From positions 231,672 to 295,671 of the forward strand of contig JAFGAR010000028.1 in NCBI GenBank assembly GCA_016933575.1: 64,000 bases of DNA, read 5' to 3'. The translations under genes were made by a program, and so were the position numbers. The notes under the pieces are model-generated. The model ran no database searches. It was not told the origin of the DNA and saw only the letters and a program-made list of their open reading frames with translations. This DNA comes from Candidatus Thorarchaeota archaeon (lineage in GTDB: Archaea > Asgardarchaeota > Thorarchaeia > Thorarchaeales > Thorarchaeaceae). Positions 1-64,000 of the stretch are shown here, piece by piece (within the stretch, counting starts at the first letter, position 1; each line of letters begins with the position of its first letter).

Positions 1-3000
1 TAGTATGAGATGCTTCCCAGAGAAGATACACTTAAGGTCCAAGACAATGAAACACTCCCATCAGTACTTATTGTGCCAGGATTATTCAAAACTGGTCGAG
101 TGACATAGACTACCAAAGGAGTTGGATTAAATATAGTGACACCAGTAGAGTATACTACCATACTACCAGCTGAAAATCCTGCATGATATCCAACTGCAAA
201 ATCTGCGATACCATTAAAATCAAAATCGCCATAGTAGAAAGATATTACGGAATTTGTGGATGTCCTTTGGAAAATAATACTATTAGTTTCCCAATCTATT
301 ATTTGGAATTCCCCGGTCCATGCACCATTAGCATAACCAATACCTACTGCAATCTCAAAATTCTGATCAGAATCGAAGTTTGCAGCTTTTACGATATTCG
401 GGCAGATATTAGTGCCTAATGTATATGACCACAATAGATCCAAATTGTTATCATACATATTCACATAGTTGATAGTAGCATCTTGTTCTCTTAATCCTGC
501 AATAATACGCAAACTACCATTTGACGCAATTGTTGCAGTTTGTATTGATGTGACTAGAAACGGACCTAATGATATGGAATCTTGGACTTCATGAGAAGCT
601 CCATCTACAATGAAGAGAGTTCCTTCGAAGGGTGCATAAAGAGAATCTCTGCTACCAAAAATAAGTTCTAACGCCGGATCGGAATCGATATTCGCAAGAC
701 TATGATAGCCGCCTAAACAGAGCCCATATTCTGAAGATCGCCACTCTTCCGAATGTGTCTTTCCATTATACACGAGGACGAGTCCGTTAATCATATTACT
801 GCCATCCCGTTCAAAATCCGTGATGCCAATGATTTCTTGTTCACCATCTGCGTCTATATCTTCGACCCAGAGACTATACACACCATTATTGATAGGACTC
901 AACCATTCTAGTGCACCGGTTAATCCATTATAGACAGCAATACCAGCAATAGGACCAGTTTGCCACCATCCGCATGTACCAACTAATATCTCAATCTGTC
1001 CATCTTCATCAGGATCACCCAAGGCAACAACGCGGGCATATCCAGCACTTAGATAGATTGTCCGTTCTAAAGAGTGAGTTATCCCATTGTATATCTGAAT
1101 GTAACCTGTCGAACCATATCCTGGTTCTATTGCAACTATGGTTTCAGGTACACCATCAGCATCAACATCACCAGATACGATATCATGAACGATTCCAATA
1201 TTCCCAGTTTCCCAGAGGAATTCCAACGAGGGATTCGTGGGTGCTGGAACCCCAGTATCATACACTTCCATACAACCCGAGGAAAATCCTGCATGATATC
1301 CAATTGCTAGTTCTGTAAATCCATCTCCGTTGATATCCTCCACACATACCACCAGACCGGCATTCTTGTTCGGTCTTGTGTATAGCAGCGACTGGGATAC
1401 AGCATCAATGATTCGAAAATGCCCGTACCAATTCCCTGAAGCATCAGCAATACCTGCAGCGATTTCAAGCGTTGGATCAGTATCAAGGTTAGCCATTGTG
1501 ATACTGTAGGAATAGAGACCAGTACCAATGAAATATTCCCAATTGAAATTCAAACTTGTATCATAAGCACGGAGAAAGCCTGTGCCAGCCGCTTGGTCTA
1601 TGAATCCAACTACGAGATCGAGAGAACCATCAATATCATAATCAGCAGCATCGAAACACATAGTGTGCAGTGCGCCAACTACAAGTGAGTCCTGAACGGT
1701 ATGAGTAGCACCATCTACAATCCAGATTGTGTTGGTATATGGTAGGTCGTTAGCGGTACGACCACCGAAAACTAACTCCAATGCCGGATCATCGTCGAGG
1801 TTCCCTATCCAACTATAGTCACCAATTCCAAACCCGAAGCTACTGGTTTCCCATTCTATTGCCTTCGTTTGACCATCAATTATCATTACAGTTCCAGGAG
1901 TCCTGATGTTGTTTACACGTTCAGTGATCACCATTCCAATGATTTCCATTGCACCATCCGCATCGATATCTTCAACTCCAACTGTATGGAACGCTTCATG
2001 CCGCACAGTTTCCCACTCTAACGCGCCAGTCGTTCCAGAAAAGACTCTGATCCTCCCGATAGGTCCTGATTGCCAAGTACCCACAGTTCCAACCACAATT
2101 TCTATTGTTCCATCATGATCACAATCACCTAGGGCAAGGCTTCTTGCGTAACCATCAGCCATATAGATGATTCTCTCGAGTGAATGAGTCAGTCCATCGT
2201 ATACACGTACATGGCCTACACCATAGGATGATTCGATGGCAAGAACGATTTCATTTCGCCCGTCAGCATCAACATCGCCAACACGGATATCATGTACGAT
2301 TCCGATATTGCCAGTGTCCCAAGTCAATGATAGTGAAACTGGACCAGATTCATAGTTTATCACTTCAAATTCTATGCTTTGGACTACTTCACAATTACCA
2401 GCCATATCTACAGAATAGCATTCGAATAGATAGAAACCAGATTGAGCAATTGTGAGAGTTTGATCATACCGGTGCCATGGACCACCATTTAGACGATATT
2501 CAACATAGTTCGGTCCGCTTTCTTGATCCTCGCAGGATAGAGAGATATCAATAGATTCTATGTACTGCCCATTAAGATTCTGTGTTCCACCTCTGGAAAT
2601 GCTTGTTGATGGTCGAGTCTTATCGATTGAGAATATCAGATGTTTTTCCAACGACGGATTACCAAGATTGTCCACTCCATAATATCGGATATCATAGGAA
2701 TACTCATACTCCAAAGTGAACATCTCAAGGTAAGTGCAATATGTTACTCCATCTAAACTATACATGATGTAATCGAGACCTGTAGGCAAATCAAACCCCC
2801 ATATGACCACATCTACTGAACTGAGGTAGTAGTTATTCTGACCGACTACACCAAGAGCTGAAGCATAGACATTAGGCAATGTGTCATCAATCCTGAATGC
2901 ACCAATATGGTACGCACTGAATGCCCAATTTCCTGCAACATCACTAGTCCTAATATGAAGATACCAGATTCCTGATTCGAGAGTTGTAGTGAGACTTGTT

Positions 3001-6000
3001 GAGGTCGTATCGAGAATTGTATCTGGAAGAGTATCAATTTCGTGGCTCCACTCGTACGAATATCCATACACTCCACTGAACGCATCCGATGCACCAAACC
3101 ATTCAATGAACACTTCATCAATGGATGACCATGTATTGACAATGTGGGTAGAAGTGAAACTAATCGGATTCTGTGGGAACGGTGAAGGTTGATCAATAAG
3201 AATCTCGATTGGTGGATTAGTTTCGACATTGCCATTTCGGTCTGTAGATCTATAGTAGAACCAATTCTGACCATTATTGTGGATTGTTACTGGTATGGAA
3301 TACTCAATCCAGGTCACACCGTCAAAGCTGAATTCTGTAGAATAAATACCAGAGAACTCATCATTAACTTCCAAGGAAATAGTAACGGGAGAGGTGTACC
3401 AAGGTGCATTTACGACATCACCAGATGGAAAAGCCTCTGTAATCGGAGCAGTCGTATCAATCTTAATGGTAATTATCTGGTAGGGTTCAATATTTCCAGC
3501 ATTGTCGATTGATCGATAGTACAATATGTTAATTCCATTAGCAGAAACCACAATGGGATTCGAGTAGGTAATCCAGTCTATTCCATCATAGCTGTATTCA
3601 ATTCTAGCGACACCAGACACATCATCGATCGCATTAAGACTGAATTCGACATAGGTGCTATACCAGTCATCAAAACCAATTGTACCATCAAGAGTTACAG
3701 TGGTCTGAGGATATGGTTGATCCACATGTTTAAACATTGACCAGTAGTATGCCTCAATTCCAGGAACATCACCAATTTTTGTCAGGGTTCCATCATACGA
3801 TGCTTTCATTAGATTCATATTTTTATCTACGAAAATGAGGTCCCTCTTTCCATCACCATCATAGTCAATGAACTGATTCAGATTATCATAGCAGTCCTCC
3901 GAATAATACAATCGTCGTGATACATCATAGGTCCAAAGATTGGTCCCGGTTGCTAGATCCCAAAGATGGATGCGTGCATTCGTCTCAGTCCAATCATATA
4001 GTGCAACCTCGTAGAATCCATCACCATTTAGGTCGAAAATATCAATTGTGAATGAACCCCGACCCCAGAGTGGAAGTGGTGGGAGGACATCAGCGCCCGT
4101 TGTCATGTTAATATAATAAGCGTAGAGAGTTACTTCGGAATATGAAGTGGTACAAACTATTCCTGTACCGAGTGATATGAGACCAAGGTACGTCTTTATG
4201 TTTCTATCAGCATTTCCTCCAGGGAAACTTCTTTGCCACAAAAATGTACCATCGTGATCATAAGCAACGACTGGAGGTCCCCATCCCGCCACAAAGAATT
4301 CCGGTTGTGGATCTGCATCTATATTCACTACTTCAAAATCTGTCATTCCTCCACTATAAGAGTCTTGGAAGTAAAGTAATTGTGTCATAGCGAAGTTTCG
4401 TAAATCAACAACTTGTACTCGTGGTTGTCCTTGAGGATAGATTGCTGCACCAGCCATCAAGTATGCATCACGTACTCCATCGCCATTATAGTCTGCAAGG
4501 AAACCTCTATCGACTCGCCATCCAGGATTGTACTGAGCAAGAAGATTTCCATCACTATCATGAATGAATAATGTAGGTGCAACTTGTCTTGGTAGATGTT
4601 GAGTTACAATCTCCTTTATTCCATCATTATTGAGATCCTCAAAATACATCCCAAAAATGAAGGCACAGCTCACCTCAGCAGGAACCTGCCATGACCAGAG
4701 AAGACTTCCATCTTCATAGTCGAATCTCATAAGTCTGATGTAGGTTTCATATCCAGACACATACAATTCCAAATGGCCATCATTGTTTGTATCATTTAAA
4801 GCGAAAGTATGGAAGATGTATGCGGGCATGTAGGTGTCCCAAATCAAATCGAAAGCACCAGTTATGGGATTGTAGTCCTGTCTCATCACGTGACCATCAC
4901 GTGTGGTGATGATTAGAGCATTATCTGAATCTGTATACGGGAGATCAATCTTGAAATCATCTGATTTTGTAACCTCTGGATTACCTGCTACATCTGTAGC
5001 ATTGAAGTAGATTGTGAATTCACCCTGCTCAGAGAATGTGAAGGGGCCAGTATACTCAATCCAGTTGACTTCATCAAAGCTGTATGCAATTGTTTCAACA
5101 CCCAATCCTTCATCGGTGGATGTGAGGGTTATAGTGACTCCAGAAGTGAACCAATCATTATCTCCCGGGGTTCCATCAATATCGATAACAGTTACTGGTG
5201 GAGTATCGTCTTCAAGTACAGCAAACCATGAAAGTGAATTGACTTCACCGTATGCAATATTATTTACTACATCAATCCAAAGTGTAACATCGATCCATTC
5301 ACCATTCTCTAAGTGTTTGAGCTTCAGATTGGATTCTCCGGCATCATTTTGTTTGCCTTCATATGGAAGTGCAATTGTGATTGTTCCTATGTATGTTGCA
5401 GTAGTTGTAATGTCGTAGTAGTAATTACCACCAAGTTTGAAACCGGTATGTGGATGTGGTGGTGTTGTACTTGCGATGATAGTAGTTATGCCAGCTGTCA
5501 AAGTTTCATCAAATACTATAGAAACTCCAGTTTCGGAATCAACAACCTCCACATCAATTCCATACGGAGTATTTCCGAAAACCTCCACAGTAACATCCAT
5601 GCTACTAGGATTGTTATAAGCATCATTAGCCCAAAGAGTAAATACATACAAACCTGGATTTAGTCCATCAATTGCGATACTGATGGTTTCAGATTCGATT
5701 TGACCTGAATAAATAGGATTCCCATCTTTGAGAATTTCATAGGTTCCAGGATAGGGTTCAATGATATTCCAATCGAGGAAATGACCTAGTGTTCCAGCAT
5801 CATATGGATAGTAAATTTGTCCAGATATTTGAGGTCCAATGTCGTCATAGATTTCCAAAGAAATGATTTCACTAATTGCACTCCAATATTGTGGATCTCC
5901 ATCCCATCTCGAACGAATATAGTAAGTTCCCGGATCATAAATCCATGATGCAATGAATTTACCATTTGAACCTGTATTGCCAGCTGAAATCTCCTGCCAA

Positions 6001-9000
6001 TCCAGACCATCAACAGAGTACTCGATGACAACATACTTCAAATCAAGAATGGGACTAATTGTAACATTAATTGTCGCACTTGTATCGTATCGAATTGAGG
6101 TAGAAGAAATCTCTGTTATCAATGTTGTCGGATATCTCTCACTTATAGTTAATTCAAGATGATTACTGATACTGCCATAATAATGAGCATCACCAAAATA
6201 GACACACATTATATAGTAATCTCCAGAAAGTGTGGGAGTCCAGTCAATTGTAAAAACTCCATTTGAGCTAATGGCTTCACCAAATTTCTGCCATGATTCA
6301 TCATCGTAGCTCCAGTAGAATTCTGCTATATGATTATCAAGTGAAGGTGTTAACCAACCATTAATCAAGACAGTATCATCCAATATCAAGAAACTTGTTG
6401 ATGAAACAATAGATAGTTGAGTTTGTATTTTATCGACTTCCAATTCGATTTCATCACTTGTACCTGATTTGTAATTGGAATCACTTTCTATTATTGCTCT
6501 TAGATAATAATTACCTGGCTCTGGACTCAGAAGATTGTACTGAATTGCACCTAAAACAGTATTGTCAGAGAAAAGCTCAATCCAAGTTACACCGTCATTA
6601 CTTATTTGTAGTATAATTTCTCTTCCATCAACAGCTGGAATGATGGTAGATGAAATAAGAACACTTTGAGGATACACGATTGAGGAATCTGAGATTGCAA
6701 TAGTTAGGGTGACACTAATTCTATTATCGATGGTAAATACACCTGTGAATTCTGATCCAGCTCCTCCATTATTATCATTAAAAGCGATAAGAACAATGCA
6801 ATTGGTGCTTAATAGAATATCATCAGTATGTATTGGTAGACCCAAAGAATGCCCTGTTGGAGAGCAAAGAAAATCAAACGACTGAAAGGATTCAACCCAA
6901 GTTAAACCGCCGTCAATCGATATGAAAATTTTAAAATGAACCCAATCGTAATCATCATCAAAGCAATCAAAGAATAAACCAAAAACATCCTCACATATTT
7001 GACCCTCAATAGGTCCTGTTATTGAGATGATTGGTTGTCGATTAGGGAGATTGTCAATCTCAAAAGTACCAGATACAATTACACCTGTTCCGCCCCATTC
7101 GTCATCATAATGAAGCCTAAACTTCATGTTTTTAGAATCAGGAAGATCAGTCGAATCGAAAAGATACTCATGATAATAACCTTTAGCGTATTCGTATGTT
7201 GTGAAAAATGGATACCAAGTCTGTCCCAAATTAGGGGAATACTCAGCAGTATACCAAATTCTATCATAATTTGAATCACTTACATCCCAAATGAAATACC
7301 ACTCACCCGAAATTACAAGTCCCTCAGAAGGTGTAATGATAGAAACAGATGGTTCGGAATTTACTTGATTTGGATGATGTAGGTAGTTGTGGAATCCCCA
7401 AACAAATTCATCCCACGAGTAAGTAATCGAACAATCAAGTCCATCATATGGCTTATTGTAGGAAATTACGTGTTGAGGGAAATAGATTGCAATCCCGTGG
7501 GAATCTGGGTGTGCGGATTTATAGCAATGATTGATGTACGAAGCTGAATACGAGTCTAGCACAACCTGAATAGCATATTGAATCTCACTATTAGTAATCC
7601 TCAATTGGAGTTTTTCTAGGAAATCCACTAAATCCACACCACTCCCAGGATATTGGTCAGCAGTTATTCGTGCATCATATATCATAGATTCATATGAAGC
7701 GATGTTATCTAACAGTAATTGAGCTAAGTTATCTAAAGCTGGAACTAAATATTGTACGATCTCAAATATTTTGAACGCTCCCATTGTGGCGGTTGCCTCA
7801 GGGGCGAAAATATAATACTCATCAACCATAAGTGATGCGAAATCTTGTGAACTGATAGTCCCACTTGTTTCAAGAGCTGTTTGTAAACCGCTTAGTATCA
7901 AATGGTAAGGCCAACCGCCCACATAATTGATAAAAGGTGGTAATATTGATAGTTCTGGTCGTCCTTGTTCATTGTCTTCAGATGCTACAAGAATCTCCGC
8001 AGAGTTTCGTAATTGATATGCAATCTCAACCATACCCATTATACAAGCATCAAACCCAACTATATCCAATTCAATCGCTGTGTCTTCCAGAGCTTGTCCA
8101 AATTCACTCACACTCATACCTATATTGTCATTTGTACCATCTTGGAGAAGAATATTATCTGCTCCACCTCCATGATCCATAACGATAAGTGCGTAATGTT
8201 GAGCTTGAAATGTTGAAGCTGACCATTCCACGAAATTAGTGAGTGTGCGTGGATTAGCCATATCAAGCTCCGATTCTAACCATGGCACATACAACGGATC
8301 TCCTTGGAAACTTGATGATGTTTCATATTCAATGTAATAATATACCCAGAGAAGATATTCTAATCCAATAAATATGCCAGGCATATAGAACCGGAGAAAT
8401 GTATCACCATCGGACGCACCATCTTTGAGACAGATAACACTCATTTCACTATTGGAACCTATCTGTCCGATTTCCTCAAGATCATTATCAGCGAAGACAT
8501 CTAGATTATTGTCACCATCAAGATAGATAATTACAGTCCATTCAGCAGCCCATATATATGGAGAGTATCCAGAATCTTGGTTATCTTCACCAGTCCCTAT
8601 TCCACAAGTTGTTAGTTTATTAGCTTCACCAACTTGCTGATAATAATCAACAATGATATCAATCGAATGCATTCCAATATTAGAAAACACAAAAGTTTCA
8701 GATATATGAAATGAAGTTCCTAATAGTGGTACATCCCTCAAAAGATATCTGCTATATCCTTCATCAACAATAATTGCGATAGTGTAGACCTGATCAATCC
8801 AGTAATCACCACCGTTTCGGACATCAAATTCCAAAGTAAATGGCTGTCCAGAAGCTAATTTTCCAAAGAGATTATTGTAAACATCATATACTTTGATGTT
8901 TTCAAGAATAAGATCAGGACTTTTGAACCAATTTTTATCCCACCACCAATTTTGGTCTTCATCTGATTCAATTACCTCATCAGCACAATCTACATGTATC

Positions 9001-11060
9001 TCAAGAATATGATATCCAGGTCCTACATCATCACAGGGATAATAGAAGTGATGATACCCACCTGCGACGATTGTCACATCTTGGATAGTATAAAGAAGGT
9101 TTAGAGCAATCAGTTGATTTTGATCATCCCTATAATCACTCCATATCTCGATATCAAAGTTGGATGCTACAGAACCTCCAACATTGAAAACATCGAATGA
9201 AATCGAAAAGGACTCCCATCCAATTAGATTTGATGAGACCACAATATTGTCAATTGTCAAATCTGGCAGAGCAAGAATTTTCAGCGCATTATCTATCCAT
9301 ATAGAATCAACCTGTTGCCATATCCCATCCACCTGATACCAAAGTCCCCAAACGACACCATAATTGCCTGGACTAAGACCATTAAGATCGAAATATCGTT
9401 CTTGCCATTCCGGATAGCTTGGAATCCAGAGCGTAACATCATTTTCAGGGTCATCAAATGTACCGCTAGCATTGAAAAGAGATGCACCTAAACCAACGCA
9501 AATTGAAGAACCAAATGGGTTATTTATGTAGTAATTGAATTTTATGATTCCGCCTTCTACTGCAGATGTTGCATCAAGACTAACATCAAGCAAAGAGGGG
9601 AGAGGTGGATTCACTTTTACCTTGACTACACCACTCTCTCTTATGTTACCCCCTACATCCCAAACTTTCGCTTTAAAGAAATATACACCCTCCGTAAGGT
9701 CGCCAATAGGATAAGAAAATGATGATCCATCCCAAGTAGTATCAATATCCTTTACATACCAAGGCTCGGTACTACTCGAACTCTCAAAAATCACGTATGT
9801 GCTAGGATACATATCATAAGCAGTCCAAACAATCGAATAGGAACCAGAACCCTCAACGAATTCAATATCAGGAGGTGTAATTAGGATGGGAGGTGTAGTA
9901 TCTGGAGGAACATCAAGATATTTCCAATCCCAGTTATTATCTTCTTCAACTTCCCATGAACTACCAGGTATCCATGGAGATCCGGGGGTATGATCAGCAT
10001 GAATATCAAGTGAAGGAGTTCCACTTGGAATAGAATATGTTACGAAATTACTACTCCAAGTTAGACCAGCTCCAAGATAACTCCTAGTCAAATCCTTTAT
10101 GCATGACCCATAATCGCCATTTCTCCAGTTCTTCCAAAAAGAAAGATGAAAATTAGTTGCAGCCAAATTACCCATATTCTGAACTGAAAAGGAAACTGTT
10201 GTAGGACCACCCCCTACTGTTGTATTTACTAAGAAAGCAGTAACCTTAAGGTCTGGACCTCTGATTGTTATTGGTTCATCCTCATAATCAAGAGCTGTGT
10301 ATCCCTCAAAAGGACCATCCCATATTGCAAAGCGAATCATCTTAGATCCACCTATATTGTAGTTCTCTGGGTCGCCAAATTGGTCATATTGAACTCTAAA
10401 TAATCTTGAATCAGTCGCTGCATCATTTGCGTGAATTATTATTGATAGCTTGTCGTGATCTGGATCACTAAGCCAAACTCCAGGATTAATCACAACCGAA
10501 GCGCCTAGCCATACTCGTATATCAAAGTCTTCATGATTAATAATACGATACCATATTGTGAAAGTTTCTCCGACTGCAACATCATTATCACTGATATAAG
10601 ATAATGAATAGTCTAATTCAGCATCATATAGTCCTTCACCATATTCTCCAGCATGATATCCATCTGGACTAGTAAGGGAAAATTCTTCGAGCTCGAACTG
10701 CGGGAAATCTTGATTATAATGAGTTATCAAGGCTGGATTTTTGTAATCACCTGATTTTGTATCAGAGTCGCTTGTGATTTGGAAAGGAGATAATACTTCA
10801 TCTAGAGAAGGATAGGTAACAAGCATAGATTCAGGTTGTGTATATAAACTTCTATCAATTGAGTTGATGATTTTATCACTCAGATATACTTCATCGTTAT
10901 TCAAAATCGTAGATGATACAGGTATTTTAGAATCTTCTAAACTTTCCCAATCAACAATCTTCGACACATCGATTGCCACCGAAAACATCGGAGCAACCAT
11001 CAGTACAATCATCACTACAGAAATAATTCGCATTCCCACTGACCTATTCATGACACCCAT
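1..11060 (-). CDS. Giant secreted multidomain protein (>=3686 aa, C-terminus beyond left edge): signal peptide, CARDB-like Ig domains, clostripain (C11) peptidase domain, Ig-like/OmpL47-type repeats, FG-GAP/VCBS beta-propellers
   Basis: Manual translation from ATG 11060 (alternative 11051) gives MGVMNRSVGMRIISVVMIVLMVAPMFSVAID (signal peptide). The same frame reads sensibly at 8172 (LIVMDHGGGA), 8043 (DIVGFDACI), 960-1025 (ALGDPDEDGQIEILVGTCGWWQ) and 3-41 (WTLSVSSLGSISY). The ORF track lists no closed long minus ORF here, consistent with no in-frame stop before the edge. Confidence 0.9.
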   Translation of the reverse strand, partial: MGVMNRSVGMRIISVVMIVLMVAPMFSVAIDVSKIVDWESLEDSKIPVSSTILNNDEVYLSDKIINSIDRSLYTQPESMLVTYPSLDEVLSPFQITSDSDTKSGDYKNPALITHYNQDFPQFELEEFSLTSPDGYHAGEYGEGLYDAELDYSLSYISDNDVAVGETFTIWYRIINHEDFDIRVWLGASVVINPGVWLSDPDHDKLSIIIHANDAATDSRLFRVQYDQFGDPENYNIGGSKMIRFAIWDGPFEGYTALDYEDEPITIRGPDLKVTAFLVNTTVGGGPTTVSFSVQNMGNLAATNFHLSFWKNWRNGDYGSCIKDLTRSYLGAGLTWSSNFVTYSIPSGTPSLDIHADHTPGSPWIPGSSWEVEEDNNWDWKYLDVPPDTTPPILITPPDIEFVEGSGSYSIVWTAYDMYPSTYVIFESSSSTEPWYVKDIDTTWDGSSFSYPIGDLTEGVYFFKAKVWDVGGNIRESGVVKVKVNPPLPSLLDVSLDATSAVEGGIIKFNYYINNPFGSSICVGLGASLFNASGTFDDPENDVTLWIPSYPEWQERYFDLNGLSPGNYGVVWGLWYQVDGIWQQVDSIWIDNALKILALPDLTIDNIVVSSNLIGWESFSISFDVFNVGGSVASNFDIEIWSDYRDDQNQLIALNLLYTIQDVTIVAGGYHHFYYPCDDVGPGYHILEIHVDCADEVIESDEDQNWWWDKNWFKSPDLILENIKVYDVYNNLFGKLASGQPFTLEFDVRNGGDYWIDQVYTIAIIVDEGYSRYLLRDVPLLGTSFHISETFVFSNIGMHSIDIIVDYYQQVGEANKLTTCGIGTGEDNQDSGYSPYIWAAEWTVIIYLDGDNNLDVFADNDLEEIGQIGSNSEMSVICLKDGASDGDTFLRFYMPGIFIGLEYLLWVYYYIEYETSSSFQGDPLYVPWLESELDMANPRTLTNFVEWSASTFQAQHYALIVMDHGGGADNILLQDGTNDNIGMSVSEFGQALEDTAIELDIVGFDACIMGMVEIAYQLRNSAEILVASEDNEQGRPELSILPPFINYVGGWPYHLILSGLQTALETSGTISSQDFASLMVDEYYIFAPEATATMGAFKIFEIVQYLVPALDNLAQLLLDNIASYESMIYDARITADQYPGSGVDLVDFLEKLQLRITNSEIQYAIQVVLDSYSASYINHCYKSAHPDSHGIAIYFPQHVISYNKPYDGLDCSITYSWDEFVWGFHNYLHHPNQVNSEPSVSIITPSEGLVISGEWYFIWDVSDSNYDRIWYTAEYSPNLGQTWYPFFTTYEYAKGYYHEYLFDSTDLPDSKNMKFRLHYDDEWGGTGVIVSGTFEIDNLPNRQPIISITGPIEGQICEDVFGLFFDCFDDDYDWVHFKIFISIDGGLTWVESFQSFDFLCSPTGHSLGLPIHTDDILLSTNCIVLIAFNDNNGGAGSEFTGVFTIDNRISVTLTIAISDSSIVYPQSVLISSTIIPAVDGREIILQISNDGVTWIELFSDNTVLGAIQYNLLSPEPGNYYLRAIIESDSNYKSGTSDEIELEVDKIQTQLSIVSSTSFLILDDTVLINGWLTPSLDNHIAEFYWSYDDESWQKFGEAISSNGVFTIDWTPTLSGDYYIMCVYFGDAHYYGSISNHLELTISERYPTTLITEISSTSIRYDTSATINVTISPILDLKYVVIEYSVDGLDWQEISAGNTGSNGKFIASWIYDPGTYYIRSRWDGDPQYWSAISEIISLEIYDDIGPQISGQIYYPYDAGTLGHFLDWNIIEPYPGTYEILKDGNPIYSGQIESETISIAIDGLNPGLYVFTLWANDAYNNPSSMDVTVEVFGNTPYGIDVEVVDSETGVSIVFDETLTAGITTIIASTTPPHPHTGFKLGGNYYYDITTTATYIGTITIALPYEGKQNDAGESNLKLKHLENGEWIDVTLWIDVVNNIAYGEVNSLSWFAVLEDDTPPVTVIDIDGTPGDNDWFTSGVTITLTSTDEGLGVETIAYSFDEVNWIEYTGPFTFSEQGEFTIYFNATDVAGNPEVTKSDDFKIDLPYTDSDNALIITTRDGHVMRQDYNPITGAFDLIWDTYMPAYIFHTFALNDTNNDGHLELYVSGYETYIRLMRFDYEDGSLLWSWQVPAEVSCAFIFGMYFEDLNNDGIKEIVTQHLPRQVAPTLFIHDSDGNLLAQYNPGWRVDRGFLADYNGDGVRDAYLMAGAAIYPQGQPRVQVVDLRNFAMTQLLYFQDSYSGGMTDFEVVNIDADPQPEFFVAGWGPPVVAYDHDGTFLWQRSFPGGNADRNIKTYLGLISLGTGIVCTTSYSEVTLYAYYINMTTGADVLPPLPLWGRGSFTIDIFDLNGDGFYEVALYDWTETNARIHLWDLATGTNLWTYDVSRRLYYSEDCYDNLNQFIDYDGDGKRDLIFVDKNMNLMKASYDGTLTKIGDVPGIEAYYWSMFKHVDQPYPQTTVTLDGTIGFDDWYSTYVEFSLNAIDDVSGVARIEYSYDGIDWITYSNPIVVSANGINILYYRSIDNAGNIEPYQIITIKIDTTAPITEAFPSGDVVNAPWYTSPVTISLEVNDEFSGIYSTEFSFDGVTWIEYSIPVTIHNNGQNWFYYRSTDRNGNVETNPPIEILIDQPSPFPQNPISFTSTHIVNTWSSIDEVFIEWFGASDAFSGVYGYSYEWSHEIDTLPDTILDTTSTSLTTTLESGIWYLHIRTSDVAGNWAFSAYHIGAFRIDDTLPNVYASALGVVGQNNYYLSSVDVVIWGFDLPTGLDYIMYSLDGVTYCTYLEMFTLEYEYSYDIRYYGVDNLGNPSLEKHLIFSIDKTRPSTSISRGGTQNLNGQYIESIDISLSCEDQESGPNYVEYRLNGGPWHRYDQTLTIAQSGFYLFECYSVDMAGNCEVVQSIEFEVINYESGPVSLSLTWDTGNIGIVHDIRVGDVDADGRNEIVLAIESSYGVGHVRVYDGLTHSLERIIYMADGYARSLALGDCDHDGTIEIVVGTVGTWQSGPIGRIRVFSGTTGALEWETVRHEAFHTVGVEDIDADGAMEIIGMVITERVNNIRTPGTVMIIDGQTKAIEWETSSFGFGIGDYSWIGNLDDDPALELVFGGRTANDLPYTNTIWIVDGATHTVQDSLVVGALHTMCFDAADYDIDGSLDLVVGFIDQAAGTGFLRAYDTSLNFNWEYFIGTGLYSYSITMANLDTDPTLEIAAGIADASGNWYGHFRIIDAVSQSLLYTRPNKNAGLVVCVEDINGDGFTELAIGYHAGFSSGCMEVYDTGVPAPTNPSLEFLWETGNIGIVHDIVSGDVDADGVPETIVAIEPGYGSTGYIQIYNGITHSLERTIYLSAGYARVVALGDPDEDGQIEILVGTCGWWQTGPIAGIAVYNGLTGALEWLSPINNGVYSLWVEDIDADGEQEIIGITDFERDGSNMINGLVLVYNGKTHSEEWRSSEYGLCLGGYHSLANIDSDPALELIFGSRDSLYAPFEGTLFIVDGASHEVQDSISLGPFLVTSIQTATIASNGSLRIIAGLREQDATINYVNMYDNNLDLLWSYTLGTNICPNIVKAANFDSDQNFEIAVGIGYANGAWTGEFQIIDWETNSIIFQRTSTNSVISFYYGDFDFNGIADFAVGYHAGFSAGSMVVYSTGVTIFNPTPLVVYVTRPVLNNPGTISTDGSVSLSWTLSVSSLGSISY
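171..2400 (-). repeat. Tandem intragenic duplication, period about 1110 bp (370 aa), of an FG-GAP/VCBS propeller unit
   Basis: gaaaatcctgcatgatatccaa occurs at 172 and 1282. ALGDPDEDGQIEILVGTCGWWQ (about 960-1025) matches ALGDCDHDGTIEIVVGTVGTWQ (about 2070-2135), and DIDADGEQEII matches DIDADGAMEII, all at offset 1110. Confidence 0.8.
7390..8545 (-). other. Clostripain-family (peptidase C11) catalytic domain inside the giant protein
   Basis: AEWTVIIYLDGDNNL ... ELDMANPRTLTNFVEWS ... HYALIVMDHGGG (His codon 8172-8174) ... DIVGFDACIMGMVEIAYQL (Cys codon 8043-8045) ... LVASED. These match C11 signature motifs; domain boundaries are approximate. Confidence 0.85.
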
Positions 11061-11300
11061 CCTCTCATTCTCGAATTAGTAAACGAGATTCAATAGCGTC
11101 ATAAGCGATTCAGAGGTAGAATAAGAACCGTCTGTTTTTCCGAGATATCTATCGGAAATCTGAAGTGCATGCAGAATTTTGCTCAAATGTGAATTTCCTG
11201 TCATCAACGAAGGCCATATATAGGCGAAAATTCGCGGCCCAGAATAGACACGCCCTACACTTTGGGCGTTGAAAGACCGTTTTTGGTTACGGTGAAAATC

Positions 11301-12488
11301 ATGAGAGACCCAACAGGTTGGATGCGCGACGAGTACAACACACTTGTCGAGCAGAATTTAAACTGGAGAATTCGAGAACTTCAGGGTCCCAGCACCCCGA
11401 AGGCAAAGATTGATGGCAAAGAGGTCATCATGCTTTGCTCTAACAATTATCTGAACCTCAGTAATCACCCAAAACTGAAAGAGGCTGCTCTTAAGGCTAT
11501 CAAATCACATGGCGTTGGTTCAGGCTCTGTCCGTGCCATTGCGGGTACCATGGACCTCCATTTAGAATTGGAACGACGTCTAGCTAAGTTCAAAGGAGCA
11601 GAGGCGTCACTTACCTATAGTGCTGGATTTACCTGCAATGAGGGACTCATCCCACAGCTTGTTGACAAAGAAGATGCTATCATCTCAGATGAATTGAATC
11701 ACGGTTCTATCATCGATGGTGTTCGGCTTACAAAGGCCACACGTTATGTCTACAAGCACAATGATGTCGCAGATCTTGAGAGAGTCCTCAAAGAGGCTGA
11801 GAAAGAGAAGCCTAGAAGGATGCTCCTTATTACTGATGGTGTCTTTTCTATGGATGGAGACATTGCGCCTTTGGATGGTATCGTGAAAGCTGCAAAACCA
11901 TATGGTGCAATGATTTATGTGGACGATGCTCACGGGGAGGCCGTCTTAGGAAAGGGCGGTCGAGGTATTGTTTCGCACTTCAATCTCACCCATAAGGATG
12001 TCCACTTCGAGATGGGTACTTTCTCAAAGGCTTTTGGAGTCATGGGAGGGCACGTGTCAGGAAGTCGTGACATGGTGAATTACGCATTGAACAAGAGCCG
12101 TTCCTGGTTGCTTAGCGCTTCGCACCCACCAGCCACCGCAGCTGCCTGTATTGCAGCAATCGATGTCCTTGAGACCGAGGAGAAACATGTGAAAACACTC
12201 TGGGAGAATCGAGAGTATTTCATTAAGGGTCTCCAACAGATGGGATTTGACACTGGCAATAGCATGACACCAATTATTCCTGCAATGTGTGGTGAGAGCT
12301 CAAAGGCTGTTGCACTCAGTGATGGTCTTGTACAAGAGGGTATCCTCGCACTACCAATAGTCTTCCCAATGGTTTCCCGTGACAAAGCAAGAATCAGGAA
12401 CATAATGAATTCTGGTCTAACAAAAGCCCAATTGGATACTGCTTTAGCAGCCTACGAGAAAGTCGGAAAACGAGCTAAAATCATCTAG
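11301..12488 (+). CDS. kbl: PLP-dependent alpha-oxoamine synthase (glycine C-acetyltransferase / 8-amino-7-oxononanoate synthase family)
   Basis: CSNNYLNL, GSGSVRAIAGT, SDELNHGSIIDG, DGVFSMDGD, DDAHG, GTFSKAFG and ARIR motifs. ATG 11301 preferred over TTG 11262. kbl versus bioF is not certain. Confidence 0.85.
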   Translation: MRDPTGWMRDEYNTLVEQNLNWRIRELQGPSTPKAKIDGKEVIMLCSNNYLNLSNHPKLKEAALKAIKSHGVGSGSVRAIAGTMDLHLELERRLAKFKGAEASLTYSAGFTCNEGLIPQLVDKEDAIISDELNHGSIIDGVRLTKATRYVYKHNDVADLERVLKEAEKEKPRRMLLITDGVFSMDGDIAPLDGIVKAAKPYGAMIYVDDAHGEAVLGKGGRGIVSHFNLTHKDVHFEMGTFSKAFGVMGGHVSGSRDMVNYALNKSRSWLLSASHPPATAAACIAAIDVLETEEKHVKTLWENREYFIKGLQQMGFDTGNSMTPIIPAMCGESSKAVALSDGLVQEGILALPIVFPMVSRDKARIRNIMNSGLTKAQLDTALAAYEKVGKRAKII

Positions 12489-12500
12489 TGGATTATCCTA

Positions 12501-12523
12501 GGACATCTCGATATGAGATGTCC
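12501..12523 (+). terminator. Hairpin followed by a pyrimidine/T tract downstream of kbl
   Basis: ggacatctc-gatat-gagatgtcc, a perfect 9-bp stem, then acttctcgttttttcctcttt. Confidence 0.6.
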
Positions 12524-12657
12524 ACTTCTCGTTTTTTCCTCTTTAATTTGTAAGATATCATATGTAGAAGAGTATGATGTACACGGTCCTACTTCTATCT
12601 CCTTTTTTGTCCTTCGAGAGCTAATGCTTATCACTATCAATTACATTATGTAAGCCC

Positions 12658-12894
12658 ATGTCTGAAGTCCAGAAAGATTACACACTCAGAAGTATCTTGC
12701 AGAATGCATCAAAGAGTGGCGACCGTCTAAGATTTTTTGGACCAGGAATGATGATTGTAGCTGAAGGTCGTGTTGCTTTCGTTGGGAAAGAGGTTGTTGC
12801 CATCAGACATGGTGATACCGACGATCCTGACGAATTCGTTAACCTAGAATGCATCATCAAGGTCCAGGTATTGGGTGAATACCGTCATTATTGA
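12658..12894 (+). CDS. Small hypothetical protein, possible Sm-like/SH3 beta-barrel
   Basis: 78-aa ORF with ATG start filling an intergenic gap; an N-terminal helix is followed by about five short beta-strand-like segments. Confidence 0.55.
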   Translation: MSEVQKDYTLRSILQNASKSGDRLRFFGPGMMIVAEGRVAFVGKEVVAIRHGDTDDPDEFVNLECIIKVQVLGEYRHY

Positions 12895-12917
12895 TGATAG
12901 TGCATCTTAGATGGTGA

Positions 12918-14087
12918 TCATATTCCACCATAGACTAGTAGAATATAGAGCATCATCACGAACACTGCAATCATCGCGACTGACTCTAATGCATTGATCT
13001 TTGCATCATCTGTGATCATGACCCGTAGTATGAACATTGTCGGGAAGGCAAAGAGCAACAAGACAACTGAATAGAGTTCAATGGGCAATATCTCAAGACC
13101 AAGATGCAGTGGGTCAAAGAAACCAATGATACCGGATGCTATCATTGTAAACCCAAATATGACAAAGAATACCTGAACGATACCCCCAAAGGCATTACTT
13201 AGTGCAATCTCAAGCTCCTTCTTTCGATGACTGCTTGCAACGATGATATATTCAGGGGTTCCACCGAAGATAACAAGCAAAAGAGCGGCATGGATGATAG
13301 GTAATCCAATCTCATCGATGGCAAAATGTGCAAATGATGAGAGTGCCTCACCCCCAAGCAGTGCACCGATAGAGGCAATGACTAGATAGACTCCGACAGT
13401 TGACTTTGGTAATTGTTCATGTTCAATCTCGCATGCAATATGAGGGTCTTGAGATGATGAATCGCAGTGCCCATAGTATTTGGTGATGCGATAGAGATAA
13501 GCGATGAAGACAACAACTAGACATACACCAAAGAGGAGTAACTCGCCGCTATCAAGAAATTGCGGAATTAAGATATTTGTTGATGACATTGGGAATAGGT
13601 GAACAAGCATCATCGACAGACCTACAGAGAGTGATATGACTGAACCCATGCTGAGTAGGTCTGATCCCACATGTTGAATTGCATCTGGAAGTTGATAGTT
13701 GCCATACTCATCCTTTGGAAGGACTAGTGTGTAGAGAGCAAATACGAGGGAGTTCGTAAAGATAGTTGCAAGAGCAAGAATCCAAGCCATTTCATACTGT
13801 CCGCTAAGGATCAGAAAAGTAAGCACAGAGAGTTCAGGGATGGTACTTGCGATGCTTGCGTAAATTCCTGAAACATAATCGGTCAAGTGCATGTTATGAG
13901 CAATGCCTTCAACAGATAAGACAAAAGCTTCGCAGGCTCCAGCAATTATCATGATACCTCCAATCAATTCAAGGTAGGGAACAATGGCTTCCGGAAGGAT
14001 ATGTAGACTAAGTGATTCGAGGAGGAGTAATGGAGCTACAATAGCTATTCCAATGACATATGATAGTTGCCAGAGTTTGAGTTTCAC
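12918..14087 (-). CDS. Ca2+:cation antiporter (CaCA / Na_Ca_ex family)
   Basis: About 11 TM segments with alpha-1 repeat ASTIPEL and alpha-2 repeat GGTPEY ... SNAFG. Confidence 0.85.
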   Translation of the reverse strand: MKLKLWQLSYVIGIAIVAPLLLLESLSLHILPEAIVPYLELIGGIMIIAGACEAFVLSVEGIAHNMHLTDYVSGIYASIASTIPELSVLTFLILSGQYEMAWILALATIFTNSLVFALYTLVLPKDEYGNYQLPDAIQHVGSDLLSMGSVISLSVGLSMMLVHLFPMSSTNILIPQFLDSGELLLFGVCLVVVFIAYLYRITKYYGHCDSSSQDPHIACEIEHEQLPKSTVGVYLVIASIGALLGGEALSSFAHFAIDEIGLPIIHAALLLVIFGGTPEYIIVASSHRKKELEIALSNAFGGIVQVFFVIFGFTMIASGIIGFFDPLHLGLEILPIELYSVVLLLFAFPTMFILRVMITDDAKINALESVAMIAVFVMMLYILLVYGGI

Positions 14088-14153
14088 AATCTCACACCAA
14101 CTCTGAGGCGGGGATTACCCATAATTAAACTTCACTCATGTTTCAATATTATT

Positions 14154-14732
14154 CTAAATATCCTCAGCAAGGACCTTACGAATTATGGTTGTTGCAGTCC
14201 TGCCTAGTGTAGCAATAATGACTTGAATCAAGAATGATATTATGAGAATCCCTAGAGATACTGCGATTCCAAAGAAGCTCAGAGAAGTAAGAGCCAATGC
14301 TGCAAAGAAGTATTTGTAGACAAGCCAATAACCATACACACCCATTATCAGGATGAGTCCTACTGCAAGCCCATAGATTATTACGACCGTCTTTACTCCA
14401 GGTCGATTCAGGTCCACCTCTCCAATTCCTTCACCAATCACACTTTTGCCAATCTTCCTGTTGAATCGAACGAAAAATCCGATTGCGCCAAGAAAGAGAA
14501 AGAGTGTGAGCATCGCACCTCCAAGTAGAAGGAATACTGCTACATCAAACTCAATTGCATCAATAAGTCCAGAGCGACTGATTACATATGCTGCACCAGA
14601 ACCTAGTAACATAATAGCTGCCACAATCTCACCTACTAGAGTAAGTGTGGCAGTCCCTCTGAAGAGAGAGCCAACATCGAGCATTTCTATATCTTCAGCA
14701 ACATCTTCAGTTCTTGGAGTATCATCAGACAT
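14154..14732 (-). CDS. Hypothetical membrane protein (4 TM)
   Basis: 192 aa with four long hydrophobic segments. Confidence 0.75.
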   Translation of the reverse strand: MSDDTPRTEDVAEDIEMLDVGSLFRGTATLTLVGEIVAAIMLLGSGAAYVISRSGLIDAIEFDVAVFLLLGGAMLTLFLFLGAIGFFVRFNRKIGKSVIGEGIGEVDLNRPGVKTVVIIYGLAVGLILIMGVYGYWLVYKYFFAALALTSLSFFGIAVSLGILIISFLIQVIIATLGRTATTIIRKVLAEDI

Positions 14733-14859
14733 ACATATTCCCTCTGCATCAATTTGTAAGTGATACTAAAAAGTGAGGCTCATAAAAGCTTGTAGTTTCA
14801 TTATTTCAACATTGCGACAAATTCAAAATGAATCTTTTAGGATTGGAACATGAAGTACA

Positions 14860-15381
14860 ATGCCAAACTACCTTAATGACCTGCCTTCAGGACCAAATCC
14901 ACCAAGTGAAATCTATGTAATAGTAGAATTAACAAGAGCTAGTAAGAATAAATACGAATATGATAGTGAGAAGAATGTATTCAAACTAGATAGAGTTCTC
15001 TACACATTTGCTCCCTTTGACTACGGATTCATACCTCGAACTCTTGACCAAGATGGCGATCCACTTGATGTAGTCCTTTTAATTTCAGAACCCACCTTTA
15101 CAGGATGCCTTGTGAAAGCGAGACCAATTGGTGTGATGGAGATGGATGATTCAGGCCATATTGATGATAAGATAATTGCAGTTCCAATGAATGAGCCATA
15201 TTACCGTGATGTCAAGAATCTCATGGATCTCCCTCGAAGTAGAATAGACGAACTCAAACACTTCTATGCGACCTATAAGATTCAAGAAGGTGGACATACA
15301 GAGATAAAGGAATTCAGAGAATTAGGAGATGCGTACACGACAATAAATCGGTGTATCGCAGATTATGAGAAACAGGACTGA
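14860..15381 (+). CDS. ppa: Family I inorganic pyrophosphatase
   Basis: NKYEYD, DRVL, DYGFIPRTL, DGDPLDV and DDKIIAV motifs. Confidence 0.95.
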   Translation: MPNYLNDLPSGPNPPSEIYVIVELTRASKNKYEYDSEKNVFKLDRVLYTFAPFDYGFIPRTLDQDGDPLDVVLLISEPTFTGCLVKARPIGVMEMDDSGHIDDKIIAVPMNEPYYRDVKNLMDLPRSRIDELKHFYATYKIQEGGHTEIKEFRELGDAYTTINRCIADYEKQD

Positions 15382-15460
15382 TGCTCGAAGCAGCCGGACC
15401 AAAACTGTCTAAAGAGCTTTCAAAATTCCTTGGAGAACCAATTTGAATGAGTGATTTCAC

Positions 15461-16114
15461 ATGACTATGAAGATTAAATGCAGGGCAGTAATTTTTGATT
15501 TCGATGGAACATTAGCAGATAGCATGCCCTTCTTAGAGAGTATTGGCGTAGAGGTCATGATGAAGTACTTCAAGGTCTCAAGACAAGAAGCCACTGAGTG
15601 CTATAGGTCCACAACAGGTCTACCATATGAACATCAGATTAAGATGAACTTTCCAAATCACTCGAAAAATGTAGAAGCAATTGAAGAGTTCGAGAAGATG
15701 AAGATAGAGCGTATCTTCGAGCAGCAGTTATTTCCGGATGCAATAGACACAGTCAAAGAACTGAATGCAAGAGGACTTGACATCTTTGTTTCTTCATCTA
15801 CTTTCCAACCCACGATTGAGGAGTATTTCAGACGACGAGGCATTCTGGAATTATTCAGAGGCATACTAGGGTATAGACCGGGATTTGAGAAGGGAGCAGA
15901 CCATTTCCGTCACATCGAAAAGGAATACAATGTGCCATTCAAGGATATGGTATTTGTAGGTGACTCATTGAAAGACTATGAACGTTCGAAGGGATTCTGT
16001 AAATTCATTGCACTTAGTAGGATGTTCACTCTAGAGGATTTCGAGAAACTGGGGTATAAGGGACCTGTTGTCTTTCAACTATCAGAAATTCCAAGCAACC
16101 TTCAAACAGGATAA
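15461..16114 (+). CDS. HAD-superfamily hydrolase
   Basis: FDFDGTLAD motif I, SSS motif II, VFVGDSLKD motif IV. Confidence 0.9.
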   Translation: MTMKIKCRAVIFDFDGTLADSMPFLESIGVEVMMKYFKVSRQEATECYRSTTGLPYEHQIKMNFPNHSKNVEAIEEFEKMKIERIFEQQLFPDAIDTVKELNARGLDIFVSSSTFQPTIEEYFRRRGILELFRGILGYRPGFEKGADHFRHIEKEYNVPFKDMVFVGDSLKDYERSKGFCKFIALSRMFTLEDFEKLGYKGPVVFQLSEIPSNLQTG

Positions 16115-16228
16115 TTTAGGAAACTTATCTCAGAGCATCTAGATTGCTTCATTGCCTTATATTTCTTGGAACAGAGGGTTTTTCTTCATAAGCACCAATG
16201 ATAGCTAGAATAATTTGGAGTCAGGCGG

Positions 16229-17089
16229 ATGATGCATTCCAAAGGAGTAATCCTTGGTGCTATGATTTTCCTCGCTGCAGTTGTTTCTTCACTATCACAT
16301 GCACCAGCGGTTAGTGCAGACATGATTATCATGACGAGTTTGTATGAGGGATCATCTATCCATAATGGTACTCATGTTTACATGCCTGAAGCCAATGTGA
16401 GTATTTTCATAAAGAACCAAGGTTCTATTTTCACAAATCTGCAAGCTGAATTTCAACTAGTGACGAACACGACTCAGAATGTAACTCTCGGATTTGTCCT
16501 TCCGCGAATATCAAGTTACACAGTTAATGGTCCGTCAAATCTCACAATAAGTGCAAATAGCACAGAGAGGTATTATACCGTCATGCAATGGGATGATCTG
16601 GTTTCAAGTCAAGGCTTTTCTACTGAGTGCATTGATATCTATGGAACATGGCTAGAGCAAGCAGAATTCGCTATCTTTAATCTAGAGATGGAAGCTGATC
16701 ATACAGTTGTATTGACTGTTGTTTCGGATACAGAAATAACGCCTGAATATGCACATGTATTTGAGTATTCATACACAATAGCCAGTGCGCGAACATTTGA
16801 AAATGATACGCATGAAGTAGTCCATATAGAAGTGCTTGAGAACGAACCATTCCTAAATGTAACATTCAGTCCACAAAACTATCTCACGCTATCTAAGGAA
16901 GATATTCGATCTAATGCTCGTTGGGAGTTCGACGTATCAGATTTCAGTACTGATACTGTATCAATGTGGGCTACCATTAGAGAGTATCAACCTTGGGGAT
17001 TAGGACCAAGAAACCTATCCTGGCTAATTTTTCCTGCTGTTGGTATTGTAGTAATTATCACAGCATTGGCAATAAAGAAATGGAGATAA
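16229..17089 (+). CDS. Secreted, C-terminally membrane-anchored beta-rich protein
   Basis: N-terminal signal peptide, many N-x-S/T sequons, C-terminal TM followed by KKWR. Confidence 0.75.
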   Translation: MMHSKGVILGAMIFLAAVVSSLSHAPAVSADMIIMTSLYEGSSIHNGTHVYMPEANVSIFIKNQGSIFTNLQAEFQLVTNTTQNVTLGFVLPRISSYTVNGPSNLTISANSTERYYTVMQWDDLVSSQGFSTECIDIYGTWLEQAEFAIFNLEMEADHTVVLTVVSDTEITPEYAHVFEYSYTIASARTFENDTHEVVHIEVLENEPFLNVTFSPQNYLTLSKEDIRSNARWEFDVSDFSTDTVSMWATIREYQPWGLGPRNLSWLIFPAVGIVVIITALAIKKWR

Positions 17090-17181
17090 TAACTCTAGAA
17101 ATTGCACTTGGTGTAGTCACTATCTCGATTTTCTAGTATGAATACTATCATTCTTTGATGAAATCAATGCAATTAAACGAG

Positions 17182-18150
17182 CTAACTAGCCTCAGCTGTA
17201 ACTGCAGTAGCAGGACCTTGCCCCTTCACCTTATTCATCTGCTCAAGTATCTGTCGAATGTGAGGTACATATTCTTCAGGTACAGTCACCAGATTCTCTT
17301 CAGGGCGTTCTTCCAATACATAAAGTATTTTTTCAAGAGTGTGCTTCTTCATCTGTCTGCACACTGCACCTTCGAAAATGGGAATGATCTTTTTGTCAGG
17401 ATGGTTCTTCTGGAGCTGCTGAATCATACCCATCTCAGTAGCAATTAGAATGACCTTAGACTTGGTCTCTGCTACGGTCTTCGCCATCATACCCGTCGAG
17501 CCAATCATGTCTGCAGCCGTTTGGACCTCAAGTGGACACTCTGGATGCGCGATTGCAAGTGAGTTGGGATATTTTGCTTTCAGCTCCTTCAACATGTCAG
17601 TGTCGAATTTGTCATGGACATAGCAGTGACCTTCCTCATCAAGATCGATAATCTCCACATTGGTATGAGTACGAACATAATCAGCAAGATTTGCGTCTGG
17701 CCCAAAGATTACTCGATTCACGCCGAGCGATTCTACGACTTCTACAGCACTTCCAGATGTACAGATGTAATCAGCCTCTGATTTCGCTGCAGCTGTAGTA
17801 TTGACGTAGACTACGACAGGGACTCCAGGATATTCTTTTTTCTTAGCACATATCTTCTCAGCATCAAGATAGGCAGCAAGAGGACAGAGTGCTCGGGGAT
17901 CTGGAATATAGACAGGAACTTCAGGCGAGAGTATCGCTGCCATCTCAGCCATAAATTTGACACCTGCAAAGATAATCATTTCATAACCATTAGGTTCAGC
18001 AGATTTCCTTGCCAATTGTAGAGAATCACCTACGAAGTCTGCAATCTCCTGAATGTCTATGGTCTGATAATTGTGAGCGAGGATGAGAGCTTTCTTCTCT
18101 TTCTTTAATCGAAGTATTTTCTTCTGAAGCTCGCTGAAGTTTTGGGTCAC
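17182..18150 (-). CDS. nadA: Quinolinate synthase
   Basis: ILAHNYQ, GDSLQLA, GVKFMAE, YVNT, CTS, HPEC, GST motifs and three Fe-S cysteines (CPLA, CYVH, CRQMK). Confidence 0.95.
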   Translation of the reverse strand: MTQNFSELQKKILRLKKEKKALILAHNYQTIDIQEIADFVGDSLQLARKSAEPNGYEMIIFAGVKFMAEMAAILSPEVPVYIPDPRALCPLAAYLDAEKICAKKKEYPGVPVVVYVNTTAAAKSEADYICTSGSAVEVVESLGVNRVIFGPDANLADYVRTHTNVEIIDLDEEGHCYVHDKFDTDMLKELKAKYPNSLAIAHPECPLEVQTAADMIGSTGMMAKTVAETKSKVILIATEMGMIQQLQKNHPDKKIIPIFEGAVCRQMKKHTLEKILYVLEERPEENLVTVPEEYVPHIRQILEQMNKVKGQGPATAVTAEAS

Positions 18151-18314
18151 TATTCACACCTGCTCAAACGTCGAAAATACTACTTTTAATGAAAGCTTAA
18201 TCGGCAAATAGCGACTTCCGTTCAAAGCGATGGCAACTTTTGCCGTATTCACAGGCGGGTCATTTAAGTGGCCTAATAGTTTTTGAACACCATCTCAAAT
18301 CAAAGGAGATACCA

Positions 18315-19367
18315 ATGACGAGAATAGGGGTTATGTCTGGTCAAGAGGCAGGTATGCTTGAAGATGCGCGAAGCATTGTAGATACTCTGAAGGCAAATGG
18401 TACCGACTATGTCATTGATGATAAGCTAGCTGATACCCTAGGTCAAAAAGGTATTCCAGTAAAAAAAATGGATGTAGAAATCCTTGCCATTGTTGGATCA
18501 GACAGATTCCTTCTCAAGACTCTCCTTGAACTTGGACAGACAGATATTCCTATTCTCCCAGTGGCATCAAAAGGACAGCCAGATTTCCTATTTGATGTAC
18601 TAGTGAATAATTTTGAAACTGTGATTGATGACTTGATGGAAGGACATTGGACACGTGAAGAAAAGACTAGACTTGTCGCAGAGATATCAGGGAAAGATAC
18701 TCCCCCTCTTCTGAATGATATTGGAATATTTGCTAGACGTAGTGCTACTCTAATACGATACTCGCTCCTTATCGATGGTGAGCATTTTTGGAAAGATGGA
18801 AGCGATGGTCTTATTGTTGCAACTCCTACCGGAAGCACTGCATATTCTCTAAGTGTTGGAGGTCCTATTGTTCTCAATTCTGCACCGGTCTTCTCAATAA
18901 TACCAGTGAATAGTGTTAATCCTTCAAGAAGACCTCTAGTTGTACCTGAAGATCTGATATTAGAGATTCAGGAACTAACCAGTTCTGTAGCAATAGAAGC
19001 AGTGTTAGATGGGCAGATAAGAAAGAAGATAGATAGCAAGCCAATTAAAATCCGCAAGGCAGATCAAAGTGCGGTCTTCGTAAAATTTGAACTTGAGCGA
19101 GTCGCTGCATTGAGAGGGAAATTGCTAAAGAAATCTGAAACCTCAGAGGACCAAGCTTACGAACTGCCGCCAAGTGCTAAACTTGTATTGAAAGTTCTTG
19201 AATATCAGGAACAACTAAGCCAAAAGGAAATAATAGAGGAAACTATGCTGCCTGCTCGAACTGTACGCTATGCACTATCTCTCTTGATGAGCGAAGGACT
19301 CGTTATTAAACGTCTATCCTTAAGAGATAGTCGCCAGGGTATCTACCAAGTTAAAAAGAAGACATGA
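18315..19367 (+). CDS. nadK: NAD kinase-family protein fused to a C-terminal winged HTH
   Basis: DGLIVATPTGSTAYSLSVGGP and LND motifs; the GGDG motif appears as GSDR. C-terminal LPPSAKLVLKVL ... LPARTVRYALSLL is wHTH-like. AAGGAG RBS before ATG 18315. Confidence 0.8.
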   Translation: MTRIGVMSGQEAGMLEDARSIVDTLKANGTDYVIDDKLADTLGQKGIPVKKMDVEILAIVGSDRFLLKTLLELGQTDIPILPVASKGQPDFLFDVLVNNFETVIDDLMEGHWTREEKTRLVAEISGKDTPPLLNDIGIFARRSATLIRYSLLIDGEHFWKDGSDGLIVATPTGSTAYSLSVGGPIVLNSAPVFSIIPVNSVNPSRRPLVVPEDLILEIQELTSSVAIEAVLDGQIRKKIDSKPIKIRKADQSAVFVKFELERVAALRGKLLKKSETSEDQAYELPPSAKLVLKVLEYQEQLSQKEIIEETMLPARTVRYALSLLMSEGLVIKRLSLRDSRQGIYQVKKKT

Positions 19368-19397
19368 GTCATAATAACAGCTTACGCTAATAAAGGA

Positions 19398-21536
19398 GTG
19401 AATGTATTGAAAGGACCCCCAAAAACGAAACATAAGGAAATCAAAGATATCTTTGACAAAGCATCCGAAGATTTGAAGAATTTATCCAAGGGAAAGAAGA
19501 TATCTGCGGGAGAAGGTCCTTTTGGAGAATCACAAGAATACATCATCTTTGAGTTGGCCAAGGCAACAAATCAATCGACTGAGAATCTAGCTATTGCTTC
19601 AATAGCCAATGACCTGCTCCTAGAAATCTATAGAGATATTCGAGATGAACCCAAACCTGAGGATATTATTTCTGCAATGAACCTGTGTCTCTATGGTTTG
19701 ATCTTTGGTAACTACGACGAGGAAGATTTCCGATATGTCTACAGATATTCACTGAGATATGTAAGAAATCAAGCTCCAATAGAGAAGTGGTTACGAAAAG
19801 CTTTGCTCTTCTTAGCAGCGGTCAATAATGACGGGTTATCCGATATTCTCAAAGAGGCCCGTTTCTGGATTCAATTCCTCGGAGCGCCGCTATTTGGTAC
19901 AGCGTCATTTGTTGAGCCAGGCTCCGAACTCGGATTCGATATCCAATCAATAGTGGACTCAGAAGAATATCGGCTTGTTGATGCAGTAACTCGACATCCA
20001 CAGTACCTCAAAGAAGCAATACAGAATAGGTCATTCTTTGATGCATATCAGGCTTTAGAAGAATGGGCACCTGATGTGATTCTCCAGCAACTCCTAAAAA
20101 CCAAAAGAGAAGAAGTATACAGTAAGGGACAGGATGATATCACTCCTGCTATGTCAGTAGAAGATGCAGTCAAATCAATGACCAAGGTATTTGAAAAAGA
20201 AGAATTCAGAACCAGCAAACAGACAGTCCTTCCAGTGAAACTACAAGAACTCTCGAAACCACCACCGGGAGAAGCTGTTGATCCTGTCATTTTCGAACTC
20301 ATACCTCAAAAGCTCAGAATGGGATTGCTACCAGCTGTAGCTTATTCAACGAAGACTAAACAGATCGAGATCATCTTTCTTGGAGGACCTCGAATAGGAA
20401 GAAGCGGGATTCTGATCAAAACAGACACGAGCGGCATATTGCTTGACTTTGGGCTCTCCGTTGCAAATCATCGAATTCCTGAATGGGTTCCCGAACTTGA
20501 GATGGTCGATACTATCTTGATAAGTCATGCACATCTTGATCATGTCGGTGGACTTCCGGTTCTGTACGAAGATTTCGTAGGAAAATGGTGCTCTGTGGGG
20601 CCAACTGGAGGAATCACAAAAGTCCTACTTGACGATGCTTTGAAAGTGGGTACTCCTTTTCCTCCGCGAAAACACAATCCTCTTGATCTCATTTCGAGAT
20701 ACAACGAAACCAATATACAGAAAGTGATGAAGAATCATGTCAAGCTTGAGTATGGAATAAGCAGTGAGGTAGGACCGGGGATTGTGGTCACTCCCATTGA
20801 TGCATGTCATATTCCAGGTAGTGCAGTCTATTCTATTGACATAGAAGGCGTTAAAATCCTATACACAGGTGATTTCAATATCGATAAGTCAATCTTGTTC
20901 TCTGGAGCAAATCTACCAACAGATGCAGACTATGTCATCTTTGATGGAACATACTATGGCAGAGAGGACTTCAATAGAGAAAAAGTTGCAGACCGATTGA
21001 GTAAGACCATTGCAACACATGGTCCCATTGTCATCCCAAGCTTTGCGGTGGGAAGATCGCAAGAGATCCTGATGATACTAGATGAGCTTGGGATAACTAA
21101 GAATAGGAATGTTATGGTCACCGGTATGGCTGAACAGGTCACCAAATTAGTGGGGGTCTCTGGAAACTGGGACAGCATGAAGAAGAATCAGATTCATCTT
21201 GAAGATGATGATGTTCTAGTAGCAGGAGGCGGGATGATGAGTGGAGGGCTTGCAAGACAGCACTTCAATGAACAGCGAGACAATCCAAAAGCTGCGATCA
21301 TTCTGTGTGGGTATCTAGCACCAAGAACATCGGGATGGAATCTTCTCCATGGATATGAACCTCATGAGTGTGCTGTTGAATATGCTAGACTAAGCGCACA
21401 TTCATCCTCATCAAATTTGGAGGCATATGTCGATTCTTGCAAAGGAAAACGCTACATGGTCCATACGCCAGTCTTTTCTCAACCAAAGGGAATTACTATT
21501 CCAGATTATAAAGAGAGAGTTGTTATACAAACTTGA
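19398..21536 (+). CDS. Metallo-beta-lactamase / beta-CASP ribonuclease (aCPSF-like) with about 320-aa N-terminal extension
   Basis: LLDFG, SHAHLDHVG, CHIPGS, YTGDF, FAVGRSQE, CGYLA, SAH and VH motifs. Confidence 0.85.
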   Translation: MNVLKGPPKTKHKEIKDIFDKASEDLKNLSKGKKISAGEGPFGESQEYIIFELAKATNQSTENLAIASIANDLLLEIYRDIRDEPKPEDIISAMNLCLYGLIFGNYDEEDFRYVYRYSLRYVRNQAPIEKWLRKALLFLAAVNNDGLSDILKEARFWIQFLGAPLFGTASFVEPGSELGFDIQSIVDSEEYRLVDAVTRHPQYLKEAIQNRSFFDAYQALEEWAPDVILQQLLKTKREEVYSKGQDDITPAMSVEDAVKSMTKVFEKEEFRTSKQTVLPVKLQELSKPPPGEAVDPVIFELIPQKLRMGLLPAVAYSTKTKQIEIIFLGGPRIGRSGILIKTDTSGILLDFGLSVANHRIPEWVPELEMVDTILISHAHLDHVGGLPVLYEDFVGKWCSVGPTGGITKVLLDDALKVGTPFPPRKHNPLDLISRYNETNIQKVMKNHVKLEYGISSEVGPGIVVTPIDACHIPGSAVYSIDIEGVKILYTGDFNIDKSILFSGANLPTDADYVIFDGTYYGREDFNREKVADRLSKTIATHGPIVIPSFAVGRSQEILMILDELGITKNRNVMVTGMAEQVTKLVGVSGNWDSMKKNQIHLEDDDVLVAGGGMMSGGLARQHFNEQRDNPKAAIILCGYLAPRTSGWNLLHGYEPHECAVEYARLSAHSSSSNLEAYVDSCKGKRYMVHTPVFSQPKGITIPDYKERVVIQT

Positions 21537-21548
21537 TTCAAGATTGGA

Positions 21549-23501
21549 TTAGGATACTATTTGGAGTACGCCATCTAGGACCAATTTTGTTGCAACAAAT
21601 TTCATTGCAGGAAGACTGACATTAAGTTTCCTCACAACATCCTCCAGTGAGGTCAATCCATCACACAAGTCAACAAATTTTAAAACAACCGGTCCATAGG
21701 CTTTCTCGGTCTCTTCATCCACACGACCAATCTTCTTGAGATAGCTCGTAGGTCCAATCTCGACTTTGAAATCAATCCAACCGTAAAAGTTTAGGATCTG
21801 AAGGCTTCCAATCACAGTTTCACGAGGAAGATCAAGACTACGTACTAGACCACCAACAGTATCGTTCTGTTCAATTGCGCTCTGAACTTCTACAACTGCA
21901 GACCCAACTTTTCGATTATTGAATGGCAATGGTCTGCCAGCCTCACGCGCACGAACAATATAGTCAAGACTAACAGGGCGTAGAGGTACCTTTGATAGGA
22001 CATCAAAGATGGACGACTCAAAGATGGACTGGTCTCCATTCCAGGTCTCCCAAACATCATCAAACTGGTGTTCAATATCGATAAGCAGTGAATTCAAGAT
22101 ACTGCGTTGTTCTTTTTCCTCGCTGTCATTAGTCACAATCAGAGCCATCACGAGATGCTTGGATTTCTCAACCATAACGAGATTTCCTTCATGTTCGATG
22201 GTCTCCAGCGCATTTGTTGAGATGCCATCAGTCTCTCTACCATCGATGCCACCAAAGGAGTCGAGTGCGGAGATAAGAGATGCAATAGCATTCTTGTCAA
22301 TCTCCTCATCAGAATAATTGAGGTGATATACGACCTCTGGGAGACCTTCTTTTGTAACAATAAGCATTAGATGAAGGACCTCAGAATGCTCAGGTACGAC
22401 TTCAGCTACAAGACCAGCATCAGTGGACACCACAGTATCAGTGGTCGGATTGGTCTTGGTAGTTGTCTGTTTTGTTCCTTGTGCCATCTCTGTCGATGTG
22501 CTTCCGGGTTTTAGTCCTGTGGGATCGTACGGTACATCTTCAAAACCAGTCTCTTGAGCCTGAGCTTGTTTCTCGGCTGTTCCGGGTTGCCCCATCTCCT
22601 CGGTACCCCTTCGGACTGTGATCATCTCACTAATAGGTAGGTCAGGAAGAGTGACTCCAACGGTCTTTGCAGCAACTTCAAGCATTAACCTGATGAACTC
22701 TTCACGACGGGTCTTATCTGTTGCAACCATCTGGAACGTTGGTGCTCCAAGCAGTCGTTTGATCTTCTCTGCCTTCATCGACTCAGGAAGGTCCTGTTTG
22801 TTCGCAATAATGAAGAGGGGTACTGCTGGTGCTTCTTTCTTGATATTTCGTAAGAGGGATTTGGTCTGCATGACATTTCTGAAGCTTGAATCAGTGACCA
22901 AGAAGATAACGTCAGTCCCAGAGAAGTAGAAACTCCAGAGATCTTGAAAAACAGCCTGTCCAGCGAAGTCCCAGATTGTTACAAGAAAAGTGCCGAACTG
23001 TATCGTTTCAGACGAGTCTACGGCCACATTGATGGTGGGAGTGTATCCGCCGGGGGCTGGTTCTTTACCGAATAATAGACGTAGCAGAGTAGACTTGCCA
23101 ACACCACCAGAGCCTACAAAGGATATCTTGAACCTTGTGAAGATGAGCTCTCCAAGGATGTCGTCAAGATTGTCGCGAATGTACCCAATACTGTTACCAC
23201 GTAAAGCAATGGAGATTCTTGCAGCACCTTCGCGTACACGATGCTGTATGACTCGGTCCTCATCACGACCATCAGTGACAAAGAGAAGTAGCATCTCACC
23301 ATCCACTTCAGCATGAAAGACCTTGTGTTTTTCAGCGACAAAGACAGGTATATCAGAAGCAAGACCTTCAGTAGTAGTAAGGTCTCGATAGCCTGCAAGG
23401 AAATCACTGATGTCATGTTCAAGAAAGTCGATCTTCCAGAACCTAGTTCGCACTACAACGTTGCCATCATCTTTGCCAATCAGCAATACGTTGTGAATCA
23501 T
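21549..23501 (-). CDS. Longin - Arf/Rab-like small GTPase - linker - longin - tandem winged-helix protein (Asgard eukaryotic-signature type)
   Basis: G1 GSGGVGKST, G2 YTPTI, G3 WDFAGQ, G4 ANKQD, G5 VAT. N-terminal MIHNVLLIGKDDGNVVV and internal LHLMLIVTKEGLPEVVY ... IASLISALDSF are longin-like; two C-terminal HTH-like repeats. Confidence 0.85.
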   Translation of the reverse strand: MIHNVLLIGKDDGNVVVRTRFWKIDFLEHDISDFLAGYRDLTTTEGLASDIPVFVAEKHKVFHAEVDGEMLLLFVTDGRDEDRVIQHRVREGAARISIALRGNSIGYIRDNLDDILGELIFTRFKISFVGSGGVGKSTLLRLLFGKEPAPGGYTPTINVAVDSSETIQFGTFLVTIWDFAGQAVFQDLWSFYFSGTDVIFLVTDSSFRNVMQTKSLLRNIKKEAPAVPLFIIANKQDLPESMKAEKIKRLLGAPTFQMVATDKTRREEFIRLMLEVAAKTVGVTLPDLPISEMITVRRGTEEMGQPGTAEKQAQAQETGFEDVPYDPTGLKPGSTSTEMAQGTKQTTTKTNPTTDTVVSTDAGLVAEVVPEHSEVLHLMLIVTKEGLPEVVYHLNYSDEEIDKNAIASLISALDSFGGIDGRETDGISTNALETIEHEGNLVMVEKSKHLVMALIVTNDSEEKEQRSILNSLLIDIEHQFDDVWETWNGDQSIFESSIFDVLSKVPLRPVSLDYIVRAREAGRPLPFNNRKVGSAVVEVQSAIEQNDTVGGLVRSLDLPRETVIGSLQILNFYGWIDFKVEIGPTSYLKKIGRVDEETEKAYGPVVLKFVDLCDGLTSLEDVVRKLNVSLPAMKFVATKLVLDGVLQIVS

Positions 23502-23584
23502 CTATTTCTCACGCTCTATGTTCAAGAATTCCTCATTATTCTAGGTTATCTATCTTTCTCGCTCGTTTCAAGCTTATTATGTTA

Positions 23585-25288
23585 TCATTTCTCCTTTAGA
23601 GAAACAAATCCTCGTTTATGCAACTCAGCGAAGACTTTGACAAGCACGCTGGGCTGCACTCCCATTGCATTTGATATACTCTGGATAGTTACTTCACCAT
23701 CAACGAACTTCAATATTTCTTCTAGGTTGGCATAGAGTGCCAGTGTTTCTTCATCAGTCTCCTTGATTAATGTTGGTACGTCATCTATTGAAACTCTAAG
23801 CTGGCAATCGATTGCATCCAATCTCTTGAGAAGATGAATGGCTCCAAGGATTAATTCGGGACCTTTTCCAGGTGCCAGACGAGCCATCGTAATTGACCCA
23901 TCCAATCGGGTCCACACAGCTTCGAGGAAATCCCCAACAGAAGCGTGTTCAAACCTGTCCCAGACAAGAGCTCGTTTTTGCCGTGGGGCTACTCTTTTTG
24001 GTATGTCTTCTGGAGGAAGTGTTGCCAGTAATTTTATGGTGAAGAGAGGCGACCTGAACAGGTCAGTCGGATCTTCCGAGACCTCAGGAACCTCATCAGT
24101 GAACAACTCTGGGAGGAATGAGAATCGTGTACGAAGAGACTCTACATCAGCATCCTTTCCAGTGATTAGAGTAAAGACATATTCATCACGTTCAATCGTA
24201 ATATAGCTCAGATCACCCGTTCTGAAGACCGAGGTCTCTGCGGATTTAGAGGTATCAATCCTGAAGGAGGTTATAGCGGCGACAATGTTTGGGGACATTT
24301 CAAGAAATCGTGAACGCTCCTGATAGTAGTAGCTATACGCAGCTTCACCAGTTCGTTTATCCACAACAAAGAAGGCTTGATGTCCGATGTCTTCTTCGAC
24401 CTCTTCTTTTTCCTCTAGCAGTTCGCTCTCCAGGTCCTCAAGTATCCACTTCTCACGGGCAAGTTCAGGATGTACATCACTGAAACCACCGTAAGCCATC
24501 ACCGAGAGAAGAAGCGACATGGGTTTGGGTGAAACAGAATCGCACAGATCAACACCATAACGTATCTCAAGGTCACGTGTAGTATCAAGATCCCTATCAG
24601 AACCAGGTACAACAATGATTCTTGCAGCAGACTCACTTCGAAGGCGCAAGACTACTTCTTGGATTGTATCACCCGCAGACATCTTAGAGTTCACAACTAG
24701 TGCAAATACATCCACTGATGACAGAAGTTCATTCCAGGCGATTTTGATAAGTTCTTTGAACGACATTTGGATTGCCTTGACTGAGAAGGGACCGATAGCT
24801 ATAGAGTCAGTCAGTACACTTCCGTTAGGCCGCTTGATGGACATTAGAGAATCAACTGCAATTGCTGACATGTTATCAGCAAATGATTCTGATTGTGTCA
24901 CGAAACAGATTCTCAAGGGAGTTCGCAACTCAGCCTCAGCGTCTTCAATAAAATCACCTTTGAAATCTCGAACTGAAGAGGTGTCTACTTCCTTTGTCAC
25001 AATTTTCTGTACAGATTGAATTCTAGTTATCTCATCATCAGAAAAAACATCAGAGTCACTTATAGTAATGATAATCGTTACATCATTTATCTTACCAATT
25101 GCTACTGCGTGTTGATGTACCTTGGTGAGTATGAATGGTTGAGTTGATTCTTCTTGGACTAATGTGTAGTATTCTTCAACTACTGTCAGTAGAAAATCTT
25201 CTGACAATTCCTCTTTCATGAATGATAGTGATGCAAGTACCTTAGACCCAAGCAAGTCATAGAGGAGTGTACTAGCTATCACGACCAT
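23585..25288 (-). CDS. Paralog of the neighbouring GTPase protein with a degenerate (pseudo-)GTPase domain: longin - pseudoG - longin - wH - wH
   Basis: LRICFVTQSESFAD aligns with FKISFVGSGGVGKS, DSIAIGPFSVKAIQ with ETIQFGTFLVTIWD, and WNELLSSVDVFALVVNS with WSFYFSGTDVIFLVTDS. Second longin AFFVVDKRTGEAAYSYYY; tail repeats LDGSITMARLA and VDGEVTIQSIS. Confidence 0.75.
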   Translation of the reverse strand: MVVIASTLLYDLLGSKVLASLSFMKEELSEDFLLTVVEEYYTLVQEESTQPFILTKVHQHAVAIGKINDVTIIITISDSDVFSDDEITRIQSVQKIVTKEVDTSSVRDFKGDFIEDAEAELRTPLRICFVTQSESFADNMSAIAVDSLMSIKRPNGSVLTDSIAIGPFSVKAIQMSFKELIKIAWNELLSSVDVFALVVNSKMSAGDTIQEVVLRLRSESAARIIVVPGSDRDLDTTRDLEIRYGVDLCDSVSPKPMSLLLSVMAYGGFSDVHPELAREKWILEDLESELLEEKEEVEEDIGHQAFFVVDKRTGEAAYSYYYQERSRFLEMSPNIVAAITSFRIDTSKSAETSVFRTGDLSYITIERDEYVFTLITGKDADVESLRTRFSFLPELFTDEVPEVSEDPTDLFRSPLFTIKLLATLPPEDIPKRVAPRQKRALVWDRFEHASVGDFLEAVWTRLDGSITMARLAPGKGPELILGAIHLLKRLDAIDCQLRVSIDDVPTLIKETDEETLALYANLEEILKFVDGEVTIQSISNAMGVQPSVLVKVFAELHKRGFVSLKEK

Positions 25289-25344
25289 GAGACCTCTCGA
25301 AAGTTCCCTAATACTGTATGCTATTCTATGGAGCTGCGTATTGA

Positions 25345-26640
25345 TTAATCAACCTTGTTTGCCTTTCTCCTTTTCACTAGCTCTTCAAATGGAATCATCC
25401 CTCTCATGAAACACTGATAATCGGATGTAGTCCATGAGGAATTATAATCCATGACATCAGAGCCTCCACCTGATGAGATCTTAGGGAGATCAGAAATGGC
25501 TTCGAACACACTGATTGGATGAGAGAGACCATTCTCTTCAGGCTGGGCACTCTCTCTTGTTTTCCGTGACACAATTCGAGCGAAGCAGCTATCCGGTTTC
25601 TCAATAACTTCATTATTCCTATTTGCTAGAATGAATACACGCTTTCTACGTTGAGGTACTCCGTATTCTTCTGCATGTAAGAGGAATGCTCTGGTCCGGT
25701 ATCCTTCCTTCTCAAATGAATCTAATAGAGACTCCAATACTCTTCCGTGTTGCATCCATCGTATACCTGGAACATTCTCTAGGATCACATTCTCAGGTTG
25801 CAGAGTATGGATTAACTCTATCATTTTAAACACGAGAGAATTACGTGAATCTGTGTGATTCCACTTTCCTGCAGTCGAGAAGCCTTGACAAGGGGGACCA
25901 CCTGCTAGTAAGTTCAATGTCCGTCCATGCAGTTCTGTTTCAATGATGTGGATAAGTTCTATAATGCCTTCTATGCTTGAGAGGTCGAGTTGTTTAGTCA
26001 ATGTGTGTGGATGATTATATCGATACGTCTCGCACATGTGGGCATTGAAATCGGAAGCTAGAACAATTCGATGACCTGTTGCCTGCAGACCTTCGGATAG
26101 ACCCCCAGCTCCACAAAAGACATCAACGCTCAAACCTTTCTTTCTAATCCTGTCGCTAACCGCTCTTGCAAGAAGAGGCGGTACTGCATTCCCTATCTGT
26201 TTGAACCGCGAACTAAAACTTCCAAGGAATCTATATGAATCAGGAAAGGACTGTAACCGCGCAGCCTCTCGTTGAGATATTAGTCGGTCTTGCATTGGGT
26301 GAATAAAGGAACCGTTCCCAGGTCTGTTGAAATAGGTATTTACCGTGTAGGAGGGCAGGTTACCATCCAGTCGCCCGTAGTAGGTGGTACGTCCACCAGA
26401 ATTTTTAATTTGAGTAAGGCGAGCTGATTTTGCGATAGTTGCTTCAGGTATGTCCTTCCAATTGCCGCCAGATGGTACAGATTGTAAAATCTCCATATCA
26501 AGTTCGCTGAGTGTAGAGCAAATGTGATTGAATAGAATCTTCTCTAGTTCAAGTTTCTGTTCAGAAGTAGAGATAGTACCATTATTCACACACAGTGTTT
26601 TACGACATGCTTTGAAAGTCTTTCCACAACAGATCTTCAA
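25345..26640 (-). CDS. Circularly permuted DNA (cytosine-5)-methyltransferase, Alw26I/Eco31I/Esp3I type
   Basis: Motifs IX-X (RLISQREAARLQSFPD, QIGNAVPPLLA) precede motif I (VFCGAGG), IV (GGPPCQGFS), VI (ENV) and VIII (QRRKR). Start codon uncertain. Confidence 0.9.
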   Translation of the reverse strand: MKICCGKTFKACRKTLCVNNGTISTSEQKLELEKILFNHICSTLSELDMEILQSVPSGGNWKDIPEATIAKSARLTQIKNSGGRTTYYGRLDGNLPSYTVNTYFNRPGNGSFIHPMQDRLISQREAARLQSFPDSYRFLGSFSSRFKQIGNAVPPLLARAVSDRIRKKGLSVDVFCGAGGLSEGLQATGHRIVLASDFNAHMCETYRYNHPHTLTKQLDLSSIEGIIELIHIIETELHGRTLNLLAGGPPCQGFSTAGKWNHTDSRNSLVFKMIELIHTLQPENVILENVPGIRWMQHGRVLESLLDSFEKEGYRTRAFLLHAEEYGVPQRRKRVFILANRNNEVIEKPDSCFARIVSRKTRESAQPEENGLSHPISVFEAISDLPKISSGGGSDVMDYNSSWTTSDYQCFMRGMIPFEELVKRRKANKVD

Positions 26641-26655
26641 TATCTAAACTTCAAA

Positions 26656-28893
26656 CTAGGATAGTTCAGAAAAAGCTCTAAGGATTCGACGGCATTCCTC
26701 ATCGGGGGCTCTACGGTATCGAAGTATCAATTCTACTTCTTTATTATTGAATCCATAGAGGGAGAAGACAACAGCTTCCAAATTTGGAGAGGGACGGGTC
26801 GGATCGGATTTCTGTTTAGCTACTTCTTTTAACATCAAATTTCGGAGACCTCGTTGTTCTCTCCACGGTAGTATGATTGGGAGATTCTGGAGTTCGCGAA
26901 TGGACACATGGTTATTGGAATTACTGACCTGAAATCTCCAATTCAATAATTCCGAATTCAAAAGACCGAGGACAAAGTCAAGCGTTTTAGCATCAGGAGG
27001 TGTTACAAGGAGATAGTTACATGAATTAGCCAAGATGGTAGGAGGCGAAATGGATGCAAATTTCAGTCGCCATCTCTGACCCATATTTGAAACCTGTTGA
27101 CACGCAATTCGATTCATCCCTATGTGATTGGCACGTTCAGAACTATTAAGGCGGTTAAGAAATTCATCAAGATTAACAAATTGAGATTCATGAGTGCTTT
27201 CTAGTTGAGTAAAACGTGAGATATTAGATCCACGGACTAATCTAATACCTGTGTTATTCGAAGTCATGAACTTCTTATCAATAGTAAGGTCCAATTCTCC
27301 ACGACGAATAAGCACTGATTCCAGAGAGAGCAAGCTGGGATGAGTGTGCATTTTTCTTAGGAGCTTAAACCCAGAGGCATCAATCCGGGGAATTACTAGG
27401 GATGCTCCCATAGACCTTGAGATGTCATCTAGAGATATCTTGAAACTATCGCGTTTCGTAGAAACCCGACAAATAGGCTGGTTGAATCCAATATCAATGG
27501 ACTCTGTCGTACCACCTCTTGTAAAGGTGAGAATTGAAACGGATTGTGTCACATTGGGGAAGATTCGGGATGTTTCGGGAAATTCATCAATACTCTCTAA
27601 TGAATTGTGTAAGAGGAGGTTTCTTCTGAGAGCTTGAGCTGAAATATCACATAGGATGTTAGAAGGCACAATGCAGCCAATTTTGCCACCTTCTTTTATG
27701 AGTTGCAAAGCTCGCTCAATGAAGAGCTGGTAGGTATTTACAGTGTAGCTGGTGGAAAGTGGGTATTCGTTAGATTTTCGAAAGAAGTGGAGGAGTCTCT
27801 TTATTTCATCCTTGTATGCGACATAAAGATCTGTATGAATCTCTTTGTCCCCTTGAAGGAGACGTTCTCTCATGAACTCTGCAAGGTTTGGCTTTAACCG
27901 TTCATAAGGTGGATTCATGATAATGAAATCGAAACCACCATTATCTCTATTGAAGACCTCTGGAAATTCCTCCTTCCACTCAAAGGGATACCTGTTTTTA
28001 AGATTCGTGAAGTATTTCTGATTCTCAGAAAGTCCATCTAGACCGTATCTTGAAATTAGCGAGTTCCCATTCCTAAGTGCGGCTTTCAAATGAATTCTAC
28101 TGAGTGACGAGGATTTTGGGGCATTTATTAATTTCAACGAAATATTCGCTACTTCTATTGCACCAGAATCAAGATCGACACCATAGAGTGATGGTCCAAC
28201 ATTCTCAAAGAGATTATTCAAATCGGGTACGGATGAGCCAGTAGTTGTAGCTACTTTAATTCCCTGTTCCACTGCATCTTGAAGAGCTAAGGATGTTGAT
28301 ATTAGAAATGCCCCAGTACCACAGGCGGGATCTAGAATTTTAAGCGACAAGATGTCTTGAATTGCTGGAAGACCTTTTTTCTTAATCTTCGAAATAAAGG
28401 TCTTTAATCGTGGTTCCAGTGTCAATGATACAATGTAATCCGCAACGATGAATGGTGTGTAGTATGCTCCAAGTGACCTCTGTCTGGATGGCTTCTTTTG
28501 AGATACTGGCAGTCGATACGATCCAATAGAGTGAAGCCTTCCTAAAAGATCAACAAAGTCCCGAATTGAGAGACCTTCAATTTGCGCTCGTATATCCAGA
28601 GTGGTATTGTTGATCATCTCCTGAACAAGATCAATGACCTGGTTTTTGTCAAGGCCTCTTCGCTCTCCTTCATAGGATAGAGATGTACATGCCAGCTCCT
28701 CAGATTCAGGCCCGGAGTGACTGCGTTCTAATCTGCCTCTTAAGACCCAATTCAAGGCGGAAAGTCTAGATGCGTCGATTGTCATTCTTGTGTCATCAGA
28801 CGAAATGCTTGTAGCATAATGATGGAAACCACTAATAATTGCCCATGCAAGAGTATCCAAATCGGTTTCCATAATGACTCCTCTATAGGTCAT
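26656..28893 (-). CDS. N6-adenine DNA methyltransferase, Alw26I/Eco31I/Esp3I type
   Basis: GAYYTP, ILDPACGTGAFL, FDFIIMNPPY; C-terminal CQQVSNM ... RLKFA ... NSCNY ... LNWRF ... SNNHVS. Confidence 0.9.
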   Translation of the reverse strand: MTYRGVIMETDLDTLAWAIISGFHHYATSISSDDTRMTIDASRLSALNWVLRGRLERSHSGPESEELACTSLSYEGERRGLDKNQVIDLVQEMINNTTLDIRAQIEGLSIRDFVDLLGRLHSIGSYRLPVSQKKPSRQRSLGAYYTPFIVADYIVSLTLEPRLKTFISKIKKKGLPAIQDILSLKILDPACGTGAFLISTSLALQDAVEQGIKVATTTGSSVPDLNNLFENVGPSLYGVDLDSGAIEVANISLKLINAPKSSSLSRIHLKAALRNGNSLISRYGLDGLSENQKYFTNLKNRYPFEWKEEFPEVFNRDNGGFDFIIMNPPYERLKPNLAEFMRERLLQGDKEIHTDLYVAYKDEIKRLLHFFRKSNEYPLSTSYTVNTYQLFIERALQLIKEGGKIGCIVPSNILCDISAQALRRNLLLHNSLESIDEFPETSRIFPNVTQSVSILTFTRGGTTESIDIGFNQPICRVSTKRDSFKISLDDISRSMGASLVIPRIDASGFKLLRKMHTHPSLLSLESVLIRRGELDLTIDKKFMTSNNTGIRLVRGSNISRFTQLESTHESQFVNLDEFLNRLNSSERANHIGMNRIACQQVSNMGQRWRLKFASISPPTILANSCNYLLVTPPDAKTLDFVLGLLNSELLNWRFQVSNSNNHVSIRELQNLPIILPWREQRGLRNLMLKEVAKQKSDPTRPSPNLEAVVFSLYGFNNKEVELILRYRRAPDEECRRILRAFSELS

Positions 28894-28974
28894 AACGAGT
28901 CCCAGAAAGATGTTGTGTTTGAAAGGTCTGTCTATGCCAGCGGAAATAATAGGAAGCTTGTACTTCTACAGAGT

Positions 28975-29763
28975 ATGGTTTCAGAGAGTGAGATTGCAGA
29001 GTATGAACTAATGGCTTCAGACTTCTGGCCTGCTAAAGAAGTGCACATGTATCGCAGATGGATTCTCTTTTGGGATAATGGTATCACTTGGAGGGCTAAT
29101 AGTGTACTACCATATGGAGGCTTAGATGGCATTACGCTTGATGAAGCAATAGAGTATGTTATCGAATTCTACCAGACAAGACGCACTCCTCCAGCATTCA
29201 AATTAACAGATGCCTGCCGTCCAGAAGGATTGGATGCAGCCCTCACTCAAAAAGGATTTACGAAACATATGATCACTCTTTTTCAAACAGCTCAAATCGG
29301 TGAAATTTCCTGTTCAATCCCCCGCATTGAAGTTGATATCTTTCAAGTGACTGAGCAATCTCTTACAGACCTGTTCTACAAAACTGGCTTTGAAAAGAAG
29401 ATGATAGATGTAAGAAGAGGCATTATTGAGAGAATCGAGGGTCACAAGTGCATTGCAAGAGTGAAAATACACGGGAATATTGCAGGGTTAGGTCTGGGGG
29501 TTGTTCAGGATGAATGGCTGGGTCTATTTTCAATAAGGACACTCCCTGAGTATCGAGGAAAGGGTGTTGCTTGGTCTGTGACATGTGCCCTTGCTATCTG
29601 GGCAGAGGATCTCGGTGCAAAGAATGCCTTCCTTCAAGTTGAAGCAGAAAACAAACCAGCAATTGCCTTGTACGAATCTATGGGTTTTGAAACCCTGTAT
29701 GAGTACTGGTATCGAATCTTAGAGAATGAACCGGGTAGTCACATCACGAGTACTCACTGCTAG
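28975..29763 (+). CDS. GNAT-family N-acetyltransferase
   Basis: RANSV, TLPEYRGKGVA and FLQVEAENKPAIALYESMGF motifs. ATG 28975 avoids overlap with the divergent MTase. Confidence 0.85.
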   Translation: MVSESEIAEYELMASDFWPAKEVHMYRRWILFWDNGITWRANSVLPYGGLDGITLDEAIEYVIEFYQTRRTPPAFKLTDACRPEGLDAALTQKGFTKHMITLFQTAQIGEISCSIPRIEVDIFQVTEQSLTDLFYKTGFEKKMIDVRRGIIERIEGHKCIARVKIHGNIAGLGLGVVQDEWLGLFSIRTLPEYRGKGVAWSVTCALAIWAEDLGAKNAFLQVEAENKPAIALYESMGFETLYEYWYRILENEPGSHITSTHC

Positions 29764-29840
29764 AGTCAGTCTTTAAAGGAAATTAGAATGTATCTTGAGT
29801 ACAAAGGATGAACATGGAATCATACCTTGTGATAAATGAT

Positions 29841-29898
29841 TGACAATTTGGTCACTGTGATGGTCATTATTGACCAGAAAGTCAATAGATAGTGACCA
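29841..29898. promoter_or_regulatory. Cluster of TGAC/GTCA inverted-repeat sites upstream of tldD-pmbA
   Basis: TGGTCA-ttat-TGACCA (29861-29876); TGAC-N6-GTCA at 29841-29854 and 29871-29884; a further TGACCA at 29893. Confidence 0.5.
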
Positions 29899-29943
29899 GT
29901 TGAGGATAGTATAGATTATAAAATTGACAGAGGTTTCAGACTA

Positions 29944-31371
29944 ATGTTAGACAATCTACATGAATGTGTCCGCATTGGAGAAGATCTTGGTGCTGATTTT
30001 GTCGAAGCTCGATTTGACGATCTCACATTGAGAACACTCCAACGGATCAATGATATCTGGCAAGATATCCAGTTCAAATCGCGTATGGGATTTGCAGTCA
30101 CAGCATATGTCGACGGAATATCTGGATTTTCGTTTACGCCAAGCTCTGACAAGAAGGATATCCGCTTAGCTGCAGAGAATGCATACAAAATGGCTAAAGC
30201 ATCCTCACGTGCTGCAAAGCTGAAGTTGCCTTTTGATGGCAGAGATCCTGTAAAGAGTAAGAAATCAGATACTCTATCAGTAAAAGTGCACCCAAAGGAT
30301 AGGGACTTAACACACAAAATCGATATTGTCAATAGAGAGATCGATGCTGCACGGGAATATGGAGAAAACATTCGAAACGTGAGAGGACTATGGGGAGAGC
30401 TCTATGGACCAAAGATGTTTGTGAATAGTGATGGCTCAGAAATTGACTGGGAATTTCTTGTTACAGATTTGCGGATCATGGTAACCTCAAAGACAGATTC
30501 TGGTGCAATGGTAATTGGTGCAGAATCTTATGGAGGTACTGTTGGACTAGAGGCCTATGAAACAGGAGAACATACACCAGAGGTTATGGGAGAGAAAGCT
30601 GGGAAGAATGCAAAAGAGCAGCTACAGGCAAAAGCATGCCCAGCAGGCAAATTCAAAGCCCTAGTTGAAGAGGAGCTTGTTGGTGTACTAGCACACGAAT
30701 CTTTTGGGCACTTGAGTGAAGCGGACTTCATTGTCACGGGATCATCGCCTCTTTCTGAACGATTGGGTCAAACTCTTGGGACTGAACATGCTTCTATCAT
30801 TGATGGTGGTATTCCAGATATTAAGAAATACGGAGGCCTCTGGCTTCCCTACGACGATCAGGGAACACCCTCAAATCAAACAACCGTACTTGATAGAGGT
30901 GTAGTACGTCATTTTCTACATAACCGAGGAACTGCAAAGAAACTCAATCAAGAACCAACCGGTAATGCAAGAGCTGTGAGTTTTGTGTTTCCGCCAATTC
31001 CACGAATGACAAACACCTACTTTCTCCCGGGAGAACTTACTGAAGACGAAGCTATTGAACAACTTGGAACAGGTGTTTTCGCGATTCAATCATCTGGTGG
31101 ACAGGTCGAAGGAGATGGTAGTTTTCTATTCAAAGCAATCAGAGGGTATTGGGTAGAGAACGGTGAGATAAAATATCCAATAAGAGAAGTCGCATTGTCT
31201 GGGAATATCATCGAGTTGCTATCACATGTAGAGGGAGCAACAAAAGAACTGAAACTCTCAGCTGGATACTTCGGTGGATGTGGAAAAGGAGAGCAATTCC
31301 CACTCCCAGTTGGAGACGGAGGACCAAAGCTTGTCATTGATAATGTCACATTTGGAGGAGAAGCGCAGTAA
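29944..31371 (+). CDS. tldD: TldD metalloprotease subunit
   Basis: HESFGHLSEAD metal motif, YDDQGT, TGNARA, PRMTNT, GCGKGEQ. Confidence 0.92.
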   Translation: MLDNLHECVRIGEDLGADFVEARFDDLTLRTLQRINDIWQDIQFKSRMGFAVTAYVDGISGFSFTPSSDKKDIRLAAENAYKMAKASSRAAKLKLPFDGRDPVKSKKSDTLSVKVHPKDRDLTHKIDIVNREIDAAREYGENIRNVRGLWGELYGPKMFVNSDGSEIDWEFLVTDLRIMVTSKTDSGAMVIGAESYGGTVGLEAYETGEHTPEVMGEKAGKNAKEQLQAKACPAGKFKALVEEELVGVLAHESFGHLSEADFIVTGSSPLSERLGQTLGTEHASIIDGGIPDIKKYGGLWLPYDDQGTPSNQTTVLDRGVVRHFLHNRGTAKKLNQEPTGNARAVSFVFPPIPRMTNTYFLPGELTEDEAIEQLGTGVFAIQSSGGQVEGDGSFLFKAIRGYWVENGEIKYPIREVALSGNIIELLSHVEGATKELKLSAGYFGGCGKGEQFPLPVGDGGPKLVIDNVTFGGEAQ

Positions 31372-31386
31372 AGGAGTTGATCATGA

Positions 31387-32781
31387 ATGAACTATGATGA
31401 AATAAAAGACGAATTACTTGCTGCGACAGATTCAGGTCTCAAATACGCAAAATCCCTTGACAGTAAGTCTGATTTTGAAATTTTTGTGTTCTTCCAGAAT
31501 AAAATTAGTGCGAATATCAATCAAGGAATTGTAACCGCAAAGGATGGAGCAGTGGCAGGTACAGCAGTACGTGCCAACAATGGAAAGCGAGTCGGATTTG
31601 CTGTAGCCAGTGGCGTAGGAGTAGACAGAGTAAAACTTGTAGCGAAAGAGGCACTGTCAATCATACAATCGGTAAAGGTTGAGGATGATAGATTCGAAAG
31701 TTTTGCTGAACCAAAATCTCCTGGAAAAGAAGGAGCGCGCTCTGATGATATTTTCGCGCTTGAAACTGGAGATCTCATCAAAAGCTGTGAATCTATGATT
31801 GATGAGGCACGTGCTGTTGATGAGAGGGTCAAGGTTGTATCAGCTGAAGTAGAAGCCGAATGGGGCGGCTATGCTGTAGGTAATACTCAAGGCATCTTGC
31901 AAGCAACAAGAAGCTGCGTGAACGACTGCCAAGTAAGTGTCTATGCAATCGAAGGAGAAGAACGTAGAGGAGCATCTGATTTTGATATTTCAAGGGATCG
32001 ACTCTATGACATTAAAGGATTGGGTGAGAATGCAGCTAAATATGCAGTTAGTCTGCTAGGGGCAAAGAAGCTGGACATTACAGCAAAGATGCCAACAATT
32101 TGGACTGAACTCCCGGCAGGCTTGTACATTCTATCTAGCTTAGCACAATCTGCAGTTGGTAGACCAGTGGTAGACGGCGTTTCACCTCTATGCGATAGAA
32201 TTGGAGATTCAATTGCACACAAGGACCTCACAATCATAGATGATGGACAGAGTCCAAAAAGCCCAGGAACGCAATCAATAGATGCCGAAGGTCTACCACA
32301 AAGAGTGAATCCAATCATCGAAAAAGGTGTATTGAAGAATTTCTTATTTGATAGCTACTTCGGCAAAGCATTTGGCCTGGAATCAACTGGAAATTGCGCT
32401 CGTGGCGGTGGTGCATTTGGAGGTTCAACTCCATATGAGAATAGACCTAGCGTTTCAACTAAATGGTTAGAGGTCAATGCTGGAAAGAAATCTGAAGAGA
32501 ATATCATTTCATCAATCGATGGTAAAGCAATCCTGATTAGAGACTTTCCACTTGGTATCTTCCATTCAAGTGTCGAGACTGGTGAATTCTCGTGTGTCGC
32601 TGGTTCTGCATATCTCGTAGAGAATGGTGAATTGAAGGGATCTGTTCAACCAGTTTCAATTGCAGGTAACTACTATGAGGGTTTCAAGAATCTCAGAGAG
32701 ATTGCAAGCAATCAGACAATGCTTCCTTGGGGAATCTCTGTGCCAACTCTGGTCTTCGATGGCTTCTCTGTGGTTGGGTAG
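31387..32781 (+). CDS. pmbA: PmbA/TldE subunit
   Basis: Paralogous to tldD but without HExxxH; DAEGLP, STGNC and TGEFS motifs; 15 bp downstream of tldD. Confidence 0.88.
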   Translation: MNYDEIKDELLAATDSGLKYAKSLDSKSDFEIFVFFQNKISANINQGIVTAKDGAVAGTAVRANNGKRVGFAVASGVGVDRVKLVAKEALSIIQSVKVEDDRFESFAEPKSPGKEGARSDDIFALETGDLIKSCESMIDEARAVDERVKVVSAEVEAEWGGYAVGNTQGILQATRSCVNDCQVSVYAIEGEERRGASDFDISRDRLYDIKGLGENAAKYAVSLLGAKKLDITAKMPTIWTELPAGLYILSSLAQSAVGRPVVDGVSPLCDRIGDSIAHKDLTIIDDGQSPKSPGTQSIDAEGLPQRVNPIIEKGVLKNFLFDSYFGKAFGLESTGNCARGGGAFGGSTPYENRPSVSTKWLEVNAGKKSEENIISSIDGKAILIRDFPLGIFHSSVETGEFSCVAGSAYLVENGELKGSVQPVSIAGNYYEGFKNLREIASNQTMLPWGISVPTLVFDGFSVVG

Positions 32782-32792
32782 TTCAAGACGAA

Positions 32793-32815
32793 TGGGGGCT
32801 CGTTTTGAGTCTCCA
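32793..32815 (+). terminator. Hairpin downstream of pmbA
   Basis: tgggggctc-gtttt-gagtctcca (9-bp stem with 2 G-U pairs) followed by attctcttta. Confidence 0.5.
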
Positions 32816-32894
32816 ATTCTCTTTATTGTCCATGAGTCAGAAGAATGGCGTTAAACAATTGCCTAATATTATGGAACTAATCGTACTCTTTGAT

Positions 32895-33980
32895 ATGATA
32901 AGGACAAAACCATTTGTTCTGGTATCGTTAGTTATCATGTTAGTAATTTTTTCATCAAGTCCAACTTTGGTTCCATGTGTTGAAGCACAGGAGATTGGAG
33001 ATATCAAGGTCTTGATGTTGATTGCAGATTACTTTGGTTGGAATTATTTTGATGCAAAAGAGCTGCTTGAGTCCTGGGGCGTCAATGTCACAACGATTGC
33101 TCACTCATTGGACTATGAGGTTCCATCATGCCTGAATAGAGAGCCCAGAGGCACAACAGCAGATCTATTGCTACAGGATGTAGATTTTGGAATTATTAAT
33201 GAGTTTGATGCACTCTTCATTCCAGCAGGAGGCCACTGGTCATCACTCATTGCAAGCAATCGAGCCCTAAATTTCACAGCATATGCATATAGTCAGGGAC
33301 TCATTGTTGCAGCTGTATGTATTGGCAATAGAATCATCTCAGATGCATTTGATATTGTTAATGGTTCAAGTGTCGTCAGTTATCTAATGAGTAACATTAA
33401 CATGAGAGCAGCAGGAGCAACAACAAGATCAGGCTACCGGGTTGTTGCAGATAATCGAATAATTACAGGTGGAACCGGTGGTGGCGTAAGTGATGGAGGA
33501 TATATAGAGGCTCCAACAAGTGAAGTATGCAAGGCTCTTGTCCGAGAGGCGATGGAATATTCACAGGTCCAAGATGCCAATCTAGTATCGAGTTCTACTG
33601 ATTCTGTAACCAATATTACAATTAGCGCAGAGGTTTCAGATCTCGATAGTATCTTAGGCGATCTAGCCTCTGTTGATACAAATATTTCCGAAGTCACCGC
33701 AATGATCTACACAAAACAAAACCGAACGCTTGTTGACTCAGTTCAATTGTTTGATAGCGAACAAGATGGTACCTTTACTGGTTCCTATGAAACCTCAATA
33801 AATGGAGAATATGTCATTGACATTGAGGTAGAAGACACAAACTCAACTCTTGAGATAGAACACGAAGCGCTTAGTTTCGTTGTTGGACCAGTATTTATCA
33901 TTGATCCAATTATCTTTGGAATTGTTGGTGCTGGTGCGTTGGTGGTTGTTGCTGTAGTAGTCGTAATCAAGAAAAGATAG
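32895..33980 (+). CDS. Secreted, membrane-anchored DJ-1/PfpI-family protein with an Ig-like domain
   Basis: Signal peptide, FDALFIPAGG, nucleophile AAVCIG, VVADNRIITG, C-terminal TM plus KKR. ATG 32895 preferred. Confidence 0.8.
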   Translation: MIRTKPFVLVSLVIMLVIFSSSPTLVPCVEAQEIGDIKVLMLIADYFGWNYFDAKELLESWGVNVTTIAHSLDYEVPSCLNREPRGTTADLLLQDVDFGIINEFDALFIPAGGHWSSLIASNRALNFTAYAYSQGLIVAAVCIGNRIISDAFDIVNGSSVVSYLMSNINMRAAGATTRSGYRVVADNRIITGGTGGGVSDGGYIEAPTSEVCKALVREAMEYSQVQDANLVSSSTDSVTNITISAEVSDLDSILGDLASVDTNISEVTAMIYTKQNRTLVDSVQLFDSEQDGTFTGSYETSINGEYVIDIEVEDTNSTLEIEHEALSFVVGPVFIIDPIIFGIVGAGALVVVAVVVVIKKR

Positions 33981-34011
33981 GAAATCGCGTTAAAATAATC
34001 AGTTTCATTAT

Positions 34012-34662
34012 CTAATAACCATATTTGCGGACATTGGTTTCAGCTAGTCTAAGACTGAGGAGTAAGAATTCAGGTCCACGAGAACGTAGAATTTGACCAA
34101 CCTCAATCAAAATACCAGGAGTCTGAGTCCGGATGTATTCAAAGAGATCTTCCTCGGACTTGCTTAATGCATGATGCATGTTCCTCATGTGCTCATAGAC
34201 CGCGCCTTTACTTATCCGACCGGTCTCTCGCAACATCCAGTTTTCTAGAGTAGCTTGTATTGCTTTTGCGACGCTCTCAGACATCGAGAGAAGATCCTTC
34301 GTCACTTTTGTGGGTTCCTTACTCTTCTCAATCCTTGGTTTGGCTCGCATACTACCTACTGCAAGACGAATCTCATCCAGAGGAACGTTTGGATAGATAG
34401 ATTTCCCAATGGTCTTATCAGCAAGAAGACGTTTGTATGCTTTGACACCATGAAGACGTATCGGCGAAATGAATCCTTTTGCTTCCATTTCACGGAGATG
34501 TGTCTGGAACTCATCACGAGGAACTAGAGATCGAATTGATGAGAGGTGAAGAAATCGTTCGTATAGGGTCTCTTCTACTTCGACCAATGACCATCCAAAT
34601 GAGCGTATAATGTCCAATTCAACCTCGTTTGGTGGTGTCTCGGGCATCCCTCTCTCTGACAC
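34012..34662 (-). CDS. Hypothetical protein, possible N-terminal winged helix
   Basis: 216-aa ORF with GTG start and GAGGT RBS; DEFQTHLREMEAKGFIS ... GVKAYKR resembles a wH. Confidence 0.65.
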   Translation of the reverse strand: MSERGMPETPPNEVELDIIRSFGWSLVEVEETLYERFLHLSSIRSLVPRDEFQTHLREMEAKGFISPIRLHGVKAYKRLLADKTIGKSIYPNVPLDEIRLAVGSMRAKPRIEKSKEPTKVTKDLLSMSESVAKAIQATLENWMLRETGRISKGAVYEHMRNMHHALSKSEEDLFEYIRTQTPGILIEVGQILRSRGPEFLLLSLRLAETNVRKYGY

Positions 34663-34818
34663 AATATTACCTCGAATAGACCTAATATTATTACGAATAG
34701 TATTCTAATAAAACTAATCAATTAGTACAATATTTTATGTTTTGATTTATTAAACATAAACACTTCATGAGTCTATTATCTTGAAATATGATGTACGAAC
34801 AATTTTGAAAGTAATTCT

Positions 34819-35583
34819 TCAAAGACCGGGAATTTTAACACGCATATAGAATCGATCTAAAAGCAAAGAGATTGTTGTGATTAGAATCAAGAATATGATT
34901 GCGACTAATGCATAAACCTGCAATGCAAGATATGTACGTGATACTACTAATTTTGCAGCCCCGAAGATATCAGGTACTCCAACAAAATACGCAATAGTTG
35001 TGTATTTCGGAAGATAGACGGCTTCATTTGACCAAGCGGGTATTGCTCGTCTAAGGCTTTGTGGGAGGGCAATGTGCCGAATCTCTTGCCGTTTTGTCAT
35101 TCCCATTGACATAGCTGCAAGTGTCTGTCCTGCTGGAAGTGATTCTAACGAACCACGGAAGAACTCTGCCTGATATGCCCCACTGTTCAATCCCAGAGTA
35201 ATTGCACAGAGAAGAATTGTGGTATTGAGAATTGTTCGTGGGACCCCAACAATATCTGGAAAGATGACTCGCCACGAAATATCAATTGGCGCAATCCCTT
35301 GAGACTCAAGCCAAGCATTCAGCACTGCGGGAAGGATTGAAACAGCAAGAATCTGTGCTAGTAGAGGGGTCCCTCTCATAAATTCAATAAAAGCAGTAGA
35401 GATTCTGGACGTGACTGGACCACCATAATGACGACCAATAGCTAGGAGAATTCCCAAACCCAGTCCAAAGAACAAAGCGAAGAAATACAGACCCATGGTC
35501 ATGAAGAATCCACTGACAAGATCAGGATAATACTGATCAATCTGAAGAATTCCAAAGTACCGATTTGGTGAGATAGTCGTCAA
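34819..35583 (-). CDS. Polar amino-acid ABC transporter permease
   Basis: RGTPLLAQ, SGAYQAEFFRG, GQTLAAMSMGM and LPQSLRRAIP motifs. Confidence 0.92.
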   Translation of the reverse strand: MTTISPNRYFGILQIDQYYPDLVSGFFMTMGLYFFALFFGLGLGILLAIGRHYGGPVTSRISTAFIEFMRGTPLLAQILAVSILPAVLNAWLESQGIAPIDISWRVIFPDIVGVPRTILNTTILLCAITLGLNSGAYQAEFFRGSLESLPAGQTLAAMSMGMTKRQEIRHIALPQSLRRAIPAWSNEAVYLPKYTTIAYFVGVPDIFGAAKLVVSRTYLALQVYALVAIIFLILITTISLLLDRFYMRVKIPGL

Positions 35584-35597
35584 TAGAATTCCTCCAG

Positions 35598-36368
35598 CTA
35601 TATTATTTCGTTTTGAAACTCCGCTTGTCCATACAGGACTTCTAACTTGTGGAGGAAATCTATTGCTCTCTTTGATTGAGGATTCTGGAAGAAGTGTTGT
35701 GGAGTTCCAGTTTCAACAATCACTCCGCCATCCATGAAAATCATCTCATCAGATACTGCACGGGCAAATCCCATTTCATGAGTTACAACAATCATTGTTG
35801 TTCCTTCTTTCGCAATGTCGAGCATAACTTGGAGAACCTCTCCTATCAATTCGGGGTCAAGCGCACTTGTAGGTTCATCAAAGAGGATAACATCGGGATT
35901 CATGGCTATAGACCTAGCAATTCCGATACGTTGTTGCTGACCTCCACTTAGCTCTGCAGGATAATGATGACTCCAATCAGCCATCCGAACCTTCTCCAGT
36001 GCTCTGTGCGCGACTTCATGCGCTTCTTCCTTTGTCATGCCAAGTACCAAACGAGGCCCAATACTAACATTGTCTATTGCTTTCAGATGTGTAAATAGAT
36101 TGAACTGCTGAAACACAAAACCGATTCGGGAACGCATTGTACTTAGATCACCTTTGGCTTTCGTCAGACTCTCTCCACGAAGAAAGACCTCACCTTTATC
36201 TGGAGGTGTTAGCATATTTATGACTCTAAGCAGAGTACTCTTTCCAGAACCACTTGGCCCGAAAACAACCTTTACTTCACCTTCACTGACATTAAAAGAT
36301 ATACCTTTCAATACTTCGAGTTTATCGTATGCTTTCCATACGTCACATACCTCAATGACATTCGTCAT
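35598..36368 (-). CDS. Polar amino-acid ABC transporter ATP-binding protein (GlnQ-like)
   Basis: [36 protein letters not shown]. Confidence 0.95.
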
Positions 36369-37060
36369 TAACGACCACCTCCAAGTCCGAGCTGTCTAAG
36401 TTTCACACTCATACTCGCACCTACATATCTCGTGATAGGATATGTAAAAACAAAATAGATTATTGAGATTACTAGAATGATTCCAAGAAATAGTGCAGGA
36501 TAGGTGTTTGTAAAAGCCTGAGCTTGATATAGCATTTCTGTGACGCCTATTGCACTTACCAAGGACGAGTCTTTGATAACAACCGCATATTCATTTGTCC
36601 ACCCAGGTAGAGAGAGACGAAATGCTTGAGGGAGGATAATATGACGAGTTGCCTGGCTTTCGGTCATTCCCATTGAACGAGCAGCCATCATCTGTCCAGG
36701 GTCAACAGACATTATTGCTCCTCTGAATATCTCAGATTGATATGCAGCACTTCTTAGTGCAAGTGCAAATGCTCCTGCTGTAAATAGAGCATTGGAAACA
36801 GACCCGGCCCACATGAACCCGCTCAGCAATGCGGCTCCAAAAATGAAAAGTAGTACGAGTAATGGAATTGATCTAAATATTTTCTCATACCCGATAGCAA
36901 TCCATCGAAGTTCTACTACTCCGTATACTCTCATAAGCGCAAGTGCGGTTCCTACGACAAAACCAATTGCTAAAGAAATAAGGGTGAGAGCAAGAGTAGT
37001 TGAGAGACCTCTTACTGCAATCAAATATAGAATATCTAAGAGTCCCTCAACCTCTTGCAC
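36368..37060 (-). CDS. Polar amino-acid ABC transporter permease
   Basis: [35 protein letters not shown]. Confidence 0.92.
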
Positions 37061-37066
37061 TCAGTA

Positions 37067-37861
37067 TCACCCAAACCATTTAGCTATGAGAGCATCTACA
37101 GTACCATCTTCAAAGCCTTCGGCAATGGCACTGTTTATTGCTGCAGAGAGCCTATCACTTCCATATCTAATGTAGAATGCTGTTGGTGGAGCAGTCACTG
37201 TAAAGATTATTTTGACGCTATAGACAGTACTATAGAGACCAACAATTGGCTCATCAACATAAATAGCATCAAGAGTACCAGCATCAAGTGCCTGAAACAT
37301 AGTTTCAACAACAGGATACCTGGTCAGTGTTGCTTCCATACCAGTAATGGCGGATAGTTCTTCATCTTCAACAGTACCAGTCTGAACTCCAACATCGTAC
37401 CCAACAAGGTCTTCTAACTCATCAATGACGAGAGTTGAATTGGCTTTGGTTACAATGACTTCATTCGTTCTAATATACCAGCACAGTGGTTGAAGAACTG
37501 CACAACGAGCAGAAGTGATGAATGTGGCTGAAGCAATCATATCGATTGTTCCTGCTTGACATGCACCAACTAAATTATCAAAGTCCATGTCAATCCATTG
37601 GACGGTTACGTTCAGATAATCAGCTACCATTTCTGCAAGATCAATATCAAACCCTTCAAGTTGATTAGAGGTTGTATTGAATATTTCAAATGGTGGCCAA
37701 TTTGTATTAGTTCCAACAATAATACTCCCACGCGCCTGAATCATGTCATAGTCATCACTAACGACTAATGCGGGTGTTAAATAACCAACGCCAAAACCGA
37801 TAACTACGCCGATGATCAAGAAGGCAATGAGTTTTATTGAACCGGAACTTCCTGATTCCAT
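37067..37861 (-). CDS. Amino-acid ABC transporter substrate-binding protein (family 3)
   Basis: N-terminal TM, WPPFE, GFDIDLA, GVQTGT, DGTVDALIAKWFG. Confidence 0.92.
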   Translation of the reverse strand: MESGSSGSIKLIAFLIIGVVIGFGVGYLTPALVVSDDYDMIQARGSIIVGTNTNWPPFEIFNTTSNQLEGFDIDLAEMVADYLNVTVQWIDMDFDNLVGACQAGTIDMIASATFITSARCAVLQPLCWYIRTNEVIVTKANSTLVIDELEDLVGYDVGVQTGTVEDEELSAITGMEATLTRYPVVETMFQALDAGTLDAIYVDEPIVGLYSTVYSVKIIFTVTAPPTAFYIRYGSDRLSAAINSAIAEGFEDGTVDALIAKWFG

Positions 37862-37977
37862 TTTGCTATATTCCTCCTTTCATGCGAATCCCTTGATTCA
37901 CTTGGGTAACAGTCTCAAATCTACCTGAAAAGGTTTGTGAATAACTTCATTTGAATTGAGTGTTTGTAATTACTAAA

Positions 37978-38766
37978 ATGGAAGAGTTTGCAGAACGACT
38001 AAAGGACTATTTTGCTCAAGACGATATTCCATCAATAAAATCATTGATTGAAAAAACCATTAATGAGTATGAATGGAAAAATCTAGTAAATGTCCTTAGG
38101 AATGTTACAAAATCTCTGTATGGACAGCATCTTCTAAAAACGAATTATATGATTCTATCGATTTTTGGCTTTCGAGAGCTGATAGGAGTAGACTGCGATA
38201 TATTCTCAGAACTTGCATCAATTCAACATCCAATTAGTCTTGACTATGTATCGGATGTATTTTTTGATAATCTAATTCAAGTCATAAGGACTCAATTCAA
38301 GTCAGGCGGTTCAACACTATTCTTCGATATTGATAAAATCAGTAAAACAAAATCGGCCATCATAGCTAATGATCTTCTTGAAGCAAGATACAGAGAGACC
38401 ATCTTCATTCTTGCAGAGTTTGATGAGAAACTCCCATCATTGACAAATGAGTGGGTCAATGTAGCTCGCCTGTGGCGTATAGGTTATGGACTTCGAATTC
38501 TAAAAGCACGCAATCATGGAATGATGATTCATGTTAATGAATACAAGGAGATTAGAAATCGTATAATGAATGAGCTTGGAATCAATCCGGAAAGACTCAT
38601 CGAAGAACGCGACCGATTGAAGATGGAGGATAATTTACAGTATCTTCAGCTGTCGGACACTCTCGATAATTTTGTCTTGAGCTACATCATGTCTTTGGGA
38701 GTTAGAGGAAGATTCGAACCTCATTACAAATCACTGATAAATCATGAAGGTCTCGATGAATTCTAA
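37978..38766 (+). CDS. Hypothetical helical protein
   Basis: About 262-aa open frame, divergent from the ABC operon; no recognised motif. Confidence 0.65.
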   Translation: MEEFAERLKDYFAQDDIPSIKSLIEKTINEYEWKNLVNVLRNVTKSLYGQHLLKTNYMILSIFGFRELIGVDCDIFSELASIQHPISLDYVSDVFFDNLIQVIRTQFKSGGSTLFFDIDKISKTKSAIIANDLLEARYRETIFILAEFDEKLPSLTNEWVNVARLWRIGYGLRILKARNHGMMIHVNEYKEIRNRIMNELGINPERLIEERDRLKMEDNLQYLQLSDTLDNFVLSYIMSLGVRGRFEPHYKSLINHEGLDEF

Positions 38767-38940
38767 GAATTCTGCTATCATTCTTGCTGATTTTAAAGAA
38801 AAGGTAATGACATATCGTTTAGTATAAGGACTATGGATTGCACTGAAATATCAAAGTTACACAGAACATTCTTCAATCTCAAGAGAGAGTTTATAGGTCT
38901 TCTAAAGTCACAGGTACGAAATTCAAAGGTTGGATTCGAG

Positions 38941-39129
38941 ATGTCAAGAATAGGAGCCAAGGATGTATTAACTGGAAAAATTCCAGAAGTCAATTATCTT
39001 ATCGTACACGACAAAGGTCTAGCAGATGACTTTGGCGTAGCAATCAATATTCTAACAAGTCAGGGATGGAGTATTGAGCATATCTGGGCTGCGGGATCAT
39101 TCCATTTTGGGTTGTTCAAACGAAAATGA
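38941..39129 (+). CDS. Small hypothetical protein
   Basis: MSRIGAKD ... INILTSQGWSIEHI ... FKRK, a pattern typical of small alpha/beta domains. ATG 38941 lies within the ORF 38833-39129. Confidence 0.55.
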   Translation: MSRIGAKDVLTGKIPEVNYLIVHDKGLADDFGVAINILTSQGWSIEHIWAAGSFHFGLFKRK

Positions 39130-39146
39130 TGGTAGAGCGTATCTAG

Positions 39147-39521
39147 GTGATAAAAGTGATAGATAGAAAACAGTTAGAGACCCGTGTCAAGATACTCAAA
39201 GAAACTAGAAAGATTCTGTACAAGCTATCAAAGCAATCAAGTCCCAGAGGATTGTCAACACCTGAGAAAGCAGAATTGAAGAGATATGATTCATGGCTGG
39301 GCATAGCCTGTAAGGAACTTGATAACTTAACAAGACATGGCGAGAAACTGCTTAAACTAAAAGATAGTTCTGGTGCTTCAGAGATGCAACAATCATTCAA
39401 TCTACAATATCTCCAGCTTCAGCAAAATATGCAGCAACAAAATCTTCAATTCACCGTGGTTTCAAATATAATGAAAGTCAAACATGATACTGCAAGGTCA
39501 GCAATCAACAATATCAGATAA
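39147..39521 (+). CDS. Small helical protein with a T3SS needle/EspA-like C-terminal signature
   Basis: C-terminus SFNLQYLQLQQNMQQQNLQFTVVSNIMKVKHDTARSAINNIR. Confidence 0.7.
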   Translation: MIKVIDRKQLETRVKILKETRKILYKLSKQSSPRGLSTPEKAELKRYDSWLGIACKELDNLTRHGEKLLKLKDSSGASEMQQSFNLQYLQLQQNMQQQNLQFTVVSNIMKVKHDTARSAINNIR

Positions 39522-39526
39522 GAAAG

Positions 39527-39602
39527 TGGAGCCGGCCTTGGGATTTGCACCCAAGTAGAACAGCTCTGCAGGCTGTCGCGTAAGCTTCTCCGCCAGACCG
39601 GC
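39527..39602 (-). tRNA. tRNA-Cys(GCA), 76 nt, CCA encoded, no intron
   Basis: GCCGGTCTGGCGGAGAAGCTTACGCGACAGCCTGCAGAGCTGTTCTACTTGGGTGCAAATCCCAAGGCCGGCTCCA. Acceptor stem GCCGGTC/GGCCGGC, anticodon arm ACAGC-CTGCAGA-GCTGT, T arm TTGGG/CCCAA, U73 discriminator. Confidence 0.93.
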
Positions 39603-39782
39603 TCGCTAAATTCTTGGGCGATGATTTTTGTTTTAAGGATGTCGGCAAAAGTGGCAATCATTTCGTGCTGAACCACTTCTCGCAGCTTAAGCCTTCGGAC
39701 TATTTTTAAGTTGCATGGAAGAATTGAAAATTTTAATATCGTCAGATTACAAACCGCAATGTTCACCATCAAATTGAACATT

Positions 39783-40688
39783 CTATCTATGCACTCTTCG
39801 ATAGAGGACAGCAACTGCTAATACAGCTATAATTCCTCCAGATGACACAACAGCAATCAAAGTGAAATCATTTGGTGACTCAACATAAGAGGTTTCGACC
39901 AACCATTTTGACACCCGAAACATAAGCTCCCACTCTGAATCTGGATCAGTAAGATCATCACCAAATGTGGTATCATCTCGATCATCGTCTTCCTCATATT
40001 CAGGATGGGGACTTGAGAGAAAGACGGTCCCATTTCCATACGGGAATGCAATCATTCCAGCTCTGCCATTAGATTCGTAAGTTGCGATGGTCTGAATCGA
40101 ACTCTCAAATCCATATCTAGGAGAGAAGTACTGAGAATTATAATACATAGTTGTGAAATTCTCAGTCAGATTAGAGAGATCGGGTCCAGTAGAAGAGAGA
40201 TTGACGTGCATGAGTGTTGAATGTATTATCAGACCTGGTTCATCCACTGGACTAATAAAACCGTTGAAGAGCCGAAGGTATGTCACTCCAAATGTTGAAC
40301 CACCGCATATACCAAAGTATGAACCACCACCTGCAACGAAATCCTTTATTTTCTGTTTTCCATCACTATCAAGTTCGGTACTCGCAGTACCTTCCGATCC
40401 TCCTGGAATAACAAAGATATCATATTGACTAAGCTGGTCCGCGAGGATTTCAGATGCTGTGATATTGGCAACTGTCGCATTCATCCACTCATACATTCTT
40501 GTAAGTGCGATTCGGCTGGATCCCATCACACCATTGCCATTGTATATTGCCACTCTAACACCTGCAAGGTCATCAAGTTCCAATTGAGCAGTGGATGATA
40601 TTGGTGACATAAAGAGCAGGAACAGAGTTGAGAGTATACACAAACATAGAATACTTCGACTGCGAAACTCTCTCATTCTCCACCTCAT
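39783..40688 (-). CDS. Secreted, membrane-anchored BPL-N (class I glutamine amidotransferase-like) domain protein
   Basis: Signal peptide, RVAIYNGNG, FVIPGG, YFGICGG, SSPHPE, C-terminal TM plus RRVHR. Confidence 0.8.
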   Translation of the reverse strand: MRWRMREFRSRSILCLCILSTLFLLFMSPISSTAQLELDDLAGVRVAIYNGNGVMGSSRIALTRMYEWMNATVANITASEILADQLSQYDIFVIPGGSEGTASTELDSDGKQKIKDFVAGGGSYFGICGGSTFGVTYLRLFNGFISPVDEPGLIIHSTLMHVNLSSTGPDLSNLTENFTTMYYNSQYFSPRYGFESSIQTIATYESNGRAGMIAFPYGNGTVFLSSPHPEYEEDDDRDDTTFGDDLTDPDSEWELMFRVSKWLVETSYVESPNDFTLIAVVSSGGIIAVLAVAVLYRRVHR

Positions 40689-40912
40689 GACAAATCACCT
40701 TATTGATAATAGTAATCTGATGATGTTTGAAATATAACGTTACATTTCCACGCAGGAACTAGCTCAAAAAGGATTGAAGCAAACAAAAGAAAGATGGACG
40801 GAAAAGATCTACTTTCAGAAATGAATCTAGGACTGATACTAATGTCCGACTTAGAATTGCTTTCGGAAAATAAATAAGAAAGCTAAACTATCTTTTATAC
40901 TAATATTGGAGC

Positions 40913-41302
40913 GTGGTTAAGATAGCTGATATACCGAAAATTGCAAAGTATGTATTCTTGCTACACTTCATCGCCGCCTTAGTATTTGGAGCCCTATGGT
41001 TCCTTATGCCTGAATATTGGAACACATTGACTGGATGGCCAAATGAGGTCGCATCAGGTAGGATAGTAGGAATGGCTACACTCATGGTGAGTATTGGCTC
41101 ATTTCTAGCCTATCAGAAGACGACCTGGGAACAGGTAGAGATCTATGTCATCATGGAACTTGTCTACAACATACTGGGTGCAATAGCTATGTTGTGGAAC
41201 ATGCTTACTATATCATTACCGATAGTTGGTTGGATGCTCATCGGACTCCTTGCACTCTTCTCAGTCTTATTCCTGTATGTCTTCTTTACTGCAAGAGGAT
41301 AG
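40913..41302 (+). CDS. Hypothetical membrane protein (4 TM)
   Basis: 129 aa with four hydrophobic segments. Confidence 0.75.
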   Translation: MVKIADIPKIAKYVFLLHFIAALVFGALWFLMPEYWNTLTGWPNEVASGRIVGMATLMVSIGSFLAYQKTTWEQVEIYVIMELVYNILGAIAMLWNMLTISLPIVGWMLIGLLALFSVLFLYVFFTARG

Positions 41303-41415
41303 AAACATTAGTGTAGTAAGGGGCAATGGCGAATATACGCCAATTAAGAGGATAGACCATATTTTATCAGGCTAAGATTCAAAAATTACAATTCACTATT
41401 GATCGCAAATGAATC

Positions 41416-42780
41416 TCAATGTCGTTTTATGCATTCAAAGATTATGAAGTGAGTCCACCTATCTGCATCAAATGATAGGTGACGAGGATTCTGTTGAATG
41501 ACCTCTGGAGTAGGGCGTGGCTCTAAAATCTCAGAGATTACAAAGCCTGCACTCTTCAGAGCCTTGCTGTATTCCTCAAGAGTACGCATGAACTGCCAAG
41601 TAGGATTCTCCATCCAGTCGATCCGTTCGCCACCAGAATCAAAGTAGCGGTCTATCATCTTGAGATATCTCTCTTCATTTCTTGGTGAATCCCTCGGCAA
41701 TCTAGGATCTATGGCACCAGCTGTACGACCAAACACAGGATGAACATTTGACCAGATGAATCGACCATCATCCTTCAGAACCCGTGCTATTTCTTTGAAA
41801 GCAGTTTTGTAGTCTAAAACATCCACCATCACAACATTCGATATAACAATGTCGAACATTTTGGACTCGAAGTTGTTCATATCAGTCAACGACATCTCAT
41901 AGAAATCACATCCGAGGTTTAGCTCAGATTCGACCCTCTTGCAGTATTTTATGAACGGCCTCGAATAGTCAACTCCAACTGCATTTGCACCCTTAGAAGC
42001 CAGCTTCCTCGTAAAATATCCATTGCCACATCCAGCATCAAGAACATGTAGATCTTTTACATCCCCAAGTAGAGACCACAGAGCTGGATCGATGATTAGC
42101 TGTCGATTGAGATCCCCTTCAGTTAGCTGAGTCCATTGTTCAGTATTCGTTTCCCAGGACTCCCTCGCTTCAGGCAGATCTATTTCTTCATCAGGAACAG
42201 CACTCCTAAGTACCTTGAATTGCGTGATTTTCAAGTCTTCTCTGAGTTGTAAGACCCGGCTAGGTAGCTTGAGAGCTTCAACAAGTTCCAGCTTGATCCC
42301 AGCCCTTTGCTTCGTTGGCGACCAGATTGGCGTCCAAGGTTTTTGTGCATCAATGCATGATCTTACCGTTTGATGTCCCAACTGCCAGGGATGTTGACCT
42401 TGAAATTCTGCATAGAAAAGGTCAACATGGTGTTCTCCACATTCTTCGCAGTAGAACTCGTATGCATAGGTTCGATCCCAGAATGCAACGGGTTTCAGTG
42501 TGGGCTTGTTGCAGTCACCACACACTAGTTCTTCTTTTTGAGGGCACCAGTAGAGCCAGCTAAAGTGATGTTGGTTCCCACATCTCGAACAGGAAAATCG
42601 AGAATGCCACGCGCATCGAAAAATATACTTCTCAAATGTGTAGATACCATCTCTTGTTGGGTATCCTTGCTCTTTTTCCACAGCACTAATCCTCTCACAA
42701 TAGTAGCAGGGTTGACGTTCAGCAGGCTTGTAGAATCGCATAGCTGATAACACATGCATTATCTTTTCAGTGTTTACCAT
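41416..42780 (-). CDS. Class I SAM-dependent methyltransferase with a Cys/His-rich N-terminal zinc-binding region
   Basis: VLDAGCGNG, GVDYS, FDIVISN and IARVLKDDGRF motifs; N-terminal CYYC, CAWH, CSRC..HH, CGDC, CEEC..HH. Confidence 0.85.
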   Translation of the reverse strand: MVNTEKIMHVLSAMRFYKPAERQPCYYCERISAVEKEQGYPTRDGIYTFEKYIFRCAWHSRFSCSRCGNQHHFSWLYWCPQKEELVCGDCNKPTLKPVAFWDRTYAYEFYCEECGEHHVDLFYAEFQGQHPWQLGHQTVRSCIDAQKPWTPIWSPTKQRAGIKLELVEALKLPSRVLQLREDLKITQFKVLRSAVPDEEIDLPEARESWETNTEQWTQLTEGDLNRQLIIDPALWSLLGDVKDLHVLDAGCGNGYFTRKLASKGANAVGVDYSRPFIKYCKRVESELNLGCDFYEMSLTDMNNFESKMFDIVISNVVMVDVLDYKTAFKEIARVLKDDGRFIWSNVHPVFGRTAGAIDPRLPRDSPRNEERYLKMIDRYFDSGGERIDWMENPTWQFMRTLEEYSKALKSAGFVISEILEPRPTPEVIQQNPRHLSFDADRWTHFIIFECIKRH

Positions 42781-42877
42781 TCATGATAGTTCAGTTGGTT
42801 TTTATCTCCGATTTCATTATTGGTACAATGCATATTGACTAAGGTTTCAAAAAGAGTACAATAGTTGGTAGCCAAAA

Positions 42878-44362
42878 ATGACGGAGACAGATGATAGTTT
42901 CAATGATGAGTTCCCTGCTAATTTCGATGAACGATTACCTGTCAAGTCAAAACTAGCCTTTGGTCTATCTCAGGCCTCGATGAACCTTCTTCAAATGATT
43001 GCCCTAGGGTCAGCTATCACGTTCTACTATAACATAAAACTTGGTCTAAGCGAAGAATGGATCTCCCTTGCTTGGTTGATATTCGCATTTTGGAATGCTC
43101 TCAATGATCCCCTCTTTGGCATTCTTCAAGAGAGAATCGATACAGAGATGGGTAGACGTATCCCTGTCTTGCGATTTGGCTCTCTCTTCTATGCACTTAC
43201 TTTCATCATCTGCTGGTTTCCATTTATGGGGAATACACAAATTGCGTTATTCTGGAATTTAGTGCTGGTTCTGTTTTTGTTTGATTCGATGTTTACAATG
43301 CTTGGATTAGTCCAGACAGCTTTACCCGCGGAGATGTGCATCACTCAAGAAGCAAGATCGAATCTCAGTCTGTACAATGTTATTCTCGGTTCACTCGGAG
43401 GCATGGTTGCAATGGTTCTACCATTAATCTTGCTAACCGATGAAACATCGACTGAGCTCAATCCGTTCTTCCAACCTGCAATGGTGTTTCTCGCAGTAGT
43501 TGCTGGCTCTGTTCTATTCGTAGCAAGTTTTGCATTGACTGAGAATGAATATGCAAGAAAAGAGGAATCATTTGGTTTCATTGAATCTATGATTAAGACA
43601 ATCAAGAACAAGGAATTTCTGGCATTTGAAGCCATGAACTTCTTCCATGAAATGGCATTTACTATTGTCACAGGTTCTATGATATACTACGTACAATACG
43701 TAGTCGTGTTACGGGGACTTTTGGCTTCTATTCCATTAATCATTGTTTTTCTCTTTATGCTGATCTTTAGTTTCCTGGCTGATAGGATGGTGAAAAAACG
43801 GGGTTTAAAGCAGGTCTATATTCTTGGACTGATAATATCCAGTATAGGGTTGATTATTCTCTTCTTTGCTGGAGATTGGTTACCTCTGGTCATTATTAGC
43901 CTTGTAGTAGTAGGAATAGGCTTTGGTCCTGTAACATTGATATGGTCGCCATTGTTAGCAGACGTAATAGATTATGATGAAATTTCGACTGGGAAGAGAC
44001 GTGAAACAACATATGCTGGCATGAACGCTTTACTTACAAAGCCAGCAATCTCAATAGCGAATGCAATATTCTTGCTTGTCATCAGCGGATATGGATTTGA
44101 TAATACCCTAATTATCCAACCCGATTCAGCAATATTTGGGATACGACTAGGATTCACGTTGTTCACTGCATTATATTTCATAATCAGCACATTTGCATTC
44201 TGGAAATGGTATAATCTAGATGGGGAAGAGTGGCTAGCTAAAAAGACTGAATTAGGAAAAATCCACATTCAGAAAGAGAAGGAATATATTGCCAAGCTGC
44301 AGAATGAAGGGAAGATATCAAAGGTGTACCAAAAGCTCTATCGAGAGCAGCAAGAGTCCTAA
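42878..44362 (+). CDS. MFS transporter, glycoside-pentoside-hexuronide (MelB-like) family
   Basis: WNALNDPLFG, MGRRIP and LADVIDYDEISTGKRRE motifs; about 12 TM. Confidence 0.9.
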   Translation: MTETDDSFNDEFPANFDERLPVKSKLAFGLSQASMNLLQMIALGSAITFYYNIKLGLSEEWISLAWLIFAFWNALNDPLFGILQERIDTEMGRRIPVLRFGSLFYALTFIICWFPFMGNTQIALFWNLVLVLFLFDSMFTMLGLVQTALPAEMCITQEARSNLSLYNVILGSLGGMVAMVLPLILLTDETSTELNPFFQPAMVFLAVVAGSVLFVASFALTENEYARKEESFGFIESMIKTIKNKEFLAFEAMNFFHEMAFTIVTGSMIYYVQYVVVLRGLLASIPLIIVFLFMLIFSFLADRMVKKRGLKQVYILGLIISSIGLIILFFAGDWLPLVIISLVVVGIGFGPVTLIWSPLLADVIDYDEISTGKRRETTYAGMNALLTKPAISIANAIFLLVISGYGFDNTLIIQPDSAIFGIRLGFTLFTALYFIISTFAFWKWYNLDGEEWLAKKTELGKIHIQKEKEYIAKLQNEGKISKVYQKLYREQQES

Positions 44363-44422
44363 TATGGATCTTTCACTCATAATCCTAGAAAAAGAACTGG
44401 ATTACTGAGAAAAACTACATCT

Positions 44423-45331
44423 TCACTTTTGGGACGGAATTACTGTAATAGCAATGTTCCCTTTCTTGTGACCTGTATCAGCATATGAATGAGCATCAGT
44501 AATTTGATTAAATGTATATATTCTATCGATAATAGGTCTGATCTTTCCCCTTTCAATTAGGTCCTTTAGTAATAATAGATTCTCTTGTGTTTCCTTTGTT
44601 GTAGACCTTACGGTGAGAAATGCGCCATTTTCTCTCAATACATTTTTACAGAGTGATCGTGAAATTTTTCCAACTGCATCAAAAATGACATCATAAGACT
44701 TTCCATTCTTGGTAAAGTCATCTTGGGTATAATCAATTGTTTCATCAGCCCCAATCTCTTTCACCCATTTTAGATTTCTAGTACTGCATACTCCTGTTAC
44801 ATTTGCGCCAAAGTACTTTGCAAGCTGCACTGCATACGAACCTACACTACCAGATGCTCCATAGATCAACACATTCTGCTCCGCTTGAAGACTCCCAGTT
44901 TTTAGAATATGTAAAGCTGTATTTCCACCAATGGGAATTGCTGCAGCTTCCTCAAAGGTCAGATTCGCTGGCATCATAGCAATCATGCTGTCTTCAGAAA
45001 CGCAGATGAACTCCGCATATGCACCTCCTTTCATTCCTGTAGATCCAAAGACTTGATCTCCTGGTTGATATTGAGATACTTCATCACCAACAGATTCCAC
45101 GACACCAGCAAACTCATGGCCTAATACCTTGTTTTTACCCAATCCACCCATAAACAGACCCATTATCCATCTGAGAGGTAACTTCATTCTTCGAAGCATT
45201 GCGTCTCCTGCAGTTACGCTTGTAGCATGTATTCTAACACAGACCTCATTTTCTTTTGGAATGGATTTGTCTAGATCTACAAATTTGAGTCCTTCAGGGG
45301 GACCGTATCTGGAAACAACAATGGCTTTCAT
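44423..45331 (-). CDS. Zn-independent MDR / NAD(P)-dependent quinone oxidoreductase-like protein
   Basis: MKAIV..YGPP, LGHEFAG, IYGASGSVG, GHKKGN. Confidence 0.9.
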   Translation of the reverse strand: MKAIVVSRYGPPEGLKFVDLDKSIPKENEVCVRIHATSVTAGDAMLRRMKLPLRWIMGLFMGGLGKNKVLGHEFAGVVESVGDEVSQYQPGDQVFGSTGMKGGAYAEFICVSEDSMIAMMPANLTFEEAAAIPIGGNTALHILKTGSLQAEQNVLIYGASGSVGSYAVQLAKYFGANVTGVCSTRNLKWVKEIGADETIDYTQDDFTKNGKSYDVIFDAVGKISRSLCKNVLRENGAFLTVRSTTKETQENLLLLKDLIERGKIRPIIDRIYTFNQITDAHSYADTGHKKGNIAITVIPSQK

Positions 45332-45349
45332 AGCAAAACGCAACTACCT

Positions 45350-45847
45350 TCAGTTCTCAGAAAATACAGTCTGACCTTTATCAGTGTATTCGACGAGACC
45401 TAACTGTCTAAGGAACTCGATAGAGTCATCTACTTCTCGCCCCTCAACTAACTTTCCATCGATAACTCGCCAGATGAAGACCATCTCCATCTCGACTTTG
45501 TTACCTGTTGGAGGTAGAGGAACCCCGAATAGATTCCAATCGCCATTATGTGTCCCAGTAGCCTTCACTCGAACCCAAACTCTATCATCTTCAGCGATCA
45601 TCTCTTGAATCTCCTCGTACCAATCTGGAAACCCTTCGAAAGCCATGGTGAACAAACGCTTGAAATCCTCTCGACCCTTCGTTTGATGTGTATGATCAAT
45701 GTAATCAGGTATTACTAATTCATCAAACACGTCCAGGTCTCTGTTATTATAAGCCTCAATGAATTTGCGGATTACTGCTTTATTCATATCTGACGAATTC
45801 AAAAGTTCTTCTTTATTTGTATCAACAACTGTCAATAAAACACCCAA
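45350..45847 (-). CDS. SnoaL-like ester cyclase (NTF2 fold)
   Basis: GFPDW, MIAEDDRV, TGTHNG ... PPTGNKV, LRQLG. The true start may be ATG 45787. Confidence 0.88.
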   Translation of the reverse strand: MGVLLTVVDTNKEELLNSSDMNKAVIRKFIEAYNNRDLDVFDELVIPDYIDHTHQTKGREDFKRLFTMAFEGFPDWYEEIQEMIAEDDRVWVRVKATGTHNGDWNLFGVPLPPTGNKVEMEMVFIWRVIDGKLVEGREVDDSIEFLRQLGLVEYTDKGQTVFSEN

Positions 45848-45850
45848 TAT

Positions 45851-45864
45851 TTAACTATAGTTAA
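45851..45864. promoter_or_regulatory. Perfect 14-bp palindrome upstream of the SnoaL/MDR genes
   Basis: TTAACTATAGTTAA in an AT-rich promoter-like region. Confidence 0.4.
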
Positions 45865-46057
45865 TATTATATAATTATTTGGTTCGTGGCGGATTAAAGG
45901 TGTCACAATTAATCAATAGATTAAGAGGAATATCGAAACTACAACATAGGTTCTGTCCGGATGGGTACGAGAATACATAGAAACAATGTTTCTGTTGATT
46001 AATTCGGATGCGATAGCTCATTATTCTCATATCTTCGATCTATATAGAAATTGATCC

Positions 46058-46105
46058 TTACCTTATTTTCTCAACAAATGCTTCAAGATCAGTCTGCTTC
46101 AGAGC
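46058..46105 (-). pseudogene. Remnant of a flavodoxin C-terminus
   Basis: Translates as QTDLEAFVEKIR*, matching the end SADLQAFIEKVK* of the intact flavodoxin at 46701. Confidence 0.55.
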
Positions 46106-46151
46106 TTGAGTGAAGCATCTCATTATTCCTTGAATCAGACCAGAGTCAATA

Positions 46152-46649
46152 CTATCCTTGGAGTAGAATGTAAACAATGTAACTAAGAATGCCAAGAGCA
46201 GAGATAGAGAGAATGGTGATAGGTAAGCCTGAATCTTTTGCTACAATATAGCTCCATATTGCTTTGAAAAAGAATCCAAAAATAAGAATAGCAGCACCTA
46301 ATATCAAATCCTGAAACCAGAGTACCCAGGTGAAGATACCTAGAAAGACAAAAATCATGCCAAATGGAACTACCTTTTTGTAAGTCCAAGGTGGTGTTAC
46401 ATACTCCTTCTCAATTTCAAGAAACTTTAGTACCCATCTGGGAGATTCCTTCGGTTCAGGAAACCAGAACCAACTTGTCGCTAAACCAAAGACACAGAAC
46501 AAAACAATCCAGATGTTTTGAATCCACGCACCATAGAACCACACAATACCAAAGACGGGTCTAAGAACCCAACTAATTGGGTTTCTGTGACGTTTCCACA
46601 ATTTTTCGAAAAGACCGTCTGCATCCATTGAAATCAATTCACCAATCAA
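46152..46649 (-). CDS. Membrane protein (DUF6653-like)
   Basis: WKRHRNPISWVLRP ... WFPEP motif and several TM segments. Confidence 0.75.
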   Translation of the reverse strand: MIGELISMDADGLFEKLWKRHRNPISWVLRPVFGIVWFYGAWIQNIWIVLFCVFGLATSWFWFPEPKESPRWVLKFLEIEKEYVTPPWTYKKVVPFGMIFVFLGIFTWVLWFQDLILGAAILIFGFFFKAIWSYIVAKDSGLPITILSISALGILSYIVYILLQG

Positions 46650-46700
46650 TTTGTTTCCGAAGCAATGAAGATATGGTAATATAACACTGTTCAGATATAA

Positions 46701-47168
46701 CTACTTGACCTTCTCAATAAAAGCTTGAAGATCAGCACTATAGTCCTCATTCTTGAAGCGGTCCTCTCGAATACCAAAATTCCCGATATGCTCAGAATTT
46801 GGAATCAAAGCAACTTGCTGAGGAAACACCTCATTGAATCCATCACTTTTGGCACAGATGAAGAATGCAACACGTTTTCCAGACAGGTCAACATTTTGCA
46901 GATATGTACGAATTGGTGGAATAGGATTGCCAGCCCAAATGGGAGCTCCGATGATTATTGTATCATAATCCTGTGGATTCTTTTTGAACTCGATCTCTGT
47001 GAGATTCCCACTCATTGAGTCTCGTCCAGCTAGAAGCCAGCCAACTTTTCCCTGACGTTTCTTCTTATCAATAATCTCATCAATATCAGCAGAAAGCAAC
47101 TTAGCAATTTGCTCTGCAATAGCTCTATTATTACCAGTTCTAGAATAGTATGCAACAAGATAGGTCAT
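46701..47168 (-). CDS. Flavodoxin family protein
   Basis: YYSRTGNN FMN loop, YDTIIIGAPIWAG, GKRVAFF. Confidence 0.9.
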   Translation of the reverse strand: MTYLVAYYSRTGNNRAIAEQIAKLLSADIDEIIDKKKRQGKVGWLLAGRDSMSGNLTEIEFKKNPQDYDTIIIGAPIWAGNPIPPIRTYLQNVDLSGKRVAFFICAKSDGFNEVFPQQVALIPNSEHIGNFGIREDRFKNEDYSADLQAFIEKVK

Positions 47169-47239
47169 ATAATCACAAGAGGATTTCTATGAATATAGCT
47201 ATAAAAATTAGTTGACATCATCTAGCTGATAATGTTGCT

Positions 47240-47719
47240 TTGATATCGGAGCTTATTATCTGGATTCGATTGATTTTTCCTATGAAAAAAACATACCCTG
47301 AAAAAATGACATTTTCTGAAGTCTGGCCGCTGTTTGAGAAGGGGGGACTGATTCATCTCTCAACAGTTGATGGAAACCATCCACGAGTGAGGATAGTGTC
47401 TGTGAATGTCTTTGACAAGAAACTCTGGGTTGTTACTCGATCAGGAGATGATAAAGTCACTCAAATCCGTAAGAATCCTAACATCGAGTTTACACTTGCA
47501 GTTCAAGGAAAAGAACGAACAGGATGTCTAAGAGTGACTGGTACGGCAAGTATTATAGAAGACCAACAGGTTCGTAATGATGTCGCGTCTTCAGTGCCCT
47601 GGTTTTCAGGATATTGGGAATCTTGTGAAGATCCAAATTTTACTCTCATCAGACTTGATATGAAAAAGGTACTCTTCGACCATCATGAAACTAGTTCCAA
47701 GTATACTATAGCAATATGA
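47240..47719 (+). CDS. Pyridoxamine 5'-phosphate oxidase-like FMN-binding protein
   Basis: LSTVDGNHPRVR, KVTQIRKNPNIE and WESCEDPNF motifs. The true start is probably ATG 47282 or 47306. Confidence 0.85.
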   Translation: MISELIIWIRLIFPMKKTYPEKMTFSEVWPLFEKGGLIHLSTVDGNHPRVRIVSVNVFDKKLWVVTRSGDDKVTQIRKNPNIEFTLAVQGKERTGCLRVTGTASIIEDQQVRNDVASSVPWFSGYWESCEDPNFTLIRLDMKKVLFDHHETSSKYTIAI

Positions 47720-47781
47720 AATGAAATAACCAGTATTTGCTTTGTTATTACGGGATTAATTGAGGGTAAAAAATGTGAAGA

Positions 47782-48789
47782 TCAGTTCGCGTCACCGATA
47801 TCATGATTCACGGAAATGACAACATTTCCAATTTTTTCCCCACTCTCAACATAGATATGAGCAGCAGCCACCTGTTCAAGAGGGAAGGTTCTATCGATAA
47901 TGACTTTTAGCTTTCCAGACTCGATTGACTCCTTAAGGAAGATAAGATCAGCAGTATCGTAGTCTGCTGAACCTCCTACTATTCTCTTACTACTACTTAT
48001 CCTTGTCCATAGCATGCGGAGGCTTTTAGATAGGTTGAGATTCCCTAACAAATAAACTCCATCCTCCATTAGAGACCTCATACAACCAGAATATGATGCT
48101 TTGCCAACAATGTCGAAAATTGCATCGTACTTTTTACCACTCTTGGTGAAGTCTACTTGAGTATAATCAATAACAAAATCGGCTCCAATTGAACGTAGCA
48201 TATCCAGTTTGTTTGTACTATCTACAGCTGTTACCTCAACTCCTAGCGATTTGGCAAGCTGAATTGCTATAGTTCCAATACTACCGCCAGCACCATTTAT
48301 CAATAATGTCTGACCACTCTGGAGATTACCTTGTTTGATAAAATGCAGTGCATTTAAGCCCCCCACAGGAACTGCAGCAGCCTCTTCAAATGTTAAATTG
48401 TTGGGTTTCATTGCTAAGGGTCCATCTTCAGGTAGTGAGATGTACTCGGCATATGTGCCAAATTGAAAATCCTCAGTAGCACCAAAGACGAGGTCACCCT
48501 TCTTAAACAGGGTCACATCATTTCCAACTTCTTCTATTTCGCCAGCTAATTCTTGTCCCAATATCGTCACTCGTTTAGGTTTTCTCAGACCAGTGTAGAG
48601 CCGTATGAAGAACCCTAGACCAAATGGAAACGTAAGTGTTCGCATCTCACAGTCCCCTGCTGTGACTGTAGTTGCATGAATTTTTACTAAGACCTCGTTA
48701 GCTTTGGGTTGCGGTCGTTCAACCTCTCCCATCTGAAGACCATCTGGGGGTCCATACTTTGTCCAAACAACTGCTTTCATGATATTCAA
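47782..48789 (-). CDS. Zn-independent MDR / NAD(P)-dependent oxidoreductase, paralog of 44423-45331
   Basis: MKAVVWTKYGPPDGL, LGQELAG, INGAGGSIG, GEKIGN. Confidence 0.9.
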   Translation of the reverse strand: MNIMKAVVWTKYGPPDGLQMGEVERPQPKANEVLVKIHATTVTAGDCEMRTLTFPFGLGFFIRLYTGLRKPKRVTILGQELAGEIEEVGNDVTLFKKGDLVFGATEDFQFGTYAEYISLPEDGPLAMKPNNLTFEEAAAVPVGGLNALHFIKQGNLQSGQTLLINGAGGSIGTIAIQLAKSLGVEVTAVDSTNKLDMLRSIGADFVIDYTQVDFTKSGKKYDAIFDIVGKASYSGCMRSLMEDGVYLLGNLNLSKSLRMLWTRISSSKRIVGGSADYDTADLIFLKESIESGKLKVIIDRTFPLEQVAAAHIYVESGEKIGNVVISVNHDIGDAN

Positions 48790-48898
48790 AACCTTCCTGT
48801 TATGTATAGAGTTTTGTATTTAATCTGGTCGCGAAACAGATTATAACAAATCATACAACCATTTCTGTATCTATACCAAAAAATACAAGGAAAAGAAG

Positions 48899-48917
48899 GG
48901 GAACCAATAAGGTTCCC
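48899..48917 (-). terminator. Hairpin downstream of the 48929-49297 gene
   Basis: gggaacc-aataa-ggttccc, followed on the minus strand by cttcttttcc. Confidence 0.55.
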
Positions 48918-48928
48918 TGATAATGATT

Positions 48929-49297
48929 TCATTGTTCAGATTCTAATAGAAGACCTGGTAGAAGTATGAGTAAACCAAGCAGGTTAAACCCTACTAGAAG
49001 TTGTATTATGCCAAGAAATGTGAATCCAGTTCTATGGTTCATTGGATTCTTTCTCCACATGAAGATGATGGCAAAATAGATAATCTCGATAATCGCAATA
49101 GCCCAGATAACGCTAGGGATGACAAGCGGATAGGCTTGAAGGAATGCTAGAGCTGTAGGATCGGAAATGAATGATCCTAGGTCAATGAATTCGAATGCGA
49201 GTGTGAAAGCAATCGCACCTGCAACTGTTGCAATAATCATAAGGACTATGAAGATCAGAGCAAACCACAGAATTCTTTGTGCAGTTTCTGTTCTCAT
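48929..49297 (-). CDS. Hypothetical membrane protein (3 TM)
   Basis: 122 aa, hydrophobic, with a GGAGAG RBS-like sequence upstream. Confidence 0.75.
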   Translation of the reverse strand: MRTETAQRILWFALIFIVLMIIATVAGAIAFTLAFEFIDLGSFISDPTALAFLQAYPLVIPSVIWAIAIIEIIYFAIIFMWRKNPMNHRTGFTFLGIIQLLVGFNLLGLLILLPGLLLESEQ

Positions 49298-49317
49298 TTT
49301 TCTCTCTCCGTTTATGA

Positions 49318-49366
49318 GTTACATTTTGTAACCCATTCATACAGGGTTATGATAACTGTATCATAA
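49318..49366. promoter_or_regulatory. Two palindromic operator-like sites upstream of 49297
   Basis: GTTACA-ttt-TGTAAC (49318-49332) and TTATGATA-actg-TATCATAA (49347-49366). Confidence 0.45.
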
Positions 49367-49446
49367 GTATTCCTAAAGGGGATGCGAATTCAGGAAGTTT
49401 GTGAGATATTATTCACGTGAAATTCGCTAAGTATTATCTTATTTCA

Positions 49447-49743
49447 CTAATTTTCATGTTCCATTTGTATGACAACCTTGCCTAATGCTAATCCATCCTC
49501 AAGATACCGCAATGCTTCCGGAGTCTTATGCAGTGGACAGCGTCTGTCAATAACGGGTCTGACTGCTCCAGATTCGAATAACTCTTCTAAAAAACCCATA
49601 TCCTCTTTATTGTAAGGTTCTCCCCATAAATTGAAACCTAAGTGTTTGCCATCCTCTCATGAATAACGTGGACCCAAAAAGACTGATTGAAAGATAGCAG
49701 ATCTGGAGCCGCCAATCATTACAAAGAGACCATTGGGCTTAAA
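49447..49743 (-). pseudogene. Truncated MDR oxidoreductase pseudogene (C-terminal third, internal stop)
   Basis: Manual translation FKPNGLFVMIGGSRSAIFQSVFLGPRYS*EDGKHLG ... LEELFESGAVRPVIDRRCPLHKTPEALRYLEDGLALGKVVIQMEHEN*, with an internal TGA at 49657-49659 and no 5' part. Confidence 0.8.
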
Positions 49744-49874
49744 CCGTAGTCTGTTGTCACAATTGCTTTCATTTGAAAATATATCCGTAATTTTCAAAGG
49801 AGGATTGGGTTCTATTTTATGTGTCTTGACTACTTTGGAAGAGGAGTAAAAATAACTGCATTTTGCGAGTTTGG

Positions 49875-50510
49875 TTAGAGAGAAAATCTGTCCTGTAAGA
49901 GCGATTCTAGCTCCTGCAATCGTCTCTCATACTCAACTCTCTTTGAATCAGTAATATTGGTCAAGGCGGCAAACTTACGTATTGCTTCAAGAAACTCAGG
50001 GTTCTGCTGCATCAACTCAGTATCCAATTCTTTTACTCCTCGTGAGTGGGATTTGCTCTTCGTGTAGGCAATTCCTCCCAGTATCGCCATCAAAATAAAC
50101 GAGGTTACAATTAGTGGTGGATAGAAGGAGTATGTCTGAAACTCAGGAATTATGAAATAGAGAACTATAGAGCTAAGGAAGAGAGCTGCGAAGAAGCACG
50201 CAAATAACATCCAATTCTCCACTGGATTTGGTCTTCGACTAGTCTTGATTGTCACAGTGACATATGACAACAACTCAGAATCATCTAGTGAGTCTATCTC
50301 CCACTCATTCAACCACATCATATTTTCTTCTTCTTTCTCATTGATAATGAAGTATGGATCCTGAGTTTGTTCTTCTTCGATTCTATATCGTTTCACTTTA
50401 TACTCAGCAAAATCTGAATCCAGTCGTAGAATGCTTTCCAATTTCTTACAACGTTCATCTCTATAGAACGAATCAATTGGTATATCTGCAATATCAACTT
50501 CAAAGCTCAC
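49875..50510 (-). CDS. Hypothetical membrane protein (2 TM)
   Basis: 211 aa, soluble N-terminus plus two TM helices; GGAG RBS before GTG. Confidence 0.7.
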   Translation of the reverse strand: MSFEVDIADIPIDSFYRDERCKKLESILRLDSDFAEYKVKRYRIEEEQTQDPYFIINEKEEENMMWLNEWEIDSLDDSELLSYVTVTIKTSRRPNPVENWMLFACFFAALFLSSIVLYFIIPEFQTYSFYPPLIVTSFILMAILGGIAYTKSKSHSRGVKELDTELMQQNPEFLEAIRKFAALTNITDSKRVEYERRLQELESLLQDRFSL

Positions 50511-50665
50511 ATATATCTACTCCAAAATGAAACAGGCAATACATCCACTATCTCTCGTTGAAGTTGAGGGCCTATAAACTTTAATTTTATTGAGAGAAAT
50601 CTCCCTCTGTTAATCAATTGAAAACGATGAGCAAGTTTTAAGGCATCAACGAAGAAAAGAAGGCT

Positions 50666-51157
50666 ATGATAGCCTCAGCAGAGATTTTGGAATTCCTTCA
50701 TAATAGGGGATTCTCTTATGCATCTGGAGTTCCCTGTTCATACTTTTCTCGTTTGATAAGTGAATTGGAGAAGGCAGACTATGTGAGATATATTCCTGCG
50801 ACAAGAGAGGATGAGGCAATAGGGATAGCGTCAGGTATAGCATTTGGTGGAAAACTATCCTTTGTTCTTATGCAAAACTCAGGATTCGCAACAATTGGAG
50901 ATGCACTTACTTCACTTGCACAACTATACAGGCTGCCAATGCTACTTATGATTAGTTGGCGAGGACTTGAAGCAGATCGTGATTTTCCAGAGCACTCTAT
51001 TATGGGAGAAGTGACAGAAGGAACTCTGACTAGCTATCGTATCCCCTATTGGGAGTTAAAACAGGATAACTGGCAGAAGATAATCCAATCTGCAGTAGAT
51101 AAAATGAAAGAAACATCAAGACCTGTTGCATTATTAGTCAAACAGGAGGTGCTGTGA
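50666..51157 (+). CDS. comD: Sulfopyruvate/phosphonopyruvate decarboxylase alpha subunit (ThDP PYR domain)
   Basis: SGVPCS, TREDEAIGIASG, LMQNSG, SWRG ... PEH. Confidence 0.75.
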   Translation: MIASAEILEFLHNRGFSYASGVPCSYFSRLISELEKADYVRYIPATREDEAIGIASGIAFGGKLSFVLMQNSGFATIGDALTSLAQLYRLPMLLMISWRGLEADRDFPEHSIMGEVTEGTLTSYRIPYWELKQDNWQKIIQSAVDKMKETSRPVALLVKQEVL

Positions 51158-51723
51158 TTTTGGAGGGTCATGAGTTAATCCAGCAACTTTCATCGTTCCT
51201 GACTGGAGATGAGATAATTGTCAGCAGTAATGGGAACATTAGCAGGCAGGTCTACCACTATTTGCCGCACCCACAGATTTACCTACGAGGAAGCATGGGA
51301 TTACCAATTTCAGTTGGTCTAGGATTGTCACTTGCGAAACCTGAACGAAAAGTCTTGACAGTGGTTGGCGATGGTAATCTTCTGATGGGATTAGGATCGT
51401 TAGCTACGATCTCTTTTGTCAGACCATCTAATCTCAAGATTATGATACTCGATAATAATGCGTATGCAACTACTGGAAACCAGCCGACCACTTCTGGAAT
51501 TTTAAATTATCCTCAATTGCTTGATGGATTTGGATTACCAAATGTTGTACCAGTCCTTCGAGAAGACACTCTTGATGATGCTAAGGAAAAGATTCAGCTA
51601 TGGATTGAATCTCCTGAACTCTGTGTTCTTCCTGCAATGGTCGATTCCAATCCACCAAAATTGAGTAACATACCTCTACATCCTGAAGAGATCACATCTT
51701 CACTATATGCCTCGATGAAATGA
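51154..51723 (+). CDS. comE: Sulfopyruvate/phosphonopyruvate decarboxylase beta subunit (ThDP PP domain)
   Basis: GSMGL, GDGNLLM ... LDNNAYATTGNQPT; 4-bp overlap with the alpha subunit. Confidence 0.75.
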   Translation: MILEGHELIQQLSSFLTGDEIIVSSNGNISRQVYHYLPHPQIYLRGSMGLPISVGLGLSLAKPERKVLTVVGDGNLLMGLGSLATISFVRPSNLKIMILDNNAYATTGNQPTTSGILNYPQLLDGFGLPNVVPVLREDTLDDAKEKIQLWIESPELCVLPAMVDSNPPKLSNIPLHPEEITSSLYASMK

Positions 51724-51769
51724 AACCCACTGATACTATGTTTGAAGACAAAGTAATCCTAGATATGTA

Positions 51770-52798
51770 CTATTGGACACCTTCAGGAAGATGAATTGCA
51801 AACTCACAATAATCATCACCTTTAGTCAAAGCTTTTGTCACTTCGATTTTTAACGGGGTCTCTAAAATTCCCTCAAGAAGACGTCTTGGCCAGCCTGCTG
51901 CACAATAGCAGAATGTCCCTGGCATTTCATCCCAAACATCTTTGAGAAGAGGGCAGAAACAGATTGCACGCTGTCTTTCTAGCCTTGTTTCAGCCTTTTC
52001 AAAGGCTTCCTTTCTGGCTGGACCTTTTCTATCATATATGATACGACCTTCTCTGCGGAGCTTTGGAAAGAAGTAGTGTCCCTCCTTCATAGCTTGAATC
52101 ACCGTATCAATACTCTTGGTCGCCCTGTAGAGGTCTCGCATCTCTTCAATTAATTCAGTAGGAAACTCGTGACCGCACCGTGAGAGAGCTTCATATTTTT
52201 GGTCCTCAGTGGCAACTTCATTAAGTTTCTCTAGGGCATCTCTAATGATTGATGCGCGCTGGGGTTGTTCAGTTTCGAGTGTCAGGTCTCTGAATCCACC
52301 TAGAGCATAGTCCTTCTTTTCCTTGCCAAGAACTCGTTCTACGTGATTTTCAACCCTATTCTCCCAATCGATAATCATAGCCTGAATCTCGACAACCGTG
52401 TTCTCAGGTTTCTCAAGATCTAAGTTCTGAAATTCTTCTCTTCCATTCTCTTGGATTGGATGCCCATGTTTGTATACCTCAGGGACCAGTTTGCGATACG
52501 AATCCATGATTGTATCATAAGGACCCCTATGAATTGTAGTTGCTGCGATTCCTCCTTCCAAGTAAATTACCTTGAAGTCTTTGTTATGAATCGTTTTTGA
52601 TAGGGGGAGGCAGACATCCATTGTCATTCCTTTTTCATCAGTAAGGGGGTAGTGGAGTACCACAAACGGAAAACCATCTGCTGCATTACCTGCGGCTCCT
52701 CTTAATTTCTCGAATACAACAGGAAGATCCTTTACATCTCCATGGATACGGTGGGTTAATACAAGATTATCCTTGATTTTCTTATAAGCCACTGTCAT
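51770..52798 (-). CDS. GyrI-like ligand-binding domain fused to a Cys-rich V4R/DUF6144-like domain
   Basis: ATTIHRGPYDTI ... GREEF (GyrI-like); RCGHEF, CFCPL, FCYCAAG, GDDYCEFAI. Confidence 0.8.
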   Translation of the reverse strand: MTVAYKKIKDNLVLTHRIHGDVKDLPVVFEKLRGAAGNAADGFPFVVLHYPLTDEKGMTMDVCLPLSKTIHNKDFKVIYLEGGIAATTIHRGPYDTIMDSYRKLVPEVYKHGHPIQENGREEFQNLDLEKPENTVVEIQAMIIDWENRVENHVERVLGKEKKDYALGGFRDLTLETEQPQRASIIRDALEKLNEVATEDQKYEALSRCGHEFPTELIEEMRDLYRATKSIDTVIQAMKEGHYFFPKLRREGRIIYDRKGPARKEAFEKAETRLERQRAICFCPLLKDVWDEMPGTFCYCAAGWPRRLLEGILETPLKIEVTKALTKGDDYCEFAIHLPEGVQ

Positions 52799-52897
52799 TT
52801 TTGGCACCCAATATTGATTGCTGATGAAACATCGCAACTAATTAAGGATGGATTTCAAAGCAAGAATAAGGAATTCACCACACCTCTATTATAATGT

Positions 52898-54595
52898 TCA
52901 TGAATATGATAATCGTCTATTTCGTACAATGTGCCGGACCATCAAGAAGAGAACAATTAGCTCAGAACCTAAGCCAGCTAGTAATATACTATTAAGAAGG
53001 AAAACAGAGTTAAGCTCATCAGTCAGGTCGGAAGGCAAGGTAGTTGTAGTTATGGAAGAACTAGGTGGGGAAGTAGTGCTAGTTGTTGTAGTTGTAGAAG
53101 TAGTCAAAGGAATATCTTCCCATTCATCTTCAATTTCAATTATGAAACCAGTGAGGTCTTCATTTGTTGAATTCAATGGATTGATAATCTCAAAGTCGAG
53201 GGAATTTACCGCACCGCCTAACATGATATTATGATATGGAGTTGCAGTAACTGTAAACCCAATATCCTCCGCACTCCCACCCAGATATGAAGAGAACAGT
53301 AACTGATCACCACCACTAGATAGTTTCAAGATAAAACAATCTCCTAGACCATCATAGATGCCATCAATTGAGTCCTCAAGTGGGAAATTTGGTGAATATG
53401 TATAACCAGTAACAAATACGCAGTGGTCATTATCAACAAAAAGTCCTAGAGGATAGTCAATTCCTGAACCGCCAAAACCAGTTGTATGGAGAAGATTCCC
53501 AGTGTTGGTAAACTTCGCAACAAAAGCTGATGGATTCGAACCTATGCTGTGATTGAGAGTAATGGTTCCAGTTGTGGATCCAGTCAAGTAGATATATCCA
53601 AGATCATCAACACATATACCTCCGACTTCATCACTGTCGATACTGCCAAAATATGATCCTGATAAAAAGCCTCCATTAGGACTAACCTTCCAAAAAAAGA
53701 TGTCTCTTGTAGGTGCATTATATTCTATTGCATTGTTTGTGATTCGAAGGTCTGGCGAAGTTGTTGAACCAATAATATAGGAATTCCGCGCTTCATCCAA
53801 GAAGAGTGATGAAGTACCTTGTGCAGTTTCGCTACCAGAACCACCAACATATGTAGAAAAAACTAGCTGACCATTGTGGTCAAGCTTGAGAAGGAAAAGG
53901 TCAGAATTGCCACTCAAGCTACGGTCAATAGAGTTCATTGTTGGAAAATCTTCCGATCGCGTCCATCCACAGATATACGCATTATAAGATGTGTCGACCT
54001 TTATTGTCGTACCAAAATCCAAACCCCATCCTCCTATGAAAGTCGAATATTGGAATGAACCTCCATCTGAACTTAATCTTAGAGCAAAACAATCGCTAAT
54101 GTCATTTTGTTCGTCTTGCCAGGGATGAACAAGCGGAAAGTCGGAACTTCCTGTTGTTCCAGTCATATAGACTCTTCCCAAATCATCAACATCAATGGAG
54201 CAGGCTCCGATTGGATTTAGGTCTGGAGACCCCTCATATCCAGATCCTCCGATGTATGTCAGATATTCAATCCCTCGGGATGAATTGAGTTTCATCACAT
54301 AATAGTCACTGCAAGCTGAATATTCAAACCTAAGATTTCCTCCGGATGGTATATTCTGGGAAAATGTTCGTCCTGCGATGTATGTATTGTTCGAATCATC
54401 AACCACGATGCAATCAATAGTATCATCCATCGACCCACCAATGTAAGTGGAGAATGCCACCTCAGAGAGGATTGTGTGGTCATTCAAATCTCTGCTGTTC
54501 CTATAGAGAGGACTATGGATAAAATTAGAACATACTGGGAGTATACTACATCCAATCAAAATTAGGAAGAGTATACAGCCACCCTTTCCTTTCAA
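52898..54595 (-). CDS. SBBP-repeat beta-propeller surface protein with Thr-rich stalk and C-terminal TM
   Basis: Repeated STYIGGS.D ... VD ... YxxGxTxSxDFP units; TTSTTTTTSTTS linker. Confidence 0.88.
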   Translation of the reverse strand: MKGKGGCILFLILIGCSILPVCSNFIHSPLYRNSRDLNDHTILSEVAFSTYIGGSMDDTIDCIVVDDSNNTYIAGRTFSQNIPSGGNLRFEYSACSDYYVMKLNSSRGIEYLTYIGGSGYEGSPDLNPIGACSIDVDDLGRVYMTGTTGSSDFPLVHPWQDEQNDISDCFALRLSSDGGSFQYSTFIGGWGLDFGTTIKVDTSYNAYICGWTRSEDFPTMNSIDRSLSGNSDLFLLKLDHNGQLVFSTYVGGSGSETAQGTSSLFLDEARNSYIIGSTTSPDLRITNNAIEYNAPTRDIFFWKVSPNGGFLSGSYFGSIDSDEVGGICVDDLGYIYLTGSTTGTITLNHSIGSNPSAFVAKFTNTGNLLHTTGFGGSGIDYPLGLFVDNDHCVFVTGYTYSPNFPLEDSIDGIYDGLGDCFILKLSSGGDQLLFSSYLGGSAEDIGFTVTATPYHNIMLGGAVNSLDFEIINPLNSTNEDLTGFIIEIEDEWEDIPLTTSTTTTTSTTSPPSSSITTTTLPSDLTDELNSVFLLNSILLAGLGSELIVLFLMVRHIVRNRRLSYS

Positions 54596-54678
54596 TTATC
54601 CCACCTATGAATCTGCAATGATCCTTGATTATCAATAGATTCCAATGTTTTAACTCTAATGAATCAAGAAATCGCGTT

Positions 54679-55974
54679 CTATCCGAGTTCATTCTTCTTT
54701 GAGTATCTAAGGTATAGTAGGAGTACAAAAACACCAATTGCTATCAGAATAAGGGCTGCTACAAAACTTCCTCTATAGGCATCAGCATTTGATAGTCCGT
54801 TGGCTATTAACAGGTCAGCAACAGGGCCTGCAACTAACGTAGCTGCAATCCCCCAACTCAAGAAGAAGGTTGCATTGTAGTAGGCAAAAAGTCGCCCTCG
54901 AAATTCTTCAGGAGCCATCTTAGCCACAATTGAATAACTAGATGACTGGATTACTACTTGAGCAGCTCCAATTAGAAAGGATGCAATTAGAGATAATGCA
55001 AATGTTGGAGTGACAATCAACCATAAGATAGCCACAACTGATAGCAAGATACCTGATATCATCACTTTGTTATCATTGACCTTGGCGATGAGAGACCCTA
55101 GTAACAATCCAGCAATCATTGATGCGATGCTACCAACATTACTGAATAGAGCTATCTCTTCACCAGATGCACCGAAAGCAGTCGGATCTTCCAAGAATAG
55201 ACTTGTAATTATTGATATAGAATTTCTACCGAAATTCAAGAAGATCAAAGCTATTATGAAAATTAAAAATCCAACACGGAGTTTTGATGGTAAATCTCTC
55301 AGATGACTCTTCTCAGGAGATTTAGGAGGTTCTAACTCATTCTTTGTCTTTACATTTCCAAGTCGAATTGAGAAATAGACAATGAAACTGGATATTATCA
55401 TCACAACCGCAGCAATATTGAAGATACTCCCATTGGTAAATCCTAAACCATCATTGTAAAGAAAGCCTCCAAGATATGCACCACCAATCCCACCTAATCC
55501 ACCAATGATTGAGAATTGCCCCATCAGTTTCTTACGTTCATCAATCTCAGTCACCTCAGAAACTAATGCAGACCAACCGACATTGGACATGCTCCAAAAT
55601 ACTTCGATTCCACCGAGGGAGAGTATAATCACATACCCAGCAATAATCAACTGATTTAATGCAAGGAAATGAATATACGCTAAGACCATAATAAAATGGC
55701 CTAATCCAGCCGTGAACTCGCCCACAGCAACGAATTCTATAGGTCTCCGATATTTGTCCAGTAGACCGCCCCAGAGGAAAGACTGAGCCATAGTGTTGGC
55801 AATCATGCCTACAGTTGCCATCAATGTCACTTCTGTGGTTGAAAGGCCCAGTGACCGAAGGTAAATTGAGAGGAATGTATAGACTATCGCTCTTCTAAAA
55901 AAGCTGAGAATTTGAAAGGTAGAGAGTCCAGTAAATTCACTACCTCTGAGTTTGGAATAGTCTAAAATTCTCAA
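54679..55974 (-). CDS. MFS transporter
   Basis: About 12 TM; WGGLLDKYRR and APEEFRGRLFAYYN motifs. Confidence 0.88.
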   Translation of the reverse strand: MRILDYSKLRGSEFTGLSTFQILSFFRRAIVYTFLSIYLRSLGLSTTEVTLMATVGMIANTMAQSFLWGGLLDKYRRPIEFVAVGEFTAGLGHFIMVLAYIHFLALNQLIIAGYVIILSLGGIEVFWSMSNVGWSALVSEVTEIDERKKLMGQFSIIGGLGGIGGAYLGGFLYNDGLGFTNGSIFNIAAVVMIISSFIVYFSIRLGNVKTKNELEPPKSPEKSHLRDLPSKLRVGFLIFIIALIFLNFGRNSISIITSLFLEDPTAFGASGEEIALFSNVGSIASMIAGLLLGSLIAKVNDNKVMISGILLSVVAILWLIVTPTFALSLIASFLIGAAQVVIQSSSYSIVAKMAPEEFRGRLFAYYNATFFLSWGIAATLVAGPVADLLIANGLSNADAYRGSFVAALILIAIGVFVLLLYLRYSKKNELG

Positions 55975-56101
55975 CTTGACGGTTCATCGCCTAGTTCGGT
56001 CTTAAATACCATTTCCTTGATACAAGAGGTGTTATCTGTAAAATCCTCTATCTTTTACTTACAAGAAAAAACATATTGTATACGGGTTGAAAATAAAGGA
56101 G

Positions 56102-56121
56102 AAGGAGCCCTCAGGCTCCTT
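56102..56121 (-). terminator. Hairpin downstream of the beta-helix surface protein gene
   Basis: aaggagcc-ctca-ggctcctt, a perfect 8-bp stem, followed on the minus strand by ctcctttattttc. Confidence 0.6.
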
Positions 56122-56128
56122 AGCAGCA

Positions 56129-58357
56129 CTAACTACTTTTCTTCTTGTACATGATCACTACAAGTACAATAACCAAGATCGCTCCTCCACCTCCAATTGC
56201 TAACATGAGTGTGGTTGTATCGATAGGTGGTGCTGGTTCATTTACAGTGATCTTTATGGTGACAGATACAGAATGGGAGTAGATGTCTGTGACAGTGATC
56301 TCTACATAATAGACTCCGGGACTAAGAAATGTCGCATTAGTCAGCAGTCCACTAGCACTGATAGCAAAGCTAGCAGTATCATTTACTGCCCATGAAGCAA
56401 TACCAGAGGGATCACTTGCTTGAAGCTGGTAAGAGAGAGACTCGCCATAATCTAGAGTCTGGTCTTGAGGAGTCACAGTCCAAGCTGGAGCCATGGTGTC
56501 AACCACTGTCAATGTTGATTGATTCATTAACCAATGTCCAGATATGTGATATACAATAAGTGTAACATTGTATTCACCGACAGGAAGTCCGTCTACATCA
56601 GCAGCAATATGACCACCATCCCAAGTGACATTACCCTGAGAAACGCCATCAATAAGAAGTTCGTATCTCCCAGGATTCAGTGCACTCGAATTCCAGGTCA
56701 TGGTGTTTCCTGTGGTTCCAACCTCATATTCTGAAGGAGTAGTGACGCCACAATAGAGACTCATGGAAGGATAGTAATCAACAGCTTCAGCTATACCAAA
56801 AATCGAATACGTGCCAGTACCATTGTAGTCACTATACCAGTTGCCGACTCCTGATATGTTCCAATAGTTATAGCCCCAAGTGTCTACAGCTAGATATTCT
56901 CCACACCAGCCAATATCGTTGTAATAGACATAGTTGTCATATGTCAAACCGTCGAGTACAATTCCAGAACCATAATTATCATAGATCACGTTATATGAGA
57001 TGTCCCACCCACTAGATTCCTCGACAAAGAGACCGTCATACTCACTATCAAAGATAGTATTTCCAATCATCTCTCCAAAGTCACTCATATAAACAGTGAT
57101 TCCATTCTCTGAATTATGTCCTAATATATTATGAAGTAGTGATGTATAGTTACTCTCCTGTACTCGAATACCACATTCGGGACCTCCACTGCTTAATCCA
57201 TAAGAATTGTAAATCTCATTTTCTTCAATTGTTACATTGTGTGATTGATATATTTGCATTCCATGGTCCCACGAGTGATTGAGATAATTGTTAGCGATGT
57301 TACAGAAATCTGAGTTGCTTAATGTAATGCCTGTAAGAATATTCGACCAGAATTCGTTCCCAATAATCTGACAGTAGTCAGAGTAGTAAGTGCAGACACC
57401 ACATCCTGGACCGGATGTGATTCCTTCACCATTATCTTCGATGAAGTTATTCTGAATTAAGCAATAATCAGAATCCTCAAGATAGACACCATGAATCCAG
57501 TTATGAGAGATATGATTCTCAAAAATTGTCACATTATTTGTTTCTTCAATTGTAATTCCGTTATCCATATTTTCAGTAATGTTGTTCTGTGCAATAAATA
57601 GAAGTAAGCTTTCAACAATATAGATACCGCAGACCGGGCCGATTCCACCCCCTTCATTCCAATAGAGGGTGTTTTCAATAATATCCATATCATAACATCC
57701 ACCGAAAAAGATGCCATGATTGTCAAACTCGAAGACGGTGTTATTGTACAGAGTTATCTCTTCACAATACTCGCCATAGATACCTGCATCAGTTCCAGGC
57801 TGTCCCTGAATGATGCAGTTACTTATAGAGCAATGATCTGAAAACTCCAAATAGACACCATTGGTTCCCTCTGTAGGATGTACAGTGATATGACATCCAA
57901 TCACATCTATTCCAGTCACATTTGCTAGTACAATCCCATAATATGTATCTACTATCAAGCAGTTTTGAATGACACCACTAGTCGCATTTCGTAGATGTAT
58001 CGCAGCAAGCGCATATGTAAGATTGCAATCCTGAATTATGAAATTGTATCTTGTATTCGTAATTTCGATGAGAAATTCTTCGTCAACAATCTCATAACCC
58101 TCAATCACAAAGGGATCCCCACTTGACCCATCACCTTCCCATTCCTCAAATGCAGCCATAGCAAGAAACTCATCATCACCATCAATGGAGATGTAGGAGT
58201 GAGATTCATATGATAATGCAGTAGTGGGAACTTGTTTGATGACTGATGGATTAGAAATTGCGATATTGCTGGTCGTTGGATTCATTAATGGAACCGACAT
58301 TGACACCAGAAGTATAGAAATTAGCAATAGACTGAAAGTCCATTTAATGTGCTTCAC
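56129..58357 (-). CDS. Right-handed parallel beta-helix (NosD/pectin-lyase-like) surface protein with Ig-like domains and C-terminal TM
   Basis: WEGDGSSGDPFVIEGYEI, many GIxxxxSxxxxIxxNxIxxN repeats, GNWYSDY, C-terminal TM plus KKK. GTG 58357 has a GAGGTGG RBS and is followed by a signal peptide. Confidence 0.88.
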   Translation of the reverse strand: MKHIKWTFSLLLISILLVSMSVPLMNPTTSNIAISNPSVIKQVPTTALSYESHSYISIDGDDEFLAMAAFEEWEGDGSSGDPFVIEGYEIVDEEFLIEITNTRYNFIIQDCNLTYALAAIHLRNATSGVIQNCLIVDTYYGIVLANVTGIDVIGCHITVHPTEGTNGVYLEFSDHCSISNCIIQGQPGTDAGIYGEYCEEITLYNNTVFEFDNHGIFFGGCYDMDIIENTLYWNEGGGIGPVCGIYIVESLLLFIAQNNITENMDNGITIEETNNVTIFENHISHNWIHGVYLEDSDYCLIQNNFIEDNGEGITSGPGCGVCTYYSDYCQIIGNEFWSNILTGITLSNSDFCNIANNYLNHSWDHGMQIYQSHNVTIEENEIYNSYGLSSGGPECGIRVQESNYTSLLHNILGHNSENGITVYMSDFGEMIGNTIFDSEYDGLFVEESSGWDISYNVIYDNYGSGIVLDGLTYDNYVYYNDIGWCGEYLAVDTWGYNYWNISGVGNWYSDYNGTGTYSIFGIAEAVDYYPSMSLYCGVTTPSEYEVGTTGNTMTWNSSALNPGRYELLIDGVSQGNVTWDGGHIAADVDGLPVGEYNVTLIVYHISGHWLMNQSTLTVVDTMAPAWTVTPQDQTLDYGESLSYQLQASDPSGIASWAVNDTASFAISASGLLTNATFLSPGVYYVEITVTDIYSHSVSVTIKITVNEPAPPIDTTTLMLAIGGGGAILVIVLVVIMYKKKSS

Positions 58358-58679
58358 ATTTCCACCTCGTAGATTGAAACGGCAAACAAAATCAAAAGTG
58401 TCTTGATATACTTTTTCATAATAAGACCAATTGAACTCTATTTTCTCAATTGAATAAGGTCTCATAATCATGGATACTACTAGAAATGCAATTAGCATGA
58501 GTTATACAGTAGTCGGACTAAACAACTCCACACACTAGCTTGTTGCATACGAAATCTCAAAACGTGCCCTTACAAACCAATATTTAGTAATATCGAGTTT
58601 CTGAACATAATGTTTTCTCGGATTTTCTGAGAGAAGTGAACATAAATCAGATGAAATAAGGAACCTTGAGGTAATTCTG

Positions 58680-59471
58680 ATGGTTAGGAATGCACTAGCA
58701 TTACAGCGTGCAAATGTGAAAGATGCAGAGGTATTGACTGAAACCTGCAAAAGAGCGTTTGATTCAGACTCAGAGTATGGGTCTCCTGGTCCAGGTGGCC
58801 CACCAGGGTATGATTCACTCGAATGGAACATGAGCATCATTAACAACCAATACCTACAATATTACAAGATTGTTTCAGAAGATGATATCGTAGGGGGATT
58901 CATTGTTGCAGATAGGGGACCGGACTACCAAGTATGTGAACGAATATGGTTAGATCCTGAAAACATGAGAAAGGGACTTGGAACAAGAGTTTTCAAATTG
59001 GTCTGTGAACTCTATCCGTCCGCAGAGGTATGGGTGCTAGGTACTCCTGAATGGAACACAAGAACAAACCCGTTCTATCAAAGCTTGGGTTTTGTCCAAA
59101 TAGGAAAGACACACGATTATTCGTGGGATGGTATCTATTATGAGAAGAAGATTATAGATGGTTTCCCGAAAGCTATGTCCAAGATTGAAGATTTCAGGGA
59201 AGGTCAACAGAGGATTATCGTAGAAGGAAATGTTGAGAAAATATCAAGCACACGTATAGTTAAATCCCGGAAAACGGGCGAAGAACTCAAAGTGGCGAAT
59301 GCGACGCTCTCTGATGATACAGGGTCAATCAAACTAGTCCTCTGGAACCAACAAATACCTCAGGTTAGAAAAGATACTAACATTCGAATAGAGGAAGGAT
59401 TCGCCAAATACTATAGAGATGAACTACAGTTGAGTATAGGGCAGTGGGGTTTGGTTGTCACGCTTCTCTGA
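58680..59471 (+). CDS. GNAT acetyltransferase fused to an SSB/RPA-type OB-fold
   Basis: RIWLDPENMRKGLG ... TPEWNTRTNPFYQSLGF (GNAT); EGNVEKIS ... KVANATLSDDTGSIKLVLWNQQI ... ELQLSIGQWG (OB). Confidence 0.85.
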   Translation: MVRNALALQRANVKDAEVLTETCKRAFDSDSEYGSPGPGGPPGYDSLEWNMSIINNQYLQYYKIVSEDDIVGGFIVADRGPDYQVCERIWLDPENMRKGLGTRVFKLVCELYPSAEVWVLGTPEWNTRTNPFYQSLGFVQIGKTHDYSWDGIYYEKKIIDGFPKAMSKIEDFREGQQRIIVEGNVEKISSTRIVKSRKTGEELKVANATLSDDTGSIKLVLWNQQIPQVRKDTNIRIEEGFAKYYRDELQLSIGQWGLVVTLL

Positions 59472-59495
59472 AATTCATCTTCGTTAGAAATTGGC

Positions 59496-61328
59496 CTACG
59501 AATAGATCTTATTCTGATTAAACACGAGGCTCTTCACAGTGACAGGAAAAGCTTGACCTGAATGAATGGGCGAACCAATATCTATCCAGTCACCTTCCTC
59601 AAGGAATAATTCATCCAGACAGATGAGATTGTGCTGAATTGCAGTTTCACGACGAATCATTAAACCAACCATTTTCCCAATATCAGTCTGGAACAACAGG
59701 ATTACCATCTTCTTTCTTCTGACAGATACTGGAAGAGCATTCTCGATAGCTTTAACAAATTCCTGGAGCCAATTATACGACCGATAGAGTGCATCTTTGA
59801 AATACAATGCGACCAGGTCGTCACCCTCAATCCTATCATATTTTACAAAGGCATTTTCAATTTCCGTTCGTACATTATCAATACTATAATTCTCCTTGGT
59901 TATATTGACAGGGATTACTGGGACATTCTTGATTGGAAATTCGATGCTGCTATCGAAATAGCAGGTTGAACCAGAAACTGAGAGCGTGAATGCGCCTGCG
60001 CCAATTACTGTGGCTCTGATTTTATTTTCAGGTTCGATGATTGATAGACCAGCTTCTCTTGCAAGTGTGCTTATCTCCTTGGCAAGATATTTCCCTATGT
60101 CATCATAAGCTCCTTCATTGCCATATATCATCTCAGCGACGCCCCCTGAGAAAGAATAATGATCAACTGGAACTTTGAAATCAATATCACTGGTCATCAT
60201 GAGCTCTTTGGAAATGCGGCTTCTAGCGTTTCCTTGCATCACCTCAATTAATGCACTGGCATAGGTATGAGCGATTCGCTGAACATCTTCTTCAGTGATT
60301 GTATCCCCCAATTGATAGTTCATACCCAACTCGTTCATGATGAAGAAGGTCGGTTCGTCGATCCTCCAGATCTTGAAATCCTTCTTGATACCCAATAAAC
60401 GACCACCAACGTTTATGCAAGATGTACTGAGAACGATCCCATTTTTAGCAATTGCCAGATTACTAGTTCCACCACCAACATCCACATTCATGATTGTCTT
60501 CTGAGTTTCGAGAGACCTTTGTACTATACCGCTACCCATTGCACTAAGAACAGATTCATAATTCGGTCCTGCTGCTGCGCTTACAAACTTGCCAGATTCA
60601 GAAGATAGACGTCTAACAATCTCCTCAGCATTTTGTTTCTTTGCTGTTTCTCCAGTGACCAAAACAGCTCCAGATTCGACCATATCAGGTGTCAAGCCAG
60701 CCTTACGATATTCATCCTCGCAGAATTTTATGATAGCCTCGATGTCGATAGTGTGCCGATCTATAAGAGGAGTGAAGATTATGTCACTCTCATAGAGGAT
60801 CTCTCGATCCGTCAGTTGAAAACGATTTGTAGGATTGAGAAAGCTACGCTCTCGATTTAGTGTAAGTCGAGAGAATATCAGATGTGAAGTTGATGATCCA
60901 ATATCTATTCCAACACTCAACATTCGCATACAACTGGGTCGGTCATAACTAGGAATAACCATAGTCTTAGGTGAAGAGAATGTCCTTTCCTTCTCTTCTT
61001 CATCTAATGATGATTGTAATTTCTTTTGCTCTGCATTTGATAGAGCAGAATTCAAGATTGGACTTATCTCACCCATCAGTCGGTCATAATTCTGGCCAGG
61101 TTCTAGAACTGACTTGAGTGCAGGTCCGAATTCTTTAATCAAATGATGCACTCTTGAAATCTCGGAAGCATTCTCAGATAGATGATTCTGTAGGAGTGAT
61201 TCATATTGCTGCTTGAATTTCTCTTTCAGTCTAACATTATCTCTATCCAGATGCTCATCGAAGAATTTCTGCACTATCTCAATGATCTGATATTTCAGGC
61301 GTTGTGCATCTATTTCGACCATTCTCAT
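59496..61328 (-). CDS. eutA: EutA-like actin-fold (ASKHA) ATPase with an N-terminal helical extension
   Basis: SVGIDIGSSTSHLIFSRL, VTGETAKKQNA, AAAGPNYES, DVGGGTSN, FSGGVAE, IRATVIGAG, PVTVKSLVF. Confidence 0.85.
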   Translation of the reverse strand: MRMVEIDAQRLKYQIIEIVQKFFDEHLDRDNVRLKEKFKQQYESLLQNHLSENASEISRVHHLIKEFGPALKSVLEPGQNYDRLMGEISPILNSALSNAEQKKLQSSLDEEEKERTFSSPKTMVIPSYDRPSCMRMLSVGIDIGSSTSHLIFSRLTLNRERSFLNPTNRFQLTDREILYESDIIFTPLIDRHTIDIEAIIKFCEDEYRKAGLTPDMVESGAVLVTGETAKKQNAEEIVRRLSSESGKFVSAAAGPNYESVLSAMGSGIVQRSLETQKTIMNVDVGGGTSNLAIAKNGIVLSTSCINVGGRLLGIKKDFKIWRIDEPTFFIMNELGMNYQLGDTITEEDVQRIAHTYASALIEVMQGNARSRISKELMMTSDIDFKVPVDHYSFSGGVAEMIYGNEGAYDDIGKYLAKEISTLAREAGLSIIEPENKIRATVIGAGAFTLSVSGSTCYFDSSIEFPIKNVPVIPVNITKENYSIDNVRTEIENAFVKYDRIEGDDLVALYFKDALYRSYNWLQEFVKAIENALPVSVRRKKMVILLFQTDIGKMVGLMIRRETAIQHNLICLDELFLEEGDWIDIGSPIHSGQAFPVTVKSLVFNQNKIYS

Positions 61329-63361
61329 TCAACCTCGAAGTATTCTTTATTCTGATTGAAAACTAGGCTTTTGACAGTGACAGGAAATGATTGCGTGGAT
61401 TTCAATGGAGCACCAATGTCAATCCAATCGCCAGCTTCGAGATTTAATTCATCTAGGCAGAGCAAGTTATTCTGAATAGTGGTTTCATTCCGTATGTTAA
61501 TTCCAAGAACTTTCGCAAAATCATAGGCAAATATCAAAATGATTGGCTTCTTCTTCTCAACAGAGTTTGGTAGAGCTTTCTCTATTGCTTTAGCAAAGAC
61601 CTTGAAACGATCCTGGTGGTGGATTTGTTCACTAAAATAGAGGGCAACCAAGTCGTTACCCTCAACTATATCGAATGTTTTGAAGGCTCGTCTGATCTCC
61701 TCTTCAAACCAGCTGCTATCAAACTCCTCGTTTCGTAAGTGTACAGGAATAACAGGGACATTCGTGATAGGCAAATCAATGTCATCGTAGTAGAAGGTCG
61801 TAGAACCTGAAACAGATAGAGAGAAACTCCCAGCACCAATCACAGTTGCCCGTATCTTATTCTCTGGTTCAACAATGGGGAGCTTTAGTCCTGTAACCTG
61901 ATTTCTGATTTCTTGGGCAAGATATTTACCAATGTCATCATAGTTACCACCATTGCCATAAATCATCTCAGCGACGCCGCCAGAAAATGAAACCTCATCA
62001 ATTGGAATCGTGAAATCGAGATCATCCGCCATCATCAATTCCTTTGCGATAACACTTGTAGCTGGACCTCGCATCACTTCGACCAGTGTCTTCGCATATT
62101 CACGTGCTATTGCTCGAACATCCTGTTCAGGTATTGTATCTCCAATCCTATAGTTCATTCCTAGCTCTTTCATGACGAATTGTGTTGGACCATCAATACG
62201 CCAGATTTTGAATTCATCATCAATTCCGAGAAGACGTCCTCCAACATTTATGCACGACGTACTGAGCACTTGACCTCTTGACGCAATAGACATGTTACTA
62301 GTACCCCCGCCAACATCTACGTGTAAGATGTTCTTTTGGCGAAAACCAGATTGAGCAACGATTCCACTTCCCATAGCCCCAAGAAGTGATTCGAGATTAA
62401 CACCAGCAGCAGCACTTACGAACTTTCCAGATTTCGAGGATAGTCTCTCGACGATCTCTTCAGCATTCTTCTTTTTCGCAGTCTCTCCTGTGACAATAAC
62501 AGCTCCAGTCTCGACCATCTCAGGAGAAATTCCAGCCTTCCGGTATTGTTCCTCACAGAACTCAATCACTGCTTCAATATCAATTGTGTATCTGTCAAGG
62601 AGAGGTGTGAATATAATCGGGCTCTGATAGATAATCTCCCGGTTCACTAGAACAAATCGATTTGATATATTGAACAGACTAATCTCACGTTTCAGAGTCA
62701 ATCGTGAAAAGATGAGATGTGAGGTGGAGGAGCCAATATCGATTCCAACACTCATCACTGTCATGTATTCAACACTATCAGCTGGTACATGACCCATTAA
62801 AAGCTCGATTGGTTCAAAAGGTTCGTCTGCAACGACTTCCTCAACCGGTTGAGAGTCTGATGTCTGAGTGATCCTGATTATAACATCTCTATCGCAGTGT
62901 TGTGGCAATTCCACTTCTTCATCCGAACTAAGTATCTGTTTTTTCATTTCATGAGTAACTTCTATTTCCACTCCACAGATTGAGCAATAGAAGGAGACAT
63001 TAACAGAATGATCGCCACCAGGCATGATAGGGCCTTGTCGTTTCAATTCAGATTTCTTGTTTCTTCTGTGGGCTCCTTCCCATGGAGCCTTTAGTGTCAT
63101 CTGAATCATGGTCATTAGAGTATCGAATTCAAGGGAAGGTTTCAACACCGAAGATAAAGCTGGTCTGAAAGACACAATCAATCTACGAATTCCATCAACC
63201 TCAGTACTATCTTCAGACTCATATTGCTCCAATTGCCTGCTGTATGCGGCTTTGAAGAATTCACTCATGGATTCTGCATTCTCATTAAAGTTCTTTTCAA
63301 AGAATCCTCTTGTGACAGTGAGGATGTAGCTCCTGAGGTTTTGAACAGTGTCGAGGGTCAT
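61325..63361 (-). CDS. eutA: Second EutA-like ATPase with an N-terminal helical extension and a zinc-ribbon insert
   Basis: Same EutA motifs; extra FYCSICG ... LPQHCDR; 4-bp overlap with the downstream paralog. Confidence 0.85.
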   Translation of the reverse strand: MTLDTVQNLRSYILTVTRGFFEKNFNENAESMSEFFKAAYSRQLEQYESEDSTEVDGIRRLIVSFRPALSSVLKPSLEFDTLMTMIQMTLKAPWEGAHRRNKKSELKRQGPIMPGGDHSVNVSFYCSICGVEIEVTHEMKKQILSSDEEVELPQHCDRDVIIRITQTSDSQPVEEVVADEPFEPIELLMGHVPADSVEYMTVMSVGIDIGSSTSHLIFSRLTLKREISLFNISNRFVLVNREIIYQSPIIFTPLLDRYTIDIEAVIEFCEEQYRKAGISPEMVETGAVIVTGETAKKKNAEEIVERLSSKSGKFVSAAAGVNLESLLGAMGSGIVAQSGFRQKNILHVDVGGGTSNMSIASRGQVLSTSCINVGGRLLGIDDEFKIWRIDGPTQFVMKELGMNYRIGDTIPEQDVRAIAREYAKTLVEVMRGPATSVIAKELMMADDLDFTIPIDEVSFSGGVAEMIYGNGGNYDDIGKYLAQEIRNQVTGLKLPIVEPENKIRATVIGAGSFSLSVSGSTTFYYDDIDLPITNVPVIPVHLRNEEFDSSWFEEEIRRAFKTFDIVEGNDLVALYFSEQIHHQDRFKVFAKAIEKALPNSVEKKKPIILIFAYDFAKVLGINIRNETTIQNNLLCLDELNLEAGDWIDIGAPLKSTQSFPVTVKSLVFNQNKEYFEVE

Positions 63362-63406
63362 TGAAGTTCACTCAGATATGTAACTGATTTGAATATAAAC
63401 AATATG

Positions 63407-63436
63407 TTAATATATTAAAAAGTACATTATTGTACT
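63407..63436. promoter_or_regulatory. Divergent promoter with a symmetric TATA-like element and a palindromic operator
   Basis: TTAATATATTAA (63407-63418); AGTACA-ttat-TGTACT (63421-63436) directly abuts ATG 63437. Confidence 0.55.
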
Positions 63437-63826
63437 ATGACTGATAATAACCAGACCAAGAAAAAGAAAGACACGCGGAAGGCAAGATCCATAGCAGAAC
63501 GAGCAGAAACAATCTTCAAGTTTATTGATGCTCAACCGGGTCCATTTCCGAAATCAGAATTTCGACGCATTCGATTGAACCCGAAGGCGGCAGAGAGCTG
63601 GGTACGTCTTATTGAGTATATTCAGAGTCAACCAATGATACGAGTGACACGGATGGGATCATCAACATACATAGAGAAAATTGAGAACAAGTATCTCAGT
63701 ATGATGAGGAAGCGGATTCTAAATCCCAAGTTGTCTTTAAAGGAGAGAAATGATGCTATGAAGGATTACATCAATGCGCTACAGACACTTGAGATAATGG
63801 AAGATGGAAGAATCAAGACTGGATGA
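63437..63826 (+). CDS. Small basic protein, putative winged-helix DNA-binding regulator
   Basis: AETIFKFIDAQPGPFPKSEFRRIRLNPKAAESWVRLIEYIQSQPMIRVTRMGSSTYIE has a wH-like pattern; divergent from the eutA pair. Confidence 0.6.
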   Translation: MTDNNQTKKKKDTRKARSIAERAETIFKFIDAQPGPFPKSEFRRIRLNPKAAESWVRLIEYIQSQPMIRVTRMGSSTYIEKIENKYLSMMRKRILNPKLSLKERNDAMKDYINALQTLEIMEDGRIKTG

Positions 63827-63871
63827 GATGCATATAGGCAATGCAGCGATGACCACTGATAGAACTTTGAA

Positions 63872-64000
63872 TTAGGGGTAGCTATTTACTCCTGATACAA
63901 TAGCATTGCAAATTGCAGTATAGAGTCTGCCTGAGAGTGTGGAGTATAGGTCTTGATTATCTCCATCGAAACTCATGTCATTCCATGATCCCATTCCACC
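63872..64000 (-). CDS. C-terminal end of a hypothetical protein running off the right edge
   Basis: GGMGSWNDMSFDGDNQDLYSTLSGRLYTAICNAIVSGVNSYP*; I recognise GGMGSWND as a recurring motif in uncharacterised proteins. Confidence 0.65.
   Translation of the reverse strand, partial: GGMGSWNDMSFDGDNQDLYSTLSGRLYTAICNAIVSGVNSYP

Follow-up and report, generated by a model that had tools for sequence, protein, structure and literature searches.

A 17.5-kb Thorarchaeota gene encoding a clostripain-family (C11) peptidase domain on a giant chain of adhesion-type modules

In a Thorarchaeota genome, the largest gene encodes a protein of 5,834 amino acids in which a single peptidase domain of the clostripain family (C11), with its catalytic residues in place, is combined with FG-GAP repeats and a long array of Ig-like and OmpL47-type modules. 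The gene is real, intact and derived from the Thorarchaeota genome. On balance we lean towards the view that its product is an exported, extracellular or surface-displayed protease joined to binding modules.

The window, i.e. the whole stretch of 64,000 nucleotides that was analyzed (G000:C156:231672-295671), contains on its minus strand a frame (3..11060) of 3,686 codons, which starts with ATG and in an ORF listing with open ends runs stop-free to the window edge. This agrees with the initial annotation, which had described one hidden giant gene on an open minus-strand frame from 11060 past position 1. Beyond the window the same frame continues on the contig for another 6,444 nt up to a stop at C156:225227. 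The full gene (C156:225227-242731, minus strand) is a single frame of 5,834 codons (17,505 nt) with neither internal stops (0) nor ambiguous positions (N 0); the length of at least 11 kb given originally underestimates the 17.5-kb gene. The public gene call (P0003, 5,831 aa) begins three codons downstream of the ATG at 11060, at a second ATG (11051) with the sequence GAGAGG 9 nt upstream. The predicted product has a mass of 647 kDa and is very acidic (pI about 4.05).

An independent Logan contig of 47,935 bp, assembled from a run that possibly represents the source sample, spans window positions 1-12600 with 0 differences. Two metatranscriptome runs of the same study gave no contig over window 1-12600, a result that is uninformative on expression either way. 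The genome (a MAG of 3.5 Mb) has a completeness of 85.5% and a contamination of 6.9%. The genes around the giant gene are housekeeping genes. The neighboring pyrophosphatase belongs to a 90%-identity cluster in which 11 out of 11 organism-named members are Candidatus Thorarchaeota, in line with the Asgard host proposed earlier, and the 295-kb contig carries Asgard-type GTPases in addition to this Thorarchaeota-type pyrophosphatase. A recent transfer of the gene was considered and left no compositional signal, its GC content of 0.403 being near the 0.423 of the genome.

The domain layout is given below in window coordinates, with the part left of the window in contig coordinates.

1..11060, minus strand: window part of the giant gene, aa 1-3686
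G000:C156:225227-231671 (= L004:1227-7671), left of the window, minus strand: remainder of the giant gene, aa 3687-5834
10971..11060, minus strand: start codon and putative N-terminal signal sequence or signal anchor, aa 1-30
10266..10970, minus strand: N-terminal domain(s) with no family match, aa 31-265
9906..10265, minus strand: CARDB-like unit 1 (PDLKV), weakly supported (17.9 bits; phmmer similarity to unit 2)
8931..9275, minus strand: CARDB unit 2 (PDLTI), aa 599-705, above the Pfam threshold (E 4.2e-10)
8601..8924, minus strand: proposed CARDB-like unit 3 (PDLIL), of beta-sandwich size, no profile support
7404..8525, minus strand: Peptidase C11 (clostripain family) domain, aa 846-1219 (Pfam)
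6711..7313, minus strand: two modules of ~100 aa, each with an Asp-box-like motif, aa 1250-1450 (BNR motif, sub-threshold)
5850..6713, minus strand: three Big_3_5-type Ig-like units, aa 1450-1737 (profile and phmmer)
5181..5543, minus strand: "domain X" copy 1, no family match, aa 1840-1960
4941..5156, minus strand: OmpL47-type barrel unit, aa 1969-2040 (profile and phmmer)
3741..4928, minus strand: FG-GAP propeller block 1, aa 2045-2440, with 4 DxDxDG-type calcium-site-like motifs
2361..3668, minus strand: four OmpL47-type barrels and one ~100-aa module with no family, aa 2465-2900
1236..2348, minus strand: FG-GAP propeller block 2, aa 2905-3275 (profile, phmmer)
135..1229, minus strand: FG-GAP propeller block 3, aa 3278-3642 (profile, phmmer)

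The remainder of the chain (aa 3687-5834) contains, besides one FN3-like unit, a tandem array of 9 HYR/PKD-like Ig units, the other copy of "domain X" (aa 4569-4686; iE 9.1e-32 between the copies by phmmer), 9 OmpL47-type barrels, Ig-like units and a C-terminal beta-barrel, putatively post-COAP-1 (aa ~5690-5830). Taken together, the stalk after the head comprises roughly 40 modules of beta-sandwich size (Ig-like, HYR/PKD-like and 14 OmpL47-type barrels); counted over the whole protein, HYR/PKD-like Ig units number about 11. Repeat units were mapped by phmmer with seed units, the self-BLAST of the protein having returned the identity match alone. For aa 31-265, "domain X", the Asp-box-like modules and the module at 2630-2730 Pfam gave nothing at E<=1 beyond motif-level matches, the Atlas search stayed at chance level (<=0.82), and 0 PDB sequences matched.

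The peptidase domain matches Peptidase_C11 (PF03415) with 109 bits against a cut-off of 25.8 (E 4.9e-31), covering profile positions 2-355 of 359. The codons at these positions read His963 (8172-8174, His-Gly), Asp1004 (8049-8051) and Cys1006 (8043-8045, Ala-Cys), and His963 and Cys1006 align with HGGG and FDAC of clostripain (9cip). Profile, alignment and codons bear out the intact His-Gly/Ala-Cys dyad of the initial annotation. All six PDB sequence matches are C11 enzymes, with clostripain 9cip as the best (E 3.3e-12). In the aligned C11 sequences His, Gly and Cys are invariant (28 out of 28), and at least 90% of them have the Asp. The structure prediction that the initial annotation had suggested led to a clostripain-like fold: the AF2 model has a pTM of 0.82, and Foldseek against the PDB places C11 peptidases on all of the top 10 ranks, followed by legumains (best match 9cip_B, E 2.6e-19, TMq 0.64). 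The domain is accordingly predicted to adopt the caspase-like alpha/beta fold of clan CD. The clostripain equivalog TIGR02806 is not reached (45.9 bits against a cut-off of 550). As read from the sequence, the protein apparently carries a working clostripain-type protease. It probably prefers Arg or Lys, the one argument for this being the position of Asp1004 at the S1 equivalent.

Two lineage-specific insertions in the domain are missing from its homologs. One of them (aa ~893-927) has a pLDDT below 50 in the AF2 model and could occlude or regulate the active site. Clostripain and PmC11 are activated by linker cleavage at basic residue(s) between the catalytic His and Cys. The 44 residues from His963 to Cys1006 contain 0 Lys or Arg, and an activating cleavage of this type is therefore impossible at that place; the relative P0004 has one Arg between the two catalytic residues. 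The linker sequence EANK (aa 812-815), some 30 residues N-terminal to the C11 core, has a Lys that the relative retains.

The initial annotation listed three CARDB-like units, and these fared differently. Unit 2 (PDLTI at 9266) reaches 40.2 bits against the cut-off of 22.7 for CARDB (PF07705) and stands. Unit 1 (PDLKV at 10256) stays below this cut-off with 17.9 bits (E 0.0037) and is weakly supported by phmmer similarity to unit 2 (iE 4.5e-6). Unit 3 (PDLIL at 8918) found neither a Pfam match at E<=1 nor a phmmer match and is unsupported. The Ig-like and OmpL47-like spacers were correctly recognized, Ig-type profiles matching and the OmpL47-type barrel model NF047446 (cut-off 40) scoring 257 bits over 5 stretches in the window part and 407 bits over 9 more stretches beyond it; phmmer recovers the identical 14 units. 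The OmpL47 equivalog NF047441 (cut-off 250) is not reached, with 159 and 242.6 bits.

At least three FG-GAP/VCBS blocks had been proposed, and three separate blocks were found with FG-GAP_3 (PF13517; 91.7 bits against 26.9), FG-GAP (PF01839) adding 36.1 bits. An in-frame stop or frameshift and a lack of C11 and FG-GAP matches had been named beforehand as outcomes that would speak against the annotation; the translation is stop-free, and both profiles score above threshold. The protein contains 11 DxDxDG-type motifs about 50 aa apart. This spacing of ~50 aa together with a block length of ~370 aa would fit seven-bladed propellers. Block 3 is a tandem duplicate of block 2 (phmmer iE 8.2e-104), and block 2 shows a weak match to integrin alpha-IIb (E 0.003).

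With respect to export, the N-terminus has a basic n-region, a hydrophobic stretch (aa 12-30) and an S-V-A motif. The stretch has a Kyte-Doolittle 19-mer mean of 2.72 and is the sole window above 1.6 in the whole protein. Residues 1-30 may represent a Sec-type signal sequence or a signal anchor, which is possibly cleaved. At the other end, neither a transmembrane helix nor a known archaeal sorting signal, PGF-CTERM type included, is present according to the 19-residue Kyte-Doolittle scan and profiles. The leftward extension of the contig, suggested earlier to locate stop and anchor, thus provided the stop at C156:225227 and no C-terminal membrane anchor. Since the giant protein has no C-terminal anchor or known sorting signal, a surface location is tentative. 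Retention at the cell could be achieved via an uncleaved N-terminal segment or via the C-terminal barrel, which adjoins the membrane anchor in those homologs that possess one.

The composition (14% Asp and Glu; 3.3% Lys and Arg, 191 out of 5,834) resembles that of the remaining large acidic frames in this genome. Most other giant frames poor in Lys and Arg have a hydrophobic segment near the C-terminus. The idea that the low Lys and Arg content protects the chain from its own Arg/Lys protease was rejected as specific evidence, since the scarcity of these residues is just as marked in the majority of the genome's large acidic frames.

The protein ends with a highly conserved, confidently modelled small beta-barrel (aa ~5690-5830). 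The profile post-COAP-1 (NF041523, cut-off 40) scores 39.2 bits by hmmscan and 43 bits in a six-frame genome search, and a 224-aa fragment at 68% identity carries the NCBI name post-COAP-1 protein. The barrel is 50-79% identical across proteins of Thor-, Sif-, Hod-, Kari- and Promethearchaeota which differ in their other parts, and every close homolog of the tail bears an Asgard name. Elsewhere in Asgard archaea the heads include a NosD-type beta-helix, PQQ propellers, cadherin-like repeats and a solute-binding domain. In 142 out of the 150 best representatives the barrel lies no more than 25 residues from the C-terminus. Of the 8 exceptions, 4 continue after the barrel with a transmembrane helix and basic tail, 1 with a sorting domain of the T9SS type and 3 with a short tail that is basic and rich in Cys and His.

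A Foldseek search with the barrel gave no PDB match at E<=0.001. With VIA-align, the eight-stranded barrels of the OprF N-domain, OmpW and NspA reached Z 9.3-8.7 and the soluble barrels of avidins, HpuA/TbpB and hemophilin Z 6-7, values that barely exceed the stated background, and no family is claimed. A membrane barrel was rejected: read from the sequence, the strands alternate with charged residues, and archaea are not known to possess an outer membrane. No paper on post-COAP-1 was found in the literature searched. We put forward as a speculative and rather doubtful idea that the 150-residue barrel is an undescribed Asgard-wide attachment or sorting module of "stalked exoproteins" with interchangeable heads. 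Barrel and OmpL47-repeat stalk would hold the heads far from the cell, the head here being the C11 protease with its propellers. The low copy number, one in this genome and 1-2 per genome in relatives, is an argument against a general sorting signal.

The whole chain has one metagenomic relative (P0004/P0074, 4,735-4,748 aa), which is 45% identical overall. It is collinear in the head (47% identity, aa 270-1447) and in the tail (46%, aa 4944-5834), keeps His, Asp and Cys of the active site as well as the Asp-box-like modules (aa 1250-1450, seen in P0004), and does not contain the tandem propeller pair of aa 2905-3642. A metagenome scan with the head alone as query revealed no relative; with the shorter relative placed first, 2 loci were found, both being the known relative. 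Its 10 neighboring ORFs have no Pfam match and no synteny with the locus of the giant gene.

No giant ortholog occurs in the 400 genomes of the phylum that were searched. Among the genomes of the same genus C11 is present in 3 out of 24, in all cases in small frames, and this genome has no second C11. A BLAST comparison with the 45 frames of at least 1200 aa for paralogs yielded only three matches, all via HYR-like repeats. Fusions of C11 with FG-GAP, CARDB or PKD recur among the homologs, of which 66 are shorter and 4 of giant size and which come in part from Asgard archaea. Many secreted proteins consist of the same C11 type in a small stand-alone form, and elsewhere its partners are quite different. 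C11 on an adhesion-type chain is an architecture previously known from metagenomes of uncultured microbes. Published work lists C11 among the peptidases of Promethearchaeota MAGs (10.1101/2025.03.11.642519) and reports highly expressed extracellular peptidases of Asgard archaea in sediments (10.1101/858530); no paper joining "Asgard" with "FG-GAP" was found in the literature searched. Since the giant form is so rare, it is not central to the nutrition of the lineage. The relevance to a general Asgard lifestyle claimed in the initial annotation is too broad in view of 3 out of 24 genus genomes with C11 and 0 out of 400 with the giant form.

The protein resembles clostripain from Hathewaya histolytica (9cip), and likewise the Bacteroidales enzymes PmC11 (3uws), thetapain (6n9j), iotapain (6nag) and PdC11 (6mzo), in its C11 profile, the His/Cys dyad, the Asp two residues before Cys and the predicted fold. 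These enzymes are stand-alone proteins of 35-60 kDa, whereas the C11 domain accounts here for 6% of the 647-kDa chain; it further differs from them by the lack of Lys and Arg between His and Cys and by the two insertions. The gingipains RgpA and Kgp of Porphyromonas gingivalis (MEROPS C25) are clan CD Arg/Lys proteases with Ig-like/adhesin modules and a conserved C-terminal domain. Their layout is alike, yet the resemblance is functional only: the peptidase families are different (C25 and C11), a C25 domain is absent from the Pfam matches of the giant protein at E<=0.1, and the latter is three times longer, has propellers and stems from an archaeal host with neither outer membrane nor T9SS.

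Further giant multidomain secreted proteins with one C11 among adhesion-type repeats are P0004/P0074, P0005, P0006 and P0007. P0004/P0074 alone shares the architecture, while the similarity of P0005, P0006 and P0007 is confined to the C11 domain (26-31% identity) and their modules are others. The FG-GAP repeats with DxDxDG motifs are reminiscent of integrin alpha, though an integrin-type transmembrane tail is absent. The long tandem Ig-like arrays are similar to those of bacterial fibrillar adhesins, and the OmpL47-type barrel repeats to Leptospira OmpL47, without reaching the OmpL47 equivalog cut-off. Finally, the SPEARE proteins of Nanohaloarchaeota (3,000-8,500 aa) are described as mostly extracytoplasmic and combining a protease with many adhesion domains (PMC6642349). 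Their protease is of the serine type, and they also have a transmembrane helix and, in the cytoplasm, a restriction-enzyme part; the giant protein lacks all three.

In the protease-adhesin reading that we prefer, a Sec-type signal sequence would lead the chain out of the cell. Beta-sandwich and CARDB modules would form a head bearing the C11 peptidase, followed by a stalk of Ig-like, HYR/PKD-like and OmpL47 modules which is interrupted by three FG-GAP propellers with putative calcium sites and closed by the conserved small beta-barrel. Propellers and Ig-type domains may hold the protein on particles, polymers or other cells; cutting proteins outside the cell, probably after Arg or Lys, might be the task of the C11 domain. 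It is also conceivable, though we consider it unlikely, that the protein serves above all as an adhesin or as a fiber for cell contact and that its C11 domain cuts the giant chain in cis for maturation, head shedding or release instead of cutting an external protein. Binding or stalk modules make up most of the chain, the protease lies near an N-terminal segment that could be a membrane tether, and the invariant Lys in EANK could be a self-cleavage site. The small stand-alone secreted C11 forms and the varied partners, however, fit a general protease, and 191 Lys and Arg in 5,834 residues leave few sites in cis, which is equally so in other large acidic frames.

Quite improbable, in our judgment, is an interaction or attack device against other cells in the manner of SPEARE, in which the propellers would bind a partner surface that the protease opens or remodels. 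The precedent of archaeal giants combining protease and adhesion domains, proposed for cell-cell interaction in PMC6642349, points in this direction. The gene is moreover accessory and strain-specific, as is typical of interaction genes, and across Asgard relatives variable heads sit on a conserved tail. Profile searches over the whole protein nevertheless found no pore-forming, toxin or nuclease domain, the genome size of 3.5 Mb is ordinary and the neighbors of the gene are housekeeping genes. Thorarchaeota are not known as symbionts, which we count against this reading as well. That the frame is no functional Thorarchaeal gene at all, i.e. a repeat assembly chimera, a decaying pseudogene or a bacterial contaminant contig, we regard as hardly credible. 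While the completeness and contamination of the MAG (85.5% and 6.9%) and the highly repetitive protein give some room for it, the frame is stop-free over 17.5 kb, the second assembly (possibly of the source sample) is identical in sequence, the contig carries Thorarchaeota-type pyrophosphatase and Asgard-type GTPases, and the GC content of the gene is 0.403 against 0.423 for the genome. A relative at 45% identity preserves architecture and active site, and the close tail homologs are all named Asgard.

Should the protease be active, this Thorarchaeota genome would devote its largest gene to an extracellular protease-adhesin. Such a protein would be a concrete molecule on which to test how particulate protein is reached and digested, or contact with other cells made, by some Asgard archaea. 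The giant gene alone changes little, as C11 has already been counted in Asgard genomes and C11-adhesion chains are common in metagenomes. More useful leads are the conserved C-terminal barrel capping many different Asgard exoproteins and the avoidance of N-glycosylation sites as compared to the other giants of the genome.

Regarding the latter, 13 N-glycosylation sequons are observed where 45.6 are expected, a depletion that the protease-adhesin model leaves unexplained. The majority of the genome's remaining giant acidic frames are enriched in sequons. Sequon avoidance is common to a part of the barrel-bearing family, and if these proteins are stalked exoproteins it could mean that their chains must stay glycan-free.

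The initial annotation had described a single open minus-strand frame running from position 11060 past position 1, and the computed translation bears this out: the frame (3..11060 in the window, listed as an open-ended ORF of 3,686 aa) starts with ATG, contains zero stops and runs off the window edge. Reading contig C156 leftwards, as had been proposed, we found the stop at C156:225227. The complete gene occupies C156:225227-242731 (minus strand; 17,505 nt, 5,834 aa, zero N) and is the longest of 45 open frames of at least 1200 aa in the genome under study, G000 (3.47 Mb, 215 contigs). The window corresponds to G000:C156:231672-295671, the gene covering window 1-11060 and, to the left of it, L004:1227-7671. 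The GC content of the gene is 0.403 compared to 0.423 for the genome. An artefact or a pseudogene is unlikely. Window positions 1-12600 are matched without any difference by a 47,935-bp Logan contig, to be read as an assembly check and not as an independent sample, as the contig's run is possibly the source sample. In the public gene call the start lies three codons after the first ATG, giving 5,831 aa, and a Shine-Dalgarno-like GAGAGG lies at a suitable spacing of 9 nt upstream of ATG 11051. The window thus holds two in-frame ATGs three codons apart (11051-11060), the second (11051) being the start of the public call.

The module order was derived from profile scans of the whole protein and of 250-aa segments, and from phmmer searches with seed units.

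Modules of the giant protein (gene on the minus strand; aa, residues of the protein)
aa 1-30 (minus strand), putative signal sequence, from reading the sequence
aa 31-265, N-terminal region, no family match
aa 266-385, weak CARDB-like unit, 17.9 bits (under cut-off); related to unit 2, iE 4.5e-6
aa 388-488, HYR-like Ig unit (phmmer)
aa 490-595, sandwich, no assigned family
aa 596-710, CARDB (unit 2), E 4.2e-10
aa 713-820, module initially termed CARDB-like, zero profile or phmmer support
aa 846-1219, Peptidase_C11, E 4.9e-31
His963, 8172-8174 (minus strand), catalytic His codon
Asp1004, 8049-8051 (minus strand), Asp two residues before Cys
Cys1006, 8043-8045 (minus strand), catalytic Cys codon
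aa 1250-1450, two Asp-box-bearing modules, motif-level match only
aa 1450-1737, three Big_3_5 Ig units (profiles, phmmer)
aa 1750-1830, HYR-like unit (phmmer)
aa 1840-1960, "domain X" copy 1; second copy aa 4569-4686, iE 9.1e-32 between copies
aa 1969-2040, OmpL47-type barrel (profile, phmmer)
aa 2045-2440, FG-GAP block 1 (profiles)
aa 2465-2900, four OmpL47 barrels (profile, phmmer)
aa 2905-3275 and 3278-3642, FG-GAP blocks 2 and 3, tandem duplicate, iE 8.2e-104
outside the window, FN3-like unit ahead of the HYR/PKD-like array
aa 3745-4557 (outside the window), nine tandem HYR/PKD-like units
aa 4699-5477 (outside the window), nine OmpL47 barrels, after the second domain X
outside the window, Ig-like units between the OmpL47 array and the C-terminal domain
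G000:C156:225230-225691 = L004:1230-1691 (locus left of the window), C-terminal beta-barrel of ~150 aa (post_COAP_1; homologs P0095-P0339), 39.2 bits vs cut-off 40 in the protein profile scan, 43 bits in the genome search

The motif coordinates of the initial annotation are correct to within 3 nt, and its Ig-like and OmpL47-like spacers are recovered along the chain, as are the three FG-GAP propeller blocks it had expected at least. The propeller blocks carry 11 DxDxDG-type motifs spaced ~50 residues apart. Of its three CARDB-like units the second stands, the first stays below the cut-off and is tied to the second by phmmer, and the third is supported by neither profile nor phmmer. Segmental duplication is seen inside the gene: propeller blocks 2 (window 1236-2348) and 3 (135-1229) lie in tandem, and a further block, consisting of an HYR-like unit, domain X and an OmpL47 barrel, is found in two copies (aa 1750-2040 and 4466-4774), ~2,700 residues apart.

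The catalytic domain belongs to the C11 peptidases by family, and the proposed His-Gly/Ala-Cys dyad is intact in His963 and Cys1006. Compared with PDB sequences, aa 801-1250 gave six matches, all C11 enzymes, the best being clostripain 9cip (E 3.3e-12); in this alignment MDHGGG falls on clostripain NHGGG and GFDAC on FDAC. The His, the next Gly and the Cys are invariant in an alignment with 27 homologs, and the Asp two positions ahead of the Cys is conserved in at least 90%. The structure prediction that had been suggested is in agreement with this: an AF2 model from the homolog alignment (mean pLDDT 78, pTM 0.82) retrieves with Foldseek only C11 peptidases among its top ten PDB matches, followed by legumains (best row 9cip_B, E 2.6e-19, TMq 0.64). 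The domain falls far short of the clostripain equivalog model (45.9 bits against a cut-off of 550) and differs from studied C11 enzymes by two insertions, one of which (aa ~893-927) is modelled at pLDDT <50. In clostripain and PmC11 the activation cut falls between His and Cys; in contrast, the 44-residue segment from His to Cys of the giant protein is free of Lys and Arg, and its metagenomic relative P0004 carries a single Arg there.

A search with the C11 region against proteins of 3,208-10,210 aa gave five matches including the giant protein itself; these giant metagenome proteins are of similar design. P0004 (4,735 aa) is 52% identical in this search and the other three are distant (26-31%). 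P0074 (4,748 aa), encoded on a 184-kb contig, clusters with P0004, and both are collinear with the giant protein at 45% identity overall, 47% in the head (aa 270-1447) and 46% in the tail (aa 4944-5834); both lack the tandem propeller pair. Among 66 shorter proteins matching the C11 region, whose names include Desulfurococcaceae, Promethearchaeota, Planctomycetota and others, many fuse C11 to FG-GAP, CARDB, PKD or carboxypeptidase-regulatory-like modules. PF03415 occurs in 9 of 41 genomes (G000 counted) and in 3 of 24 same-genus genomes, there always as a frame of 274-424 aa. With the head (aa 266-1450) as query, 114 of 400 phylum genomes gave a match at E<=1e-10, and no giant ortholog was found among these 400, the largest other matching frame having 1,836 aa. 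The giant form was recovered from G000 and one metagenomic lineage, and the gene is therefore an accessory one.

The protein (646.8 kDa, pI 4.05, 824 Asp+Glu, 191 Lys+Arg) shares its acidic, K/R-poor composition with most other large frames of G000, the bulk proteome having ~10% K+R. Its sole strongly hydrophobic stretch, aa 12-30 (Kyte-Doolittle 19-mer mean 2.72, runner-up 1.57), follows two Arg and is followed by S-V-A; this agrees with the signal peptide proposed initially, and the stretch may be a signal sequence that is either cleaved or retained as an anchor. The initial annotation had also proposed looking for an anchor beyond the window, and the hydrophobicity scan found no such segment near the C-terminus, where the majority of the 32 K/R-poor frames of at least 1200 aa carry one. 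G000 has 14 open frames of at least 2000 aa, and its large frames (e.g. on C38, C78, C150 and C45) are mostly acidic, K/R-poor and rich in N-X-S/T sequons, with a C-terminal hydrophobic segment; the giant protein departs from them in the last two traits.

Sequon avoidance and the conserved tail are the parts most worth following. The giant protein has 13 sequons compared to 45.6 expected from composition, and its ratio of 0.28-0.29 is the lowest among the 45 frames, most K/R-poor large frames reaching 1.2-2.6. This lies far under the neutral value near 1 and therefore points to selection against these sites. P0004 is depleted as well (8 vs 31 expected), as are some, not all, of the proteins with the same tail.

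A search with the last 154 residues retrieves 1,520 representative proteins at E<=0.001, 59 of them at E<=1e-30. Among the best 150, the match ends at most 25 residues from the C-terminus in 142; the other eight continue into a hydrophobic helix (TM) with a basic tail (four), a T9SS-type sorting domain (one) or short basic Cys/His-rich tails (three). The barrel adjoins the membrane anchor in those homologs that carry one. All close homologs that carry a name (50-79% identity) come from Asgard archaea (Sifarchaeia, Thorarchaeota, Promethearchaeota, Kariarchaeaceae, Hodarchaeales), with heads as diverse as NosD-type beta-helix, PKD, PQQ propeller, cadherin-like repeats and a solute-binding domain; at 30-35% identity the homologs come from bacteria, often with a T9SS domain. 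The post-COAP-1 model NF041523 hits 19 of 201 phylum genomes and 13 of 43 same-family genomes, the longest frame reaching 4,960 aa, and this type of tail is single-copy in G000. A same-genus protein of 4,830 aa (L036:2057-16549, G002:C21) has only the OmpL47 stalk and the tail in common (36% over 1,202 residues); its head is different, and the protein lacks C11. The AF2 model of the tail (pLDDT 90.1, pTM 0.80) is all-beta with nine strands and is read as a small meander barrel. Foldseek gave zero PDB matches at E<=0.001, and VIA-align gave Z 9.3-8.7 to eight-stranded barrels, barely above the tool's stated background. No paper on post-COAP-1 was found in the library searched.

The evidence best supports an exported protease-adhesin, its export and attachment being presumed: the propellers and Ig-type modules would bind the surface of a substrate, and the C11 domain, if active, would cleave protein, probably after Arg or Lys. 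We take this design to resemble that of gingipain-type protease-adhesins. The main rival is a protease acting only in cis, on its own chain, for which Lys815 is a candidate site, placed in a conserved linker at a distance of 30 residues ahead of the C11 core. By analogy, a cell-interaction role may also be considered, as proposed for SPEARE proteins (PMC6642349), to which the design bears a loose likeness. Two reports bear on the protease-adhesin reading, one listing C11 among the peptidases of Promethearchaeota (10.1101/2025.03.11.642519), the other describing extracellular peptidase expression by Asgard archaea (10.1101/858530); no paper treating Asgard together with FG-GAP was found in the library searched.

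The genes around the giant gene are unrelated housekeeping genes. Upstream lie a divergent class I/II aminotransferase, a Na/Ca exchanger and then, three genes away, a pyrophosphatase. The latter is one of 45 members of a cluster at 90% identity; among the 40 listed 13 are named, and all 11 that name an organism are Candidatus Thorarchaeota archaeon. The contig also carries Arf/Roc-type GTPases, one of which (650 aa) adjoins an ORF of 567 aa that matches no Pfam family (window 21549-25288, minus strand). Directly downstream of the giant gene, on the same strand and outside the window, lies an ORF of 417 aa that has no hit in Pfam (G000:C156:223236-224486, minus strand). At window 25345-28893 (minus strand) a C-5 cytosine DNA methylase gene adjoins an Eco57I/MmeI-type N6 methylase-restriction gene, likely a restriction-modification pair.

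Follow-up and report, generated by a model that had tools for sequence, protein, structure and literature searches.

Two adjacent genes in the 64,000-nucleotide stretch of Thorarchaeota DNA analysed here (the window) probably descend from a whole-gene duplication of a five-domain protein of the order longin, G domain, longin, winged helix (wH), winged helix, the downstream copy (P0001) acting as a live GTPase and the upstream copy (P0002) as a pseudo-GTPase within a pseudo-symmetric heterodimer. Asgard genomes are rich in small GTPases and longin/roadblock proteins, almost none of which, to our knowledge, has a matched partner. Here a GTPase is fused to an NPRL2/3-like module, and a degenerate twin has been retained beside it throughout one family of Thorarchaeia. 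The two proteins thus form a concrete set whose 'one live, one dead' arrangement, provided by nature, lends itself to work on the function and origin of Rag-type heterodimers and longin regulators.

The preliminary description of this DNA had pointed to an adjacent same-strand pair of paralogs with a common domain order. Both genes are open reading frames on the minus strand and share the five domains (Table 1), as it had proposed. The longin and G parts of both proteins are backed by fold matches. The two winged helices of each are predicted on weaker evidence, namely the secondary structure of the models and sub-threshold matches to winged-helix Pfam families.

Table 1. Features of the P0002/P0001 locus (window coordinates).
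Feature	Coordinates	Strand	Residues and basis
Upstream gene P0002	23585..25288	(-)	ORF; 567 aa, predicted pseudo-GTPase paralog
P0002 longin domain 1	24926..25288	(-)	aa 1-121; fold matches to COPI subunit chains, VAMP7 longin
P0002 degenerate G domain	24425..24925	(-)	aa 122-288; small-GTPase fold, G1/G3/G4 lost
P0002 longin/roadblock domain 2 and conserved next helix	24005..24385	(-)	aa 302-428; model, low pLDDT
P0002 two predicted winged-helix domains	23588..24004	(-)	aa 429-567; secondary structure of model
Intergenic spacer P0002/P0001	23502..23584	(-)	83 nt in the window
Downstream gene P0001	21549..23501	(-)	ORF; 650 aa, active-type GTPase
P0001 longin domain 1	23148..23501	(-)	aa 1-118; fold matches to COPI and AP adaptor small/medium subunit chains
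P0001 G domain	22617..23147	(-)	aa 119-295; G1 GSGGVGKS, G3 DFAGQ, G4 NKQD
P0001 disordered linker	22392..22616	(-)	aa 296-370; pLDDT below 50
P0001 longin domain 2 with next helix	21972..22391	(-)	aa 371-510; fold matches
P0001 two predicted winged-helix domains	21552..21971	(-)	aa 511-650; secondary structure of model

The G motifs of P0001 lie at residues 130-138 (GSGGVGKST, G1), T156, 178-182 (G3) and 234-237 (G4), and GSGGVGKS, DFAGQ and NKQD are invariant in 35 orthologs, bearing out the earlier claim that the downstream gene retains all of them. P0001 scores above the Pfam cut-offs for Arf (68.6 bits, E 6e-19, against 22.3), Roc (63.0 against 27) and Ras (53.2 against 21.6), and above that of NCBIfam small_GTP (65.1 against 42.5). 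Together, the motifs and the scores past curated cut-offs place it among the Ras-superfamily small GTPases. The Gtr1_RagA cut-off is also passed (26.7 bits against 22), at a score far below that of Arf, the best Pfam family. Orthologs from 54 loci are 59-89% identical. Fold matches of the first longin domain reach Z 12-14 with rmsd 2.2-3.1, and its TDGRDE loop (residues 76-81), which includes R79, is invariant. The domain that follows the G domain scored best as a longin, matching Sec22b (Z 12.2, rmsd 2.9, 121 residues aligned), VAMP7 (Z 11.9) and the Lokiarchaeota roadblock-longin protein 8yqg (Z 11.2). The linker between the two has an identity of 0.25, and its equivalent in P0002 spans ~13 residues.

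P0002 matches no Pfam G-domain model. Residues 121-272 of its model adopt a small-GTPase fold, with Rheb, Rab, Ras and Rho as matches (Z 10.9-11.7, rmsd 3.0-4.0, 129-146 residues aligned), as had been expected of the upstream middle domain. At the P-loop equivalent the sequence is CFVTQSESFADNMSAIAV; only 17 of 33 family members have a Lys at this position, none of them in a GxxxxGK[ST] context. IQMSF replaces DxxG and PGSD replaces NKxD, in agreement with the loss of the P-loop Lys, DxxG and NKxD noted previously. P0002 therefore fits the definition of a pseudoGTPase, with a G fold, nucleotide-binding motifs lost across the family and an intact gene, and is predicted from sequence and model neither to bind nor to hydrolyse nucleotide. 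Its first longin domain gives fold matches of Z 11.3-13.3 (rmsd 2.4-3.0, 113-117 residues aligned). The second longin/roadblock domain has a beta-beta-alpha-beta-beta-beta-alpha topology in the low-pLDDT model and contains the invariant segments GHQAFF, PN..AA and F..KLL..LP. The next helix spans residues 401-428, and a conserved Arg is present in the second longin of each protein (R386 in P0002, R466 in P0001). The G fold and second domain of P0002, taken as one region, align to the Rag G domain plus CRD (Foldseek E 1e-7).

Alignment of the two family profiles with hhalign shows them to be collinear end to end (535 columns, 95.2% probability, E 2.7e-8), which establishes the paralogy. A search of 1.84 billion representatives with the P0002-family profile gave 45 matches, nearly all of them full-length or fragmentary members of that family, plus one free-standing longin-wH-wH protein; the GTPase family was not reached by HMMER alone, and it is hhalign that connects the two. 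Conservation, measured as mean pairwise identity within each family, is 0.90 for the G domain of P0001 versus 0.38 for the pseudo-G domain of P0002, and 0.70 versus 0.32 for the first longin domain. Values for the second longin domain are about equal (0.58 in P0001, 0.59 in P0002), and this domain with its next helix is the best conserved part of P0002 (0.59-0.61). Judged by these identities, the N-terminal half of P0002 appears to be under relaxed constraint, and its second longin domain and next helix appear to be constrained like the GTPase's own.

Survey of related genomes shows that the pair is conserved as a unit, as the preliminary description had anticipated. A P0001 ortholog lies directly downstream of the P0002 ortholog, on the same strand, at all 54 Thorarchaeia loci with room for it. 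Among 44 genomes of the family searched for both genes, 41 have both and three have neither; two further genomes also lack both. The P0002 family is confined to one family of Thorarchaeia. Of the 54 related loci showing both genes, 50 have a spacer of 94-182 nt, and in the other four, inserts of 1.9-3.6 kb carrying other genes separate the orthologs, indicating that co-transcription is not obligatory. No RNA data set is listed as containing this DNA; the probable source metagenome alone does. At one locus (L016) an integrase gene follows the spacer.

These data bear on the main alternative, that the two proteins do not pair, P0002 being an independent NPRL-like scaffold or regulator, its adjacency a trace of tandem duplication, and the GTPase a homodimer or monomer. 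We regard this as unlikely. It is favoured by the four loci with inserts and by a 96% complete sister-family genome (G112), which has a GTPase ortholog at 47% identity and no pseudo-GTPase either upstream of it or elsewhere in the genome, showing that the partner is not universally needed. A second apparent case of a GTPase without partner (G215) was rejected, as the gene is truncated at its 5' end by a scaffold gap of 100 N. The surrounding region (methyltransferases, beta-CASP, NAD kinase) is moreover syntenic throughout Thorarchaeia, so that adjacency alone weighs less. Against the absence of pairing speak the strict maintenance of order and strand despite divergence of the pseudo-GTPase to 32-36% identity, the joint absence of both genes from 3-5 genomes, and the equal constraint on the two second longin domains.

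Rag GTPases and NPRL2-NPRL3 are obligate heterodimers, and complexes of both have been solved structurally. The preliminary description had proposed modelling the pair as a heterodimer. A prediction on the GTPase family (residues 1-510) and the pseudo-GTPase family (residues 1-430), with separate alignments for the two, gave an ipSAE of 0.60 (runs 0.61, 0.59 and 0.60), compared with 0.00 for the best of three controls, a result classed as 'weak support'. Contacts agreed by at least 96% between runs, and partner pLDDT was at least 74. In calibration, 58 of 80 solved complexes attained the mark, as did 2 of 110 mismatched pairs; just 7 of the 80, and both of those mismatches, passed it at 0.60 or under. 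Because Rag and NPRL complexes are among the solved structures, the pass, weak as it is, may reflect likeness to them, and we do not count it as evidence for pairing.

Both halves of the five-domain protein also occur separately in the same genome. A longin-GTPase is present as a free-standing tandem gene pair (P0241/P0242), and the longin-wH-wH arrangement of the C-terminal half as another (P0243 and its neighbour); residues 511-650 of P0001 are homologous to P0243 (BLASTP E 3e-24). No GTPase gene was found beside the genome's other longin paralogs (C5, C45). An actinobacterial conservon (roadblock, DUF742 and GTPase) was considered for the arrangement and dropped, DUF742 reaching no better than E 0.015 on one paralog and the neighbour of the G domain being longin-like.

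Some of these parts have precedents. Liu et al. describe, in most Thor MAGs, a family combining a longin with an NPRL2-type C-terminal domain, and, in their asCOGs, GTPases of the Rag family to which a longin is fused (10.1101/2020.10.19.343400). P0243 and its neighbour fit the former and P0241/P0242 the latter; the available part of that source mentions neither the two modules in one protein nor a tandem pair of active and inactive copies. Likewise, Tran et al. (2024) report for Prometheoarchaeum MK-D1 a GTPase flanked within one polypeptide by a longin and a roadblock domain, and one operonic Rag-like GTPase pair predicted by AF2 to heterodimerise through the roadblock domains (PMC10933270). 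P0001 and P0002 fit this Asgard longin-G-roadblock/longin 'Rag-like' class, with the winged-helix tail as an extra; the MK-D1 proteins as described have neither that tail nor a degenerate partner, and the present family is specific to Thorarchaeia. A literature search returned no paper combining 'pseudoGTPase' with 'Asgard' and none containing 'LokiRagO'. To call the pair an undescribed system, as was done at the outset, is thus too strong: the building blocks are individually published.

The models suggest that the layout combines features of the eukaryotic Rag GTPases with those of their NPRL2/NPRL3 regulators. Foldseek ranks RagA/C and Gtr1/2 highest for P0002 (E 1.6e-7 to 1e-5, ~310 columns, prob 1.0), and in the P0002 model, as in these proteins, a roadblock-type domain lies C-terminal to the G domain. 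The same order of G domain and roadblock/longin-type domain is seen in the Rag/Gtr heterodimers (RagA/B-RagC/D, Gtr1-Gtr2) and in the Lokiarchaeota RagA-like GTPase (PDB 8yl2). Rag/Gtr proteins are likewise encoded by paralogous gene pairs. However, both Rag/Gtr subunits bind GTP, whereas the site is lost in one member of the present pair, and Rags lack the N-terminal longin and winged helices found here. NPRL2-NPRL3 (the GATOR1 longin core; Npr2-Npr3 in yeast) resemble the predicted layout of P0001/P0002 in having a longin followed by winged-helix-containing C-terminal domains and in being paralogs, which in their case heterodimerise; unlike them, P0001 and P0002 have the NPRL2-like module fused to a GTPase.

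The preliminary description had likened the pair to Rag and GATOR1, and this holds at the level of fold. Residues 374-650 of P0001 are collinear with the GATOR1 chains 8fw5_C, 7t3b_C, 9o5a_C and 9v0j_A (Z 9.8-10, 175-192 residues aligned), with an rmsd of 12-14 A and no better than the longin alone; residues 253-565 of P0002 align to an NPR2-family Atlas cluster with a TM of 0.31. The likeness does not extend to sequence signatures. Pfam NPR2 (PF06218) matches neither protein and nothing relevant in the whole genome. HTH_NPRL3 (PF24064) likewise matches neither, reaches 21.8-23.9 bits against a cut-off of 27.2 on the free-standing paralog, and gives matches in 5 of 14 control genomes as well. 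A C-terminal-module profile run against PDB sequences returned chance-level wHTH matches only (E at least 0.12). A GP motif before longin strand 2 has been proposed as a mark of GAP longins (PMC12290439); the four longin domains conserve a Gly in the beta1-beta2 loop (G13 and G386 in P0001, G14 and G314 in P0002) and no Pro after it.

We base the heterodimer reading on the collinear paralogy, a G fold without its motifs beside invariant motifs in P0001, and the two longin folds; on the 54/54 gene order, the joint presence and absence, and the asymmetric conservation with an equal second longin; and on the free-standing tandem pairs of both modules and the fold likeness to Rag G plus CRD and to GATOR1. 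It also draws on the known heterodimers and on the operonic Rag-like pair predicted for Asgard archaea (PMC10933270). The solo GTPase of the sister family, the inserts, the general synteny and the missing NPR2 and GP signatures weaken it. The five-domain protein may have formed by fusion of a longin-GTPase like P0241/P0242 with an NPRL2/NPRL3-like longin-wH-wH module like P0243, and its gene would then have been duplicated within one family of Thorarchaeia. P0001 would have remained a working GTP switch while P0002 lost its nucleotide-binding motifs. The two would most likely join mainly through their second longin domains, in the manner of Rag CRDs and NPRL2-NPRL3 longins, so that one subunit alone cycles GTP and the pseudo-GTPase serves as fixed partner and platform. 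Regulation of the G domain or effector binding could be built into the proteins through their longin and winged-helix surfaces, serving as GAP, GEF or scaffold.

A more ambitious version, which we hold to be quite improbable, is a self-contained proto-Rag/GATOR1 switch: two polypeptides would combine a Rag-like GTPase heterodimer, frozen in one subunit, with a regulatory heterodimer of NPRL2/NPRL3 type, one of the longins acting as GAP or GEF in cis or trans on the single live G domain and the winged helices recruiting downstream partners. If true, it would offer a minimal archaeal model of the coupling of GTPase and longin regulator before the eukaryotic split. More generally, pairing or regulatory activity, if real, would be informative about how the Rag-GATOR1 nutrient-sensing machinery of eukaryotes arose.

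The winged helices also raise the idea of a GTP-controlled DNA-binding regulator, with DNA contacted by the tandem wH domains under the control of the G domain. The last winged helix weakly matches Rrf2, MarR, TrmB-type and other DNA-binding wHTH families (in P0002, Rrf2, MarR and Fe_dep_repress over residues 530-565), and P0002 has a basic first winged helix (pI 10). Yet these matches fall below the Pfam cut-offs, the exception being a borderline HTH_27 on P0243 (23.1 against 22.2 bits); an acidic or neutral character is seen in five of the six winged helices examined, and each protein as a whole is strongly acidic (net -30 and -37). Furthermore, over several domains the models come closest in fold to wH regions of GATOR1 chains that bind protein, and the cluster contains no target-like operon, making this explanation very unlikely. 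That the P0002 gene is a functionless, decaying relic of duplication, as the loss of all G motifs and the fast-evolving N-terminal half might suggest, is close to refuted by reading frames that stay open over the full length in 55 of the order's 61 genomes, by 36 columns invariant over 34 sequences reaching down to 33% identity, and by a second longin domain conserved as in the active paralog.

The gene pair lies in a Thorarchaeia MAG of 3.47 Mb (215 contigs, completeness 85.5%), and all close homologs of the pair carry Thorarchaeota labels. The two ORFs are 83 nt apart; opposite-strand ORFs inside them are short. P0001, the downstream protein, carries the G motifs GSGGVGKS (130-137), T156, DFAGQ (178-182) and NKQD (234-237), unchanged in 35 orthologs at identities down to 62%. 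It exceeds the Pfam cut-offs for Arf (68.6 bits), Roc and Ras, narrowly that for Gtr1_RagA (26.7 vs 22), and passes NCBIfam small_GTP. Judged from sequence, P0001 is a small GTPase whose catalytic build appears ordinary. Its model (pLDDT 61.9, shallow input alignment) is weaker than the AlphaFold2 model of the upstream protein, P0002 (mean pLDDT 77.7), although its parts are still clear. Fold comparison identifies residues 1-122 as a longin (Z 12-14) and residues 372-509 as a second longin, resembling Sec22b (Z 12.2, rmsd 2.9, 121/128 aligned), VAMP7 (Z 11.9) and 8yqg, the longin of a Lokiarchaeota roadblock-longin protein (Z 11.2). The linker before longin 2 is T/Q/E-rich and poorly conserved, with pLDDT < 50; its P0002 counterpart has only ~13 residues.

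P0002 had been described as a pseudo-GTPase alignable with P0001, and closer comparison bears this out. BLASTP similarity is weak (C-terminal 240 aa, E 7e-4; a 75-aa G-domain stretch, E 0.039); profile-profile comparison of the two families is collinear over 535 columns (residues 3-562 vs 1-645, probability 95.2%, E 2.7e-8). In the model, residues 1-122 resemble longin domains (COPI subunit chains, VAMP7; Z 11.3-13.3, rmsd 2.4-3.0, 113-117 aligned). Residues 121-272 resemble Rheb, Rab, Ras and Rho (Z 10.9-11.7, rmsd 3.0-4.0, 129-146 aligned, identity 6-12%), so the doubt whether the middle domain is a G fold falls away and the expected small-GTPase fold is recovered. Foldseek ranks RagA/RagC and Gtr1/Gtr2 highest (~310 columns, E 1.6e-7 upward, prob 1.0), with the Lokiarchaeota RagA-like GTPase 8yl2 among the best matches, suggesting that the G fold and the following domain resemble the Rag G domain and CRD. 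In place of the P-loop, P0002 has CFVTQSESFADNMSAIAV; the consensus of 33 family members is C-F-[IV]-T-x-x-[DE]-P-x-x-E-D-K-[ST]-G-T-A-V, with Lys at the P-loop position in 17 and the Walker A glycines missing. IQMSF stands for DxxG and PGSD for NKxD in the profile-profile alignment. Together, profiles and model indicate that P0002 is a paralog of P0001 over its full length, with a G domain predicted to be dead.

Locations of the gene pair and of related or neighboring features (L, locus)
Feature	Location	Strand	Size
P0002, upstream gene (ORF)	window 23585-25288	-	567 aa
P0001, downstream gene (ORF)	window 21549-23501	-	650 aa
P0001 linker, G domain to longin 2	window 22392-22616	-	75 aa
Two methyltransferase genes upstream of the pair	window 25345-28893	-	
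P0241, longin-GTPase (window's genome G000, contig C57)	L002:4969-5889		306 aa
P0242, longin-GTPase (G000, C57)	L002:6026-6916		296 aa
P0243, longin-wH-wH (G000, C138)	L003:4883-5758		291 aa
Gene next to P0243, longin-wH-wH (G000, C138)	L003:5761-6588		275 aa
Gene inserted between the pair	L001:7704-9290	-	528 aa
Phage-type integrase gene	L016:4247-4813		
GTPase ortholog in G112	L072:4667-6601		
Acidic-tailed longin-GTPase (genome G055)	L068:3002-4822		

The same genome also encodes the modules as separate paralog pairs. The adjacent longin-GTPases P0241 and P0242 are 41% identical, with G motifs intact in both; P0243 and its neighbor (39% identical, genes 2 nt apart) show homology to the P0001 C-terminal half (E 3e-24, 2e-19). 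Thus, the five-domain proteins read as a fusion of both modules, which suggests that the modules are functionally linked and tend to occur in pairs. P0243 and its neighbor probably belong to the published NPRL2-like family, a longin plus an NPRL2-type C-terminal domain found 'in most Thor MAGs' (Liu et al., 10.1101/2020.10.19.343400), and P0241/P0242 fit the Rag-family GTPases with fused longins of the same paper. Longin-GTPase fusions, longin-G-roadblock architectures and an operonic Rag-like pair predicted to heterodimerise (PMC10933270) are likewise published, as are GAP-type longins in Asgard archaea (PMC12290439). The building blocks of what was proposed as an undescribed system are therefore known; in the literature covered, we found no paper on both modules fused or on an active/dead tandem pair. 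Several genomes of another Asgard family (f12) also have two longin-GTPase genes on a single contig, 1-2 kb from each other. A further longin-GTPase, ~550-680 aa in length, is encoded by many Thorarchaeia; its C-terminal half forms an extended acidic tail, probably disordered, that ends in DDYYDYFVDDW. The window's genome (85% complete) yielded no full-length counterpart of this protein.

A scan of species-representative genomes returned 63 loci with a P0002 relative (32-70% identity to P0002). The GTPase gene lies downstream on the same strand in 54 of the 54 loci with enough downstream sequence; 50 of these have a spacer of 94-182 nt, and inserts of 1.9-3.6 kb separate the genes in the other four. 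Both genes occur in 41 of 44 family genomes searched for both and neither in three (G116, 93% complete; G124, 85%; G176, 74%). Two further incomplete genomes lack both. Genome G215 was rejected as a GTPase-only case because a 100-N scaffold gap truncates the 5' end of the gene. The pseudo-GTPase is present in 55 of the 61 genomes of the order, and its family profile retrieves only 45 representatives from 1.84 billion proteins. Among 201 Asgard genomes, full-length P0001 matches are confined to the family of the window's genome (f1) and a single sister-family genome within the order; elsewhere the matches cover only longin-G or the G domain.

The two proteins might instead function independently, their adjacency being inherited. 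The genes around the pair (two methyltransferases, beta-CASP nuclease, NAD kinase) also show synteny with a distant Thorarchaeon, indicating that the adjacency is partly inherited order. The GTPase can also exist without its partner: the sister-family genome G112 (96% complete) holds a five-domain ortholog (47% identity) with the same downstream synteny (beta-CASP and NAD-kinase genes), preceded by a secreted-protein gene (500 aa, signal-peptide-like start), and the pseudo-GTPase was not found anywhere in it. With the distribution, this indicates that the duplication, or the dead copy's retention, is specific to one family. Weighed with the joint presence and absence of the genes, we consider independent function unlikely.

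Possibly, the spacer between the genes is a hot spot for insertions. In several Thorarchaeia (L001, L028, L029, L066, and L050 with its 3.6-kb insert) it holds an opposite-strand gene of 528 aa that matches nothing in Pfam, and at L016 an integrase gene directly follows the P0002 ortholog at the locus end.

The longin-G-longin-wH-wH order proposed earlier was right, the longin and G folds by structure match and the two terminal winged helices by helix-helix-helix-strand patterns in the models and wHTH Pfam matches, all under cut-off except one borderline. P0001 374-650 aligns collinearly with GATOR1 chains 9v0j_A and, at chain residues 6-326 or 3-326, 8fw5_C, 7t3b_C and 9o5a_C (Z 9.8-10, 175-192 residues aligned), scoring no higher than the longin domain does alone and at an rmsd of 12-14 A because domain angles differ. 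By chain length, chain C is probably NPRL3 and 9v0j_A probably NPRL2. P0002 253-565 aligns weakly with a eukaryotic NPR2-family cluster (ESM-Atlas shape search, TM 0.31). In contrast, the Pfam NPR2 model found nothing relevant in the window's genome, and HTH_NPRL3 reached 12 of 27 members below cut-off (E 2.4e-5 or worse) and gives matches in 5 of 14 control genomes as well. None of the four longin domains conserves the GP motif, a proposed mark of GAP longins (PMC12290439): a Gly is kept, with no Pro after it. Thus, the models support proteins built like NPRL2/3, whereas sequence does not support membership of that family, and the suggested GATOR1/Rag-like character stands at the level of fold. 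That the pair is a GTP-gated DNA-binding regulator is quite improbable, since most of the winged helices examined (five of six) are either neutral or acidic and nearly all DNA-binding matches are sub-threshold.

Mean pairwise identity per domain within each protein family
Domain	P0001 family	P0002 family
Longin 1	0.70	0.32
G / pseudo-G	0.90	0.38
Linker	0.25	0.15
Longin 2	0.58	0.59
Helix after longin 2	0.51	0.61
Winged helices	0.67-0.69	0.42-0.48

Constraint differs along the two proteins. The N-terminal half of P0002 is relaxed, whereas longin 2 and the adjoining helix are as constrained as in P0001, as expected if this region forms a shared interface or working surface. The upstream gene is hardly a decaying relic, being intact in 55 genomes. 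Probably, P0001 and P0002 join as a pseudo-symmetric heterodimer held via their longin-2 domains, as in the Rag CRD and the NPRL2-NPRL3 longin pairing. GTP would be cycled by the 650-aa subunit only; the pseudo-GTPase would be its fixed partner, and surfaces for regulation or for effectors would come from the longin and wH parts. What was observed is the domain architecture, the paralogy, the loss of motifs, the conservation and the shared presence or absence of the genes, whereas binding, an interface and a possible GAP or GEF function are inferences. The reading does not lean on the complex prediction, which returned 'weak support'.

Upstream of the pair lie genes for a C5 DNA methyltransferase and an N6 methyltransferase (Eco57I/TaqI_C-type). 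Both hold the same position in the distant Thorarchaeon (L001), and no endonuclease gene was seen.

Follow-up and report, generated by a model that had tools for sequence, protein, structure and literature searches.

The needle of type III secretion systems (T3SS) consists of SctF subunits (YscF, PscF, PrgI, MxiH; PF09392), proteins of about 80 residues (~70-90 aa) that form a helix-turn-helix hairpin with a P-x-x-P turn. In these subunits the C-terminal helix is the polymerization element, and it is masked before export by chaperones. In the SctE/SctG-SctF complexes (YscE-YscF-YscG, PscE-F-G), the helices of the chaperones grip the C-terminal helix of the needle subunit and keep it monomeric. 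To our knowledge, needle subunits are thought to exist only within type III secretion machines. Abby and Rocha described myxobacterial T3SS without SctF (PMC3459982), and the Myxococcus system was still termed needleless in 2025 (PMC12075869).

We analyzed a window of 64,000 nucleotides from a Candidatus Thorarchaeota genome that encodes a small protein with a needle-like tail. Like the SctF needles, this protein has a C-terminal heptad helix with an ending similar to S-N-x-x-K-x-x-x-D-x-x-x-x-I-x-N-x-R. The gene, its parts, and the two ORFs upstream of it are as follows.

39147..39521, + strand: coding sequence of the protein with the needle-like tail, 124 aa if GTG 39147 is the start and 121 aa if GTG 39156 is; TAA stop codon at 39519-39521
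39165..39356, + strand: helical hairpin of the N-terminal domain, with two predicted helices at residues 4-25 and 35-67 (121-aa numbering)
39375..39518, + strand: ultraconserved C-terminal module, residues 74-121
38833-39129, + strand: 98-aa ORF that ends 18 nt before the gene
37960-38766, + strand: 268-aa ORF containing the exact 7-mer NLQYLQL

The Thorarchaeota gene and its surroundings

The product of the 124-codon ORF ends exactly in the tail quoted by the first-pass annotation of this DNA. Since a TAG directly precedes GTG 39147, an N-terminal extension or signal peptide is ruled out, in agreement with the earlier remark that no signal peptide is seen. The second GTG (39156) is the start in most orthologs and gives 121 aa. 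Full-length relatives (119-134 aa, 54-99% identity) form 42 database clusters, several of them named Candidatus Thorarchaeota, and metagenomes are rich in them; the gene is also present at five named Thorarchaeota/Promethearchaeota genome loci. Many Thorarchaeota contigs carry it, with 54-88% identity. A chance ORF can be dismissed because of these 42 clusters and five loci.

The genome (3.47 Mb in 215 contigs, 85.5% complete) contains one copy of the gene, located on a 295-kb contig. The flanking genes match, at 41-79% identity, those of a second genome of the same genus that also bears the gene. The possibility that the contig is chimeric, raised by the first-pass annotation, is not borne out given the 295 kb of sequence and the flanks common to this other gene-bearing genome. 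From the orthologs and the flanks shared with another species of the genus, it follows that the contig is not chimeric and that the gene is under selection. Rfam gave no match anywhere in the window.

The neighborhood of the gene offers little guidance as to its role. There are no conserved neighbors at the Thorarchaeota copies or at 46 non-T3SS bacterial copies, and so neither a pathway hint nor a choice among rival explanations. The Thorarchaeota loci have in common only a divergent gene for a CxxCxxCC protein (PF03692), which lies directly upstream of the module gene at L008:5064-5762 (-), L010:955-1653 (-), and L012:9225-9881 (-). In the window, none turned up at less than 6 kb from the gene. 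The 98-aa ORF has no counterpart beside other Thorarchaeota copies. In language-model features (0.90), the 62-aa core of this ORF looks like small phage (Uroviricota) or DUF4177-like proteins, which is a lead only. The NLQYLQL 7-mer in the 268-aa ORF was considered as a sign of kinship with the module and rejected as probably due to chance, since hhalign against the module profile gave only 16%. Elsewhere among the Thorarchaeota loci, 5-9 kb separate homologs of this ORF from the module gene.

Needle subunits belong to genomes with a T3SS and have T3SS genes as neighbors, whereas the Thorarchaeota protein has neither. Around the gene in the window there is no T3SS cluster (chaperones, SctI, SctJ), a feature that is present in ~25 bacterial relatives. 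The export proteins PF00771 (FHIPEP, SctV/FlhA) and PF00813 (FliP, SctR) were not found in the 85.5% complete genome, so the earlier observation that T3SS genes are absent extends beyond the window. Because this genome is without a T3SS, the protein cannot be a needle in it.

A C-terminal module in a large bacterial family

The C-terminal module is ~48 residues long, and in the Thorarchaeota protein and its relatives it is always found at the extreme C-terminus. Its consensus is SFNLQYLQLQ..MQ.ENRQFT.VSNIMK.KHDTAK.AINN[IV]R, in which the hydrophobic residues, read from the sequence, keep an unbroken 3-4 (a/d heptad) spacing over 42 residues. The N-terminal hairpin has its own conserved pattern, R..L....L..L....P..L...E..E...Y..WL. 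When the Thorarchaeota protein is compared with distant bacterial members, the module is the most similar part (62% identity), followed by the N-terminal domain (28%) and the linker (4%).

An exhaustive HMMER search found 1,147 clusters at E<=1e-3 in a library clustered at the 50% identity level, and these matches always reach the C-terminal residue; in the 90% database there were 119 matches, again always C-terminal. This substantiates the near-identical tail that the first-pass annotation had ascribed to uncharacterized bacterial proteins. The module is 60-85% identical in more than 1,000 protein clusters, almost all bacterial, a conservation across phyla far above that of canonical SctF needles, and module-only matches have E values down to 1e-15 at 70-87% identity. 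Carriers include Myxococcota, Bdellovibrio-type MAGs, Acidobacteriota, Aminicenantes, Gemmatimonadota, Chitinophagaceae, Chlorobiaceae, Burkholderiales, Planctomycetota, Armatimonadota, and others. Single-sequence and profile searches gave no significant match in Pfam, NCBIfam, or PDB sequences, and neither Pfam nor NCBIfam has a model for the module. The Thorarchaeota protein is a member of a large unnamed, mostly bacterial family defined by this ultraconserved C-terminal module.

The module is found in five architectures. One has the helical N-terminal domain of the Thorarchaeota protein, which in bacteria usually follows a Sec or lipoprotein signal. In two others the module directly follows a leader, either a short double-glycine leader of the type 'MARIKI.DLP...VFGG' or a Nif11 leader with a 'VAGG' end. 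A fourth begins with a ~75-aa 'TDFGS...PFIPGGAV' region and a Gly/Ser linker. The fifth is an RHS-repeat protein of 1,836 aa, encoded on a Planctomycetota chromosome; its cargo past the RHS core motif consists of nothing but the module. This fusion emerged from the genome loci; a targeted search for longer proteins gave two long fusions only. Examples of three settings are listed here.

L040:4634-10144: RHS fusion with DUF6531 and RHS repeats, 48-aa module as cargo
L178:60-837, L180:1556-2325, and L179:2886-3598: tandem arrays with double-glycine leaders, in which two peptides carry the module
L050:9620-17043: T3SS locus with a module protein in the sctF slot (similar: L033, L044, L070)

No obvious immunity gene lies downstream of the Planctomycetota RHS-module gene. 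Double-glycine forms are encoded in tandem, 2-3 to an array, along with a second and different hairpin peptide that is more SctF-like; this third peptide of the arrays ends in '...MKKISTT.D.LVQNIK'. Double-glycine and Nif11 precursors are of the class II bacteriocin-like or RiPP type, exported by peptidase-ABC transporters, and no exporter gene was found on the short contigs that carry the module in these forms. Unlike these relatives, the window protein has no GG-ending leader before its module; it begins with the helical N-terminal domain, with a stop codon upstream. A further archaeal candidate (L144:2173-3171) has 332 aa, begins with a signal peptide or anchor, and carries the module at its end with 75% identity; its contig, of only 4.4 kb, is tentatively binned as Nitrososphaerota. 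In the literature we found no paper on the archaeal form of the module or on its export by multiple routes, and both are new additions.

Among 80 genome loci, ~25 place the module gene in a fixed T3SS gene order (Myxococcota, 'Bdellovibrionales', Anaeromyxobacter). The order is three small ORFs, the module gene, a TPR gene, an ORF, a sigma factor, an SctI-like gene, SctJ, a FliG-like gene, an ORF, and SctN, and the SctI-like protein of these Myxococcota-type loci has a weak PF17001 match. This arrangement is collinear with yscE-F-G(TPR)-H-I-J-K-L of pCD1, which puts the module gene in the sctF slot. Another homolog, P0099, is immediately followed by a 107-aa gene and then by SctJ, SctQ, SctR, SctS, SctT, SctU, and SctV. 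The Myxococcota/Bdellovibrio-type proteins in these clusters are ~180 aa long, with the 'TDFGS...PFIPGGAV' N-terminus and the Gly/Ser linker, and have the same ~48-aa module as the Thorarchaeota protein at 55-75% identity. The N-terminal domain of the Thorarchaeota protein is a different, helical one, common to the Sec-exported bacterial forms. The module proteins at T3SS loci are candidates for the 'missing' axial protein of the 'needleless' systems. Among 10 bacterial genomes with module proteins of the non-T3SS type, 5 have no FHIPEP, the isolate Geothrix campi being one of them, and the other 5 have a single FHIPEP copy far from the module gene.

Relationship of the module to needle subunits

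The first-pass annotation had likened the tail to the C-terminal helix of T3SS needle subunits. The window protein falls outside PF09392, since it had no match to this model even at E<=10 and thus does not reach the gathering threshold of 29.4 bits. Among 48 module pieces, 3 matched PF09392 at E<=0.05, and sub-threshold Pfam matches went to HrpA_pilin (8/48), HrpF (7/48), T3SS_needle_F (3/48), and Flg_bbr_C (2/48). HrpA pilin, HrpF, EspA, and flagellar axial C-termini (PF09589, PF06266, PF03433, PF06429) are recurrent family matches, all below curated cut-offs. By language-model features, T3SS needle families come nearest among the named ESM-Atlas clusters (0.90, 176-178 of 256 features), with EspA and HrpF next.

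We compared three alignments with hhalign in order to examine this relationship at the profile level. A3 holds the 48 module pieces, A5 the tails of 240-470-aa proteins from the same Myxococcota/Bdellovibrio-type genomes, which match PF09392 at 22-27 bits, and A7 a diverse set of 21 bona fide SctF, of which 15 exceed the Pfam cut-off. For A7, class-level sampling of 300 genomes gave only one near-threshold needle gene, and an order-level sample succeeded. A3 matched A5 with 97.6% probability (E 3e-12) and A5 matched A7 with 95.8% (E 7e-9). The direct comparison of A3 with A7 was weak (33%, E 4.5e-4) and had an end-to-end register, C-terminus on C-terminus; with A3 and A5 merged, the match to A7 rose to 92.5% (E 5e-7, 51 columns). 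The real scores of 22.6, 36.6, and 45.6 compare with 8-17 for reversed A7, and 60 column shuffles of A7 scored 9-10 +/- 2 with a maximum of 16. A diverse SctF alignment is needed for this result, as the module reached only 1% probability against a narrow Ysc-only alignment.

The proposed kinship to the needle helix therefore stands on the profile comparisons with their controls, the language-model neighbors, and the relatives in the sctF slot, and fails at the Pfam needle model. Our conclusion is a divergent kinship between the module and the SctF assembly (C-terminal) helix, remote but reproducible. The T3SS-bearing Myxococcota/Bdellovibrio-type genomes also encode 240-470-aa proteins with needle-like tails (L088:1489-2817 (-), L089:244-1656, L092:838-1689). 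These match PF09392 at 13-27 bits, one adds a weak EspA match, and they could be parts of a tip, filament, or translocator.

The predicted structure departs from the simple needle-type helical hairpin that the first-pass annotation had envisaged. Instead of the ~80-aa SctF hairpin, AlphaFold2 with a 76-sequence alignment predicts for this protein of 121-124 aa a compact four-helix bundle (pLDDT 90.7, pTM 0.81; helices 4-25, 35-67, 74-97, and 100-118), in which the module bends at the conserved N-R position and packs with the N-terminal hairpin. The model of a T3SS-locus relative is poor overall (pLDDT 55), with the module as one continuous 58-residue helix (pLDDT 74-84) that resembles the long C-terminal helix of SctF. 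The bent and continuous predicted forms would fit two conformations of the module. Foldseek against the PDB, VIA-align wide, and Atlas shape searches returned generic helical bundles only and no specific structural match; the highest Z, 10.9, is within the noise expected of helical bundles. A homo-tetramer prediction of the Thorarchaeota protein gave a median of 0.38, with the mark at 0.42, and counts neither for nor against assembly.

Origin and possible role of the archaeal protein

Only 6 of 201 sampled Asgard genomes have a match to the gene, and in its own genus it is present in 1 of 13 other species, at 62% identity. In the tree, the Thorarchaeota sequences form one clade with 97/98 support among unresolved bacterial sequences. 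This patchy distribution and the single clade point to horizontal acquisition, and the first-pass annotation, which had proposed such an origin, agrees well with a family that is overwhelmingly bacterial. The GC content of the gene (~0.40) equals that of its flanks, so composition shows no sign of recent transfer. An old acquisition from bacteria followed by patchy retention fits these data. Another Asgard genome encodes a 116-aa intermediate form. In a genome of the same archaeal family, a 177-aa protein (L202:491-1024 (-)) combines a zinc ribbon at the N-terminus with an A5-type needle-like tail; its tail is close to that of a Bdellovibrio-type MAG protein (L092), and its gene adjoins a Sec61-beta-like gene.

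The same near-invariant helix recurs in every setting, and this suggests that its conserved partner is the module itself. The simplest partner common to T3SS loci, exported T3SS-free proteins, RHS cargo, and leaderless archaeal proteins is the helix. Since the needle helix polymerizes and is masked by chaperones, and since the helix is common to all settings, we favor, tentatively and at somewhat less than even confidence, a leaderless soluble four-helix-bundle protein, horizontally acquired, with a self-capped homotypic assembly module that is independent of T3SS. The N-terminal hairpin would fold back on the needle-type helix and bend it at the conserved N-R position, and this closed state would be a built-in version of the SctE/SctG chaperones that hold SctF monomeric. 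The likeness to the SctE/SctG complexes is a functional analogy only: their cap is provided by separate chaperones, whereas the proposed archaeal cap would be part of the same polypeptide. Once uncapped, the helix would straighten and enter a homotypic coiled-coil assembly, an oligomer or a filament, independent of type III secretion. Capping by the N-terminal domain, the switch between open and closed states, and self-assembly are the inferred parts of this reading. Several points count against this explanation. The R of the N-R motif, found in more than 90% of members, is L in the window protein, the predicted fold is a generic four-helix bundle, heptad helices can converge, and we know of no role for a leaderless cytoplasmic polymer here.

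If the resemblance to SctF had arisen by such convergence, the shared features being heptad spacing and a polar C-terminus, the protein would be an ordinary four-helix-bundle protein with an unrelated role, for example in binding or as an adaptor. The lack of any Pfam, NCBIfam, or PDB sequence match, the direct hhalign probability of only 33%, and the generic bundles of the fold searches with their noise-range Z would be expected in that case. We nevertheless regard convergence as quite unlikely, because each of the two transitive links is above 95%, the merged profile attains 92.5%, the reversed and shuffled controls are clean, the sctF-slot synteny at ~25 loci is independent of sequence similarity, and the language-model neighbors are needle families. 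A bolder form of the assembly reading is a switchable Asgard polymer independent of secretion, whose closed bundle would open to a needle-type hairpin and build a filament or tube in or on the cell, the helix being a widespread T3SS-independent assembly unit and also the missing myxobacterial axial protein; taken as a whole, this seems distinctly improbable.

The variety of export routes allows for other roles. The module could be a small exported effector or bacteriocin-like payload that follows polymorphic-toxin logic, one C-terminal cargo being sent out by several routes; the N-terminal hairpin would then serve as a pro-domain or intramolecular immunity, and the Thorarchaeota copy would have been captured and self-neutralized. 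The module as complete RHS cargo, the tandem double-glycine precursors, the Nif11-leader forms, and the Sec or lipoprotein signals on many forms all suit a payload, but no conserved immunity-like neighbor is found at the 46 non-T3SS loci or beside the RHS gene, the near-identity of the module across phyla and domains is not what arms-race toxins show, the peptide is rich in Q and N, has a low net charge, and lacks a membrane-spanning stretch, and the Thorarchaeota protein has no export signal, so that we hold this to be unlikely. Organisms without a T3SS might alternatively use the module as a decoy defense, copying the assembly helix of T3SS-like contact-killing machines of Myxococcota/Bdellovibrio-type predators and thereby capping or poisoning their assembly. 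Coiled-coil mimic peptides have been reported as inhibitors of T3SS filaments, the C-terminal helix is the element through which needles polymerize, module proteins at T3SS loci and elsewhere have nearly one consensus, and phyla without T3SS export the module through Sec or double-glycine routes. Such mimicry is very improbable in our estimation, as the idea is entirely inferential, a leaderless Thorarchaeota protein would not meet an external needle, and the myxobacterial systems are themselves described as needleless.

The self-capped assembly module remains our preferred reading of the archaeal protein. The analysis suggests that the needle assembly helix is the core of a very large unannotated family that is used without T3SS, through Sec, double-glycine/Nif11, and RHS routes, and that has crossed into Asgard archaea. 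Should the helix self-assemble, it would be a new, minimal, and portable polymerization unit. For the axial protein of the myxobacterial systems, its relatives at T3SS loci offer concrete candidates, and the archaeal copy shows how a part of a bacterial secretion machine can stay under selection in a host without the machine.
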